A stretch of 64,000 nucleotides of DNA from Nemertoderma westbladi (taxonomy: Eukaryota > Animalia > Xenacoelomorpha), in NCBI GenBank assembly GCA_032718475.1, contig JAUCBJ010006937.1:1-64000 (forward strand), in the 5' to 3' direction. Positions 1 through 64,000 of the stretch are shown piece after piece. The notes under the pieces were generated by a model. The model made no database searches. It was given only the letters and a program-made list of their open reading frames with translations, and was not told the origin of the DNA. The translations under genes and the position numbers were made by a program. The first letter of the stretch is position 1; each line of letters begins with the position of its first letter.

Positions 1-1539
1 CTGTCCCGAACTCGAGTACGCTAAGTCACGCAATTCTAAATTTATGGTATGGTGCCAAGAACATACCACCGTTAAGTTTTGGGTTAAATTGGGTTAATTA
101 TTGTGTGGTATATTATAAACTGTTGTGCATTCTTACATCTGTCTGAAATTAATTAGTAACTATTTACCAAAGTTCCATTAAAATAGCTAAAAAAATTTAT
201 TGACACTAACGCGCTGTCCCAAATATAATATAATATAAATACAATATAAAACAAATTTTAATAGTGGGTTCCCAAAAACTTACGTCCCAAACATAGGGGA
301 CACAACCTAAATCAGCCCCAACTACACCTCAACTGATCTATAATTTATTTGTATAATGTAGTTAATGCGCTCTACTGTACTGTAGAGTACAAGTGAACAT
401 GTTCGTGGGGCCATCGCGCAGGACGAGGGTCAGTTATTAGATAAAGATTCAAATTGAGCAATTCTATCCCAAAACCAGCACTTATGAAATTAAGAAAATT
501 TAACCAAACTTTTACTTTAAAAAAAAATTTCGCATTGGCAGTTTGGCATCGATGTCATAGAAGTCCACAGTCAAATTACTTCGAATTACTAAATACTAAA
601 AATTCAAAGCATTCTTTCAATGCATTCAATGCAGGTGGCCTTGATGGCGAGTTGTTTGAGTACTGGTACAATTCCAAAACGTTACTGGGTATTGCAGTAT
701 TGGGCTGTTGTGGTACCTAGTGCAGTAGTGGATACTGGAACATGGAATAAAGGTCAGCTGGTACAACCTGACAATATGCAGTCAGTCTTAAGTCCACATA
801 ATTTCAAAACTTCCATGGCTGCATAGTTGCCTTTGCTGAGCCGATTGGTGGGTGGCACCAATGACCTGAAGACGGTACTGGTAACTCTGTACAACTGTAA
901 CAGTACTGGTACCGTACTGTAAAACATATGTTTAATAAGATTAAGGTACCATACCGGTACATGATATGGCTGAATAGTCGCGAATAACTGAATACTCTTA
1001 ACTCTGCAACCTGGAAATGGCTGTAGAAAGTGAAATAGGCCTACCACACTTTCCAAGGCCACACTATTAATTGCTGCATTGCACCAGCTAAATTTCAAAC
1101 CCACCTGATATATCCTGCAGTCTCCTAGCAACCAGCTGATGCCAAGCCTAATAATTTTTGGGTAAATAAATGTATTATAACTGCAAGACAGTTACACAGA
1201 TGCTGCATGAAGACCCCACACAAATTCAACTTGGAAAATTTCTAAATTTTTGCCAGACTACATATGTACCAAGTGTGGATATATTTTATCGAGATTTGGC
1301 TGAGTTATTAACGTTTAAAATTTGATACAACAGATCAACAGAGCAACAGAAAAACAAAACAACAGAGCAACAGACACACTGATTGAGTTAGTGGTACCTG
1401 TATGCTAAGCTCACTTACTTTAGTCGCTCGCCCCACAATACTTGTATCTATCGTACCATCTCTGCTACCAAACTCTGCTAGTGATCTTCTCAGTATATCT
1501 GCCAATTTGAATAATCAACTTTAAGTTGTATTTAACAAT

Positions 1540-2472
1540 ATGGATGATATTGTACTTCAAAACATCACATTATATGGGCCATTTAAATTAAATGAAGAAA
1601 TTGTTATAAGTATAGGAACGATATATGGGGTTATCACATTAATAACCATATTGATAAACCTCACCGCTATCATCACATATATCTCAGATAAATCTCTTCA
1701 CACAATGAATAACTACTTAATAATATCTCTTATTATTTCCGATATGTTTACCGCAATATTTGGTATGTGGCCTTCATTTCTACATAACGTATTGTTGGGG
1801 GGCCTACCCCTTGGATATCCATTCTGCTTTGTATACCGCGTAATTGACTGGACTGCAGTCATGTGCTCCAGTCTAACTGTGTTAGCAATAGCTCTCGATA
1901 GATATGCTGCAGTTCATATCGCAATATTTTATATGAACCACCAACAGTTAATTATTAAAATCCTCATATCATTTCCATGGTTAATCAGTATATCCCTGCA
2001 AGCAATTCCCATACTTTACAATTATATATCAAGTGCTGCAGAGGATTATTATGCATCCATTGAATACAATATGTGCATGGTAGGATCTGGTATAAACAAG
2101 CACTTTCAATTGGCTGTATCATTTACTTATCACATCACAATAATATTTGTTGCTGTGGTAACCACCAATCTCCTATTGTGGCTCAAAAGGCAAGCAAAAA
2201 ACAAAGGAATATCCTTCTGGGATATTATGAGGTATTCTGCTCCTTTAAAGGATGGACCAATCAGTGCTCAGGCTACATTCAATGAAACTACCCAAGATAA
2301 TCCAATCACCACTGATTCAGTTGATGTTCAAGTAACTGTACCAGTTACTAAATCTGCATCACATGATAGAGTGCTAGCGCGGAACAAGAAGATGATATTA
2401 CAATTAGTTGGAGCTGCATCTTCATTTATTTTAGCAAGCACACCCTGGGCTGTTGCGTTTACAATTGAAAAG
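1540..2472 (+). CDS. Class A (rhodopsin-family) GPCR, aminergic-like, coding exon 1 (TM1-TM6)
   Basis: Hydrophobic helices; TM2 LIISD, TM3 VIDW...IALDRY (TM3 Asp plus DRY), TM4 W..P, TM6 FILASTPW. Ends at AAG|GTAAAT donor, phase 0. Confidence 0.92.
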
Positions 2473-2789
2473 GTAAATTAATAAAGTACTCATCATCTAA
2501 TCCAAAATAAACTACAAAATATTAATCCGAACTTAGAATGATTAAATAACAAATGTGTTGAATGTTAGGGGACTATTACCCTAAATATATTTTTTTTATT
2601 TATAAACTACTACTATTCTGAAACTTTAACGTAATGATCTGTTATCTTTTACTATGAAAACTGAGTATGGATAACTTCGTTAACCCGTTTGTTCGAAAAA
2701 TATGGCACATTTTGTGCAGGTCGGATTTTTTCAAAAGCTTTGTAAATTTTTGAGGCATTTATATGTAAAATATATCATATTTAAGGATC

Positions 2790-3990
2790 TGTAATGCTGA
2801 TCCACTCCATCAGTAGCTGTTTGTAGATTGTGGTAGAAATTTTCCACCTCCTCTACAGGGGCAACATTAGTTGGAGAATAGCACACAATCAGAATCACCT
2901 AAGAAAACTTCTTAGTCAGACTTATGGAACATTGGAAGTGGCAATGGATGATGTGGTTAGAGATTTGGTATATTTTGTCCAATGCTGCATGTACAGTTGG
3001 ATTCATTAACAGACCAAGTCCGCCATTGCCCCTATCATCTGAGATGCATGGGTGAGTCGCCAACTGCCCCCATGTCCTTAATCAGAACCTCACCAGTCTG
3101 TCCAGTCTGCATTTGGTGCTCTTGAATACCCATGCGCTAAGAGAAAGCTTATCTGCCAAGGCAGTCAGCTCACCTCTGTTGCCTTGGGGTGTTAGTGTTA
3201 ACTGAGGCTAGTCTAGTGACTTGCCTCAGATTCACCAATGGCTTGGTTGGTGGGATAGAACATGAGAGTAGCCTCCAACTCCAGAATCCCTCTCCCCCTC
3301 ACAATCTGGCCTCCCTGTTGACCCAGGGTTTGGGCCAGAAAGGTCATCAGGAAAGGGACTCAAAGAATTGTTGGCTTCTCTCTCTCCAGTAGGGGGTGAG
3401 ATAGGCAACCAGTCAGGAGATAACTGACGCCTTTGAGGCCGATTGTGTCCGGTAATTCCACTGGTCTCTAGTGGCCGGACCTCCGCATTACTAATGCAAT
3501 CCATAGTGGGGGGTTGGGGGGTGCTTTTTTGCCGAGTCAGCTCTCGGGGCAAATACCACACCCTGGTTTCCCGTTCCACAGGGTGGGTGTCGCAATGGAG
3601 TCAGATATGAGGCCCATCACCCATATCTACTCTGGCGCACATTACCCACCATTGGCTATGCAGCTCATCTGCTGGGTTATGCCCTGTACCCTTGCTGCCA
3701 GGTGCAGGTCGCCGTGAAGTGCTCTCAGAGTGGACATGAGAACACTCTACTCCTGACCAGCCATTGGTAGATCACCATCTGCCTGGCCAGGCCATATACC
3801 CCTGCAACCAGGAATATGGGTCCTTAATCCAGGACCAAGGGTGTCCTTATCCCAGAACGAAGGAGGTCCTAGTTACAGGACCAGATTTTCCCTAGTAAGA
3901 GGGTCTATTCAGCCACAGCTGGTACCTCCTTTATGCTGCATGGAATTTGCAAGTTCTCTTGGTGAATGACCTAAGAATACCTGACCTGAC
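2790..3990 (-). mobile_element. Decayed RTE-like LINE fragment (APE endonuclease start plus probable 5' UTR)
   Basis: About 2793-3110 is the reverse complement of about 62755-63075 (endonuclease ORF). The GC-richer, hairpin-rich extension to about 3990 is inferred; ends are approximate. Confidence 0.65.
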
Positions 3991-4199
3991 CAGGTAGGGC
4001 ATAACTCATGCTGAAATATGACTGTACCACTGTACCAGCACTGAAGTATTCAGAAATTGTTGTATTGAATTAACCTATGTAAATTTATTAAATATTAAAT
4101 GTTGAGAGACCGTGCTCTCTACATTGGTGACACAGGCTTTTGCGAATGGATTTTGCGTAATGACCAATGGCTAACGATCTCAATGTAGTCGATATCAAA

Positions 4200-5610
4200 C
4201 TGCTTCTGTTCTAGACAGAGAACACATCCATCTTGTTCAATCATGTGGAGGCAAAGATCCACATCCGGAGGATTGTCGATGACTCGACAAAGTACTACCA
4301 GGTTGTCGCCTCTCTCAACCAGCCGATTGCCGCTTGTTTCCTTGATACACCCACCACTCCACCTACCGACGGGAAGTATGAGGGATTGACTCCAACCAGA
4401 CACTATATAGCATTGGAGGTGTCTCATTGGTTCCGCCAAGCTTGACACTAGAATAAAATCGCCTCCGCTTTGCAGGACATTACTTTTGCCGTGAGGACCA
4501 GCCAGTGCATAATCTTGTACTTTGGCAGCCTCATGGAGTGAATAAGCATGGTGGACAGCCCATGACTTTCTTGAGACACATCTTAAAGGACACTGGCCTT
4601 GAAGATGCAGATGATCTAGCAAATGTCATGGGTGATTGGGGAGTTGTGGTGGAGCAATTTTGTCGACAAGCCGGCATAGCATTCTTAAAAATGCAGCTGC
4701 AAAGCAGCATGCCGATCCTAGTAGGGACTGTAGGTGAGGCTCCTCGGGACATTTACTCTGAGTCAGCGGGAGGTGCTGCGAGACTCTTCCATATGCTCCG
4801 GCCACCACTTCCTTGTGGACACTGGCGACCAGGTGGGTGTATTCCCCACCAGCAGATTCGATGCCCATTCAGGATGTACTGGGCCACCACTCCCTGCCAT
4901 CAATGGATCATTGATTCGTTCCTACGGGACCTGTTCTATCCCTCTGTGGTTCAATGACCAGCAGACCCACTGGGACTTCGTGATCGCAGACTTCCCCTAA
5001 CCATTGCTTGGGGCTGACATCCTAATTCCCTGATGGTGGATGTAAAGGGGCAGCAACTCATCGTCATGGAAACTTTCCAATCAATCCCCCTCCTCCTCCA
5101 CCATCCCGGGAACACATCATTACCTCGCATCGACCTCTGTGGACTGAGTTTTACTCCGACCTTCTTGTGGAATTCTCTGCCATCACGATGCCAACCTTGT
5201 CGGACTCGTCCACTTGCCATGGCATAGAGCATTACATTCCATCCACTAGTCCTCCCATCCACACCCACACCTGTCGAATTCCTCTCGATAAACTCGAGAT
5301 CGTGCATGAGGACTTCCGCAAGATAGAGGAGATGGGGAATATTCGCCATTCGAATAGCCCCTCGTCTTCTCCCCTCCATAGGGCGCCCAAACCGAATGGT
5401 GGTTGGCTGCCTTGTAGTGACTACCGGCTCCTCAACAACGTGACCACCCCTGATTTGTACCCTGTCCCACACATACAGGACTTTTCGATGCAAGTCGCTA
5501 GGGCCACGATCTTCTCTAAGGTTGACCTGGTCCGGGACAACCAAAGATCCCCATGGTTCTCGAGGACATTCCAAAGATCCCCATGGTTCTCGAGGACATT
5601 CCAAAGACCA
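4200..5610 (+). mobile_element. Degenerate Ty3/Gypsy gag-protease-RT fragment
   Basis: Gag FNHVEAK..RRIVDDSTKYYQVVASL; protease FLVDTG; RT SSPLH..PKPNGGW.PC.DYR.LNNVT.PD.YPVPHIQD..IFSKVDL. Frameshifted; truncated at a 30-bp tandem duplication (about 5541-5608). Confidence 0.85.
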
Positions 5611-5964
5611 CCGCCATCACTCCATCCAGCCTCAACGAATTCCTCTTTCAAATATATCCATATCCATATGTTTTATAAAACCAATACTCACGATTGTAGT
5701 CCTAAAGCTGGTGAATATTTTGGTATAGGTTTGATGACATTTGAGTAAAAAATAAAAAAAAATTGTATGGAATTTAGTGATGGAAATGTCAAAATCAATA
5801 AACTGAGAAAAAGGTTGATTTATACATGAATATCAGCGAGTCATGAAGAGTCATGAATATCAGCCATAAATACTGTTGCAGAAAAGTGTAGTTTCGTGGT
5901 CAAAAAATCATTCAATGGTAAAATCCAATGTCACCACATGTAAGCAGATAGTTATCAAACCCGA

Positions 5965-6516
5965 TTTTGCTGCCAATGCTAACTGTATACTGAAATCTTA
6001 TATTTTCATCGGATTATTATTCGGTTTCAGTGCATGTAATATTTGTGCTTCATATGTATTGAATAGCCCATAATGTTCTTTATATTGTTGCCTAACAACA
6101 GTTGTGGTATTACTGAACTCTCATTGGTAACTATCGAAACCGGTATTCTTGCGTCTTATTGGCTGTTCCATTTCGTTAAGCATTGTTGTATTCATAAATA
6201 ACTGTTGTCAGCCTCGATACAATAGGCTTAACTTGATATTATTTCAAGTACTCTACATCGATTGTATAGCCCTGCGAGCCACGTTAGTTACAGTGGCCCG
6301 CAATATTTTACCTAATCGCTTGTACTAATCACTAATCATTTGCAATTTACAACTTATGTTTGCATTTACTAATATTGCATTACTTGTTGATGGCCCCACA
6401 CTTTCGTGAGTGTTCCTGCTATGCGGCAGGTATCCCGAGGCATTGATAACACTCATAAGAACTACATAACAGCTCGCTAGGCATTTTCAGGTAAGCCTCC
6501 CATAAACGCCCCGACA
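5965..6516 (+). repeat. Element 1 5' LTR (about 435-bp internal deletion)
   Basis: Matches 55721-56147 and about 56585-56707; about 19 substitutions in the first 425 bp by eye; termini TTTTG...CGACA. Confidence 0.88.
6301..6311 (+). promoter_or_regulatory. Element 1 anti-PBS (candidate self-primer) CAATATTTTAC
   Basis: Exact reverse complement of 6517-6527; also at 56057-56067 in the 3' LTR. Confidence 0.7.
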
Positions 6517-6527
6517 GTAAAATATTG
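6517..6527 (+). promoter_or_regulatory. Element 1 non-tRNA primer-binding site GTAAAATATTG
   Basis: Abuts the 5' LTR end, does not start with TGG, complementary to 6301-6311, resembles element 2 GTAGGAATATG. Confidence 0.7.
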
Positions 6528-6765
6528 GTTTCCAAACACTATCCCTAAGACAGTGTCCCCCCCCCCCCTCCCCCCTAAAATTAGATACATTAACATCTCG
6601 AACATCAAGTATGCTGTGGTAGTGGACTGATGGATTATTTCACTATAAGATAGCATTTGTAGTTTAACGTAAAAACTTTCTAAAATCCGACGCATTTTGA
6701 TTAAATTACAGTAATGTAATATGCCTATTCATATTGGTACATATAAAACCCATAGGTAATCTAAT

Positions 6766-6849
6766 GGCGCATTGGTCAGATGGATAAGGCGTTGGTTACA
6801 TTACAGATAGGTTACGAGTTCGAATCCCAGTCGGGAAATTTGCATTTTT
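6766..6849 (+). promoter_or_regulatory. tRNA-derived Pol III module (A box, B box, T5) inside element 1
   Basis: TGGTCAGATGG at 6773, GAGTTCGAATCC at 6816-6827, TTTTT at 6845-6849; cloverleaf stems do not pair. Confidence 0.75.
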
Positions 6850-6884
6850 GGGCAATTTATTTTCATTTGATATAATTTGATAAA

Positions 6885-7022
6885 CCAATGAGGTGCGTAC
6901 AACACATGGAACGATGAGTTGGGCCAATCATAGGGCATGGAACATCTTATTGCTCCAATGTGAGGCCATGGAATGCTCTGGAAGGTTCTAGCGGATTCTA
7001 TGTCCCAGATTTAATATATAAG
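6885..7022 (+). promoter_or_regulatory. Internal Pol II promoter: three CCAAT boxes plus TATA
   Basis: CCAAT at 6885, 6924, 6955; TATATAAG at 7015-7022; same layout as the element 2 LTR. Confidence 0.7.
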
Positions 7023-10000
7023 GGCTGGTTTGGGGCTGGTTTAAGGGCTTGGTTATCACCTTCATTAGTTACTTACTCTTGTTATTTCTAATAACACTCT
7101 CACTAGTTATATTTGTCAGTTTCTTGTTGAAACTTATTAGTAAATCTGTTTGATAAATCTTTGTAAACTGTAAATATACTGTAAATTTCTGAACATGTAT
7201 ATTTCCAAACGTCCACCATTGGGACAGCTAAGCATTGGGAAGATGGCCGCCTAGACCGTTAGGCCGTCAGCAACGCAGGGAAAGATGTCCACAACACGCT
7301 AGCGCCCACATTAGATTTAGACCGCGCACCCCCTTCGCCCTTCGAAATACTCCACCTTGCCATGCAGCGCTAGATTTCCGAGGAAGGTAAGACTTTGTTT
7401 GACGCCCTTGCCCGACGTAAGACCTATAGATCAGGGTATGCGTGACGCCGTCATGGGACGCCGCAAAATTTAGGATCAAATAGTTAGATTCAGACAGAAC
7501 CCCCGTATTACAAATCCCTGGGTTAACCTGTATCTCTTACAGGTGTGAACTATTGCCGTTCGTCAGTACGCGAGTACATATTAGGTACAGACAGCATATG
7601 TTCCATAATTTAGTGATTCGTAATACTGACAGTTACTCCCATTTCCTTTACAGGGCGTTTCTAATTTGTCGCAAATAAAGCCACCCAGCGGGAGCAAAAA
7701 ACATTGTATCCCCAACAACAGTCAAATTATTTATTCTCTAGGTGGCGCAAATAGAAAATACCACTAATGATTAATTCTTTGCTTTACAGAAATAATACTT
7801 AGTTAAAATCTATTTGTGGCTACTATACCTAGTTTGTGTAAAGATTATATTGACTTAATATCATGATCAATCAAGATCAGATACTGAGACCGAGCCATCT
7901 GCTCGACGTCCACCACCTATAATTGTCCCTATTTCTGAAATTCTTCCTACGATTAACCCAGTTGCGCCACCCATCCCTAGTAAGAAATCTTGGGACAGGT
8001 CCCGTATAAGAACTAGGCAGTTTACTGGAGGGATTGTGAATAACCCCAACATAGAACCACTCACAACTGACCCTGTACAAGTTGGAGTAATTTCACCATC
8101 ACTGTTAGTTATGAACACATCCCCCATTATTTTCTCCCCCTCACCTAACAGCAATGAGGAATTGCATCCTCTGGGCAACAGTACCTTTTCTCAGAACTTT
8201 GCGGACAAGACCGTCCCTGTCCACCCACAGGCTAGACTAGCTCGCCTGTTGGAGGAGATTGACAGCTACCAGGAAAGAATAACAACTGGAGCTGTAGCTG
8301 ATGAACAGGAAGACTATGGGGAGGAATTGCACCATCTAATAAACTTACATTATAACCACCTGGAGCTTCATAGGTTCTTCCGGTTTAATGACATGGCGTG
8401 GGCAGACTTATATAAGCTAAAGGTTGCCCAAGTCCCATGTAGCATGGGAGAACTATCTGCATTGGTCTATGATCAAGTGAACGAATTTAATCAGCGCATA
8501 GGAATCCTTACACATCAGTTTCAGACCTTACGTACAGCCTGACCCTAGAACTAACCCAGCTGCATACTTTAAAGTCAAGGAACTAGTCTGCAGGATTCGT
8601 CTAGTATTGTCCGCCTTCTGGGAAGTGTCTAGTAGACATCATGATGCTGAATTAGCTGCCATATTTGGCAGGCAGTTAGCAGAAGTAGCTGTGATAGCTG
8701 GGAAGGCACTTGCCCTTGAAAAGCTTCATGGGCCAACCATTCCCCCGGGTGTCTATGTGGCTTGTTCCGGTACAGTAGCACCGCGAGACATGCGCACAGA
8801 CTCGGAAGATTCCGACGAGGGTGAAGGCATAGATGCCATATCACAACACCTACAGCATTACATAGCTATAGTAGGAGAGGCTGAACTACGCAGGAGGTTA
8901 AAGGGTTTAGCCCCTTCTAGTCCTGAATCAATGGCAGTTCTAGAAGGAATAGAGGCCGAGCGTGACATGCAAGCACAGGAAGAAGAACATGCAGCTGATA
9001 AGGAAATATTAGAAATGGAATTACAATTGGACACTAGTCAGCGACGTAATAAACTACAGTTGGAACTAGCTGAGCAAAAGTCGGAACTAGCTCTGGAAGC
9101 AGCTGAGCAATTAATAGAAGCAGTTAAAGAAACAGCTAGATTACAGTTGGAAGCTGACCAGCATGAATTAGCTTTGCGAGACCTAGGTTCAAACCGAGGA
9201 CAAGATAGACCGAACAGAGGGACTTTTGCTTCGTCGGATGAAGGAAACTCCACCGACGCTAGTGAAGGTGGTAGCTACTCTCGGGGCAGACGAAAGAGAG
9301 CTGTTAGAGTGGCACTGCCGGACCTGCCCCCATATAATAGAGACAGGATACCCCAGAACCGACTGATTTAAACCACCCGAGATCGCTGGATTCGGGCCCC
9401 CCCCTGGGTTGGTTACAGGAGGAAGACGAATCGAATGATCCTGGGTTCAAGATCTATATAGATCCACGGGAATGGAAGCCATCCCAGATGGTAGCACCCC
9501 CATCGTGTAGTGTATCAGCCGAGCTGATTGACCCAGTAGTAGTCCCCCACTCAACTACAGTGGCAACCCCTTACCGTAATAGAGATATTATACCACCAAT
9601 AGGCCCCATCTCAAACCATATTCCTCATATGGGTTGCCCAGAACCCCCCAAGCCTAATTACCTGTCTAGCACTTTAGGTAAGACAAGGGATGAGAGGGTG
9701 TCATTCAACAACGATATATCCCCAATAACCAAAGCGGAGATAAATCTTTGCTCAACCATTTATTACAGCCAGCAAAACCTACCGGATGGCAGGCACCTGG
9801 CTCCCGGATCAACCCACTTGGCCGCGAATGCACCAGTGATAGTGGGGACCCAGCATCCGGGGCCAGGAATGCCGTTGTCATCCGGCGGAAGAGCGTCAGT
9901 CCCAAATAACGGGCAGGGAAGGACTTACCCCAAGGGTGGTGTCAGGTTTGCTCCAGATGCTCCCATTGAGGTGTTTCCCCAAGGTGACCTTATTACACAC

Positions 10001-11073
10001 CTACAGAGGCCTATGCACCCCCGTTAGACCCCAACCTACATAGCACTCACAGTCGTATGCCAGAAGTCAGACAACCCAGACCCCTGGACAACGACGACTC
10101 ACGAGAAATCATTGATTCTTTGTTGCAAAGAAATTATTCTTTGTTACAAAAGAATGATTCTTTGTTACACAGAAATGATTCCTTGTCTCATGAAAACGAG
10201 TCTCTAGCATTAACCCTATTAAACCCGGGGGGGGGGGGGGTCAATATGACCCCTCCCGTGGTTTTTTTATTAAAATTCTGAAACAAACGCAGTTGGGAAT
10301 CTGAAATTTTATGACTTTTCCTAAAAATCTATTGTCTTCCTAGTAGTGAAAACCGTTTTCAAAAATATTGGGTACTTTTCGAGTTATAGCAACATTTTTT
10401 AACCCAACTTTTGGCACTTTTTTTTGAGACGTTTTTTGAAAATTACATTTCATTAAATATGAATTGTAACATCTCTATTTTTTATTTACACCGGTTTTTT
10501 GGTGTTAGAAATTGGATGAAATTCATATAAATTGATTTAGAAATTTCAAACTTGTTTTTTTCGGTGGGTGCCAAATTTTGGTGCCAGCACCAAATTTTGA
10601 AATATGTCAATTTTGTAAATTGATTGTTTAAAACTTGTTTTTTACACAATTGGGTTTTTTTGGGGTTCTGGATTCGATGAAATATATACGAGTTGCACCA
10701 AGCGTATCAAACTCGTATTTTTCGGTGCTGTGTGCAAATTTTGGTGCTAGCACGAAATTTTGAAAATCCATTCAATAGATAAAATTGCTTGTGACAATTT
10801 ATTTCTTGCGTTTTAGAGGTTTATGGCTGCTCTGAATTCAATGGAATATATAATTATCGAACTAGACATCTCAAACTTGTATTTTTCGGATGTGGGTGCA
10901 AAATGTGGTGCTAGCACCAAATTTTGAAAACCATCAAATATATCAATTGATTGTGTCACCTTGTTTCTTGCGTTATACGGGTTTGTGATGGTTCTGAATT
11001 CAACGGAATCAGTAAAAATTTCATAAGAGTTCTCAAACTTGTATTTTTCGCCGGTGGGTGAAAATTGTTGTGC

Positions 11074-12868
11074 TATCCACGCGTCCCCGCCGTGTGTGAA
11101 AGGTAAAAGAGTTCTGGTGTTCGGTTATATGTATAAGGTATAATAGTCTGAGATTGGTAATATGTATAGTATGGCACAGTTACCGGTAGATAAGTATGTA
11201 TGATGGCGGTAGCGGACGGTGACAGAAGTCCCCGTTCCACCCTACTGATCTGACTGAGTAAACTGAATGATATGATTACAGGTTACTGGTTATATTGCAC
11301 GGTGGCCTTATTGCTACTCAATCGATGCCTTTCCCCCCTCTGATTGGTTGATATCCCTGTTGGCACCCTTTGGAGTGTTTCCCTTCACTCCCTGTGTTCT
11401 CTCTCGGTTAGGGGTTTGGCCCCTGACCCTCTATTGTGTGCTTCCTTCCCACTCTTATTGGGATGGCACGAGTTGGTTAATTGCCCAATCTCGTGGCTCC
11501 CAATATTGCTTAATGGCTCACTCTATGGGTTTGTGTTAGCGGAATTGGATAAGCTACCACTCCCCCCCATGCTATCTTCCCGGTAAGAAGATAGCATCCA
11601 ACTAAAGTGCGCTACAATTCCGCTGGAACTCGATCTATTATCGGGTGTGGGGTGGGGTTATTTTCTTGGAGTCGGCTTTCCAGGCCGCTCCCTATGGGTA
11701 TGATGTCACTACCCTCTGGCGTCTCGTGTCGGGCCGATCGTGCGCTTCTCTCACACAATTTTTGTTTCCCCAACACTCTCGCCACTCTAACTTCGCTCTC
11801 TAACTCAACTCGCTCTCTCCCCACTCTTACACTCTCCCCACACCTGAATCGCACTCTAACTTCTCGCCAACAGCTCTTCTCACTATCTCCTCTCTACTCT
11901 CTGCCACTCCCTAAGGCCCTAATCTCTAATGCTACCCCTGTGCTATCATACTATCTACCTTATCTAAGGTCTAACTTGCTAACTATCTAACTTCTCTAAC
12001 TCTAACTAACTCCTAACTCTACTAACTCTACTCTACTCTCTGCTAACTCTTACTACTTCTAGCTCTAACTAAAAGCCTCTAACTTTCTACTAACTCTAAC
12101 TAGAACTCTCTAACTTTCTGCTAAGTCTACTAACTCTTTTCTAACTCTGACTAAAATCCTCCAACTAACTCTATCTCTATCTACGTGGCGCTAACGGTGC
12201 CCACAACCACAACCGGTACTACATACCCTCTTACTAACTCTATCTCTATCTACGTGGCGCTAACGGTGCCCACAACCACAACCGGTACTACGTACCCTCT
12301 TACTAACTCTACCTCCATCTACGTGGCGCTAACGGTGCCCACAACCTCAACCGGTACTACGTACCCTCTTACTAACTCTACCTCCATCTACGTGGCGCTA
12401 ACGGTGCCCACAACCACAACCGGTACTACGTACCCTCTTACTAACTCTACCTCCATCTACGTGGCGCTAACGGTGCCCACAACCACTCTACTACTGCTTC
12501 TACTCTGCTACTATCTTTCTAACTCTACTAACTCTCTACTATCTCTAACTCTACTAGCTGGCACCCTATGTGCCCGTCTCTACCACTCTACTCTATCTAC
12601 ATCTCCACCTCCACTAATACCTCTATCTACGTGGCGCTTGCGGTGCCCACAACCACTCTCTGCTACTACTTTCTACGTGGCGCTTCCGGTGCCCACAAAC
12701 CCTCTCTTACTACTTTCTACGTGGCGCTTCCGGTGCCCACAACCACTCTCTTACTACTACTTTCTACGTGGCGCTTCCGGTGCCCACAACCCCTCTCTTA
12801 TTACTTTCTACGTGGCGCTTCCGGTGCCCACAACCCCTCTCTTACTACTTGTGGCATGACAATATGCC
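11074..12868 (-). mobile_element. Fragment of another LTR element (truncated LTR 11074-11616 plus repeat-rich internal sequence), inserted without TSD
   Basis: Shares blocks (ACTGAGTAAACTGA, GGAGTGTT, GCGGAATTG, terminal TACA) with the solo LTR 58291-58890; absent from the other MITE copies. Strand is inferred. Confidence 0.55.
12168..12850. repeat. Minisatellite: 69-bp units then 44-47-bp units, ten copies of core CTACGTGGCGCTnnCGGTGCCCACAA
   Basis: Cores at 12181, 12250, 12319, 12388, 12457, then about 12627, 12673, 12717, 12764, 12808. Confidence 0.95.
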
Positions 12869-13830
12869 ACCAAATTTTGGAAAATATGCAAATTGATCAG
12901 TAGATAGTATCAGCTTGTTTCTTGCGTTATACGGGTTTATGAGGGTCCTGAATCCGATGGAATCAATAAAAAGAGCACTGGACATCGCAAACTTGTACTT
13001 TTTGGTGATGGGTACGAAATTTGGTGCTAGCACCAAAATTTGCCAAATTGCGCCGAAAAATACAAGTATCAATGAACTGGCATATTAGAAATGTATTCCA
13101 TTAGAATCAGCGCCCTCGAAAACCTGAAAATGTGAATTTATAGCATCGTATAAGTGAATTAAAAATTTTGTGTTCTAACTGAAAAGTGCTGGTTACTTGT
13201 TTTTTTCAATTTTTCCTACGCAGAGAGGACTAAACAGCCATTTATAGTAATCATATCATTTTTAAATATTTTCCAATGTATTTTGCACCCCAGAAAACCT
13301 GTATTGAAAAATAATTAGCCGAAAATGTAACTTTCAAATTTTGTGAAAATTGTGCACTACTTGTAATTTTGGTGCTGCAATATAACCACCCTAGAACATT
13401 TTTTCGAAATTTTTTTTTTTCGGTCGGATCCAGACAAGTGATACCTACGTACAAACAAAAAATCAGACGTTTTCGTAAGTATTTGTAGATTTTAGAGGGA
13501 GGTGTCAATATGACCCCCCCCCCCCCCCCCCCCGGTATTTGTACAACATTTTATAGCCCGGTACTAATAGGGTTAAGGACTGATAACTTAGAACAACAAA
13601 TAGCTTAATGCAAGACCATATCACAATAATAAATAGAAAAGCGGACCCACAAGCAGCGTCACAGAGCGTGAAAATCCTGAAACGTGCCTCAGATATGAGT
13701 GGCATCCATGCCGAAAACACAGCATATCAGAACGACCAAAGCTCGCATTTAACAGAAATTATGTTAAATTCGTCGGCAGTACAAGCTGACTTAACCAGAC
13801 ATATGGCTAGGAACTGACTATTGACTATAA

Positions 13831-15007
13831 GTCAATTTTGAAAATTGATTGTTTGAAACTTGTTTTTTACGCAATTTGGGTTTTTTGGGGTTCTGGATTC
13901 GATGAAATATATACGAGTTGCACCAAGCGTATCAAACTCGTATTTTTCGGTGCTGTGTGCAAATTTTGGTGCTAGCACGAAATTTTGAAAATCCATTCAA
14001 TAGATAAAATTGCTTGTGACAATTTATTTCTTGCGTTTTAGAGGTTTATGGCTGCTCTGAATTCAATGGAATATATAATTATCGAACTAGACATCTCAAA
14101 CTTGTATTTTTCGGATGTGGGTGCAAAATGTGGTGCTAGCACCAAATTTTGAAAACCATCAAATATATCAATTGATTGTGTCACCTTGTTTCTTGCGTTA
14201 TACGGGTTTGTGATGGTTTTGAATTCAATGGAATCAGTAAAAATTTCATAAGAGTTCTCAAACTTGTATTTTTCGCCGGTGGGTGAAAATTGTTGTGCCA
14301 GCACCAAATTTTGGAAAATATGCAAATTGATCAGTAGATAGTATCAGCTTGTTTCTTGCGTTATACGGGTTTATGAGGGTCCTGAATCCGATGGAATCAA
14401 TAAAAAGAGCACTGGACATCGCAAACTTGTACTTTTTGGTGATGGGTACGAAATTTGGTGCTAGCACCAAAATTTGCCAAATTGCGCCGAAAAATACAAG
14501 TATCAATGAACTGGCATATTAGAAATGTATTCCATTAGAATCAGCGCCCTCGAAAACCTGAAAATGTGAATTTATAGCATCGTATAAGTGAATTAAAAAT
14601 TTTGTGTTCTAACTGAAAAGTGCTGGTTACTTGTTTTTTTCAATTTTTCCTACGCAGAGAGGACTAAACAGCCATTTATAGTAATCATATCATTTTTAAA
14701 TATTTTCCAATGTATTTTGCACCCCAGAAAACCTGTATTGAAAAATAATTAGCCGAAAATGTAACTTTCAAATTTTGTGAAAATTGTGCACTACTTGTAA
14801 TTTTGGTGCTGCAATATAACCACCCTAGAACATTTTTTCGAAATTTTTTTTTTTCGGTCGGATCCAGACAAGTGATACCTACGTACAAACAAAAAATCAG
14901 ACGTTTTCGTAAGTATTTGTAGATTTTAGAGGGAGGTGTCAATATGACCCCCCCCCCCCCCCCCCCCCGGTATTTGTACAACATTTTATAGCCCGGTACT
15001 AATAGGG
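13831..15007 (+). mobile_element. piggyBac-type copy B (left-truncated), part of a roughly 1.4-kb tandem duplication extending to about 15245
   Basis: Near-identical to copy A without its insert; flank 15008-15245 duplicates 13573-13809. Confidence 0.88.
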
Positions 15008-15770
15008 TTAAGGACTGATAACTTAGAACAACAAATAGCCTTAATGCAAGACCATATCACAATAATAAATAGAAAAGCGGACCCACAAGCAGCGTCACAG
15101 AGCGTGAAAATCCTGAAACGTGCCTCAGATATGAGTGGCATCCATGCCGAAAACACAGCATATCAGAACGACCAAAGCTCGCATTTAACAGAAATTATGT
15201 TAAATTCTTCGGCAGTACAAGCTGACTTAACCAGACATATGGCTATGAATGAAGCCCGACAGTGCGTCTCCTCAGGTCAAATTTTAAAATTTGATGGCGA
15301 CGAACTGAAGTGGTTACCCTTTGCAGATTTCTGTAAAGATAGTATTCTCGAGTCCCCATTAAGCGAACGTGAAAAGCTTAGATACTTAATAAGCTGTCTG
15401 GAGGTACCCCCAAAACAGATGGCCGCAAAATATGTGGGCCATGTAGACGGCATTAACACCGTTTGGGATACATTAAAGGAGTGGTATGGAAACGAAGAAA
15501 GTTTGGCACGTAATATGTATGACAGATTAATCTCTAAAAACAGATCCACTCAAAACGGGATCGTTGAGTTTAGGGATGAAGTGGAGGAAATCTGCCGCCA
15601 GCTTGATTGGCTTGGACAGAAACACGTATATGATACTGTTATGACGGTCCAGTTTGTTTCCAGTGCGTTGCCAAAGGGTTCTACGGGAACCAGATGGGAT
15701 AGATATACGTATAACTATAAACTCAAACATGGATGCTTCCCAGATATGGACTCATTCAGAAGTTTCTTAA

Positions 15771-17331
15771 CCCTATTAGTACCGGGCTATAAAATGCTGT
15801 ACAAATACCGGGGAGGGGGGGGGGGGGGGGGGTCATATTGACCCCTCCCTCTAAAATCTACAAATATTAACGAAAACGTCTTATTTTTTGTTTGTACGTA
15901 GGTATCACTAGTCTGGATCCGACCGAAAAAAAAAATTTTCGAAAAAATGTATTGGGTGGTAATATTGCAGCACCAAAATTACAAGTAGTGCACAATTTTC
16001 ACAAAATTTGAAAGTTACATTTTTCGGCTAATTATTTTTCAATACAGGTTTTCTGGGACGCAAAATACATTGGAAAATATTTAAAAATGATATGATTACC
16101 ATAAATGGCTGTTTAGTCCACTATGCGTAGGAAAAAAATGAAAAAAACAAGTAACCAGCACTTTTCAGTTAGAACACAAAATTTTTAATTGACTTATACG
16201 ATGCTATAGATTCACATTTTCAGGTTTTCTAGGGCGCTGATTCTAATGGAATACATTTCAAATATGCCAGATCATTGCTACTTGTATTTTTCGGCGTAAT
16301 TTTGGAGCTAGCACCAAATTTCGTAGCCATCACCAAAAAGTACAAGTTTGCGATGTCCAGTGCTGTTTTTATTGATTCCATCGGATTCAGGACCCCCATA
16401 AACCCGTATAACGCAAGAAACAAAATGATACTATCTACTGATCAATTTACTCATTTTCCAAAATTTGGTGCTGGCACAACAACTTTCATCCACCTGCGAA
16501 TAATACAAGTTTGAAAACTCTTATGAAATTTTTACTGATTCCATTGAATTCAGAACCCTAACAAACCCGTATAACGCAAGAAACAAGTTGACACAATCAA
16601 TTGATATATTTGATGGTTTTCAAAATTTGGTGCTAGCACCACATTTTGCACCCACTTCCGAAAAATACAAGTTTGAGATGTCTAATTCGATAATTATATA
16701 TTCCATTGAATTCAGAACAGACATAAACCTCTAAAATGCAAGAAATAAATTGTCACAAGCAATTTTATATATTGAATGGATATTTATAATTTCGTGCTAG
16801 CACCAAAATTTGCACACAGCACCGAAAAATACAAGTTTGATACGCTTGGTGCAACTCGTATATATTTCTTCGAAACCAGAACCCCAAAAAACTCCAATTG
16901 CGTAAAAAACAAGTTTCAAACAATCAATTTACAAAATTGACATATTTCAAAATTTGGTGCTGGCACCAAAATTTGGCACCCGCCGAAAAAAACAAATTTG
17001 AAATTTCTAAATCAATTTATATGAATTCCATCCAATTGCTAACACCAAAAAACCGGTGTAAATGAAAAATAGAGATGTTACAATTAATATTTAATGAAAT
17101 GTAATTTTCAAAAAACGTCTCACAAAAAGTGCCAAAAGTAGGGTTAAAAAATGGTGCTATAACTCGAAAACTACCCAATATTTTTGAAAACAGTTTTCAC
17201 TACTATGAAGACAATAGATTTTTAGGAAAAGTCATAAAATTTCAGATTCCCAACTGCGTTTGTTTCAGAATTATAATAAAAAAACCACGGGGTGGGGTCA
17301 TATTGACCCCCCCCCCCCGGGTTTAATAGGG
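15771..17331 (-). mobile_element. piggyBac-type copy C, complete 1561 bp, inverted relative to A and B
   Basis: TTAA at 15767-15770 and 17332-17335; CCCTATTA...TAATAGGG ends; removal restores gag ..FRSFL-KAETSTY.. Confidence 0.9.
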
Positions 17332-20300
17332 TTAAAGGCAGAAACCTCTACCTATGTCATCACCATGAACCGGAAAAAGAGCACCCGTTCTGACACAAAG
17401 GGTAACGACAAAGCGACAACCAAAAGGCGGTATGCCTACGTCACTAATTATGAGGAGTGCCCCTCCAATCACTCTGATACAGACGCCGAGGGATGTGAAA
17501 GTAACTACTATAGTGACGCGAATTCCCAAAACGAGAACAAACATAGTAGTCAAGGCAAATTTAATCGAAGGACTCCTCCCCCCCAAGTTTGTTAATTCCA
17601 CAAAGAAAGCACATACAGACAGTTGAAAATCAGCCGCTAAAGCTTATAACACAATAACGGCTAGCAACACTGACCCTAAGTGTCCTCTTTGTAAAACAGA
17701 CTCACATCCACTTGCGAAATGCAATGCCTTCTTAAGAAAACACTAAAGGAGAGACGACAGACAGTTTTGGACTTGTCAACATGCTTTTTGTGTCTCAGAC
17801 CAGGACATTTGCGATGTAAGTGTAGATTAGTAAATGTAAAGACGTATCCAGTATGCCAAGGATCACATCACCCTTTGTTGCACCTAGACTGGGCCCCTAA
17901 GGAGGAACTAGACCAATGTGTACATTTTACCGACTACGAGACAGACTCATCTGACGAGGGACCAGATGCTTTCCTCCCAGGTGAGTTTTCGGGCGACAAC
18001 GAGTGCTGTAACCACGTCAGCGTATATGAGGCCTTTACCTACGAGGAATCTGCGCTGGACGACTGCTTCAAGGTAGAGAGCGACTCCAGTACTCGGCCAT
18101 TTCAAGATTGCGGAGTCCGAGTGTTTCTGGTGCTTCAAGTCCGACTCCATGCGGGAAGTAACAGCGTCGTAGTCAACGCCCTCATGGACACCAGAAGTAC
18201 AGGTACTTTCATAGATGCAGAGCTAGCAGAATTCTTGTTTACCGGGGAGCAAGGGCACGATATAAAATTAACACTTATCTGGGATAATGAAACGTTGGCA
18301 ATCAACGATCGAGACAAAATATTACAAGGCATCCCTATCTACACCACAGGACGCCAGTGGCCGAGATAGAGTGTTCAATAAAAAAATGGTTGTCATCCGT
18401 AACTTTGCAAAAAGTCAGGCCAAGGCTTACAACTGGGACGATGACACCCTTGTACACAGCCATAATATCCCCTGTTTCACCCCAGACTATCCAGGCGTAC
18501 AAATGTTAATAGGTCAGAACGTTCCCGAGGCTTTAGAAATTCTAGAGAAATGACCTAGACATCGGAAACCAATATCGGCATATGCCTGTTGGACAAGAGT
18601 AGGATGGTTCTGTACTGGTCCTTCACAAAGGACCCTATTATAACGAAAAGTACCTACGAAATTAGACACAGACACTTGTAATCTAGTGACACACCTGTGT
18701 AACGAAGTAATAGCGACTACAGAAGACACACTGACGACCCCAGACCAAACGGACAGCGATAGTGACACGTCCCTGTCGTCCGACCAAGACTGTTTTCTCT
18801 CAAATTATTGCAAACCTGATGTCATATTCCCAATAACCGACCAAGAATCCATTGATGCACAATTAGAACTGTGCAATTTGTTAAGCACGCCCCCTGAGCT
18901 GCAACAAGAATTAAATGAACTTGAAGAAGCGCAGCATCTCTTGAAACTTGAAGTGCATACTATCAAGTGGATGCAGCAGGAAGCACTTGAACCCAATTCC
19001 AACGACAATGCATTATCAGTAGAAGAGGAGTGAGCGAAACAGATCCAGAGAACCACCACCAGGTTTCTGCCAGACCAAGGCAAGTACGAGGTTGGGCTTC
19101 TCTGTCGGTCCCCTCAACCTAAACTATTTAATAATGAGATACTAGCATATAAACGCGTCTCACAATTGGAAAGATGCCTCGCAGCCAACCCTACAGCTCA
19201 TGAACTCTATAAAGAACAAATTACGAAATTCATAAGTAAGGGATACGTGGAACTTGTTCCACCAGACGCCCCCAGGACTGACCGAACTTATTACCTTACT
19301 CACCATTATGTTGAACGGGAAGACAAACCAGGACGCATTAGAGTAGTGTTTGACGGTTCGGCTAAGTACCAAGGACAGTCCCTCAACTCTGAACTATTAC
19401 CCGGACCCGACTTGTTGCACAGTCTTTGCCCGGGATACTGATACGCATGAGACAATATGCCGTCGCCTTTGCTTCGGACATAGAGGGTATGTTTCTGCAA
19501 GTGAAAGCCTTGGACATCAACCGGGACAGCATGCATTTTTTGTGGTGGACAGAAGGTGACTTGAATTCCAATCCGGTTGAGTATCGTATGACTATCCAAG
19601 CATTCGGTATCATCTCCAGTCCTTCTAACTCATGCTCAGTGTTACACCGGACAGCTGACGATCATCGGGATGAATTCCCACCGTCCGTCGTAGATAATAT
19701 CAAAATAGATATTTATATGGACGATAATTTGAAATCAGCTCCGACAGTTAAGGAGGCCATAGACATTGTCCAAGGGATGGTCAACTGCCTGAAACTTGGA
19801 GGATTTCGCCTGACGAAATTCACCAGTAATTCTCGTGAGTTTCTGAAGGCCATACCTCCCGCAGAGCGTGGCGATACAGAGCTCGACTTAAATAAGGGCG
19901 ATCTGCCTGAAACTAAGACATTAGGACTCCATTGGCTGACTGAAAGTGACACCATGGCGTTTAAATTCAAGTTAAGAAAGGGTGACACCCGAACTAAGCG
20001 CATTTGCCTTAGCATACTCAGCACTTATTTCAACCCCCTCAGCTTTATTAGCCCGGTTATTCTACTGGCCCGAGACATCGTTCAGCGAATGTGGAGGGAA
20101 AACGACAGTTGGGACAACCCCTTGACAGGGACACTACTAGAAGACTGGTGGAAATGGGAATGGTCCTTACCTGACCTAGAAAGTTTCTCCTTACCTAGAG
20201 CATACTTCCCAAATGTAGACTCCCTACAGACTTATGAACTCCATGTATTCGGTGACGCGAGCGACAAGGGTGTTGGGATTGTAGCTTACTTTAAATGTGA

Positions 20301-22650
20301 AACCTTAGATGGTGTCTCAGTAGCATTAGTTGCCTCAAAGGCTTTGATAAGGCCAATCGCCAAGACCAATGACACCTTAACCATTCCCCGAGCCGAACTT
20401 AAGGCGTCCGTATATGCCACTATCATCGCTAAGAATATCTGTTAGCGCAGACAGACTATAAGGTAATAAGGAAAGTTTACTGGACAGACGCTGCTTTGGT
20501 TTTAGAATATCTGACCAACACGACATGCCAGTTTAGTGTATATGTGACGAATCGTGTGGCACGAATATTAAAAGAAACAAATGTTGATCAGTGGAGAAAC
20601 TGTCCAGGATTGCTAAATCCCACTGAGATTGCGTCTCGCGGTGCTACCCCTCAGGAACTGATAGATACTAAGTGTTGGTTACAGGGACCTGCCTTTTTGC
20701 AAGGCCCCGAGAATAGTTGGCCCCCAAACTCAACGCCTGCAGAAATAAGGCAACAAGCAAAGGGTGCGGAAATCGCTAAGTCTAAGAACAAAGCGTCCAA
20801 GTCAAAACTATTCAGAAATATCGACATATCTTCACTGCCTATACGTGAGAATGTAAGCCAACAAAGCCCCCCAGACACTGAAGCCCTTATTACCCTTTCA
20901 GTCCCAGATCGGGCTGGCAGCCTTTCACCACTCAATAGCACAGCCATGGACCATTACAGTTCCTGGCACAAGCTTTGCCGCACCATCACAATATTAAAAC
21001 GATATGTATATTATCGTTGTAATAAAGCAAAATTCTCACAAGGCAAGTTGCTGGATCATGAAGTAGACTACACAAATAGGCAATTACTCCGATTATCTCA
21101 AGTCCAGGAAAGGGCACCAACATATGACTACCACCTGAAGCATCCCACTACGCAATCGAACGATAAATTTTCTAGTGTGATGTTCGACGGCCTAATCAGA
21201 GTGGGAGGCCGACTTACCAACGCCCCCCTTTCCCGCAACACGATATTCCCTATTATTATCTACGATCCCGCCATTCAACGCAAATTAATACAAGATGTGC
21301 ACAATCAGCTGTTGCACGCGGGGAGGGAACATATACTCCGTGAAATATGTACCCGCTATTATCTTGTAAAGCCCAGAAATGCCTTAAACAAATTTCTGCG
21401 CATCTGTTTACCCTGTAGAAAACTGTATGACTCAATTAGAAGCACCCTTACCAAAGGAATGCGTTAGCTGTTACGAGCCCCCCTTTACACATACAATTGT
21501 AGACCTATTTGGACCAATAGAAGTCAAGAGGGCTTGAACCATGGTTAAAAGATGGTGCGTTATCTTCGCCTGCATGACTTGTCGCGCCGTATAACTAGAC
21601 ATGGTTAATTATATCTCCATGAACAGCTTTATCCTGTGCTTACGTAGGCAAATCAGTCGATATGGCACCAGCAATACAATGAAGTCCGACAAGGGCACAA
21701 ACTTTATAAGAGCGAACAACGAGATAGCACGCTCTATAGAAGAATGGTTCCAGGATCAAGTTGATGAGCTGTTGAAGGTTTCCGCTTCCAGCTGGACCTT
21801 TAACGCCGCAAACGCACCCTGGTGGGGCAGGAGCTGGGAGAGATGAATTCGTAGCGTAAAGGTAGCTTTTCATCATATACTACCCTGCAAAGCCTACGGA
21901 TGAGATACTCCGTACCATCTTAGAGGAAGTGACCGCCTATCTAAACAGTCGACCCTTAATGCCTGTTTCGAACAGCCCCAAAGCACTAGAGGCCCTCACA
22001 CCAGCCCACTTTCTGATGAAAAAGAAAGTAGTGATGTTGCCAGTCTCAACACCATTAGATGGTGATGAGTTATTTCGACAGACCTGGAAGATGACACAAT
22101 TACTGTCATCCTGATTTGCAAACCACTTTGAGCGCTTTTACCTCCCCAGTATACAACTTAGAAACAAGTGGTTTTCGGTAAAAGACAACGCCAGAGTGGG
22201 CGACATGGTCTTAGTAGTAGACTCTGATCTTCCCCGCAAGTATTGGCAGACAGCGCGCATCGTGGAGACACACGTTAGTGCGGATGGCCTAGTAAGATCG
22301 GTGGATTTAGTAGTGCTCAGGGAAAAGGGCAAGCTAAACTTCGTTCCACAGAGATTCAATTGTCCCATAGGACGCCTCTGCCTTCTAGAAATGGCACGCG
22401 AAGAGTCTGGCAACTACGGAAAGCAAGAAGTTAATCCAACCGACTTAACTTACTTTCTGTTATTATTAGTTAACTCCTAAGTAACGTTTGAGTGCGCTGC
22501 ATATCACACTCAAGCGTGGGAACGGGTTATGTGAAGTTAACCACTGACCCCTTTTTTTTCACTGCTGACCCACTTTTTCAAAATATGCCATATATTCAGC
22601 TTGACAGGCTAAATAAATTTGTCCCTATATCGCATCGTCCCCAAAACACA

Positions 22651-25385
22651 ATAGGACTATGGGATGTTTCATGATAAATCGTTTTATACACGGTGCATGA
22701 AACTTGATCTTAGTCCTAGAACAATTATAAATAAAATGACATAAACCATAGGACTGTGGGATGTTTCATGATAAACTGTTCTACAGTCCCGCTCTCAAAA
22801 AGCATTCCTTTGATCAAACATTGATCAAACTTTGATCAAACATTGATCAAAGTTTGATCAAAATGTGTCCTTAGAATATCATTGAAAGTAGCATTGACAT
22901 TGAAATGACATTGATGGCATATTGAAATGACCTTGAAATCGACGCACCGAAATTCCAGACTTTCTGTCTCATATTGAAATGACATTGAAATTATTTCAAG
23001 GTAACAGTTTACATCTCTCAACTGCGGCAAGCCTTTGAACTCAGATTCCCGCCGAGAACTGGCTTTTGTTAATGGCCAAGTCGCTATGTGATTGACAGGG
23101 CAGTGGATGGAGCTTGCTTGACTTTATGGATGGACCGCGATTGGATTTACATGGCAGTGTTGTGGTAGTGTCCCAGACTGAGTCTTGTTCTTGTAGGGCA
23201 GGGCCTATTATTACACTAACAACTATAGTTCAGAAAAACATCCTTTGGAATATTTTTAAATTATTGTTATATTAGAAATTAGTTTCAATGTTCCTTAAAT
23301 CAGAATCAAGGCCAAAGACCTCCATTGACATAGCAGCGCGATGGCTGCCGTTGCATTGCATTTGCTTATACAGTAATTGTGTAAATTCGACAAGCTTCCT
23401 TCCTGCCCCTGTCTCTAAGTATACTAATAAATGTAAATAAAGAAATAAATAAATCCGAGCGCTAGCGCCAGCGCACCCCCTAAAATACCTTCTAAAAATG
23501 TACGTAATTTAATTTTAATACTCTGATAAGGTAATTATATTGAAAATCTCATTTGTTTTAAAGTAAACTATGTTATGTACATCATTAGTTACGTATTTTT
23601 TAATTTAGATTAACGTATTGTAATTATAATTTTTTTAATATTAAAAATCAAATTGGGTTAGTAATACTTATTAAATTATGCTCATTCATTTTTAATTAAT
23701 GGAGGGTTTTAACCATCCGGCCGACAAACCACACTTTTGCTCACAGGTCGTTGTAAGACAAGGACAAGGCATCAATATAACCCCAGTGATCCCATCCCCT
23801 CTCTTGTTGTGGACTATGACTATATCATTGTACAAGCTGCGGACCTGCACACAAACCACACTTCATGTGGTGCCCCCCCCCCCCCCCCCCCCCCATTTTA
23901 ATGTATTGTAGCCATTAGTATTAGTATTGTTTAGTACACATTACTACCTGCATAGTTCCTTTGCGACTAGGCCAGCTCAGTGCCAGGAGGCCAATCTCTT
24001 TGGTTGGCGGCCTCCTGTGTGTGGGTTAGTTGGCTGTCTAATTTCTTGGGAAGACTTTATAGTAAATTTCGAAATTTCGGGGAATTCCATAAACCCATAT
24101 TCCACAGCAAATAATTGGTTTTACATGCTGGGGCGGCATAAGCTAAGAGCCATTACACATGTTATGCCTTTACTTTGTTAGTGGTCTGTCGCTGTCGGCA
24201 CCCCAAGCTAATAATATACAGCAAATAGCACTGAGACCGCTGACTCCTTTACTCCCTATGACATAATTTGTTGTGACTCTAATCAATTATTTTTCCTTAC
24301 AAGAAAGCAACGTATTTCCCACTTGTGGCCAGCCAGAAGGCCACAATGTCAACTGATATAATAATACCAAGGGATATTCTTATATTACCCCCCCCCCCCC
24401 CCCCCCCTTTAGAAAAATGCTTTTGTTTCAGAAAATTTGGAATGTGGATCTTTAATATATATATATATATTATTTTTTTCTCATTTCAACTGGAAAGACT
24501 TCAGTATGCTTTCACATGGCCTCCCCCTCGCACGCTACGCTAGTTGCCGCCCCCCCCCATTATAATGTATTGTAGCCATCCACCCAACACATTGCGTAAC
24601 TCAGAATTAAACTCCACACAGCCCATACCCGCCCTTGCTTTCATTACCACCACACCGCCAAGTGGAGATTCAATTGCGGCTGTTATTTTCTGATAATCGC
24701 TGTAAATTATTATAACCTAGGCGGTCCGGTTTAAATAACGGCTATAGCGTACAAACCTATGGTATGATATGGATGTGGTGTCCTGTGTGCTCTGCAGACA
24801 TCCTACAGAGCACATGGAGCATTACACACACAGAGAGCAGAGAGAGAGAGAGAGAGAGTTAGGGCTGCTTGATTGACACACAGCTCAGTGGGAATCTAGA
24901 CTTTGAAGTGCAGCGCCTTTGGTAGAACTCAATGGCAGGATTTATAAGCCTGATACATTTCAATATTTGATCAAACTTTGATCAATGTTTGATCAAAGTT
25001 TGATCAATGTTTGATCAAAGGAATGCTTTTTGAGAGCGGGACTGTATACACAGTGCATGAAACTTGATCTCAGTTCTAGAACATTCTAGAATATACAAAT
25101 GGGAGGTTCATGATAAGCCATTATACACATGATGCATGAAACCTGAACCCAGCATTAATAACATGTTGCGATAAGTCATTATTAAACACGACGTGCAGCC
25201 AACCAAAACCCTTTAACTGTATGATGACGGTGATAATACAATTGAATGTGGAATCCATATCCTTTATTTCGGTTAAACCAAACTCTGGGTAAATTCTGGA
25301 GATGGCCCGTCACTTCTTGTATAACTCGAGTACAAATAAATCGATAAGATAACAATATAAGTCATTATTGAACATGGCGCATGAC
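22651..25385 (+). other. Array of about five related RNA hairpins in the element 1 pol-ORF2 spacer (second hairpin split by the MITE)
   Basis: Units at 22651, 22748/25047, 25100, 25164 and about 25357; conserved ATAA/G internal loop and compensatory stem changes. Confidence 0.7.
22784..25044. mobile_element. Tc1/mariner-type non-autonomous element
   Basis: TA TSD (22782-22783, 25045-25046); roughly 78-bp TIRs CAGTCCCGCTCTCAAAAAGCATTCCTTTGATCAAA with repeated TTGATCAA; no transposase ORF. Confidence 0.88.
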
Positions 25386-26486
25386 AATAACAAACCTTGG
25401 TCTTACCGTATTATGACGGCCCAATCACACTTGAATACCGAGTCTTAATTATTACTCCCGCTTCTTGCCAATTCTTGTCAATTGCCAGAGTACAGTAAGA
25501 GATGTCAATTAGTTGGCTTGAAATTTCAAGAACCAGCATAGCTCGATAATGATTAATACAATATCACATCCATATAAATCCGTTCAAGTCACTGTAATAA
25601 TGAGCATTACGGGAACGGTCGCAGTCCATTTTGTGGCTCTCTCCCAAGGGATGAGTAAACTTAGTTTAAGTCACCAGATCGCGTAAACCTTTATTATGTT
25701 ATTTATTAATAGCTTAATACCATCAACCCTTAATTATGACATTAATATCACGATAGTACAAACACCAATACTATACAGACAAACACTACATTCAAAAAAA
25801 TAAATTTAATAATAACCAACAAAGACGTAATAATATCACAGTAAACCCAGATCTGTGTGACTGAATAATACCCTATTCTACCGCTATATTTACCGAATAT
25901 TGACCTTCAATAAATTAATAACTAATTTAGAACATTGAAACACTGGTGCGTCACCCGTGCTACCCTTTTTATTAAAGTTCTAGAGTTTATCGTATTTGCT
26001 AAATTTAATACCTTTAAATTTATTTAGTGAGTATCCATGGAAACTAATATCAACATTCAGGAAATAGTAGATTTGTGATAAACATTCGTACGTGTTGTGA
26101 TATTGTGTGTGTTAGTTTGCATGACAGTATGCATAGCAACTATTCTACATGTCTTTACTGTAGCGAACCGAAACCCTATTGCTGACTAACTGCAATTGCA
26201 CTGCGATATTAGTTACCCCGACGAATAGCACTTGGATAAGACTGGCCTCGAGCTTTTCCTGCACGTTAGCCGTTGCATCATCCACCCATTCATCGATACC
26301 TGTTGGATAGGGAATTGGCGTAGCGGCGCAAACGTGGCCAGGGGCAGCTTGGGTCCGTGTCGGGCTGGGGATAGAGGGCGGCTTGCCATTGCCGACCCAT
26401 GCCATCTCTGATAACCATAACAATAATCGACTCTTTGGTTTGCCTTTGTTGGATTAATAATATATTTGCTTCTTATAATAATAATA

Positions 26487-28349
26487 ATGGATACTTCTAA
26501 GGATGATTAAATGGATAATGTCAATACACAGCACATTTTCAGAGGAATATCGTCGAGGTATGCGAGAGATGATGGAGGATTTGTTAATACCCGGAGTACC
26601 GCAACAGTACACGGAACCTCTAATGTCCCTGGTAGAGGTATCCGAGCGACTGCATTACCGCGCCTTTATGGACAGGTATAGTAATATAGATGGATCTTAT
26701 AAACTGTTTGTCATAGCTGGGCATCCGAGCGATCTTATATACTCAGAAGATGTTCATGAGCGACAAGACATGGAAATGTGGCGTTAACATGTACAGAGAC
26801 AATGAGAGGATACTGCGCGAATGGACAGGGAAGATGCCATCCGAGACACCATGTCGACGGACGACGCAGAAACCAGCTTTAATACGGCTAAATTCGAGGA
26901 CTTAGTTACGTTTCTTCGTGAAACTTATTTAAATATAGCGGCGGCCTAAACTCAACAAACTAATTATCCCAAAAGTATTCACCCTGACCCGATAGCGGAA
27001 CTTAAATGTTTATATCATACAATACATGTATTTGACCGCAAGTAGACCTTTACCCGTGTTACTGGACTGTTTCGACACTATGGAAGAATATTGTAAAACC
27101 GTTGCTCGATCCCTGCATGTGAGTCGGCAGGACTTTAAATTATGGTATTACTGCAACGATTGTCCGCATCCCAACCAGCAGGTAAACCATAGCGACCACG
27201 CGCGATTGGGTCGACCGGTCAACCACCCCCATGAACGCTGTCCTAAACATAGCTACACGCATTTCACATATGGAGGGTATGAGCGTGATCTATTTGGTAT
27301 TGATGAACAAGCTTTAAAGAAATTACGCAGAATGGAGCGTTTGCCCGTCGACATCCTGCATTTCTCAGTGCGACCTCCAGGTCCCAAAGTTCAACCGTCA
27401 CCAGTTCTTCCCCAGGATTTCTGCCCCTTAGATGAGGACTATTCCGAATACTTGGACATGGTTCTACCGGAACAATTGATTCCCCGAGAGGAACCAGTGA
27501 TAGCTCCCCTGGTCCCACCCGGACTAGGAAGAGGATTTAGGATGCCTAGAGCCGTAACGCCAGGTGAACAATTGACACCAGGTGTAGTTATACCCCCTTG
27601 CGATGAAACCACCCAGTTAATAATGTTGTCCTGTCTAGATGGCATTCATGCGCGTTTATCCACGACTCCATCTGGTACCTTATTAACAGAGCTCGCTTTG
27701 TTGGAAGCTATGGACAATGTCGCGTTCCAACCAGAAATCAACACGTTAAGAACCCGTATCGCTGAAGGAGACTTATAATCCTTCTTGGATGTTCTCTCGA
27801 ATCTCCAAAGCTCGAAGCTAAGGAGAAAGAAGGGCGTGAAGAAGAAGCGATAGCATTGGAGGATGCCGATATTACCACCTACCGCCAACCTTACGATCAG
27901 TCCTTGATGGAAGGCTTCCAGCATAAATCACCACGGATGATTTTCCTATTGTCCATGATATACCATATCTCTTCGTCAACACTCAAGTTATCCTTCCTTG
28001 GGCACAATCTCGTGGCTTCTTCAGAGTTATGTATCGGCGCAACGCTAACGATACATATAACCGAGTTGATCATACTTCCTCCAGCCATATCGCGTTCCAG
28101 GAGTACGGTTGGAACTTCAAGGAGACCGACCGCGAGACATATTCTCAAGTTTATGATGACGCAGGATGGTGACGGAGGATGCCGATATTACCACCTACCG
28201 CCAACCTTACGTTCAGTCCTTGATGGAAGGCTTCCAGCATAAATGCTATGTCCACCCTTCCATGCAGCACAAGGTTTTCGGCGCCAAACAGCCGTGTATC
28301 TTCGGTGAACCCGCGGAAACCAGCTGCGCCATCGCTGACGTTCCCATAT
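26487..28349 (+). pseudogene. Element 1 ORF2, part 1 (CxxC..CxxH finger)
   Basis: FKLWYYCNDC...RCPKH.....YGGY aligns with element 2 ORF2 YKLYYQCGSC...RCSNH.....EGGY; the frame continues across the element 2 insertion (ADVPIL-KTPTLEPL). Confidence 0.8.
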
Positions 28350-30272
28350 TAAATTGGAGAGATACGCCTATTCCTACTATCGGAAGAGACGGTAACAATA
28401 CCTGCAATATCCTACTGTAAAGTTTGTAAATCAAATCATAAATCCGACCTTCTCACCAAAACAGTAAACCCTAAGTAAGCGAATATATTGCAGTATCGAT
28501 CTCTTTTAACCGGTGAGGCAGAAAACAGTCTACGAGCAGACAAACTTCGATAAAACAAATCCCGCGCAGCGAATCCTAAAATCAGGCTGACTCACTGACG
28601 GACTAAGGGGCTCGTATACTTTGCCGCGGTGTGATTTATATGGTTGGGCAAAGGGACGCTAGCTAGGTATAGAGCAGATTTGGAGATGTCTAACTAGCGG
28701 GCAAAGTGCAGTAAGGACGAAAGTTAATTTTATATATTTCGAGGTGTAAATAATTTCTAACGCGCGTGTGTTAATTCTGAACGGTCAAAGCAGTTTTGCT
28801 CCTTCACATATATAATTACTGGGTACGGTGTGCATTTACGAATATTCTAATTTTATAACTTGTAGGTCCAATACTCACGAATGATAAGGTTCCTTCCCCT
28901 CTTGCGTATTTCCAGGACTCAAATTCAGGCATAAGGTTAATACTACGCCCAGAATTCGGCAATTTTAGGTACCAGGTCCCTGATACTAAGAAGAGATGTG
29001 TTAGTTTACTACTGTAGGCGTACGGGTACTAATAGCTATCCTGGCTCCTATCTAGAATTTTAGTCACCCAGGTAGTCCAGGTAACTTCCTATTAGGGCGT
29101 TGGCGGGGACACGGTAGATGTTAGTATATCCCTGATAGCCTCAATTTATTTGCGCCTAGCGTAAACTGCCCTACCGCCTGAACGGTACAATCCCAATTCA
29201 GGTGAGAACACAGCAACCCCCCTAGCCTACAAGTTCTGATGTAACGGACACCGTTGTACGGCAAATAGTCGCACACACACCTGTACTTAGCAAGAGTTAA
29301 GCGTACAGTTTGCTGCACCCTAACCAATGTGTATGCCTTGTACCGGTGTGCCTACGTCCTATCTGCGTACTAGTATCTGCTCTCTCTCCCTCTCCCCCCG
29401 TAGGAATATGAAGGTCTACTGCGGTTTTTTCCTGAATCAAGACAGTACAGTCCCTATGATGTAATTTTGGGCTCACAGCGTGTCACTACGTCTACCTTTG
29501 ATCTTTTGGTCTTACACTTAGGTAGCAAGGATCGAACGCTGTCTAACCTTTCAGGCGATGGGCGAATAACACTAGATGGTATTGCGGGTTGTCTCTCGTC
29601 TACATTCCCGTGATGTTCCCGTTCATTGCTGCGGCCCGATCTCTAGCCGGCCATCCTGTCCCTGAGTTTGTTCACCGTAGTGAAACCATAGTAAAACAGA
29701 TAGAAAAGGGCTGAGATGTGACTAGTATTTCTGACTTTTATTACAAAAGATATAATAACTATTATACAATAAACAATGTAATCTGAAATAAGACAGAAAG
29801 TGAATGATGGAAATTGAAGATTGATTGAGAGTGAATAATGAACGAAATCGCACCTTTATATACTAAATTTGTGCTGCAATCAATCGAGAAAATTCTCGAT
29901 TGTTCTATGGGTTCTAACAAGGTTTTAAAGATAGCTTATTGGTCCAGCTAATATATAACTTGCACGACATTGGTTACAATCAAATAACTACAGCCTTATT
30001 GGTACAGACAAATGCAATTAATTTGTAGCGGTTAATTTAAATGAGTTGAAATTCTGCACAAAAAATAATTCGCACTTACTAGGATTCGAACTCGATACCT
30101 ACTACACTTATAATTTCCAACGCTCTACCAACTGAGCTACTGAACCACTTGACCGATAGATACATAATAGATAGAACCAATACTAATGAGAACTCAAAGC
30201 AATCTTTACAAAGTTAATTCGAATAAAATAAAATTTTGAAAATCCACGGCATTTAGGGAATATAATTCTATA
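28350..30272 (-). repeat. Element 2 3' LTR
   Basis: Matches 45039-46961 at offset 16689; the only difference noticed is 29400 G vs 46089 A; sense termini TATAG...AATTTA; preceded by GGAGCGG (30279-30273). Confidence 0.95.
30059..30148 (-). promoter_or_regulatory. tRNA-derived Pol III module in element 2 3' LTR
   Basis: Sense TAGCTCAGTTGGTAGAGC (A box, intact D-stem), GAGTTCGAATCC (B box), then T6. Confidence 0.8.
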
Positions 30273-30469
30273 CCGCTCCATGAAAACAGGATATTATCGT
30301 GCATAAAATATACGGTTTTCACCAATAATCAATCAAACTATAGAATACTTAGGGCGTACTTACATATTTACAATTAAGTTTCAAACAATACTTCCTTTCT
30401 ACGTAATGATTCGATACAAAATAATTACAAATTCAAACTTTACGTATTTAAGGCTTTACTAAGTAAGTA

Positions 30470-31090
30470 CAATATAAATCTAAATTAAATTCACCAATAT
30501 AAATCTATTGCATCTCAAATATTGCATAAATTCAAACAATTACAAATACAAATAAATGAAAACAATAAGAAAGGCTCGCAAGTCTTCCATCTACTATTGC
30601 ATCTCAAATATTGCATAAATTCAAGTAATTACAAATACTTTCGTACCTAAATGTAGATTGCATAAGTTTGGAATAATTACAAATATGAGTCTTTCTGAGC
30701 ACAAAATTTTCTGTCTATAAAACTTTCTCTTTTACACTGTAAATACAAATACTGCTTATAAAATATAGTATTCGGAACAATACAAATTGCATAAGTTTGG
30801 AATAATATAAATTGCATAAGTTCGAAATAATCACGTAAATATAAATTCTTACTAAATATAAGTTTTACTAAATATAAGTCTTTACTTAAATATAAATATA
30901 AACTGCATAAGTTTAGAATAATATAAACCTTTGCATCTCAAATATGAAACATAAATCTTTCAAATATAAGTTCCTTCTAAATATAAACTTTCTAAATTTC
31001 ATAAATTCGGAACAATACAAATTGCATAAGTTTGGAATAAGCAAAAACTTTCTAAATATAAAACATATAATTCAAATAAATCACAAATCA
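30470..31090. repeat. AT-rich degenerate repeats in element 2 3' UTR
   Basis: Recurrent AAATTGCATAAGTTTGGAATAA, TTGCATCTCAAATAT and AAATATAA units. Confidence 0.8.
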
Positions 31091-31133
31091 TAAGAAAGGC
31101 TCACGAGTCTTCCGTCCACCCTTGCCCTCCCTT

Positions 31134-34100
31134 TTATCGCTTAGTTGATCGAGCCCTGCCGCGTCCTCGAAAACTGCGCACAGGTGACTTTGCTCGCGAT
31201 ATGGGACTAATGGGGCGAGTCACTGGTTTACTTGGGACGTTGAGAGACGGTGCAACTATTTCCTCGCAAATTCGTCTATTTGGCATCCCAAAACCTCGAC
31301 CAATTCCTCGTGACCGATCAGTTGTCGCTACAGTTGGTAGAACGTCTGGGAACGCGCGAGGAGTGGACGACGCAGACCCAAGAGTAGCTTGCGCCCCCTG
31401 TTGATCAGCTGGTGTATGTCCCGATCCTCCTACCGGTTCTCTTGGAAGTGATACCGTATCCCGAGTAACTCGAATAGTCGGCTCAACTCCCTTGCGTTCT
31501 TCTACATTAATAATTTTCTTCAATTGTTGGCCCACCTTCTGGACCCGTATGATCCTACCCTGCCCGTCCTCCCGAGGGTGACGTGCAGACGGCGCAACCG
31601 GAGTGGCTGATATATTCGTCGCCTCTAGGACCTCTTCTTCCTCGAATACGCTCGCTCGTATACGTTTGTGGTAAAACGCGGCTCGGTACGCCCATGCGAC
31701 GGTTAACCAAGCTCCTTTATTCCGCTTTTCGGTTCGGAAACGATCAAATTCACCATACGTGATACGATTTACGACTTTCTGAAAATTCCACGTGTTCTTG
31801 TTATCCGGGTGAATCTGTAACAGATACTCGCGCACCACTCGGAATCCGCTGTCGTGGGGCAAAATATCAACAACCTCGATAAGTTCGTCATATTGGGGCA
31901 TAGCGGAGATATATCCTTCCGACATCATCGTTTGAGGATTTACCGCCCAAAATCCGAGATGCGCTCTCATCGGAAACCGTCTTCTTTGTGCTGATACATG
32001 TTCATCGGCTAAATCTTCCCACTCGTCAAATAACTTCCTCACGAGTTTTACAGATTCGTGTTCATAAGGTATATCTCTCAGTTGGCATTCAGATGCTCGA
32101 TGTCCCTTTATATTGCAGTAAGTACATTGAGCCATAAATCTCCAGCAAGTATAAAAGGTATGAGACCCTTGATCCCCACACCATCCACAGATTAGCTGAG
32201 TCGTAGTAATGTGCTTTCCACTGCACTTTGTCATATGATGTCCAGCGACGCCACATTTACTACACATCGTATTAGCAGGGTACCACACTCGTTCGTATAT
32301 AAGATCTCCAATCGGTCGAGCGCTTCCTCCCATACTATAATCGTAATCATCTGGGTCTATGGGTTGGTAGGTTTCTGAAGGTTGTATACAAACTATAGCA
32401 TCTGTTGCTTCAAGTTGTCGAATCTCCGTCTGAGATTTCTTCGGGAGGTTCCTTTCTATCTCAAGAAGTTCCTCTAAAGGATCATCGGCGATCGTAGTAG
32501 TTACGTTGAAATCATCACCAAGGTGACCGATAGGCGCGCGCGTCTGCCGTGATTCATCCGTAATTTCCACAATACGTTCTCCTTCATAGGGTAACAATGT
32601 AAACATAGATGGTCTTTCGATAAGAGATCCCGCACAGCGAAGATACACGTCTCGAAATATGCTAAATCCTGCTCGAGTAAAGGCATTACACTGAGCGTCG
32701 GAGTTGTAGAAGGGTTCAAGGAATCGTCTAAACACGTCGGTACGAATTCTCCCTTCCATGTAGAACGTATGATCTTCTCCGAGACAAAGTGGATGTCTTT
32801 TGAGAGTCCGAGACACAATGTCGGCGATTAGGCAAACATTCACTGACGACTCTATCGCTAAATAATATTGTAAGACTGCTCTTGGAGGTGACGTAATAGC
32901 CCAATACACGCATCCTCTCCATTTAAGCTGTGATTCAAACTCACTCATATCTGGAGTATCACCTTCTCCATAAGTTTCAATATACTTGTTTCTCTTACCT
33001 TCCTTATAATCCCAATTGAATAACAGGTAGGAAATGTATCCAGTGCCAGTCTTCTGAGTATTATACTCACGAAAATATCCCTGTTCTATAGACCACAGAA
33101 TAAGAGGTCGAGTGTCGACGTATGGTGTCGGTAGTCGGTCATCGCTGTCCGTCATGCCGGCGAAATCGCTAATTAAATCCTCCCTTACTCCTGATCCAAC
33201 CTTTACAACAGTTTTATCTAAAATCATGTTTCTTACCATCTTCGGTAACATTCTAGCGTCAATATTACAAGCTTGGTCCATCTTCTTTACTATATCGGTG
33301 ATAAGATGGTGTCGCTTTGTATTCGCTGGAGGTATCGGCATTCGTTTGTCGCTCCTCTGTCTACTGAAAACGTGCAGGACTCCGTCCGCCGCTCTAATCT
33401 GTATAGTCTTAGAAGTCAAACTCTGCTGATGACTGCCGCCCTCGTTATCGTAAAACATATAACCGTTTTCCTGAAACGATCTAAACGTCCTAGTCCATTC
33501 ATCCAACAATTCTTCCGAAGGTTGCCAAATCTTCTCTATATCCTTATCCTCATCGAAACGAATAACCTTACCTCGCCAATCTGCGGCAATATCTGTATCC
33601 GACTCGAAGGTTCCGATTCCGATCCATAAACGAATCGTCTTGGTTAGATATCCTTTCAGATTACTCGGAGCTATGTCGGCACCAGCTCTATCCAGTTCCT
33701 TAAAATCTTGGATATGAGGTGGAACGTTGTTCACGACCTTTTGAGTAATATGTCTACGCAAATCATATATCTTACTCATATCGCTGAAAACAACTGCAGG
33801 AAGAAACTCCAAGTTTGAAATGATTTCTGGATGATCCACGATGGGTATTTCGTACGTCGTATCCTGTCGGACTGGTATACTAATAGGGAAATTGAGTGTC
33901 GTACTCAATGGTTTCGTAGCTGAAGTACTATACGGTTGCATTTCTCTTGGCCTCTCCGGGGATGCAATCTGTAGTCTCTGAATAACGTTTTGAGCAAAGT
34001 TTATGCTCTCGAAAACTTCCGGTGTCATCTCCTTAGCTGAAGTTTGATCGTGTGACGTCCAATGGCAAGGTAGGCTCGCGAGTCTTCCACCCCATTCTTC

Positions 34101-34859
34101 CATCTCACCTTTCTCGAAAGCCTTGTAGGCTCTGTATAGGCTAAGAGCTTCTTTCTTTTCGCGGGTTGACTGATTCGCCTCGTCCAGCGTAAGTTCAAAT
34201 ACATCGGGTTCAACGACCTTAGGTGGGTAAATGACAGTTTCTCCCGCCTTTGGTCCGGTCATAGCAAATGAATGATATGGATTCGATAAAGGATACCCTC
34301 CTTCCTGGTAGCGTAGTTGTTGATGATTCGAACACCTCGCCAATATTGGTTCGGGATTTTCCTTATTCAAACGCATCGGAATCGCATTTCGTTGTTCGCG
34401 CATACAAGAACCGCATTGATAATAAAGTTTATAAACTGAAAATGCTTCCTTGGTTTCTCTATCGTCCCCTCGAGTTCGTCTGTAAAGATGCATTCCATCG
34501 AATTCATCGCGTACCGCAGGCATAGGTTCGTGCGCCTTTAGGTATTGCATAGTATGATACAAACGACTAATTTCAGTATCGGGGTCTTCGCTAATGTCTC
34601 CCGTATCACACAAAGCATCGTACGGGTAAAGTTCGTTGAAGGTTTGGCGCAAACTTTCGATTCTTTCGTTTAATGCGTTTTGCCTTCTCTTTAATACATT
34701 CGAGTCATATTTAGTTCTCGCGAGTTTCGCTGTACTTTCCGATAATTCTTTTATACCAAATATAGTGTAATCCTTGGCTCCAAATCTTTCGAATGGCGCT
34801 GCTGCCTCCTCTTGGATATCATATCCCCATCTCGGCTCTCCTTGTATCCCTTTCTCCAT
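31134..34859 (-). CDS. Element 2 ORF2: CCCH-type finger, DnaQ/DEDDy (WRN/EXD/Mut-7-like) 3'-5' exonuclease, three CCHC knuckles, basic tail
   Basis: ExoI-like MFYDNEG...TIQI; ExoII-like LP..VRNMILDKTVVKVGSGVREDL..DF...YVDT; ExoIII-like LQYYLAIES; CSKCGVAGHHMTKC, CGWCGDQGSHTFYTC, CTYCNIKGHRASEC; no signal peptide or TM anchor. Domain call is by motif recognition. Confidence 0.8.
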   Translation of the reverse strand: MEKGIQGEPRWGYDIQEEAAAPFERFGAKDYTIFGIKELSESTAKLARTKYDSNVLKRRQNALNERIESLRQTFNELYPYDALCDTGDISEDPDTEISRLYHTMQYLKAHEPMPAVRDEFDGMHLYRRTRGDDRETKEAFSVYKLYYQCGSCMREQRNAIPMRLNKENPEPILARCSNHQQLRYQEGGYPLSNPYHSFAMTGPKAGETVIYPPKVVEPDVFELTLDEANQSTREKKEALSLYRAYKAFEKGEMEEWGGRLASLPCHWTSHDQTSAKEMTPEVFESINFAQNVIQRLQIASPERPREMQPYSTSATKPLSTTLNFPISIPVRQDTTYEIPIVDHPEIISNLEFLPAVVFSDMSKIYDLRRHITQKVVNNVPPHIQDFKELDRAGADIAPSNLKGYLTKTIRLWIGIGTFESDTDIAADWRGKVIRFDEDKDIEKIWQPSEELLDEWTRTFRSFQENGYMFYDNEGGSHQQSLTSKTIQIRAADGVLHVFSRQRSDKRMPIPPANTKRHHLITDIVKKMDQACNIDARMLPKMVRNMILDKTVVKVGSGVREDLISDFAGMTDSDDRLPTPYVDTRPLILWSIEQGYFREYNTQKTGTGYISYLLFNWDYKEGKRNKYIETYGEGDTPDMSEFESQLKWRGCVYWAITSPPRAVLQYYLAIESSVNVCLIADIVSRTLKRHPLCLGEDHTFYMEGRIRTDVFRRFLEPFYNSDAQCNAFTRAGFSIFRDVYLRCAGSLIERPSMFTLLPYEGERIVEITDESRQTRAPIGHLGDDFNVTTTIADDPLEELLEIERNLPKKSQTEIRQLEATDAIVCIQPSETYQPIDPDDYDYSMGGSARPIGDLIYERVWYPANTMCSKCGVAGHHMTKCSGKHITTTQLICGWCGDQGSHTFYTCWRFMAQCTYCNIKGHRASECQLRDIPYEHESVKLVRKLFDEWEDLADEHVSAQRRRFPMRAHLGFWAVNPQTMMSEGYISAMPQYDELIEVVDILPHDSGFRVVREYLLQIHPDNKNTWNFQKVVNRITYGEFDRFRTEKRNKGAWLTVAWAYRAAFYHKRIRASVFEEEEVLEATNISATPVAPSARHPREDGQGRIIRVQKVGQQLKKIINVEERKGVEPTIRVTRDTVSLPREPVGGSGHTPADQQGAQATLGSASSTPRAFPDVLPTVATTDRSRGIGRGFGMPNRRICEEIVAPSLNVPSKPVTRPISPISRAKSPVRSFRGRGRARSTKR

Positions 34860-34889
34860 AATTAGGGTGTAGTTACATAATCATTACTA

Positions 34890-34920
34890 CTAGAGGGAAT
34901 ACAACAGAGTTTGTAGTTAG
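34890..34920 (-). promoter_or_regulatory. Putative splice acceptor for a subgenomic ORF2 mRNA
   Basis: Sense CTAAC..CTCTGTTGTATTCCCTCTAG ending about 30 nt before the ORF2 ATG. Confidence 0.6.
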
Positions 34921-35516
34921 TTGTGAGGAGACGTGAGAGTTTCGTCTGCCCTTTGGGCTTCGACAACGCTCTAACCTCCTACCCATAGCCTAAGATCTAG
35001 GGTTTCTTTAATGACACGCTGCTTCTTATCTAAAATTTTTTGCCGAAGTAAAACGAATTTGGGCTAAACTGGCCGTGAGTCTAAAATACTCACTTTTTGA
35101 TCCCAAACTATTATCAGAAAATAAGCAGTCAAGAATTAGTAATAAATATAGGGGAGTCTATTTTGACGTAACTTATTGAAACAAGACCGTGTAAAATTTA
35201 ATTAAAATTTTAAGAAAGGCTCGCAAGTCTTCCTCTCTTGTTTCTCTAATTTTAAGTTCCACCCGACTGTACCCTGAAATCTATTCACTGGAGAAAATTT
35301 TAAAATTTTTCAAATCCAAATGGATTGTCTAAAATTTCGAAAATGTCTCAATATTGTGAGTTCCAAGTAGAATTCCATTTCTTATACCTACAAATCCCGC
35401 TCCTATGTGACACATAAGGGTACCACCCTCAATGTTCACATATAAAGACAATGGAATTCTACCGCTGTCCTTACTACGGTGTACAGGTACGTGGAAATCT
35501 ATTTGTAAACTCCTAA

Positions 35517-38500
35517 TTATTTACTAGTATTAGGTGGAGATTTGTAGTCTCCAGACTCGTTACGAGTCTCTTCAAGAAGTACGAGACGTTGAGTCGGTCT
35601 GTCTACTGTGCGACCGTCAATTGTTCGTACCGTCACAGTTCTTGTCACTCCATCCATAGATGGATGTGTGGCTAAAATGACACCTGTTATCCAGAAGCGT
35701 CTTTTTAGATTCACTTCTGCCAACAGCACGTGATCTCCCGGCTTTAATGCGTGGGTGTTATTATACCAGTTTGTTCTGGCAGAAATAGAGGGCAAATAAT
35801 GGTTTTGCCATATTTCCCAGAATTTGTTAGCCAGTAGTTGCGTGATTTTCCACGCTTTTCTCCCGTAACTATCGCTTTCTATTGGAATAGAAATAGGTGT
35901 CAAAGTCGTCGGTGCCTGCATTAGCAGGTGTGCCGGTGTCAAAGCAAACTGAGATTGTTTGTCATCGGGTACTAATACTATTGGTCTAGTATTTAGTATT
36001 GCCTCGATTTCAACAAACAATGTTGTCAGTTGGTCGTCTGTTAATATGTGGTTTACTGGAATGACCTTTGCCATTGCTGTCTTTATAGATCTAATCAGTC
36101 TCTCCCAGACTCCGCCTCTCCAAGGACTATCTGGAGGATTGAACTTCCAAACAATCTTGTGAGGTTGCAGTTCGTTCGAGATTTGATCATGATCTAATTT
36201 CTTAAAGGCTCTAGCAATCTCATTCCGAGCACCAACAAAGTTTGTCCCTTGGTCTGAGTACAAGCATTTTACTAGTCCGCGTCTAGCGATAAATCGCCGC
36301 AGTGCTAGTATAAACGCGTTGGTGGAAAGATCCATCACACGTTCAATGTGAACTGCCCTACTGGACATACATGTGAAAATCAGTCCCCAGCGTTTTACTA
36401 GTATACGTCCACGTTTAGTATGTATGGGACCAAAGCAATCAATTCCAGTCTCTGTAAAAGGTGGTCTGAATGCTTGAAGTCGTGCTTGTGGTAGTTCACT
36501 CATTTCTTGGGTACCTATTCTAGAATGTACCTTCTTACATATAATACACGTACGTGTCACTGAACTTAATGCTTTACTGGGTCTAATTAATACAAATCTA
36601 GTACGTAAGTAGGAAAGACAGTGGTGTCTTCCAGCGTGTTTCAGATGTAAATGTGCGTCCAGTATCATTGCACGTTGTAGTTCGTGATGTTGCGGTATTA
36701 TTATTGGGTACCTAAAGTTCGTGTTAAAGTCAATGTTTTGAAGCCGAGATTTATGACAAATTAAGCCATTATAAATTATCGGACTCCAACTCAGTATCGG
36801 TGACGACTTGATTGGTTGACCTTGACTTATAGATGTGAATTCGCGCGCGAAATATCGCAGTTGGTAATGGCGAATTAATTTAATCTCACACCTGTCAATC
36901 TCAGCCAATGTAAGTCGACGTGTAAAGTCACGTTTGCCTTTAACGTATTGTACAAAACGTACAATCCACGCTAATTTTCGGCAAGCGTTTGTCCAAGAGT
37001 CTGTTAAGTTTACAATACGGTCGACGTAAGTATTTGTGACGTCATCAGGTAAGTCAATGGAGAATTTGGAAGGTTTTGAATTACTAGAAGGGCCCACGGG
37101 TCCGCCGGTAAGTATTCCCTTGTTGACTGTTGATCCGTCCGGGTCTACAAGTAATTTGTCCTTCTTTGTCTTCTTACCTTGATTGTCGGTACTTTGTAGG
37201 TCGATCGTTAATGGTGGTTTGAACTCTATGGGGTCAGCAGGTTTTGGTAGACTTATTTTTCTGCCGACATTAATCCCAGGTCTCAACGTAGGTTGCAAGT
37301 TCGGTATGTCTCTTGAGCGCAAAGTAACACCTGTATTTACATTAGCGTAGGTACTACCCACATCTGTAATACATGAGGTTTCACTGTGCTTATGGTTGCT
37401 CAAGTGTGTCAAAATTGGTAGTTTGTCAATACAAGGCCGCTCCAATAGGGAAACTGCGGCTTTATTGTTAGTCAATACATTACTAGTGTCTAGTCGACTG
37501 TCTAGTAGTGTGTCTGGCGATACGTCTGGTAACGTATCTGGTTGTTTGTCACTAGAAGGCCGCTCCAATAGGGAAACTGCGGCTTTACTGTTTGTCAGTG
37601 CGTTACTAACGTCTGGTGGAACATTTTGTGATATGTCTGGCAAAATGTCTGGTTGGCTGTCTAGTAACGTGTCTGGTTGACCGTCTGGCGATATGTCTGG
37701 TTGACCGTCTGGCGATATGTCTGGTGTAGAAAGGCTCGCAAGTCTTCCTCTCTTGACCTTTGAAGTTATATCTTTCCATTTCGCCTTCGGTTTTTTCTTG
37801 AGTTTCGCCGCCGTCGTCTTTTTCTTTGTCTTCCCCTTTTTTGGTTTCTTGATTTCGGCGTCCTTGGGAATGGTGTTGGACTTGTTGTCGTATAACGGAG
37901 GCCAATCTTGTGTCGATTTCTGCAAGAACTGGGGTCCGTGTTGCCAAAACTCTTTGTTCTCCGGTTTACAGAATTCCTCAGGCATCATTCCTCGCGACGC
38001 AATATCAGCTGGGTTTTGTGGTCCGGGACAATGTCGCCAATCCCCTTTTATTGAACGGTCTAGAATTTCCGCGCGACGGTTAGCTACGAATGTCTTGAAT
38101 TCGAGAGTGTCGTTGTTTATGTAAAATAAAACTAACGTCGCGTCAGTCCAATAAAATATCTGTAAACTCGACTGTAGTTCTGTCTGTATGAGGTTCACGA
38201 TGGTGGTTGACAGGGTCGCGGCTTGTAGCTCGGCTCGTGGTGTTGTCATATACTTAGTAGGCATGGTCTTAGCCTTGGAAGTAATGAGCGAAACATCGAA
38301 CTCGTCCGATTCTACTTGTCTGCGCAAATACGCTGCCACACCAAAACCGTTGTCACTGGCGTCAGAAAAACAGTGTAGTTCCAAGTTGTCAGGAAATGTA
38401 CTCTGTAATGGAAAGTAAACCCTGGGTATGAAATAATCCTCTAGCGAAGACAATTCCGCCTCCCAGGTCTTCCATAAGTCCACTTGGTCTGATGAGATCG

Positions 38501-41500
38501 GCTCGTCCCATGTTAGTCCATCCTTCCATATACTGCGCATATAAATGCGAGCTTGCAGTATTACTGGACTGATGAATCCTAACGGATCGAACAATCGGCT
38601 CAACTTTGACAAGCATGATCTCTTGGTCAGTGTGTCTCCTTGACTGTCCAGTCTCACCTTCACTCGAAAGTTGTCTGTGTTTGGGTCCCAAAAGAGCCCC
38701 AACACCTTAGTCGTCGGTAGTGGTTCGAACTCTAGGTCTATGTCACCACCTCCACGCTCAGTAGTTCCGAATGAGTCAACTAATTCGGCACTGTTTGAGG
38801 CGAATTTGGTGAGGTTAAAACCTCCGCCCGCCAAGCAGTCCCGTAATTGATGTGCTACTGTTGTAGCACGTTCTACTGTGTCACAACTTTGTAAACCGTC
38901 ATCAACGTAAAAGTCACGTTCTACAATTCTAACTATCTCTGGGTCATACAGATGTTTCTGATCTCTAGCGGCTTGCTTCAAGGCGTACATCGTACAATTC
39001 GGGCTGTCTCTGGCACCGAAAACGCGAACTTGCATTTGGTAAGTCGCTGGTGGTAGACTTAAGTCCCCTTCCGGATACCAGAGAAACCGCAAACTGTCTC
39101 TGTCTCGCTCTAACGCTTTCACTTGGTGAAACATCGCTTCTACGTCGCAAGTAAAGGCTACTTGACGCTGACGGAAGCGCATAATCACCCCCATAAGATA
39201 GTTATTCATGTTCGGTCCATCCATCAATTCACTATTGAGGGACATTCCCTCAAACAGAGCCGCACAGTCATTGACTACGCGTACTTTATCTGGTTTGTCA
39301 GGATGTCTCACATAGTGATGTGGCAAGTAGTACGTCTGGTCTGTCACTCGCTCCGGGTTAGTCATTCGGATAGCGTATCCCTTCGTCAAATACGTCTCCA
39401 TCTGAGTGTTATACTGCAGATGGGCTTTCTCGTCCTTTAATAGACGTTGTCGGATTGAGTGTAGACGTCTTAAGGCCAGTGGGTAGTTATTTATAAGTTT
39501 AGGACTTTGGCTACGCCATAACATCCCCACCTCGTAATGTCCGTCCTCCGTCTGTCGGATAGTATCCTCCATGATCTTTAGAGATTGTTTCTCCTGTTCC
39601 GACATACAAGGGTCGTAGCTACCAGGTTCAGCTGTATCTTGTTCTAACCACCTGATAGTCTTCTCCGTTAATTCTTTGTCCAAGGCGGCTTGTTCCAACT
39701 GATGAATTTTCAACGCGTCATCGTCGATATCGATGGGCACTGTTGAAGTTATTGGGGTAGGTAGACTCGCAAGCCTATCATCTGTCGTCGATGGAATCTC
39801 TAGCTGACTCATCTTCCCCCCAATTTCTAAACTCACCTTGTGGGTTAGCTGCTCCTTGTGACTTATCATACTAGTTACACGTCTGTGATGTTTTGTCGAC
39901 TGTAGCGTAGTATGGTTCACGTCATGTGAAAAGGAATGAATTGAGTTTGTAGTCAATAAACTACATGTACTCTGTACGTCGTCTTCCTCGTCACTTACGT
40001 CCAGTGTGCGCACAGGCGCTCGAGTATACCACCCTATCGGCGTTCTGCAGGCGTATGCGTTTCCCGCTACAACTGCCGATGGTCTGGTTTCCCACACCTG
40101 GTGTAGGTTGAATTGGTCCGTCCCGATCAGCATTGCTACCGATCTATAATTGACAGGACATTCGGGTACACCAAGGTGTCTGAAATACTTACGGTCCTCC
40201 AGAGATTGTTCCGGCACTGGACCTAGTAGGTTACTAAAGTCCTTCGTGGCCGCAAAGGTTAGATCTCTAAAGGGCAACAAAGACCTCTCCCTCTCGCTGT
40301 GTTGCGATTTTGGAAGAAGAGAGTCTAAGTCCAACTTAACTCGTGTCACTGGTATTGCACGCTGTCCGTGCATACTACTTACTGTATAACTGACGTGCTT
40401 ACCTTGTCTAAGATCTGTTACGACGTCAGCTATCTTTTCATCTACGTAACTGTGAGATGAGGCTGAGTCTAGAATCGCGTAAATCCTCTTACTCCCTTTT
40501 GTGCCAGTAACTTTAATCGGGATTACACTGAATCCCTTCAGTTGGTCAGTGGTCAGGAGCGCGATTGACGGTTGTTCGTCTCCATTTGAATATTCGTCGT
40601 CTTCTGATTCTTCGTCCGACGATCCGGATTGTTCTGAAAAGCAATCCTCTATATGGGTCACGAAAGTCGGAGTCGTTTTCGATTCTCGTTTTCGGTAAGC
40701 CGCATCACATCTCGCTGCTGCTTCCGGGTGTTCCCTGGCGAAGCGTTTCGTCGGCGTGTGGCTGTCTGTGTGGAGCAGACCGTCGTGGTTGCGTCCACAG
40801 GATGGACAAGTGTCGGTATTTGGGCAATCCTTACGGACGTGTCCGTGTCGCGTACACCGCCAACAAGAGTCCAGTGGCCGTATCTGCAGCCGTCGTTCTT
40901 CTGAGTTCAACTCGCGAAATTGTCGACAACCTCGTAACTTGTGACCAATATACCGCTTACCTAAATGTTCGCAGTATTGGCAGCCGTTGAAGTCGGTGCT
41001 GAGTTGCTGTCTCGTCTGTTTCGTCCCAATGGGCGCAGATACTCTATTACCGTCTGAGAATTGTCGTGATTCCGTCGGTGTGGCGTAAGTGGCCGTCTTT
41101 GTGGATGTTGTCTGGGGTTTTTGTCGGTTGGAGGATGGCAGTGTGATCCCTTCTGCCACGATGTGCTGGTCGGTATAGTTAGATCGAGTTTCTACTACCG
41201 CCTCCCTGGATATTAAAAGGTACACATCTTCTAATTTTAGGAATCCTCCTCGCTCCTCTCGCTGATATTCGACCTTCCTCCACTCCCGACGAAGTCGATG
41301 GTGGAGTCGTCCTATTATCTTTAATAGGACTGTAGGCGTATTCCCGTAATCAAGTTGTCCAATTGATCTTAAGGTAGTGATAGCGTTCTTAATCTCGTCA
41401 GCCAGTTTTAGTAAGTCGACGGGTTTAGTGATAGCCCCTCCCTTACAGAGTTCTTCTATTACTGACCTGGCCATACTCACTGTACCTCCGTATATCGAAG

Positions 41501-44228
41501 TCAAACGATCGTACGCTAGTTCGAAAGCGTCCGGTACACCAACGAAAGTCTCCGCCAAACGTTTAGGTTCTCCTGACAACGTTTGGAGCAAGTAATTGAA
41601 CTTCTCTCGTGACGTAAAGGCGCACACGGCGATCTGGGATTCAATATAGTCTACGAAGGTATGCCAGTGTTTTGAGCTACCGGAGAACTTCGGTGGTTGT
41701 TGTACCGGCAATCCCTGTCTGGCTGCGAATTTCGCTATCTCCTCGGCAACGTTCAGAGTTTCGCGTCCTTGGTTGGTAGTCTGGTTGATGTTCTCCCTTC
41801 TAGGCGCTTTTCCCTGATACGATGTGGGGTTTGAAGGTACCGGTCTTTGTGGTCCCTTCGGGTGTCTATTGTGTTCGAATTCGGAATTTCTCGAACTGTC
41901 GGTGTAACCTTCCTCCAGACGTTCCTCAATCCGGGCCAACTTGTTGACAATGTCGGCGAACTGTTGCGCACCGATCGCGCCCGCTGGTGGTAACGCCTTC
42001 TGTGTCGGTGTATTCTGTGGAGGATTATCTGCAAAGGAGTTGTCTGAACGCTCGCGTTTATATTCATCGGCCGCCCCCGTTCTAAATACCTCGCGTTTTG
42101 GGTAATCCGATTCGCTCGAAGTACTACTATCATCTGGATATGGTGGTCGACGTGCTCGCGTCCGTTGCATCGTTCGAATTCTAACGGCTCGTTTCGGAAC
42201 ATCCTCCACTGTTCTCCGTTGTTCGGTAGGCTCACAAGTCTTCCTCGAAGTCGTAGATTGTGACGTAAACTGATTGAATGGTCGCGTCTCCACTGTTCTC
42301 CGTTGTTCGGTAGGCTCACAAGTCTTCCTCGAAGTCGTAGATTGCGATGTAAACTGATTGAATGGTCGCGTCTCCACTGTTCTCCGTTGTTCGGTAGGCT
42401 CACAAGTCTTCCTCGAAGTCGTAGATTGTGACGTAAACTGATTGAATGGTGGTCGGACGACCGCGTTTGAATCCAAAGGCCTCGTAGGCCGAAATGTCAT
42501 TGGGTAATCGTAGTGCGTAACGGGTTTTGGCGTCAAAGGTGGACTCACCTGTTTAGTCGTCAGTAGCGCAGGTCCGGTCAATAAACTACTACGATCTGTA
42601 ATCGGTGGGTTCCTTACCTTGACTCTCGGAATAGGCGACGACGTTGCTCTTGGCGGTATAAACTCGTTCGGAATAACAAACCTGTGTTCCGTCGCACCAT
42701 GGATAGGAGAAATATCACTACTACCCGCAATCGAAACAGGTTCCTTAGTCGTAACCGGTGCAAACATATGAGTTACCTGTGGGAATCGTTGACACACGTC
42801 TTTTACTAATTGCCGTTCCCGTCCGGGTGCTCCTACGCTTCCTTCCTTCTTCCGTTCCTGAATTTGGCGATGTCTTACCTCTAACTGGTCCAAATCATGT
42901 CCGTCACGAGATCTCATCGATCGATCGCGGGCCTTTTGATCCAGATCTTCCTCAGCGTTCGCTAATTCTCTCGCCTTCTTCTCAAGTTCGAAATGAAGTT
43001 TAGCTGTCTTCTCTCGTTGTTCCGTTTGTCGTTGTTGCGCCTCAAATTCTGCTTGTCGTATGGCGGATTGAGCTTTTATTTGCCGTGTTTTCATTTCGGC
43101 CCGTGCTTCCGAAACTAACCTGTCTCGTTCTAATTCCGCCGCTGCCGCTGCCGCTTGTCGCTCTGACTCGGCCGCTGCCGCTGCCGCTTGTCGCTCTGAC
43201 TCGGCCGCTGCCGCTGCCGCTTGTCGGGCAATGTCTACCTCTAACCTTTCTACTTCAGCTGCTTCTAATTCAGCTTGTTCCTGTAGATGAGAGATTCTCG
43301 CTATATTCGCAACGCGTAGCTTCTCTTCCTCTACTGCTGCCTGCATCACTAGAAGTTGAGCTTGTTCCTCCATTTCTCGTCGTTGTCGGCAGAATTCTTG
43401 CTGTTGTCGAGCAACTTCTGACGTGACTATACTTCCCTCGCAGATTTCGCTACGAATACTCACCAGCGATTGATTTAGTATTCCCGGTGCCGATTCGATT
43501 TGTGCGAGTGAAGTTTCCCTCGTAGCCTCCGGCACGGTCTCCCAATCCCCGACGTCTTCGCCGCACATGCGCAAGTGATCCGTCAGGTGTTTCAATTGTC
43601 CATCCAGTCGGTACAGTTCCTGTTCTTCCTCGGGTTGTAATAATTCGTCCGAAACTGACTCACCTAACAACTGGTCCGCTTGTTCCTGTTGTATCTGTCT
43701 AATCGTCGACTTAAACTGAATCAGTTTCTCTCTAGTGATCATTAGTTTCTCTAGGATTCTAAGTTGAGTATCCATGTCCTGTCTCTGTCTAGCTAGATCT
43801 TGTAAGCCAACTAAATTATCTACGGACTTATATACTTTACTCTGTACTCTAACCTGGAGGGTGTAGAACTCGAATCGAGACATCGGAGCGGTCAACCCGT
43901 CTAATATGCGTTGGCCTTCTCCAATACTCCTGGTTATATGCGCCATGTAACCTCCGACGCTTCTAACCACACTTTCTGTGCTTCCTGCTGAACTTACCAA
44001 TTCCGTTTCCCTATATCTAGGTTGCGGAACAGTTAGAAAGTCCTCGGTCCTGCCGTCGCCTCGTACTACGGCATCCGGTACTCCCGTTGGATGTACTGGT
44101 GACGCACACGGTGTAGGTTCGGTAGGCTCGCGAGTCTTCCCCTGTTGTTCTCCCGCTGCTGACTTATCCGCGTCACATGAGTCATAGTCGGTTTGTGTGT
44201 TCTTCGTATAGTCTTGTTTGTCACTCAT
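35517..44228 (-). CDS. Element 2 Gag-Pol polyprotein (Gag, PR, RT, RNase H, IN)
   Basis: DUF1759-like PPKFSG...EKFNYLLQTL; three Cys/His knuckles; ILDSAS protease; FYVDD RT; HCFSDAS RNase H; HHCC and GIDCFGP/SDQGTNF/GVWERL integrase; BEL domain order. Confidence 0.97.
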   Translation of the reverse strand: MSDKQDYTKNTQTDYDSCDADKSAAGEQQGKTREPTEPTPCASPVHPTGVPDAVVRGDGRTEDFLTVPQPRYRETELVSSAGSTESVVRSVGGYMAHITRSIGEGQRILDGLTAPMSRFEFYTLQVRVQSKVYKSVDNLVGLQDLARQRQDMDTQLRILEKLMITREKLIQFKSTIRQIQQEQADQLLGESVSDELLQPEEEQELYRLDGQLKHLTDHLRMCGEDVGDWETVPEATRETSLAQIESAPGILNQSLVSIRSEICEGSIVTSEVARQQQEFCRQRREMEEQAQLLVMQAAVEEEKLRVANIARISHLQEQAELEAAEVERLEVDIARQAAAAAAESERQAAAAAAESERQAAAAAAELERDRLVSEARAEMKTRQIKAQSAIRQAEFEAQQRQTEQREKTAKLHFELEKKARELANAEEDLDQKARDRSMRSRDGHDLDQLEVRHRQIQERKKEGSVGAPGRERQLVKDVCQRFPQVTHMFAPVTTKEPVSIAGSSDISPIHGATEHRFVIPNEFIPPRATSSPIPRVKVRNPPITDRSSLLTGPALLTTKQVSPPLTPKPVTHYDYPMTFRPTRPLDSNAVVRPPFNQFTSQSTTSRKTCEPTEQRRTVETRPFNQFTSQSTTSRKTCEPTEQRRTVETRPFNQFTSQSTTSRKTCEPTEQRRTVEDVPKRAVRIRTMQRTRARRPPYPDDSSTSSESDYPKREVFRTGAADEYKRERSDNSFADNPPQNTPTQKALPPAGAIGAQQFADIVNKLARIEERLEEGYTDSSRNSEFEHNRHPKGPQRPVPSNPTSYQGKAPRRENINQTTNQGRETLNVAEEIAKFAARQGLPVQQPPKFSGSSKHWHTFVDYIESQIAVCAFTSREKFNYLLQTLSGEPKRLAETFVGVPDAFELAYDRLTSIYGGTVSMARSVIEELCKGGAITKPVDLLKLADEIKNAITTLRSIGQLDYGNTPTVLLKIIGRLHHRLRREWRKVEYQREERGGFLKLEDVYLLISREAVVETRSNYTDQHIVAEGITLPSSNRQKPQTTSTKTATYATPTESRQFSDGNRVSAPIGTKQTRQQLSTDFNGCQYCEHLGKRYIGHKLRGCRQFRELNSEERRLQIRPLDSCWRCTRHGHVRKDCPNTDTCPSCGRNHDGLLHTDSHTPTKRFAREHPEAAARCDAAYRKRESKTTPTFVTHIEDCFSEQSGSSDEESEDDEYSNGDEQPSIALLTTDQLKGFSVIPIKVTGTKGSKRIYAILDSASSHSYVDEKIADVVTDLRQGKHVSYTVSSMHGQRAIPVTRVKLDLDSLLPKSQHSERERSLLPFRDLTFAATKDFSNLLGPVPEQSLEDRKYFRHLGVPECPVNYRSVAMLIGTDQFNLHQVWETRPSAVVAGNAYACRTPIGWYTRAPVRTLDVSDEEDDVQSTCSLLTTNSIHSFSHDVNHTTLQSTKHHRRVTSMISHKEQLTHKVSLEIGGKMSQLEIPSTTDDRLASLPTPITSTVPIDIDDDALKIHQLEQAALDKELTEKTIRWLEQDTAEPGSYDPCMSEQEKQSLKIMEDTIRQTEDGHYEVGMLWRSQSPKLINNYPLALRRLHSIRQRLLKDEKAHLQYNTQMETYLTKGYAIRMTNPERVTDQTYYLPHHYVRHPDKPDKVRVVNDCAALFEGMSLNSELMDGPNMNNYLMGVIMRFRQRQVAFTCDVEAMFHQVKALERDRDSLRFLWYPEGDLSLPPATYQMQVRVFGARDSPNCTMYALKQAARDQKHLYDPEIVRIVERDFYVDDGLQSCDTVERATTVAHQLRDCLAGGGFNLTKFASNSAELVDSFGTTERGGGDIDLEFEPLPTTKVLGLFWDPNTDNFRVKVRLDSQGDTLTKRSCLSKLSRLFDPLGFISPVILQARIYMRSIWKDGLTWDEPISSDQVDLWKTWEAELSSLEDYFIPRVYFPLQSTFPDNLELHCFSDASDNGFGVAAYLRRQVESDEFDVSLITSKAKTMPTKYMTTPRAELQAATLSTTIVNLIQTELQSSLQIFYWTDATLVLFYINNDTLEFKTFVANRRAEILDRSIKGDWRHCPGPQNPADIASRGMMPEEFCKPENKEFWQHGPQFLQKSTQDWPPLYDNKSNTIPKDAEIKKPKKGKTKKKTTAAKLKKKPKAKWKDITSKVKRGRLASLSTPDISPDGQPDISPDGQPDTLLDSQPDILPDISQNVPPDVSNALTNSKAAVSLLERPSSDKQPDTLPDVSPDTLLDSRLDTSNVLTNNKAAVSLLERPCIDKLPILTHLSNHKHSETSCITDVGSTYANVNTGVTLRSRDIPNLQPTLRPGINVGRKISLPKPADPIEFKPPLTIDLQSTDNQGKKTKKDKLLVDPDGSTVNKGILTGGPVGPSSNSKPSKFSIDLPDDVTNTYVDRIVNLTDSWTNACRKLAWIVRFVQYVKGKRDFTRRLTLAEIDRCEIKLIRHYQLRYFAREFTSISQGQPIKSSPILSWSPIIYNGLICHKSRLQNIDFNTNFRYPIIIPQHHELQRAMILDAHLHLKHAGRHHCLSYLRTRFVLIRPSKALSSVTRTCIICKKVHSRIGTQEMSELPQARLQAFRPPFTETGIDCFGPIHTKRGRILVKRWGLIFTCMSSRAVHIERVMDLSTNAFILALRRFIARRGLVKCLYSDQGTNFVGARNEIARAFKKLDHDQISNELQPHKIVWKFNPPDSPWRGGVWERLIRSIKTAMAKVIPVNHILTDDQLTTLFVEIEAILNTRPIVLVPDDKQSQFALTPAHLLMQAPTTLTPISIPIESDSYGRKAWKITQLLANKFWEIWQNHYLPSISARTNWYNNTHALKPGDHVLLAEVNLKRRFWITGVILATHPSMDGVTRTVTVRTIDGRTVDRPTQRLVLLEETRNESGDYKSPPNTSK
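42203..42450. repeat. 84-bp in-frame tandem repeat x3 in gag
   Basis: Encodes PFNQFTSQSTTSRKTCEPTEQRRTVE three times; each unit carries the 17-bp motif. Confidence 0.95.
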
Positions 44229-44313
44229 TTCGGTAGTTGTAAGTCAAGTAAAGTGAGTGTCAAAGTATCGAGTTTTACCGTATTTATATCTAAACGGTAC
44301 TAATTACAGTCTT

Positions 44314-44447
44314 ATAAAATTAGCCTACCGGCTGATTTTATAGCAGATGGATAAAATTAGCCTAAACGGCCAATTTTACAGCAAATAAATGTCACGGAAT
44401 AAGTATATAATAAAATTAGCCTAGCGGCCAATTTTACAACAAATAAA
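44314..44447 (-). repeat. Three hairpin repeats in the element 2 leader
   Basis: Sense TAAAATTGGCC-loop-GGCTAATTTTA x3, ending about 90 nt before the gag ATG. Confidence 0.75.
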
Positions 44448-45027
44448 TCGGATAACGATATGCGTTATCAAAAGGTAAATTAAATACAATAATACGGACT
44501 AATTCAGCAATGAACAAAGAAATCGTACGGAATGCATAAATACTTGAGACAGTGGAACCCACAATAATTTTAACTAATACGGTAATGCCTAACTTATTTA
44601 TGCAACTTTTCGAACTCACCCACTCCAATAATTCTCCAGAAAAAACAGATTCCCAGATACAAACCGGACGTGAACCTTTCCGTTTTTAACGTTGCGGACG
44701 AAACGCGATTTTCCCAACCAAAGTTGTTGAGTTATCTATCTCCCAAACTTGCTAAACACGGTCTTGCTCCCGTTACAGTCTAGAAATGAGTTCTGAATCC
44801 TGAAAAACAAAAGAGTTAGGTTTTACTTTACGAAAATTTTGTACCGGTACAATATGGTATTTAAACCCTTTTAAACACCGGTATTCAATTCCAAAAATAT
44901 TTTACACGCGGTTCAAATCAAATTTTATTTCAAAAAATTAGCACTTAGCTAATCAAATACAAACTTTTACCTCAAAATACAAAATTTTCAAATAACTTTA
45001 GTCCTACCGAACCGTAGTTCAGTAAAA

Positions 45028-45038
45028 CATATTCCTAC
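45028..45038 (-). promoter_or_regulatory. Element 2 non-tRNA primer-binding site GTAGGAATATG
   Basis: Abuts the 5' LTR; exact complement CATATTCCTAC at 29410-29400 (CATATTCCTAT at 46099-46089). Confidence 0.72.
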
Positions 45039-46961
45039 TAAATTGGAGAGATACGCCTATTCCTACTATCGGAAGAGACGGTAACAATACCTGCAATATC
45101 CTACTGTAAAGTTTGTAAATCAAATCATAAATCCGACCTTCTCACCAAAACAGTAAACCCTAAGTAAGCGAATATATTGCAGTATCGATCTCTTTTAACC
45201 GGTGAGGCAGAAAACAGTCTACGAGCAGACAAACTTCGATAAAACAAATCCCGCGCAGCGAATCCTAAAATCAGGCTGACTCACTGACGGACTAAGGGGC
45301 TCGTATACTTTGCCGCGGTGTGATTTATATGGTTGGGCAAAGGGACGCTAGCTAGGTATAGAGCAGATTTGGAGATGTCTAACTAGCGGGCAAAGTGCAG
45401 TAAGGACGAAAGTTAATTTTATATATTTCGAGGTGTAAATAATTTCTAACGCGCGTGTGTTAATTCTGAACGGTCAAAGCAGTTTTGCTCCTTCACATAT
45501 ATAATTACTGGGTACGGTGTGCATTTACGAATATTCTAATTTTATAACTTGTAGGTCCAATACTCACGAATGATAAGGTTCCTTCCCCTCTTGCGTATTT
45601 CCAGGACTCAAATTCAGGCATAAGGTTAATACTACGCCCAGAATTCGGCAATTTTAGGTACCAGGTCCCTGATACTAAGAAGAGATGTGTTAGTTTACTA
45701 CTGTAGGCGTACGGGTACTAATAGCTATCCTGGCTCCTATCTAGAATTTTAGTCACCCAGGTAGTCCAGGTAACTTCCTATTAGGGCGTTGGCGGGGACA
45801 CGGTAGATGTTAGTATATCCCTGATAGCCTCAATTTATTTGCGCCTAGCGTAAACTGCCCTACCGCCTGAACGGTACAATCCCAATTCAGGTGAGAACAC
45901 AGCAACCCCCCTAGCCTACAAGTTCTGATGTAACGGACACCGTTGTACGGCAAATAGTCGCACACACACCTGTACTTAGCAAGAGTTAAGCGTACAGTTT
46001 GCTGCACCCTAACCAATGTGTATGCCTTGTACCGGTGTGCCTACGTCCTATCTGCGTACTAGTATCTGCTCTCTCTCCCTCTCCCCCCATAGGAATATGA
46101 AGGTCTACTGCGGTTTTTTCCTGAATCAAGACAGTACAGTCCCTATGATGTAATTTTGGGCTCACAGCGTGTCACTACGTCTACCTTTGATCTTTTGGTC
46201 TTACACTTAGGTAGCAAGGATCGAACGCTGTCTAACCTTTCAGGCGATGGGCGAATAACACTAGATGGTATTGCGGGTTGTCTCTCGTCTACATTCCCGT
46301 GATGTTCCCGTTCATTGCTGCGGCCCGATCTCTAGCCGGCCATCCTGTCCCTGAGTTTGTTCACCGTAGTGAAACCATAGTAAAACAGATAGAAAAGGGC
46401 TGAGATGTGACTAGTATTTCTGACTTTTATTACAAAAGATATAATAACTATTATACAATAAACAATGTAATCTGAAATAAGACAGAAAGTGAATGATGGA
46501 AATTGAAGATTGATTGAGAGTGAATAATGAACGAAATCGCACCTTTATATACTAAATTTGTGCTGCAATCAATCGAGAAAATTCTCGATTGTTCTATGGG
46601 TTCTAACAAGGTTTTAAAGATAGCTTATTGGTCCAGCTAATATATAACTTGCACGACATTGGTTACAATCAAATAACTACAGCCTTATTGGTACAGACAA
46701 ATGCAATTAATTTGTAGCGGTTAATTTAAATGAGTTGAAATTCTGCACAAAAAATAATTCGCACTTACTAGGATTCGAACTCGATACCTACTACACTTAT
46801 AATTTCCAACGCTCTACCAACTGAGCTACTGAACCACTTGACCGATAGATACATAATAGATAGAACCAATACTAATGAGAACTCAAAGCAATCTTTACAA
46901 AGTTAATTCGAATAAAATAAAATTTTGAAAATCCACGGCATTTAGGGAATATAATTCTATA
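45039..46961 (-). repeat. Element 2 5' LTR
   Basis: Direct repeat of 28350-30272. Confidence 0.95.
46544..46837 (-). promoter_or_regulatory. Element 2 U3 cassette: Pol III A/B boxes, T6, three CCAAT boxes, TATA
   Basis: A/B module 46748-46837; plus-strand ATTGG at 46627, 46658, 46687; sense TATATAAA at 46551-46544. Confidence 0.78.
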
Positions 46962-46966
46962 CATAT

Positions 46967-48139
46967 TAAAAACACCTACACTGGAACCGCTGCGTGTAGA
47001 TGGCGAATTAGTTCCCCCTTCTCGCACTCGAGCCGACGTGATTCGAGAAAAGGTCCATGGAATAAACGTATCGCGTCGCCCTCTGCACTACCCCTTTTAT
47101 GGGATTAAAGACCATCCTCGATTCGTGATGCTCAAGCAACACTACGTAATACAACCTGAGCACCCCGGACAGGATGTGCGATTTCTACTGCTCGTAAATC
47201 CTTTTGGACCTCGTGGAATTAGAAGCTTTACATCATCAGCATTTAGACTCTCTAGTAAAACTAAACTCATTTAAAAAACCCTACAATATCGTGACAATAG
47301 AAGCCAGGCAACGTCCACCCTTCAATTTAGAGGCATTTATGGACTACCACCATTTGGTACATTGGAATTTGGATGTAACCTTTCTGGAGGATGACCTGAA
47401 ATATATCGAACCCAATGTAAACTCCCATGAGATGCCCAGTTATGAATCCATAAGGATAGCGTGTGGAGTACCTGGTTTATTAGATGCTGTATACGGCTTA
47501 CAGTTACGGTGTTATGATATATGACAATGAAGGCTCAGTGCCAGACCATGAACTCGGTTCGACTCGATTAATACACGTACGCGGTCTCACTGGAGCTACG
47601 CATGTTTTTATGCGCACTTGACGCGGTACCGAATGCTCTTTTCCCGCCATGACTGCTTATCAATGCCATGCGAGACATCAACAATTTGTTAAAGCGGAGG
47701 CGTATGTCAATGATATACACCGACACCCGGCTATGGGAATCAACGCTGCTTTGTTACCGCAACCGGTGTTAGATATTCTGTTGGATGAATCCGTCTACAA
47801 ACTCAGTTCAGCCATATATCGGGACTTAACGGATGATTTTCCTATTGTCCATGATATACCATATCTCTTCGTCAACACTCAAGTTATCCTTCCTTGGCGC
47901 AATCTTGTGGCTTCTTCAGAGTTATGTATCGGCGCAACGCTAACAATACGTATAACCGAGTTGATCGTACTTCCTCCGGCCATATCGCGTTCCAGGAGTA
48001 CGGTTGGAACTTCAAGGAGACCGACTGCGAGACGTATTCTCAAGTTTATGGTGACGCATATTCGCCCTATAATTTTTAGGGACCACTCACCTCTCCCGGT
48101 GCCGTGTATAGCTTTATGAGTGTCCCCTTACGCCCCTCA
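46967..48139 (+). pseudogene. Element 1 ORF2, part 2 (exonuclease ExoI/ExoII region)
   Basis: GVMIYDNEGS (YDNEG at 47520-47534)..LIHVRGLTGATHVF and LLPQPVLDILLDESVYKLSSAIYRDLTDDF..FVNTQ align with element 2 ORF2. Confidence 0.82.
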
Positions 48140-48369
48140 TTTTTTTTTTTTTTTTTTTAGTAGTTCCGGGAAAGCGACCCGGCCCTGTATTCGATAAACA
48201 ATATTAAAATGCACAATATAATTATGATTACCTACGCTAAAAACTACAATCTACTGCATTATCTCGCGATAAACGTACAAGAAGAACTTATTTTTCGTCT
48301 ATCGAGATAAATTAATTTATAATTTACTATTTAATATTTGTGTGAAAGAAAATAAATGTACCTGTGAAC

Positions 48370-51300
48370 AGAAATAACTGCCAGATTTATTGAGTTTCAA
48401 TTAAGTGTTGCTTTAGTGCCTTCTTGAACATTTGGGCAGAGCCTTTGAACCGTTGCAAACTGTCAGTATGTATAGTCAGTTGTATAGTAAGTGTGAGCGA
48501 GCAAAATTAGTACGTGGTGATGGTAATCTATAATGGAATTGCTGTCTAGTTTTCCGTCCGTGAATACTGATATTAGTTACCATTTTTGTCTTAAAATTTT
48601 TGGGTACAAAACACTAGTTCATGCGGTAGTTTTATATCGTTTTCAAACTGAGGAATTTGTACATTGCATTAATTTTAAGAAATTTATTATTTGAAAAAAT
48701 TGATTGTGTTGGGTGTCGGTATGGTTTTAATTCAACGATGCGGACAGCTTTCTTTTGTAGCCGGACTAGAGGATTAAGAGTGCTGTCATTAATATTACAA
48801 TTACCCCAAACAGTTAAAGCATACGATATATAAGGTTCTACCAATGTATTATATAGGAGCTTCCTAATCTGTATTGGAACGAAATGCTTGATCTTATTTA
48901 TTACACCTACGTTTTTTGATACTTTTATGCGAATATTTTGTATATGTAAATGCCATGAGAAATTTGATTGGAGGTGAATACCAAGAAATTTAATATTTTC
49001 AGTATCGTTTATTGTTCGCCCATTGATTTTGACCCCTGTGTTTTTTGGATTATATGGCTTCATTGAGAACACCATATATTTTGTTTTATCGAGATTTAAA
49101 GATAGTTTATTTAAGCAAATCCATTGATATATTTTATGTATTTCTTTGTTCATTGTTGATATCAGATCATGTACGTTTTCGCCTGAAATAAATAAGTTTG
49201 TATCATCAGCGAAGAGTATGAAATTTACGATTTTTGAAGAATTTGAGATGTCATTTATGTAAATTAAAAATAAAATTGGGCCAAGGACAGACCCCTGCGG
49301 AACTCCACATATCACATCAAGTGTATCTGAAATTGTTCCATTTAAATCAACGTATTGGGTTCGATTGTGGAGATAACTGGAAAACCATGCTAATGGGGTT
49401 CCGCATACACCGTAATGCTCAAGTTTTTTTTAATAGGATTGAATGATTAACGGTATCAAAGGCTTTGCTAAAATCCAAGAAAACACCAAGTGTAAGATGT
49501 TTATTTTCAATATCATCTGACAAATTAGATTGCAGGAGAGTGAGAGCTGTTATAGTTGATTTTTCCGATTGAAATCCGAACTGATTTTCATAAATAATAG
49601 AGTTTTTTATCATGAAGTTTACGAATTGTCGAGAAACAGCCTTTTCTAGAATTTTCGAAAAAAATGGGAGTATACTTATAGGACGGTAATTACCAAATTG
49701 ATCGGCGTTACTATGTTTGAAAATAGGTACAATTCTTGCCACTTTCATTAGATCTGGGAATATTCCCAGAGATAATGATTGATTAAGGATGTGTGTCAAT
49801 GGATGGGCTATGTAGAGAAAGTTTTGCCGAGCGATTTGAGAATCAACACCGTCCGAAGTCAAGGCTTTTGAATTGGTTATTGATGAGGCAATATCATATA
49901 CATCTTTAGTACTTAGTGGTGAAAAGTATAGTGAGGATGCGGTTTGGTTACCTAGGGTATCATATATGGAACCATTAGTATTAGGAATATTTTTCGCTAA
50001 GTTTGGACCTACATTACGATAAAAGTTATTGAATCCATTTGCAATCGCTGTGTTATTCCTAATTGACGAATTGTTTACTGTAAATGTATCAGGATAGTTT
50101 TGAGGCGAGCATGAGGCTCGGGGATTTATAAGTGTTTTTATTATTTTCCAGGTTTTCATCGTATTATTTCTATGAATATTAAATGATTTCTCAAAATAAG
50201 CTTTTTTTGCATTCCTAATTATTTTAGTAAGTTGGTTTTTATAAGCCGTATATTCGATTTTTTTGCTTAGAGATCTGCTATTAATGTATTTTGCATATAG
50301 TGCATGCTTACGTTTGATACATTTATAAATACTTTCAGATAGCCAAGGTTTATCGCTATTTATTATCTTTATTTTTTTAGTGGGAAAACATTTGTTATAT
50401 AGCTTCTGATATATTTCAATAAACGTATTGTAAGCAATATTGGGGTCACTTTCTTGCGTAACTTCTTCCCAGCCTCCATTGTTAAAAGTTTGTTTAAGGA
50501 TCTCCACAAATTTTTTACTGTTTGTTTCTGATCTATCCGTAACTAAGATGTAAGATGGTTTACTATGTTTACTGGGAATTGTTATTTCAGAATTGACAAA
50601 TATGGGTAGATGGTCAGATAAACTGGCTACAATTATTCCAGATTTACGAATGTTTGTAATATCGTTTGTTATGATATTATCAATACAGGTTGCAGTAGTT
50701 TCTGTTATACGAGTTGGTTTGGTAATAACAGGATAAAAAAACTGTTCTGATAGTAGTTCAAAAAAATCAGTTGGTTGTTTATGTATATTAACTCCTAACA
50801 TATCTATGTTAAAGTCGATGTTATCTATCTAAGTTTATTTTCTGTATTAATCTGTTCTAAAATGTGCTTTAATTTCCTTAGAAAGCCAATTACATCTTTT
50901 GCAGGTGGACGATATATACATCCTATGATAATATTTTTTGCATTTTCTCGATCCCACTCGGCAAAAACTGACTCCAAATCAGGCTCATCTTTCTCGAGAT
51001 CATGGCGGGGTTTGCAATTCAAGTTATTGCTTAAATAGAGACTACATCCCCCGCCACGTTGATTGGCACGAGGTTTGCTATGGTAAATTTTGTATCCATC
51101 CAGCTGATAGTCATTAAGGTTGTCCTTTTTCAACCAAGTTTCAGTTAGAGCAATTGCGGAAAAGGGTTTCTCTATTATTTGTAATAAATCGTATAGATTA
51201 TGAAAATTCTTCGGAACACTCCTTATATTCGTATGAAAAAGAGACAATCCATTTTCTTGCTGATTTTTTAAGTTAAAATCTGTTGACACCAAATTGTTAT

Positions 51301-51718
51301 AGTAACGACATTGAATTTTAGTGTAAATGTTATTTAGTATATTGCTATCTGGATTATTGTCTCTGTCAAATTCAAAAATGGTGTCACCTGCATTCAAATC
51401 TGTCAGTCTAACTGTATTAGAGGTTAAAAGGTCAATATCGATTATCGAAGGCAATCGATAGTCGTATATTGTTAAAAGAAACTCATCTTCGTCTATAATA
51501 TTTGTGAAAGGCAGTGCATTAAAAATACAATGTGGGCAAAACCAAATGGACTGAGATAAGAGTTGTTTAAATTCTGAAAATTTAAGAGATGGGATACAAC
51601 GGTAGTGAACAAATTGCTTACAAGCAGCACATTTCAATTTAGAGATATTGGAGCTTTTTATTAATTTAGTGCAATAGTGGCAAGTGCTATTTTGAATCAT
51701 ATAAAATTTAAGATTCAA
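48370..51718 (-). pseudogene. LINE ORF2 (PHD finger, APE endonuclease, RT), frameshifted
   Basis: CHYC..CAAC..HYRC..WFCPHC; ALTETWL, YRPP, SDHLPI; DFSKAFDTV, GVPQGSVLGP, FADDT; split over three ORFs. Confidence 0.92.
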
Positions 51719-52044
51719 TAAAATTAAGACAAAATAGGAGAAAACAATGCAGTAGATTAAAACTAAAAAAACAAACTAACTAATACGCTACAAGTAAACG
51801 CTACAAAGCCTAGTATATATGTAGGGTAAGATAGTTAGTGTAAAAGCTATAGGGAGTAAACAGTCCAAGCAGTCAGTAAGTCCTTTCCTAAACACTAATT
51901 ATGGCTAGACTGTGTCGTATATTTTGGCGAAATGGCCAATTGTAGTTTTTTGTAAATAAAACTAAATTTCCCTACACTCATTGCAACCTTGTATGGTGTA
52001 AACACAATAATATTACATTCCAATGTCATTTAATCTATGTGACC

Positions 52045-53073
52045 TCAGAAACCATGAAATACTATATCACCTTCCCCAGCTGGATCGCTGCTGGTTGATT
52101 CTATTCGGTGTGTCAACTCGGTTCCGTTAGCAGCACTTTTATTGTGGTTCTTGTCTCTAGAAGGAGGTGGGTGGGTGGTCAGTGCTGCGCCTGCCGCTGT
52201 CGGTCCAGTGCGATTGTAGCGTTTCCGGTTCCGCTCGACCTTCTCCTCCATAGTGAAATGCTTAACGTGTTTAACGTCGTCGTCGCGTTCAATTTCGATT
52301 TTGTTACCCTTTTTATCTATAGCAAAGATGCGCCCATCTCGCGACCAACCAATCCCATTTACACGAATACGTTTTAGTAAATCCCGTCTACGGGGCGTTA
52401 AGCACTCGGTTATAAAGCTTGGCGAAGCGCGAAGGCGGTGGTCCTCTTTGAAAATTCTCGCCCGTGTTCTATATCGGACTAACTTGACAATAATCGGTGG
52501 ATTATATTTACGATTACCGATGGTATCTATGGGGGCTTTGCTAGGAAGGCGATGACATCTATCCAGATCCCTTTCATCGATATTGAGATTTAGAGATTCC
52601 TTGAAGAATTGAAGCACAACATTACAGGTATCGTCTTCGGATTTCTCACCTGGAAGTTGCTCCAATCCGTGGATCAGGACACAATTCCGACGAGAATATT
52701 GCTCGGCATTATCATGACGTACTGATAAATTATTGGCCAAATCAGTGAGATTACTTTTAATTTCTTCGATTGAATCGCGTATTTTCTCTACCTCGAAATT
52801 AACAAGAGACTTGATTGTATCAATTAAGGACGATCGTTGTTTAGCACGAAGTTGCTGTTCCGAACTGGATCCACTGCCTGTCACAGTATGACTGGAGATC
52901 TCTAATTCTGACCGGTCGTCTAATGCTTTCGATACTATTTCAGCGATTCTATCGTCCAATCCATCGATGTTGTCCTGTAGACCACCAAGACGCTCCATTT
53001 GTTCCGAGATGGATTTGTTAAATACGCCAGACGATGTCGTACCTTTCTTCCCTTGTTTAAGTTGTTTGGGCAT
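52045..53073 (-). CDS. LINE ORF1 protein (coiled coil plus RRM-like)
   Basis: EQYSRRNCVLIHGL, DRCHRL, PPIIVKL, FITECLT and WSRDGRIF motifs typical of this ORF1 class. Confidence 0.88.
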   Translation of the reverse strand: MPKQLKQGKKGTTSSGVFNKSISEQMERLGGLQDNIDGLDDRIAEIVSKALDDRSELEISSHTVTGSGSSSEQQLRAKQRSSLIDTIKSLVNFEVEKIRDSIEEIKSNLTDLANNLSVRHDNAEQYSRRNCVLIHGLEQLPGEKSEDDTCNVVLQFFKESLNLNIDERDLDRCHRLPSKAPIDTIGNRKYNPPIIVKLVRYRTRARIFKEDHRLRASPSFITECLTPRRRDLLKRIRVNGIGWSRDGRIFAIDKKGNKIEIERDDDVKHVKHFTMEEKVERNRKRYNRTGPTAAGAALTTHPPPSRDKNHNKSAANGTELTHRIESTSSDPAGEGDIVFHGF

Positions 53074-53387
53074 GATTGAATCCGTAGGCTAAGGTCCTGA
53101 GGATTGTGTTCACGTGCTTTTTTTAAAATAATTATTGAGTGAATTGCTATTTAATGTTGGTAGATCGATCATAATAGATGGACCTGATAAATCCCAGTTG
53201 TTAAGTTTTATTGTTAATTATAATGATACATTGCGGCCGTTAGTCGCCTCCTTTACGGCACAGTCAGATTACTGCTAGACTACGAAGCTACCGGTACCAT
53301 GTACCGCTACACTACTGTTCCGCAAATACTGTAAATACTGCAAATACAAATACTAAGTTACTCCCTTTACTATTTGCCATGTGTGGA

Positions 53388-54912
53388 CATTAACCAACCA
53401 GACCCCATCGGTGGTGTGTTTCCTTCCTGTCAGACACTATTCCCTTCCTGTCAGACACTATTCGATCATTGGATTCATCATTGGCGATGTACCTCATATT
53501 CGAAAACCAAGCGTTATCGGGATGGCTTGCGGACATATGTAGCCTTATGTTGAGAGTGCACTCGCCAACTCGCCAACTCGCCAAGCTCAATGAATTCGGA
53601 AAATTCTTGAACTTTGAATGCTTTCGACGCTTCCGGACCCCTTTCGCCAACATCGACAGCCAGTTCCGCGTAAAGTCGTTGTTTCAGCGGGAGTTACGCC
53701 ACGGATGAGCTAGCCAGCAGTGGCTTTGCCATATTCCGGGACATGTGCGTTTCAAACCTGCACCCGTCGGTAATCGAGAGACCCATTCACCCGGATTCTC
53801 GGTTGGCCAAATACAGACTGATATCGTGGACGCCTCATGCCAAACAGAAGAGCCAATTTATTTGGAAGCGACCTCAGTAACCACTACTGTTATGTCAACA
53901 CCCGATAACGAGTCCGCCCTAATAGACTGGTATCGCGGAACTGTGCGGCTCACCGTCCGAGGTTTCCGCTACGCGTCGTTCCAAAGACATATCCGTTGTA
54001 CGCACTGCGGTCTTCATACACACAACACTCCCATCCAACCTGGAGTTCTCTGCGACAGTAATATTAAACTCTATTGCCCATACTGTCATATTAGTGGTGA
54101 TCACATTTTCTTCTCGTGCAGTCTTTGCTACACAATGTGAGCGTTGTCAATTTAAAGGACACAGTAGTTCAAACTGCCCTTTTGGCCACAACATAGAAGT
54201 AGAAGACGAGACCAGTGTTGCGCGATACATCCGATCATGGGAAGGATGCGCAGACCTCAATGCGTATGCTATGTCTCGATACGCCGCAGCAAGGGCTCAT
54301 CTCGGAGTGTACGTGGTTACCCCCTTTATTTGCGCCACTGACGTCCGATGTGCTTGGTTACCCAGCTACGAACTCCTCAACCGTGTAGCTTCCTGCACCA
54401 ACACCCGTTTCATCCGATGTTTTCTTCGAGAAATACATCCAGAACATGTGACGTCTTACGACATAATCAAATTCATTAAAGACTCCCCCTTCTATGGTCC
54501 CCACTTCCTGGAGAGACATCCCAATCTGCTTCCACAGCACTGGGCCTTCCACGAACACGTTCATCATGAAGGACCGGTCTCACACGCTGTGCCTCCGAGA
54601 ATTTTCCTCGGCCAACAGTCTCTGTTTGATACCACAACCCAAACTGTCCCCTCCGGGCCAGTGCAAACCGCCGTGCGGAAGCGCTTAGCCGCTCCCCTGG
54701 AACTGGGATTCCGTCGACCGGCTGTCAACTCACACGTCACGAGACCGGCTGAGTTCCTGTCCTTACCCAGCACCTCCACCGGAACATATACTGATCATCC
54801 GAGTTCTCCAACGCCTGATGCGGTAGACATACACTCAGGCCCCGATGGGACGATTTCGAGCGACGACCTCACACTGCCTGCGCCCCTGACACCCACGAAA
54901 AGGAGGAAATGA
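53388..54912 (+). pseudogene. Element 1 ORF2, part 3 (zinc knuckles and C-terminus)
   Basis: CTHCGLHTH, CPYCHISGDHIFFSC, CERCQFKGHSSSNC, RAHLG..V.P and FLREIHPE match element 2 ORF2 (RAHLGFWAVNP, YLLQIHPD). Confidence 0.85.
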
Positions 54913-55094
54913 CTCTTTATGCGCAGTACTCCCAAGCACCCGAAAGCAACCCGAGCACTCGAAAGCGATAATATAAGATTATTTTTAGTTAGCCTGACGA
55001 ACTTTATTAAATCCCCATACCTGTTCGCAAACTATTATATTTGTAAATAATAAACAATGCGTATTTTTTTATATAGTAAGACTGAAATTCAGTA

Positions 55095-55375
55095 TATTTG
55101 TACCTAAAGACATAATGAATGGGAGAATCTTTTAGGCTAGTTAAGCCAAGGAATGCTGTTCACCACCATGGGTAATCTTCCACAGTAAACCCTTCCACTC
55201 TGTTTCCCAAGTTGCCTTGGTTCCCATTTATCGACCACTGAAGGATGAAAGCCGGGGTTAGGCTAGGCTGCAGCATTTACTGCACTGCGCCCAAACAGTG
55301 CTGCCCCATCTGGAGATCAAACCCGGGCTCCCTAATCGGAAGCACAGTAATGTCACCATTAGACCAAGCTGCTGC
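55095..55375 (-). mobile_element. tRNA-derived SINE with Deu/Nin-like core
   Basis: Sense TGGTCTAATGG and GGGTTTGATCTC boxes, then CTTTCATCCTTCAGTGGTCGATAAATG; 3' end approximate. Confidence 0.6.
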
Positions 55376-55720
55376 TATAATATGACTCATATTACTTACT
55401 TACGTACCTAGAGAATATTCGTAAATATGTTAAACCCTAGTATTATTTGAAAGGTTGTTTAAAACTTACTTAGTTTCATCGGAAGTGACCTAACGGACTT
55501 TATTGTTTATATGAGAAAGTTGACCTACCATTATTAACTCCGTTTAATTTAGTTGGATTCTTTATTATATTTAATTGTATGTAATGAGTATTTGATATCA
55601 ACATGATTTAAAATGTTGAAAGTTTATATATACTTCTTTCGATGTAAATTTTAGAAAAAACTCAATATTATGCCATTTAAAACATTGTGTTGGGAACTTG
55701 TACGTGATTTTAGGGAACGG

Positions 55721-56707
55721 TTTTGCTGCCAATGCTAACTGTATACAGAAATCTTATATTTTCATCGGATTATTATTCGGTTTCAGTGCATATAATATTT
55801 GTGCTTCGTATGTATTGAATAGCCCATAAAGTTGTTTATATTGTTGCCTAACAACAGTTGTGGTATTACTGAACTCTCACTGGTAACTACCGAAACTGGT
55901 ATTCTTGCGTCTTATTGGCTGTTCTATTTCGTTGAGCATTGTTGTATTCATATATAACTGTTGTCTGCCTCGATACGATAGGCTTAACTTGATATTATTT
56001 CAAGTACTTTACATTGATTTTATAGCACTGCAAGCCACGTTAGTTACAGTGGCCCGCAATATTTTACCTAATCGCTTGTACTAATCACTAATCATTTGCA
56101 ATTTACAACTTATGTTTGCATTTACTATTATTGCATTACTTGTTGATGAATATATTGGACCAGAGATCAAACCAACTCGATTTCCACACGGTGAGTGTAT
56201 TTGTGCCCTGTCAGTAATAAGATTTGGTTCCAACACGGTGAGTGTATTTGTGCCCTGTCAGTAATAAGATTTGGTTCATTTAATGCGAATGTGTGAGTCC
56301 ATAGTATTGTTATATTATTCCCAACTAGTAACTATTATTTACCAGCAATACAAGTGATACGAGTAAATCATGCGCTTATCACGCACTAGGCCAATGTAGT
56401 GTCCTACCTGTGATATATGTAAGTCATACGTACATTTACTAGCCAACAACACAATATAACGGAATGGTTTACACGTACTATCGCACCCCCCTTGAAGCAG
56501 TTTGTAAGTGCCGAGGCATTATACACATACACTAACTAATTCTAGATCTTGTTAAGATATATATATTAGATAATATATTTATACCCCCACACTTGCGTGA
56601 GTGTTCCTGCTATGCGGCAGGTATCCCGAGGCTTTGATAACACTCATAAGAACTACATAACGGCTCGCTAGGCATTTTCAGGTAAGCCTCCCATAAACGC
56701 CTCGACA
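55721..56707 (+). repeat. Element 1 3' LTR (987 bp)
   Basis: Preceded by GGAACGG (55714-55720); contains ATTGG and TATATAA (55951) and an internal tandem duplication of about 47 bp (about 56185-56277); followed by TSD CCCGA. Confidence 0.88.
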
Positions 56708-58207
56708 CCCGAAAATATCGACAAAGGCGAAATTATCAACGAAAATATCGAAATTATAAAACATTATTTAAAATATCGTTTTCCAGTGAGATTTGTATTA
56801 TTAGAAGGCACACTTTACATTTTTTAATTAATGAAATCAGATAATTTCGCCGCATTTTCGCCCTTAAAAGTAATTTAATATCAAATACTGTCTGCTGGTT
56901 GGTTGTTGGGTGTTGTTGACCAATAATGCCGGCTTGGATGAATCAATTCAGCATCAGCTGATCAGTGTTCTACAAGCGTGGGACATACAGCCTGAAGGGG
57001 AAAATGAACCGAACCGGTCCGGTCAGCCGGTACCCTAACTCAACACTGCATACCCATTACAGCACATGGTACAGTACAGACCACCAGAAAACGCAGATTT
57101 GTACAATTGTGAACACATTTTATCAAATGTGTACCAGTGTAATGTAATGTTGTTAAACGGGACAATTGAACATAATTGAACATAATTGAAATGGCAACAA
57201 CCAAAATTTTTTCGCCAAAGGATACAATTGAATACTTTTGAAACGCTTAGTAATCTGGAAACTCTCTGTAGTTTGCCGCGATCTGTAACTCACTACAGCT
57301 GGAAATGCGATAAGGATTTTGTTTACCTTTATAGTGTGCGGTTAATAGTGTCTAGTAGACAGGCCTATAGTTAGTGATGTTAAGGCATCTTCTGGTGTGT
57401 CTCTGTGCCCTCCCGGTGTCAGACTAATGGTGCGACATCTCCCTGCACTAAATTAATTATTCAATTGTCTAGGCTCCTCCATCCACATACCCATCCACTC
57501 CCATACACTCCATGAACCTCCATGTGGTCTTGTATGTGGTTCTCTCTATACCAATACAGCCCATGTCCGCAATGTTACGCCCTGGGGGCTCTCTCATCTA
57601 CCTGATATCAGACATACAGGCGCACCGCACACAAAGCCTTTGTCGGTCCCAGCAAGTTAGCCTCCTGCTGTGTGATCTAGAAGATAACTCGCCATAACCT
57701 GCCAATCAGATGACTTGAACAAATGTGTCCACATGTGATCACATGTGATCACATTGGATGAAATCTGCTTTTTCTGGTGGCCTGTACTGTACCTACGGGT
57801 TACATGTGTTGTGTACACTAAACAGTGACTGTCACGCAAGTGGCGCATTTGGACAGGCTGACTGGTGATTGTAACTATACACAGAACTGCAGTGCAGCAG
57901 TCGCAATGCTGTAGGCCTACACTCTGACTGTGCTGTCCTAATTTGAGCGCCATCTTGTGGTGTTTTGCCATCATTGGATTACCCCTAAAAACCAATCAGT
58001 AGAGACAGTATTTGGTATTAAATTACTTTTAGGGTCGAAAATGGGGCGAAATTATCGGATTTCATTAATTAAAAAATGTAAAGTGTGCCTTCTAATAATA
58101 CCAATCTCACTGGAAGTTAGATTTTATTCAAAGTTGTCTAATTTCGACATTTTCGTTAATAATTTTGTCTTTTTCTTTATTTTCGTGTTTTATAACTATC
58201 CCATGTA
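56708..58207. mobile_element. Long-TIR (foldback-like) non-autonomous DNA element; left TIR continues at about 5935-5964
   Basis: 56781-56892 is an inverted match to 58003-58115, extending outward and across the element 1 insertion site; outer ends not resolved. Confidence 0.75.
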
Positions 58208-58290
58208 AGCCCTTTTATTTAAACGACAAAAATGGGTAAAAAATGTTTTTTGAAGATTTTGTAAATTTTCGAAAAATGAACTTCCATTGG

Positions 58291-58890
58291 TGTGACGGGA
58301 TCAAGGGATCCCGACCGGGTTATAAGTTGTATGCGTCACAGTGGGCTGATGGCAAGATGGAGAAAAGTCTGAGTTTGATGTTCCTTCGTTTATACGAACT
58401 GATAATGATAGCACAGTAGATTGGATAACAATAATAGTGAATAATAAATCAGTATATGACAGCACCGCGATGACGGTAAAACTATAATGCTGGTCTGCAC
58501 TGAAACTGACAACTGAGTAAACTGATTAACAGACCGGCAGCAAGTAGATAATATACGACACACCAATATTACTCCACTGCTACATTACTGTGGCCTCTTA
58601 CCTAGTGGATGCTCTCCCTCGCCCCTATTGGCTAATAACCTACTTCACGCCTCTCCACTCTCTGGGAGTGTTCCCCCCCCCCCCCCCTGTCGCTGGCCCC
58701 AGCTAGCTGTCTCCCCTACCGAGGTGGTTTGACCTCTAACCTCCCTTTGTGTGGCTTTGGGGTTTGTATTGTCCCCGATGTTGGTTGTGATACGAGATTA
58801 GCTATTGCTGATCTTGTATCTCCAACATATTGCTGAAAATGCCACTTCCTATTTTATGAGGGTAATGAGGCGGAATTGAATCCGCTTACA
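58291..58890. mobile_element. Solo LTR, 600 bp
   Basis: TGTGA...TTACA termini; TSD ATTGG (58286-58290, 58891-58895). Confidence 0.85.
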
Positions 58891-59140
58891 ATTGGGGGTA
58901 ATAGTCCCCTTAATACATATAGAGCCCATAAAGGGGGCAACCAGAACCATTCCATTTTAAACAAACTTAACATTTTGAATTTTCCTCCCCCATAACATGA
59001 ACTTGTTGTGATAAGTTAGATGAAGTTCACATTAGTAAGACCAAGTTCATGTTAGATTTTTTTATATTTTTCTTTTAGATTTTTTTATTTATTTTTTATT
59101 ATTTTCTTCTTTAAATTTGGCTTTTTTGTTGCTTACTTAA

Positions 59141-60313
59141 CCCTATTAAACCCGGGGGTGGGGGGGGGGGGGGGTCAATATGACCCTTCCCGTGTTTTTT
59201 TTGTTACAGCTATAGCTATAGTTTGCGCAATAGGGGTTTTTTGGGGCTCTGATTTCGATGGAATATATACGAGTTTTGAAAATCCATTCAATAGTAAAAT
59301 TGATATTAAATTGTAAAATTAAATTGTTACAACTTATTTCTCGGTTTTAGAGGTTTATGGCGGTTCTGAATTCAATGAAATAAATAATTATCTAATTAGA
59401 CATCTCAAACTTGTATTTTTCAGAACTGGGTGGAAAATTTGGTGCTAGCACCAAATTTTGCAAACCACAAAATATATCAATTGATTGTATCGCCTTGTTT
59501 CTTGCGTTATACGGGTTTGTAAAGGTTCTGAATTCAATGGAATATGTAAAAATTACATAAGAAGTTTCAAACCTGTATTTTTCGCCGGTGGGTGAAAATT
59601 GTTGTGCCAGCACCAAATTTTTGAAAATAGGCAAATTGATCAAGAGATAGTATCATCTTGTTTCTTGCATTATACAGGTTTGTGAGAGTCATGATTCCGA
59701 TGGAATCAATAAAAACAGCACTGGACATCTCAAACTTGTACTTTTAGTGATGGGTACGAAATTTTGTTCTAGCACCAAAATTTGCCATATTGCGCCGAAA
59801 AATACAATTAGCAGTGATCTAGCAAATTAGAAAAGTATTCCATTAGAATCAGCGCCCAAGAAAACCTAAAAATGTGAATTTATAGCATCGTATAAGTGAA
59901 TTACAAATTTTGTGTTCAAACTGAGAAGTGCTGGTTACTTCTTTTGTCATTATTTGCCTAAGTAGAGGACTAAAACAGCCATTTATAGTAATCAGATCAT
60001 TTTTAAACAGTTTCAAATGGATTATGCGCCCCAGAAAACCTGTATTTTAAAACAAATTGCCGAAAATTATAACTTTCAAATTTTATGAAAATTGTTCACT
60101 ACTTGTAATTTTGGTGAAGCAAAATAACCACTCCAGTCCTTTTTTCGAAATTTTTTTTTCGGTCGGATTCGTACAAACAAAAAATCTGACGTTTTTGTAA
60201 AAATGTATAGATTTTATAGGGGGGGGGGGGTGGGGAGGGGGGGGCAATATGACCCTCCACCCCCCCCCCCCCCCCCCTGGTATTTGTACAACATTTTATA
60301 GCCCGGTACTAAT
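59141..60313 (+). mobile_element. piggyBac-type copy D (older, internally deleted, right tip lost)
   Basis: TTAA|CCCTATTAAACCCGGGG start; diverged match to copies A-C. Confidence 0.85.
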
Positions 60314-60700
60314 TAAATGGAGAATGAACAAAAAAGTGGATGCTATTCAGCAACTTTTGCTTCATTCAGCATTCTGCCAACTTTGCCGGTACATATGTAA
60401 TTGCTGTGGTTGGTTAGATTGGCTGGATCGATGGAGGCTGTGTTTGCGTTATTTTAATTTTGTACCGGGTAACCAAACCATCAAATCTATAAACTAGAAA
60501 CTCTGAAACCCAAAATTATTCGATTATGGACTGTCTCTTAGAAAGGCTGACTCCAAAATCGTCGGCTTTTCAAATTTATAATGGGACCCTGAAGCCCAAT
60601 CAAGTACTTGGCTTCAGGTAGAGATCCTGAAGCCTAGCCTGGGCCTAGCCTAGTGCAAAGGGACAACTTATTCCCCAGTGGGATCTTTTGCTGTGCATAG

Positions 60701-61005
60701 TACGAGCCTGAAAAGGACTCGGACCGCAATGGAAGTCGCATTCCTCCCCTCGAACTGACGTTCCATGACCAACAGAGCGGTTTACAGTCCACGAATTTAT
60801 TACGAGCCTGAAAAGGACTTGGAACACCACGGAAAACCACATTCCCTCGCTTGACTGACAGACATCGATGGATGAAGTGGTTTGTAGTCTGTGGAGCTAT
60901 TACAAGCCTGAAAATGACTCGGAATGTAACAGAAAGCTGCATCCTCTCATCAGACCCTACGGATACTAATGAACGGAGCGACCGGCACCGAACGGTGCTA
61001 TTACG
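60701..61005. repeat. Three diverged units with exact 100-bp period
   Basis: TACRAGCCTGAAAAKGACTYGGA at 60701, 60801, 60901. Confidence 0.85.
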
Positions 61006-61796
61006 AAACGTTTTGTCCAAGAATCAAGTCATTTAAATCACCCATTGAACGATTTAATACTTCATGTAAAACTACTTCAATGGATCTTAATATTATAAGG
61101 GCGCTGGAGAACTGCCTATCCATGCCTATAATGGAAAGATATGTAATGAACAAATGGCTGCAGGCTTTTTACCTGTCCAGTAATTTCAATTTTGGATTTG
61201 TCAGACAATGGATAATGGTACAAATATGGGTGATCGTACCAGTCATGCGGTCAGTATGTTCTGAAAATCTGATGTGCTAATATAGCTAGGCCTAGGTTAG
61301 TAGGCAGTTGCATAGCAACGCGGGAATATCACTGATATTTCCCCATGGGCAAGAAATTATACTTTGTAGGTAGACCAATATTATAAATGAATATATAATT
61401 TCCAATATTATACATTGTAAGTCAAGCAATCATTTTTATTCATGACACTACCTCTGGGGTCTACTACATATCGCTCGTCAGGTAAATCATACGGCAGGTT
61501 CCCTGAACGAAACCAGAGGTCTAGTGGGAAGGGAGGTCGATATTAGTGGAACACTAAAAACGAACACTCAGGAATCAGAATTCACTCAGGATAAATAACT
61601 TTCAATATTACCACCACATATGACGGCAGTCCCTTAGAGCAACGGAGATATCGCCAATGGAGAATATCTGGGAGTGCAGACTCAGACACATTTACTTCTA
61701 TAAAGTTATCAGGCAATACCCTGTCATTATTGAGAAGCTTTATTAATGACCATATATTTTTGCTTTTGGAATTAATATAATTTTTATTATTTTCAG

Positions 61797-61955
61797 ATAT
61801 TTGGAATTGAATATCTCAACCCGTCGTTTTACACATCTACCTTTTACATCTGGTATCTAAATCTTGTATTGGATCCATTCGTATATTTCCTAACAAGTGA
61901 CAGATCAATAAAGTCGTTTGTGAGATTGGCAAATTGTATGAGACATAAGAAGTAG
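61797..61955 (+). CDS. GPCR coding exon 2 (TM7, helix 8, stop); absent from the ORF track
   Basis: IFGIEYLNPSFYTSTFYIWYLNLVLDPFVYFLTSDRSIKSFVRLANCMRHKK*, containing the DPxxY motif; phase 0 after TTTCAG. Confidence 0.85.
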   Translation: MFGIEYLNPSFYTSTFYIWYLNLVLDPFVYFLTSDRSIKSFVRLANCMRHKK

Positions 61956-62754
61956 AATTGAAAATATGTTATTTATGTTATTTATATTTCAAACAAATCA
62001 TGTCTACCCAACCGAATGTTTATTGTCGAATTATCGAATGTTTATTTTCTTTGTCGATTAGATCTATTATTATAAACGTAACCATAGCTTACCAAAGTAG
62101 ATTTTGCAGTTCTAACACTAAAATAATTTACATCCTGTTGGCCTGGTACTTGTTGTTGCCAATCAGTACAAAATTGTTAAAAATATTAATATTTTAAAAG
62201 TGACGTATATTTCGCAGTTCTAAGTAATATTTCCAAACCAAACCAAACAGATTAATTAAATATAGTAAAATAATTTTCACAGTAAAACACTATTGTATCA
62301 TTAAAAAGAAATATAATAACAGAATAGGACTACAACAATTTAGGAGAAACTATAACTATATAAATTAAAATAGTATTATAGTTTTTTGCTAAAACATAGA
62401 ATTTATCGATTTACAACATTGTATTTCTCCAGATAGTGGCGCATATTGTCCACAAATGAAAAAATGTGATCTCCAGTGTAAAGTGTTCGATATTAAATAT
62501 TGTTTTGTTTATTGTTTTTGTTAGTAAACTTTACTGATTGGTTTTACCTAATGTTTTAAACTAAATAAATTATGATGTTATAAACCCATAATTATATGAC
62601 TAAAAAATGAAATTTTCGATTTTTAGCTAATTTGGGTCAAAATTTTATGCTGATTCTTCTGGTGAAATACTTTTTTGGATATCTTTTCTCAAACTCGAGA
62701 TATTCCTCTTCAATTGAAGCTAGTCGCTTGTCTCCGATCCAAAAATATTATTCT

Positions 62755-63410
62755 ACAGACTGGACAGACTGATGAGGTTCTGATTAAGGACATGGGGGGC
62801 GGTTGGCGACTCGCCCTCGCGTCAGCAGATGATACTGGAAATGGTGGAATTGGTCTATTGATGAATCCAACTGCACATGCAGCATTGGACAAAATAGACC
62901 AAATCTCTAACCGCATCATCCGTTGCCACTTCTCATGTTCTGGAAGACTGGCTAAGAAGTTTCCTAAGGTGGTTCTGATTGTGTGCTACTCTCCAACTAG
63001 TGTTGCCCCTGTAGAGGAGGTGGAAAATTTCTACCAAAATCTACCAGCAGCTACTGATGGAGTGGATCAGCATGCATTCTTAACATTCCTGGGAGACTTT
63101 AGTGCAAGTCTGCATCAATCACCTACATCGCCCTGGGTCTATAGCAATAGTGTTAACCGAAATTCCGTCCATCTTCAGGATTTTATCTCTGGAAATGGAT
63201 TGTTTTCGGCTGGAACCCAGTTCAAGAAGCGAACTGGAAAGCTATGGACTCATAGTGGACCCAATGGTCGCAAGTCCCAGATAGACCATATCCTGTTTCG
63301 TAGGAAACACAGGAGTTCTATACAAGACTGTAATGCATTTACACTTAGACCCTTCTCCAGTGATCACCGCCTTATTGTGGCCAAGGTAAGACTTAGTCTG
63401 CGTGCTAGCA
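62755..63410 (+). mobile_element. RTE-like LINE APE endonuclease fragment
   Basis: GGIGLL, VCYSPT, LGDF, WTHSGPNG..SQIDHIL, SDHRL motifs; truncated at both ends. Confidence 0.85.
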
Positions 63411-64000
63411 GAACACGTTTGTGGGGCCTTCGCGCAGCACGAGGCCCAGTTATGAGATACAAATTAAAATTGTGCGACTGTATCACAAAATCAGGTTATG
63501 AGAGATTAACCAACACCACCAATTAATCAAAGAAAGGGGGACAGTACGTGTTCACCCCTTTTAATCTGCACCCCCCCCCCCCCGCCCCCTCCCTTCCCAC
63601 CCACCAATACATAACCGCGACATCTACCACCCACGGAAGGGTAGCACGAACTTATTTCCAAACGCACGTTCAATATGCAAAGCCAGGTGGTTTATAGGAA
63701 TATAATCAATGCAGTACTCGTCTTCATTATAAGCCTCTTTGCGTTCGACCTGTTTTGTATTAAAATATATTTATTAAACGCAGGCTGACGCTCTTTATAA
63801 TAATAATACCTAGGGATGCCAGCTTCCAGACTTTCAATCTTTACTGCCGCGCAAACCCCGCAGAGGAAGTTTTGGTTTGAGAGATCAAGCCCATCGGCAA
63901 TTGGTGTTTCAATTTCGGTCCAGGAACTCTGACAATGGGAGCATTCAATCTTAGCTGTGGTCCATTCCCGTGGTTTCGGCTTCCTTTTCTTCGTCCCAAT

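Follow-up and report, generated by a model that had tools for sequence, protein, structure and literature searches.

Two long terminal repeat (LTR) retrotransposons, nested one within the other in a 64,000-nucleotide stretch of the Nemertoderma westbladi genome (contig JAUCBJ010006937.1, positions 1 to 64,000; hereafter ‘the window’), probably use RNA of their own, and not a tRNA, to prime the synthesis of their minus-strand DNA. In both of them the 11 nt that abut the 5′ LTR as the primer-binding site (PBS) are complementary to a stretch of the element's own LTR, the anti-PBS. This pairing is real and under selection, and self-priming is most likely what it serves; the pairing, its alignment with the LTR end and a pair of partner variants are observed, and from these we infer the priming. 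The original prediction envisaged an independent self-priming lineage within BEL/Pao. Self-priming stands as the best reading, on the strength of the partner variant and of ten PBSs from relatives, but the trait is not confined to the two elements: self-pairing appears to be widespread among the closest BEL/Pao relatives sampled, in most of them across a predicted splice junction. Ty3/gypsy elements are known to self-prime and Ty1/copia elements are predicted to do so, and the BEL/Pao case is new to the literature searched.

Two nested BEL/Pao elements

Element 1 lies on the forward strand (5965-56707) and its ORFs are broken. The 5′ LTR (5965-6516; 552 bp, TT...CA ends) and the 3′ LTR (55721-56707; with an insertion of ~435 bp at about 56149-56584) differ at 23 aligned sites, six of which are CpG sites, and the element is flanked by the 5-bp target-site duplication CCCGA (5960-5964 and 56708-56712). 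Remains of Gag-Pol, disrupted by stops, frameshifts and insertions, extend over 14948-22417 and match Pfam PF05380, PF03564 and PF17921. A second ORF (ORF2) survives as an exonuclease-like piece with a YDNEG motif (47508-48133, forward strand) and as further pieces at 27960-28163 and 53997-54477, split by a non-LTR-type element and by element 2, which sits inside it.

Element 2 lies on the reverse strand (46961-28350; 18.6 kb). Its 5′ LTR (45039-46961; TA...TA ends) and 3′ LTR (28350-30272) are both 1923 bp long and differ at a single position; the 5-bp target-site duplication ATATG occupies 46962-46966 and 28345-28349, and a short purine tract, GGAGCGG (30273-30279), adjoins the 3′ LTR. ORF1 (35517-44243), unbroken over 2908 aa from stop to stop, encodes Gag-Pol in the order DUF1759, CCHC, protease motif, RT with YVDD, Pao A17/RNase H, integrase and DUF5641 (Pfam PF05380, E=9e-42; PF18701; PF03564), and ORF2 (31134-34880; 1248 aa) comprises a DEDD-exonuclease-like segment followed by zinc knuckles. 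A 23-nt motif recurs five times in the ORFs and non-coding sequence of element 2 (37748, 35233, 34088, 31113 and 30588, reverse strand) with 0-4 mismatches and no strong fold, and is possibly a protein-binding or packaging signal.

By their Pol domains both elements are BEL/Pao, an assignment by descent of Pol only; in other respects they depart from the ICTV description of the family. With the Belpaoviridae they share the Gag-PR-RT-RH-IN order, Pao-specific Pfam domains, LTRs and a purine tract. The ICTV account, however, gives LTRs of 0.2-1.2 kb, genomes of 4.2-10 kb and an 18-nt PBS for tRNA-Arg or tRNA-Gly (PMC8742986), whereas element 2 measures 18.6 kb, has 1.9-kb LTRs and lacks a tRNA site, and its ORF2 is not env-like. 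Direct LTRs and 5-bp duplications are present in both elements, and the ends are not TG...CA. The RT/RNase H regions of the two are ~42% identical (~2.2 changes per site), which is no closer than their best database matches among the 120 homologues listed (at most 44% identity), all 120 of which contain PF05380. In the tree they join on a long branch with a support of 98, a grouping that may possibly be long-branch attraction.

The PBS of element 2, GTAGGAATATG, occupies 45028-45038 (reverse strand), and its complement lies at 46089-46099 in the 5′ LTR, where it ends in T, and at 29400-29410 in the 3′ LTR, where it ends in C. The PBS of element 1, GTAAAATATTG (6517-6527, forward strand), is matched at 6301-6311 and by an identical copy at 56057-56067. 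Motifs and coordinates were all as first described on recheck, and the lack of a TGG start was confirmed at both LTR ends; with TGG missing at these ends, neither element carries the 18-nt signature of a tRNA-Arg- or tRNA-Gly-type PBS. The duplex stops in both elements exactly at the LTR boundary (offset 0), where minus-strand synthesis must start, and its energy is -13.7 kcal/mol for the C form and -12.4 kcal/mol for the T form of element 2, and -8.6 kcal/mol for element 1. Between the LTRs of the two elements, first described as otherwise unalignable, blastn finds no match at E<=1e-5.

Chance complementarity in AT-rich DNA is the simplest rival to be weighed. Eleven nucleotides are short, and matches of at least 11 nt occur at 5 of 1000 offsets in element 2 and at 2 of 1000 in element 1, own PBS included. 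The probability of about 5e-4 per element put forward initially, with a higher value for AT-rich sequence, was recomputed as ~5e-4 to 1e-3 each: an exact 11-mer is expected in the own LTR with a probability of 5.8-6.9e-4 in element 2 and of 4.9e-4 to 1.1e-3 in element 1 (Markov orders 0-2), and the joint probability for the two elements is below about 1e-6.

The longer pairings proposed for element 2 fared worse. Neither GGAGAG with CTCTCC (p=0.07) nor the upstream extension CAGTAG with TTACTG (p=0.24) rises above shuffled sequences, and both extensions are absent from element 1 (p=0.40 and 0.71, shuffles). TTACTG sits within a hairpin that adjoins the PBS (45027-45002, reverse strand; 11 bp, C-UACG-G loop, z=-5.2), is equalled in stability by 0 of 200 shuffles and uses the same bases as the claimed extension; a strong hairpin 3′ of the PBS is found in element 2 only. 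Nor is a Tf1-like R-U5 stem conserved (p 0.07-0.96 across 9 of 9 elements, with p=0.07 in element 2), the R-U5 pairing being absent from element 1 and from seven relatives. Variation near the PBS is reduced (p 0.007-0.07), which is suggestive only.

The LTRs of element 2 differ solely in the base that closes the anti-PBS, T at 46089 against C at 29400. This CpG transition hits what would be the 3′ base of the primer, a coincidence of ~1 in 600 by estimate, and could be the mark of an error at the strand-transfer point; position 46089 is not among the variants listed (40 of 238) over 44600-47100 in the public runs.

Partner variants and related loci

Nine public sequencing runs, none recorded as RNA, were considered, six of which cover part of the window. 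Four, in the form of contigs, were compared over 44600-47100, where the depth sums are rough and 40 of 238 variants are listed. Element 2 belongs to a high-copy family in these data, so that its copies offer natural variation on both sides of the duplex. At the third base of the anti-PBS (46097) U>C makes up 6.5%, 6.5% and 94% of the summed depth in runs X1, X3 and X4. At the partner position 45030 of the PBS, A>G, predicted beforehand from the anti-PBS variant, was found in all four runs compared over this part at 26, 24, 31 and 23%, and since X1 and X2 are one sample the partner variant rests on three samples. Over the surrounding 161 nt (44965-45125) it is the only variant of at least 2% in all four runs; two other sites exceed 2%, in X2 only. 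Duplex energies are -15.6 with both changes, -13.7 with the PBS change alone and -9.5 with the anti-PBS change alone.

The shares of the two variants disagree. In X1 and X3 the PBS carries G at 23-31% against 6.5% C in the anti-PBS, a mismatch that is tolerated through G-U pairing, and in X4 the relation is reversed (94% C in the anti-PBS against 31% G in the PBS), which implies C-A mismatches if the LTR sequence of X4 derives from full-length RNA. The variants at 46097 and 45030 match at the population level, as contigs cannot link both sites on one molecule, and A>G in a duplex could alternatively be a product of editing. Plus-strand copying of a primer would rewrite the PBS, and this would explain the joint change of both sites. 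Loose ends in X1, X2 and X3 at an inner 9-nt copy of the PBS start (45058-45066, reverse strand), which precedes the start of the true PBS by 28 nt, point to copies that miss these 28 nt, a pattern expected from mispriming or slippage.

A metagenome search returned 79 BEL/Pao loci at 36-43% identity, and a search of viral contigs returned no relatives. A direct repeat was found in 33 of the 79 loci, ten of which were dropped as assembly overlaps, as duplicates or with an LTR that could not be placed (L015, L030, L032, L040, L054, L055, L056, L064, L068 and L071). None of the 12 loci with a placed 5′ LTR end has a PBS that starts with TGG. Contiguous matches between PBS and LTR reach 9 nt at most in these loci, and seven of the 12 pair over 11-13 nt with a predicted GT..AG splice junction of their own LTR; one more does so with one G-U pair (control: 4 of 1176 leader windows). 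A scan of 11 further loci that was blind to the LTR ends found one GT-starting site in eight, against 3 stray matches in 6839 positions. In total, 16 of the 23 testable loci, scattered across the tree, possess a GT-starting PBS that pairs with a predicted splice junction of their own LTR. They do so with ten different 11-mers, and the search by homology proposed originally has thus extended own-LTR pairing to ten other PBS sequences. No pairing was seen in the other 7 of 23, several of which have uncertain ends. L083, the one locus with defined ends among the 11 from a genome collection, starts with GT and has no pairing of at least 10 nt; these 11 (L080-L090) are BEL/Pao contigs inside bacterial and archaeal MAGs, evidently through host contamination. 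All 12 paired PBS types, both window elements included, start with GT, and the window elements therefore resemble a contiguous version of this system. With this many relatives pairing, and with the predicted partner variant found, chance complementarity is effectively refuted and retains only a minimal probability.

A different objection is that the pairing is structural or regulatory, masking the PBS or guiding packaging or splicing, and that the real primer is a host RNA or a tRNA fragment. Priming is deduced from the pairing, a shared host feature could impose the GT start on all paired PBSs, and the ICTV describes BEL/Pao replication as tRNA-primed and poorly understood (PMC8742986). We nevertheless consider a host primer improbable: twelve different PBS sequences are each matched by their own LTR, foreign combinations of PBS and LTR match in 6 of 182 cases, each of them involving loci whose PBSs are identical or almost so, and in both window elements the duplex ends exactly where the LTR does. 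Stretches resembling the A-box and B-box of tRNA genes were noticed by eye in U3 of element 2 (~46835-46765, reverse strand) and in the leader of element 1 (6765-6836, forward strand). A self-encoded tRNA-like primer, which the Cer elements of C. elegans reportedly employ, was rejected on the grounds that ARAGORN and Rfam were negative for these stretches and that neither ends in the anti-PBS; they are possibly SINE remnants or insulators.

Transcripts and routes to a primer

In run X4 a GT..AG intron of 1437 nt (44800-46236, reverse strand) is removed from element 2 and with it the anti-PBS, U5 and the PBS. The joint (44798-46236) has a depth of 250 in X4 and of 0 in X1, X3 and X5, and it includes 27 nt on the upstream side, so the RNA begins upstream of the anti-PBS; this lends indirect support to the earlier view that the primer is not merely the first 11 nt of the RNA. 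Devoid of primer and PBS, the spliced RNA would serve only as mRNA, and its upstream ATGs are cut from 11 to 5. Transcription of this RNA has to begin upstream of 46236, in agreement with the TATA box at 46551: TATATAAA together with the Inr-like TCACTCT 25 nt downstream (46520-46551, reverse strand) constitutes the predicted main promoter. AATAAA occurs first upstream of the anti-PBS (46426-46431, reverse strand; 29742 in the 3′ LTR) and a second time 250 nt downstream of it (45834-45839, reverse strand; 29150 in the 3′ LTR), and the second copy is the predicted, presumably used, end signal of the genomic RNA.

X4 is recorded as ‘DNA?’. Its changes on the plus strand are T>C at 102 places against A>G at 7, and two contigs carry 89 and 58 changes (45210-45908 and 45910-46277), which suggest that X4 is RNA with A-to-I editing. 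Read on the sense strand of the element, the changes in X4 overall are mostly A>G and resemble ADAR hyper-editing of LTR RNA. Depth in X4 is uneven across the LTR and was set aside as a guide to RNA ends. The donor at 46236 (reverse strand) is joined in X4 also to sequence absent from the window, which suggests chimeric transcripts driven by the LTR. In element 1 a strong donor lies at 6491-6492, 25 nt before the LTR end, and acceptors lie in the leader at 7653-7789, which could give a PBS-skipping mRNA too.

As to how a primer is made, we favour, at about an even chance, a Tf1-like route in which an RNase H cut frees a long 5′ RNA fragment. Unspliced element 2 RNA would start near 46523, and its 5′ copy of the anti-PBS would fold onto the PBS; the RNase H of the RT would then cut past the terminal C, as in Tf1, leaving a 5′ fragment of ~435 nt as the primer. 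From there the RT would copy U5 back to 46088 and jump to the copy in the 3′ LTR, a step that requires this copy to extend beyond the anti-PBS to the second AATAAA, whereas RNA spliced across 46236-44800 would be Gag-Pol mRNA only. Every step past the pairing is a proposal drawn from contigs. We prefer this route since no other has been demonstrated, since the geometry of the relative L046 fits, and since most relatives lack ORF2; in L046 TATATAA lies 36 nt before the splice donor, so that the 5′ end of the RNA would act as primer in that element, as it does in Tf1. Counting against it are the AATAAA upstream of the anti-PBS, which would need read-through, the R-U5 stem that is not conserved, and the weak duplex of element 1 (-8.6 kcal/mol).

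Alternatively, the RNA that pairs with the PBS could be the genomic RNA's own copy in the 3′ LTR, or else a short transcript of an LTR supplied in trans, with its tail trimmed to the duplex by an exonuclease, possibly ORF2. Such 3′-end trimming is a real if minor possibility. The contiguous anti-PBS lets both LTR copies pair, and a poly(A)-like hexamer follows the primer end at 11-135 nt in 6 of 7 relatives and at 250 nt in element 2. ORF2 itself, judged by its motifs, would be DEDD-exonuclease-like: although only ~29% identical, the ORF2s of both elements keep YDNEG (ExoI D-x-E) unchanged as well as the ExoII aspartate, and a four-sequence profile has EXD2 as its best solved-structure match (E=0.013 with A1, 0.37 with A2), followed by zinc-knuckle proteins. 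Two proteins, P0124 and P0126, share its layout, with D-T-E at ExoI, and the ExoIII position reads YLAIE in element 2 and YLRGD or YLRSD in the homologues. The exhaustive homologue search gave 4 matches, 2 of them to zinc knuckles only; short-word searches found nothing, the ORF2 sequence had 0 matches against the PDB, and Pfam gave no exonuclease match. What weighs against trimming is that the structure models (pLDDT 34 and 30) are unusable and leave the fold unconfirmed, and that none of 90 related loci, all 16 pairing ones included, has an ORF2 homologue, which means that pairing in general needs no ORF2; the LTR elements of rotifers that carry a DEDDy ORF, moreover, are described with no mention of a PBS or of self-priming in the available text (PMC5408684).

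Somewhat less probable again is a wider scheme: a broad BEL/Pao branch would self-prime mostly via splicing of an LTR intron, the window lineage would be intronless at that place and would use its own DEDD exonuclease with zinc knuckles to trim the RNA 3′ end to the PBS duplex, and a splice that skips the PBS would separate mRNA from genome. If true, element-encoded exonucleolytic primer maturation would be a priming route unlike that of Tf1.

The exact Tf1 mode, finally, appears doubtful. It posits a second start at the CA of the anti-PBS, so that the primer would be the first 10-11 nt of the genomic RNA and the upstream promoter would make mRNA only. Both anti-PBS 11-mers open with CA, TCATATT of element 2 presumably fits the initiator pattern, and the geometry of L046 would suit this mode as well. 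Alternative starts in Tf2 separate replicating from non-replicating RNA (PMC5341516). No TATA box, however, lies 25-35 nt upstream of either anti-PBS. A loose end in X2 also speaks against it: a contig there links sense 46117-46089 with antisense U5, the join falling on the inner 9-nt copy of the PBS start, and seems to include 18 nt that precede the 11-mer. A long primer joined to its cDNA would look like this, but so would a library fold-back at this microhomology; the loose end may be a library chimera and gives a weak hint.

Relation to known self-priming elements

The cut that we favour has its precedent in Tf1, whose self-priming mechanism is reviewed in PMC7175516; Tf1, Tj1 and Tf2 are covered by PMC7175516, PMC4600332 and PMC5341516. 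Tf1, Tf2 and Tj1, and the Ty3/gypsy elements of the Tf1/sushi/Tcn1 group, likewise have an 11-nt non-tRNA PBS complementary to their own LTR RNA, and a cut is predicted to release their primer (PMC7175516 and PMC4600332). The window elements would work like the Tf1/sushi group and are no members of it, Pol being BEL/Pao and not that of a Ty3/gypsy chromovirus. Unlike in Tf1, roughly 100 and 450 nt separate the TATA-like boxes of the two elements from the anti-PBS, a further 205 and 1050 nt follow up to the end of the LTR, there is no conserved R-U5 stem, and the relatives build the anti-PBS by predicted splicing.

Self-priming is also predicted for Tcn1 and for the TAR elements of Ty1/copia in the sections of PMC6317226 available to us. 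The plant TAR elements (Houba/Osr-1) display a complement of at least 10 nt between 5′ LTR and PBS, which is the same type of evidence as ours; they belong to another superfamily and another host kingdom, and those sections mention neither a splice-junction form nor a DEDD ORF. Juno and Vesta of bdelloid rotifers resemble element 2 in a different respect, having an additional ORF after pol (DEDDy ORF3) with RNase D-like exonuclease motifs, in which DEED has replaced DEDD; the ExoIII position of element 2 is an E. They are unrelated LTR lineages for which the accessible text reports no link to priming (PMC5408684), and the ORF2 of the window elements adds three zinc knuckles. BEL/Pao self-priming does not feature in the available parts of PMC3601003 and PMC6934838, and neither PBS nor primer occurs in PMC554778, PMC3118150 and PMC2774666; no report of BEL/Pao self-priming or of splice-junction primers was found in the literature, with subscription journals, Repbase records and supplements outside the scope of the search.

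To the known cases the window adds a partner variant that was predicted and then confirmed, a splice that skips the PBS, and an exonuclease-like ORF2 common to both elements. If our reading is right, none of the three LTR superfamilies would lack self-priming, animals would harbour it beyond the sushi group, and much of BEL/Pao would be independent of tRNA. Silencing by tRNA fragments aimed at the PBS would presumably not reach such elements, and LTR finders that require TG...CA ends and a tRNA site would miss them. Element 2 represents a young, high-copy family with natural partner variants, and the mechanism is therefore testable by RNA-end mapping alone.

The window holds further features besides the two elements. 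Arrays of ~160 bp repeats in direct and inverted blocks (10210-17335 and 59137-60313) interrupt the gag of element 1, and its ORF2 is the insertion site of a broken element, apparently of non-LTR type, that bears an RT and a PHD/C1-like ORF (48632-53088, reverse strand). At 1525-2481 the window encodes a rhodopsin-family GPCR in a single exon (PF00001, E=9e-22).
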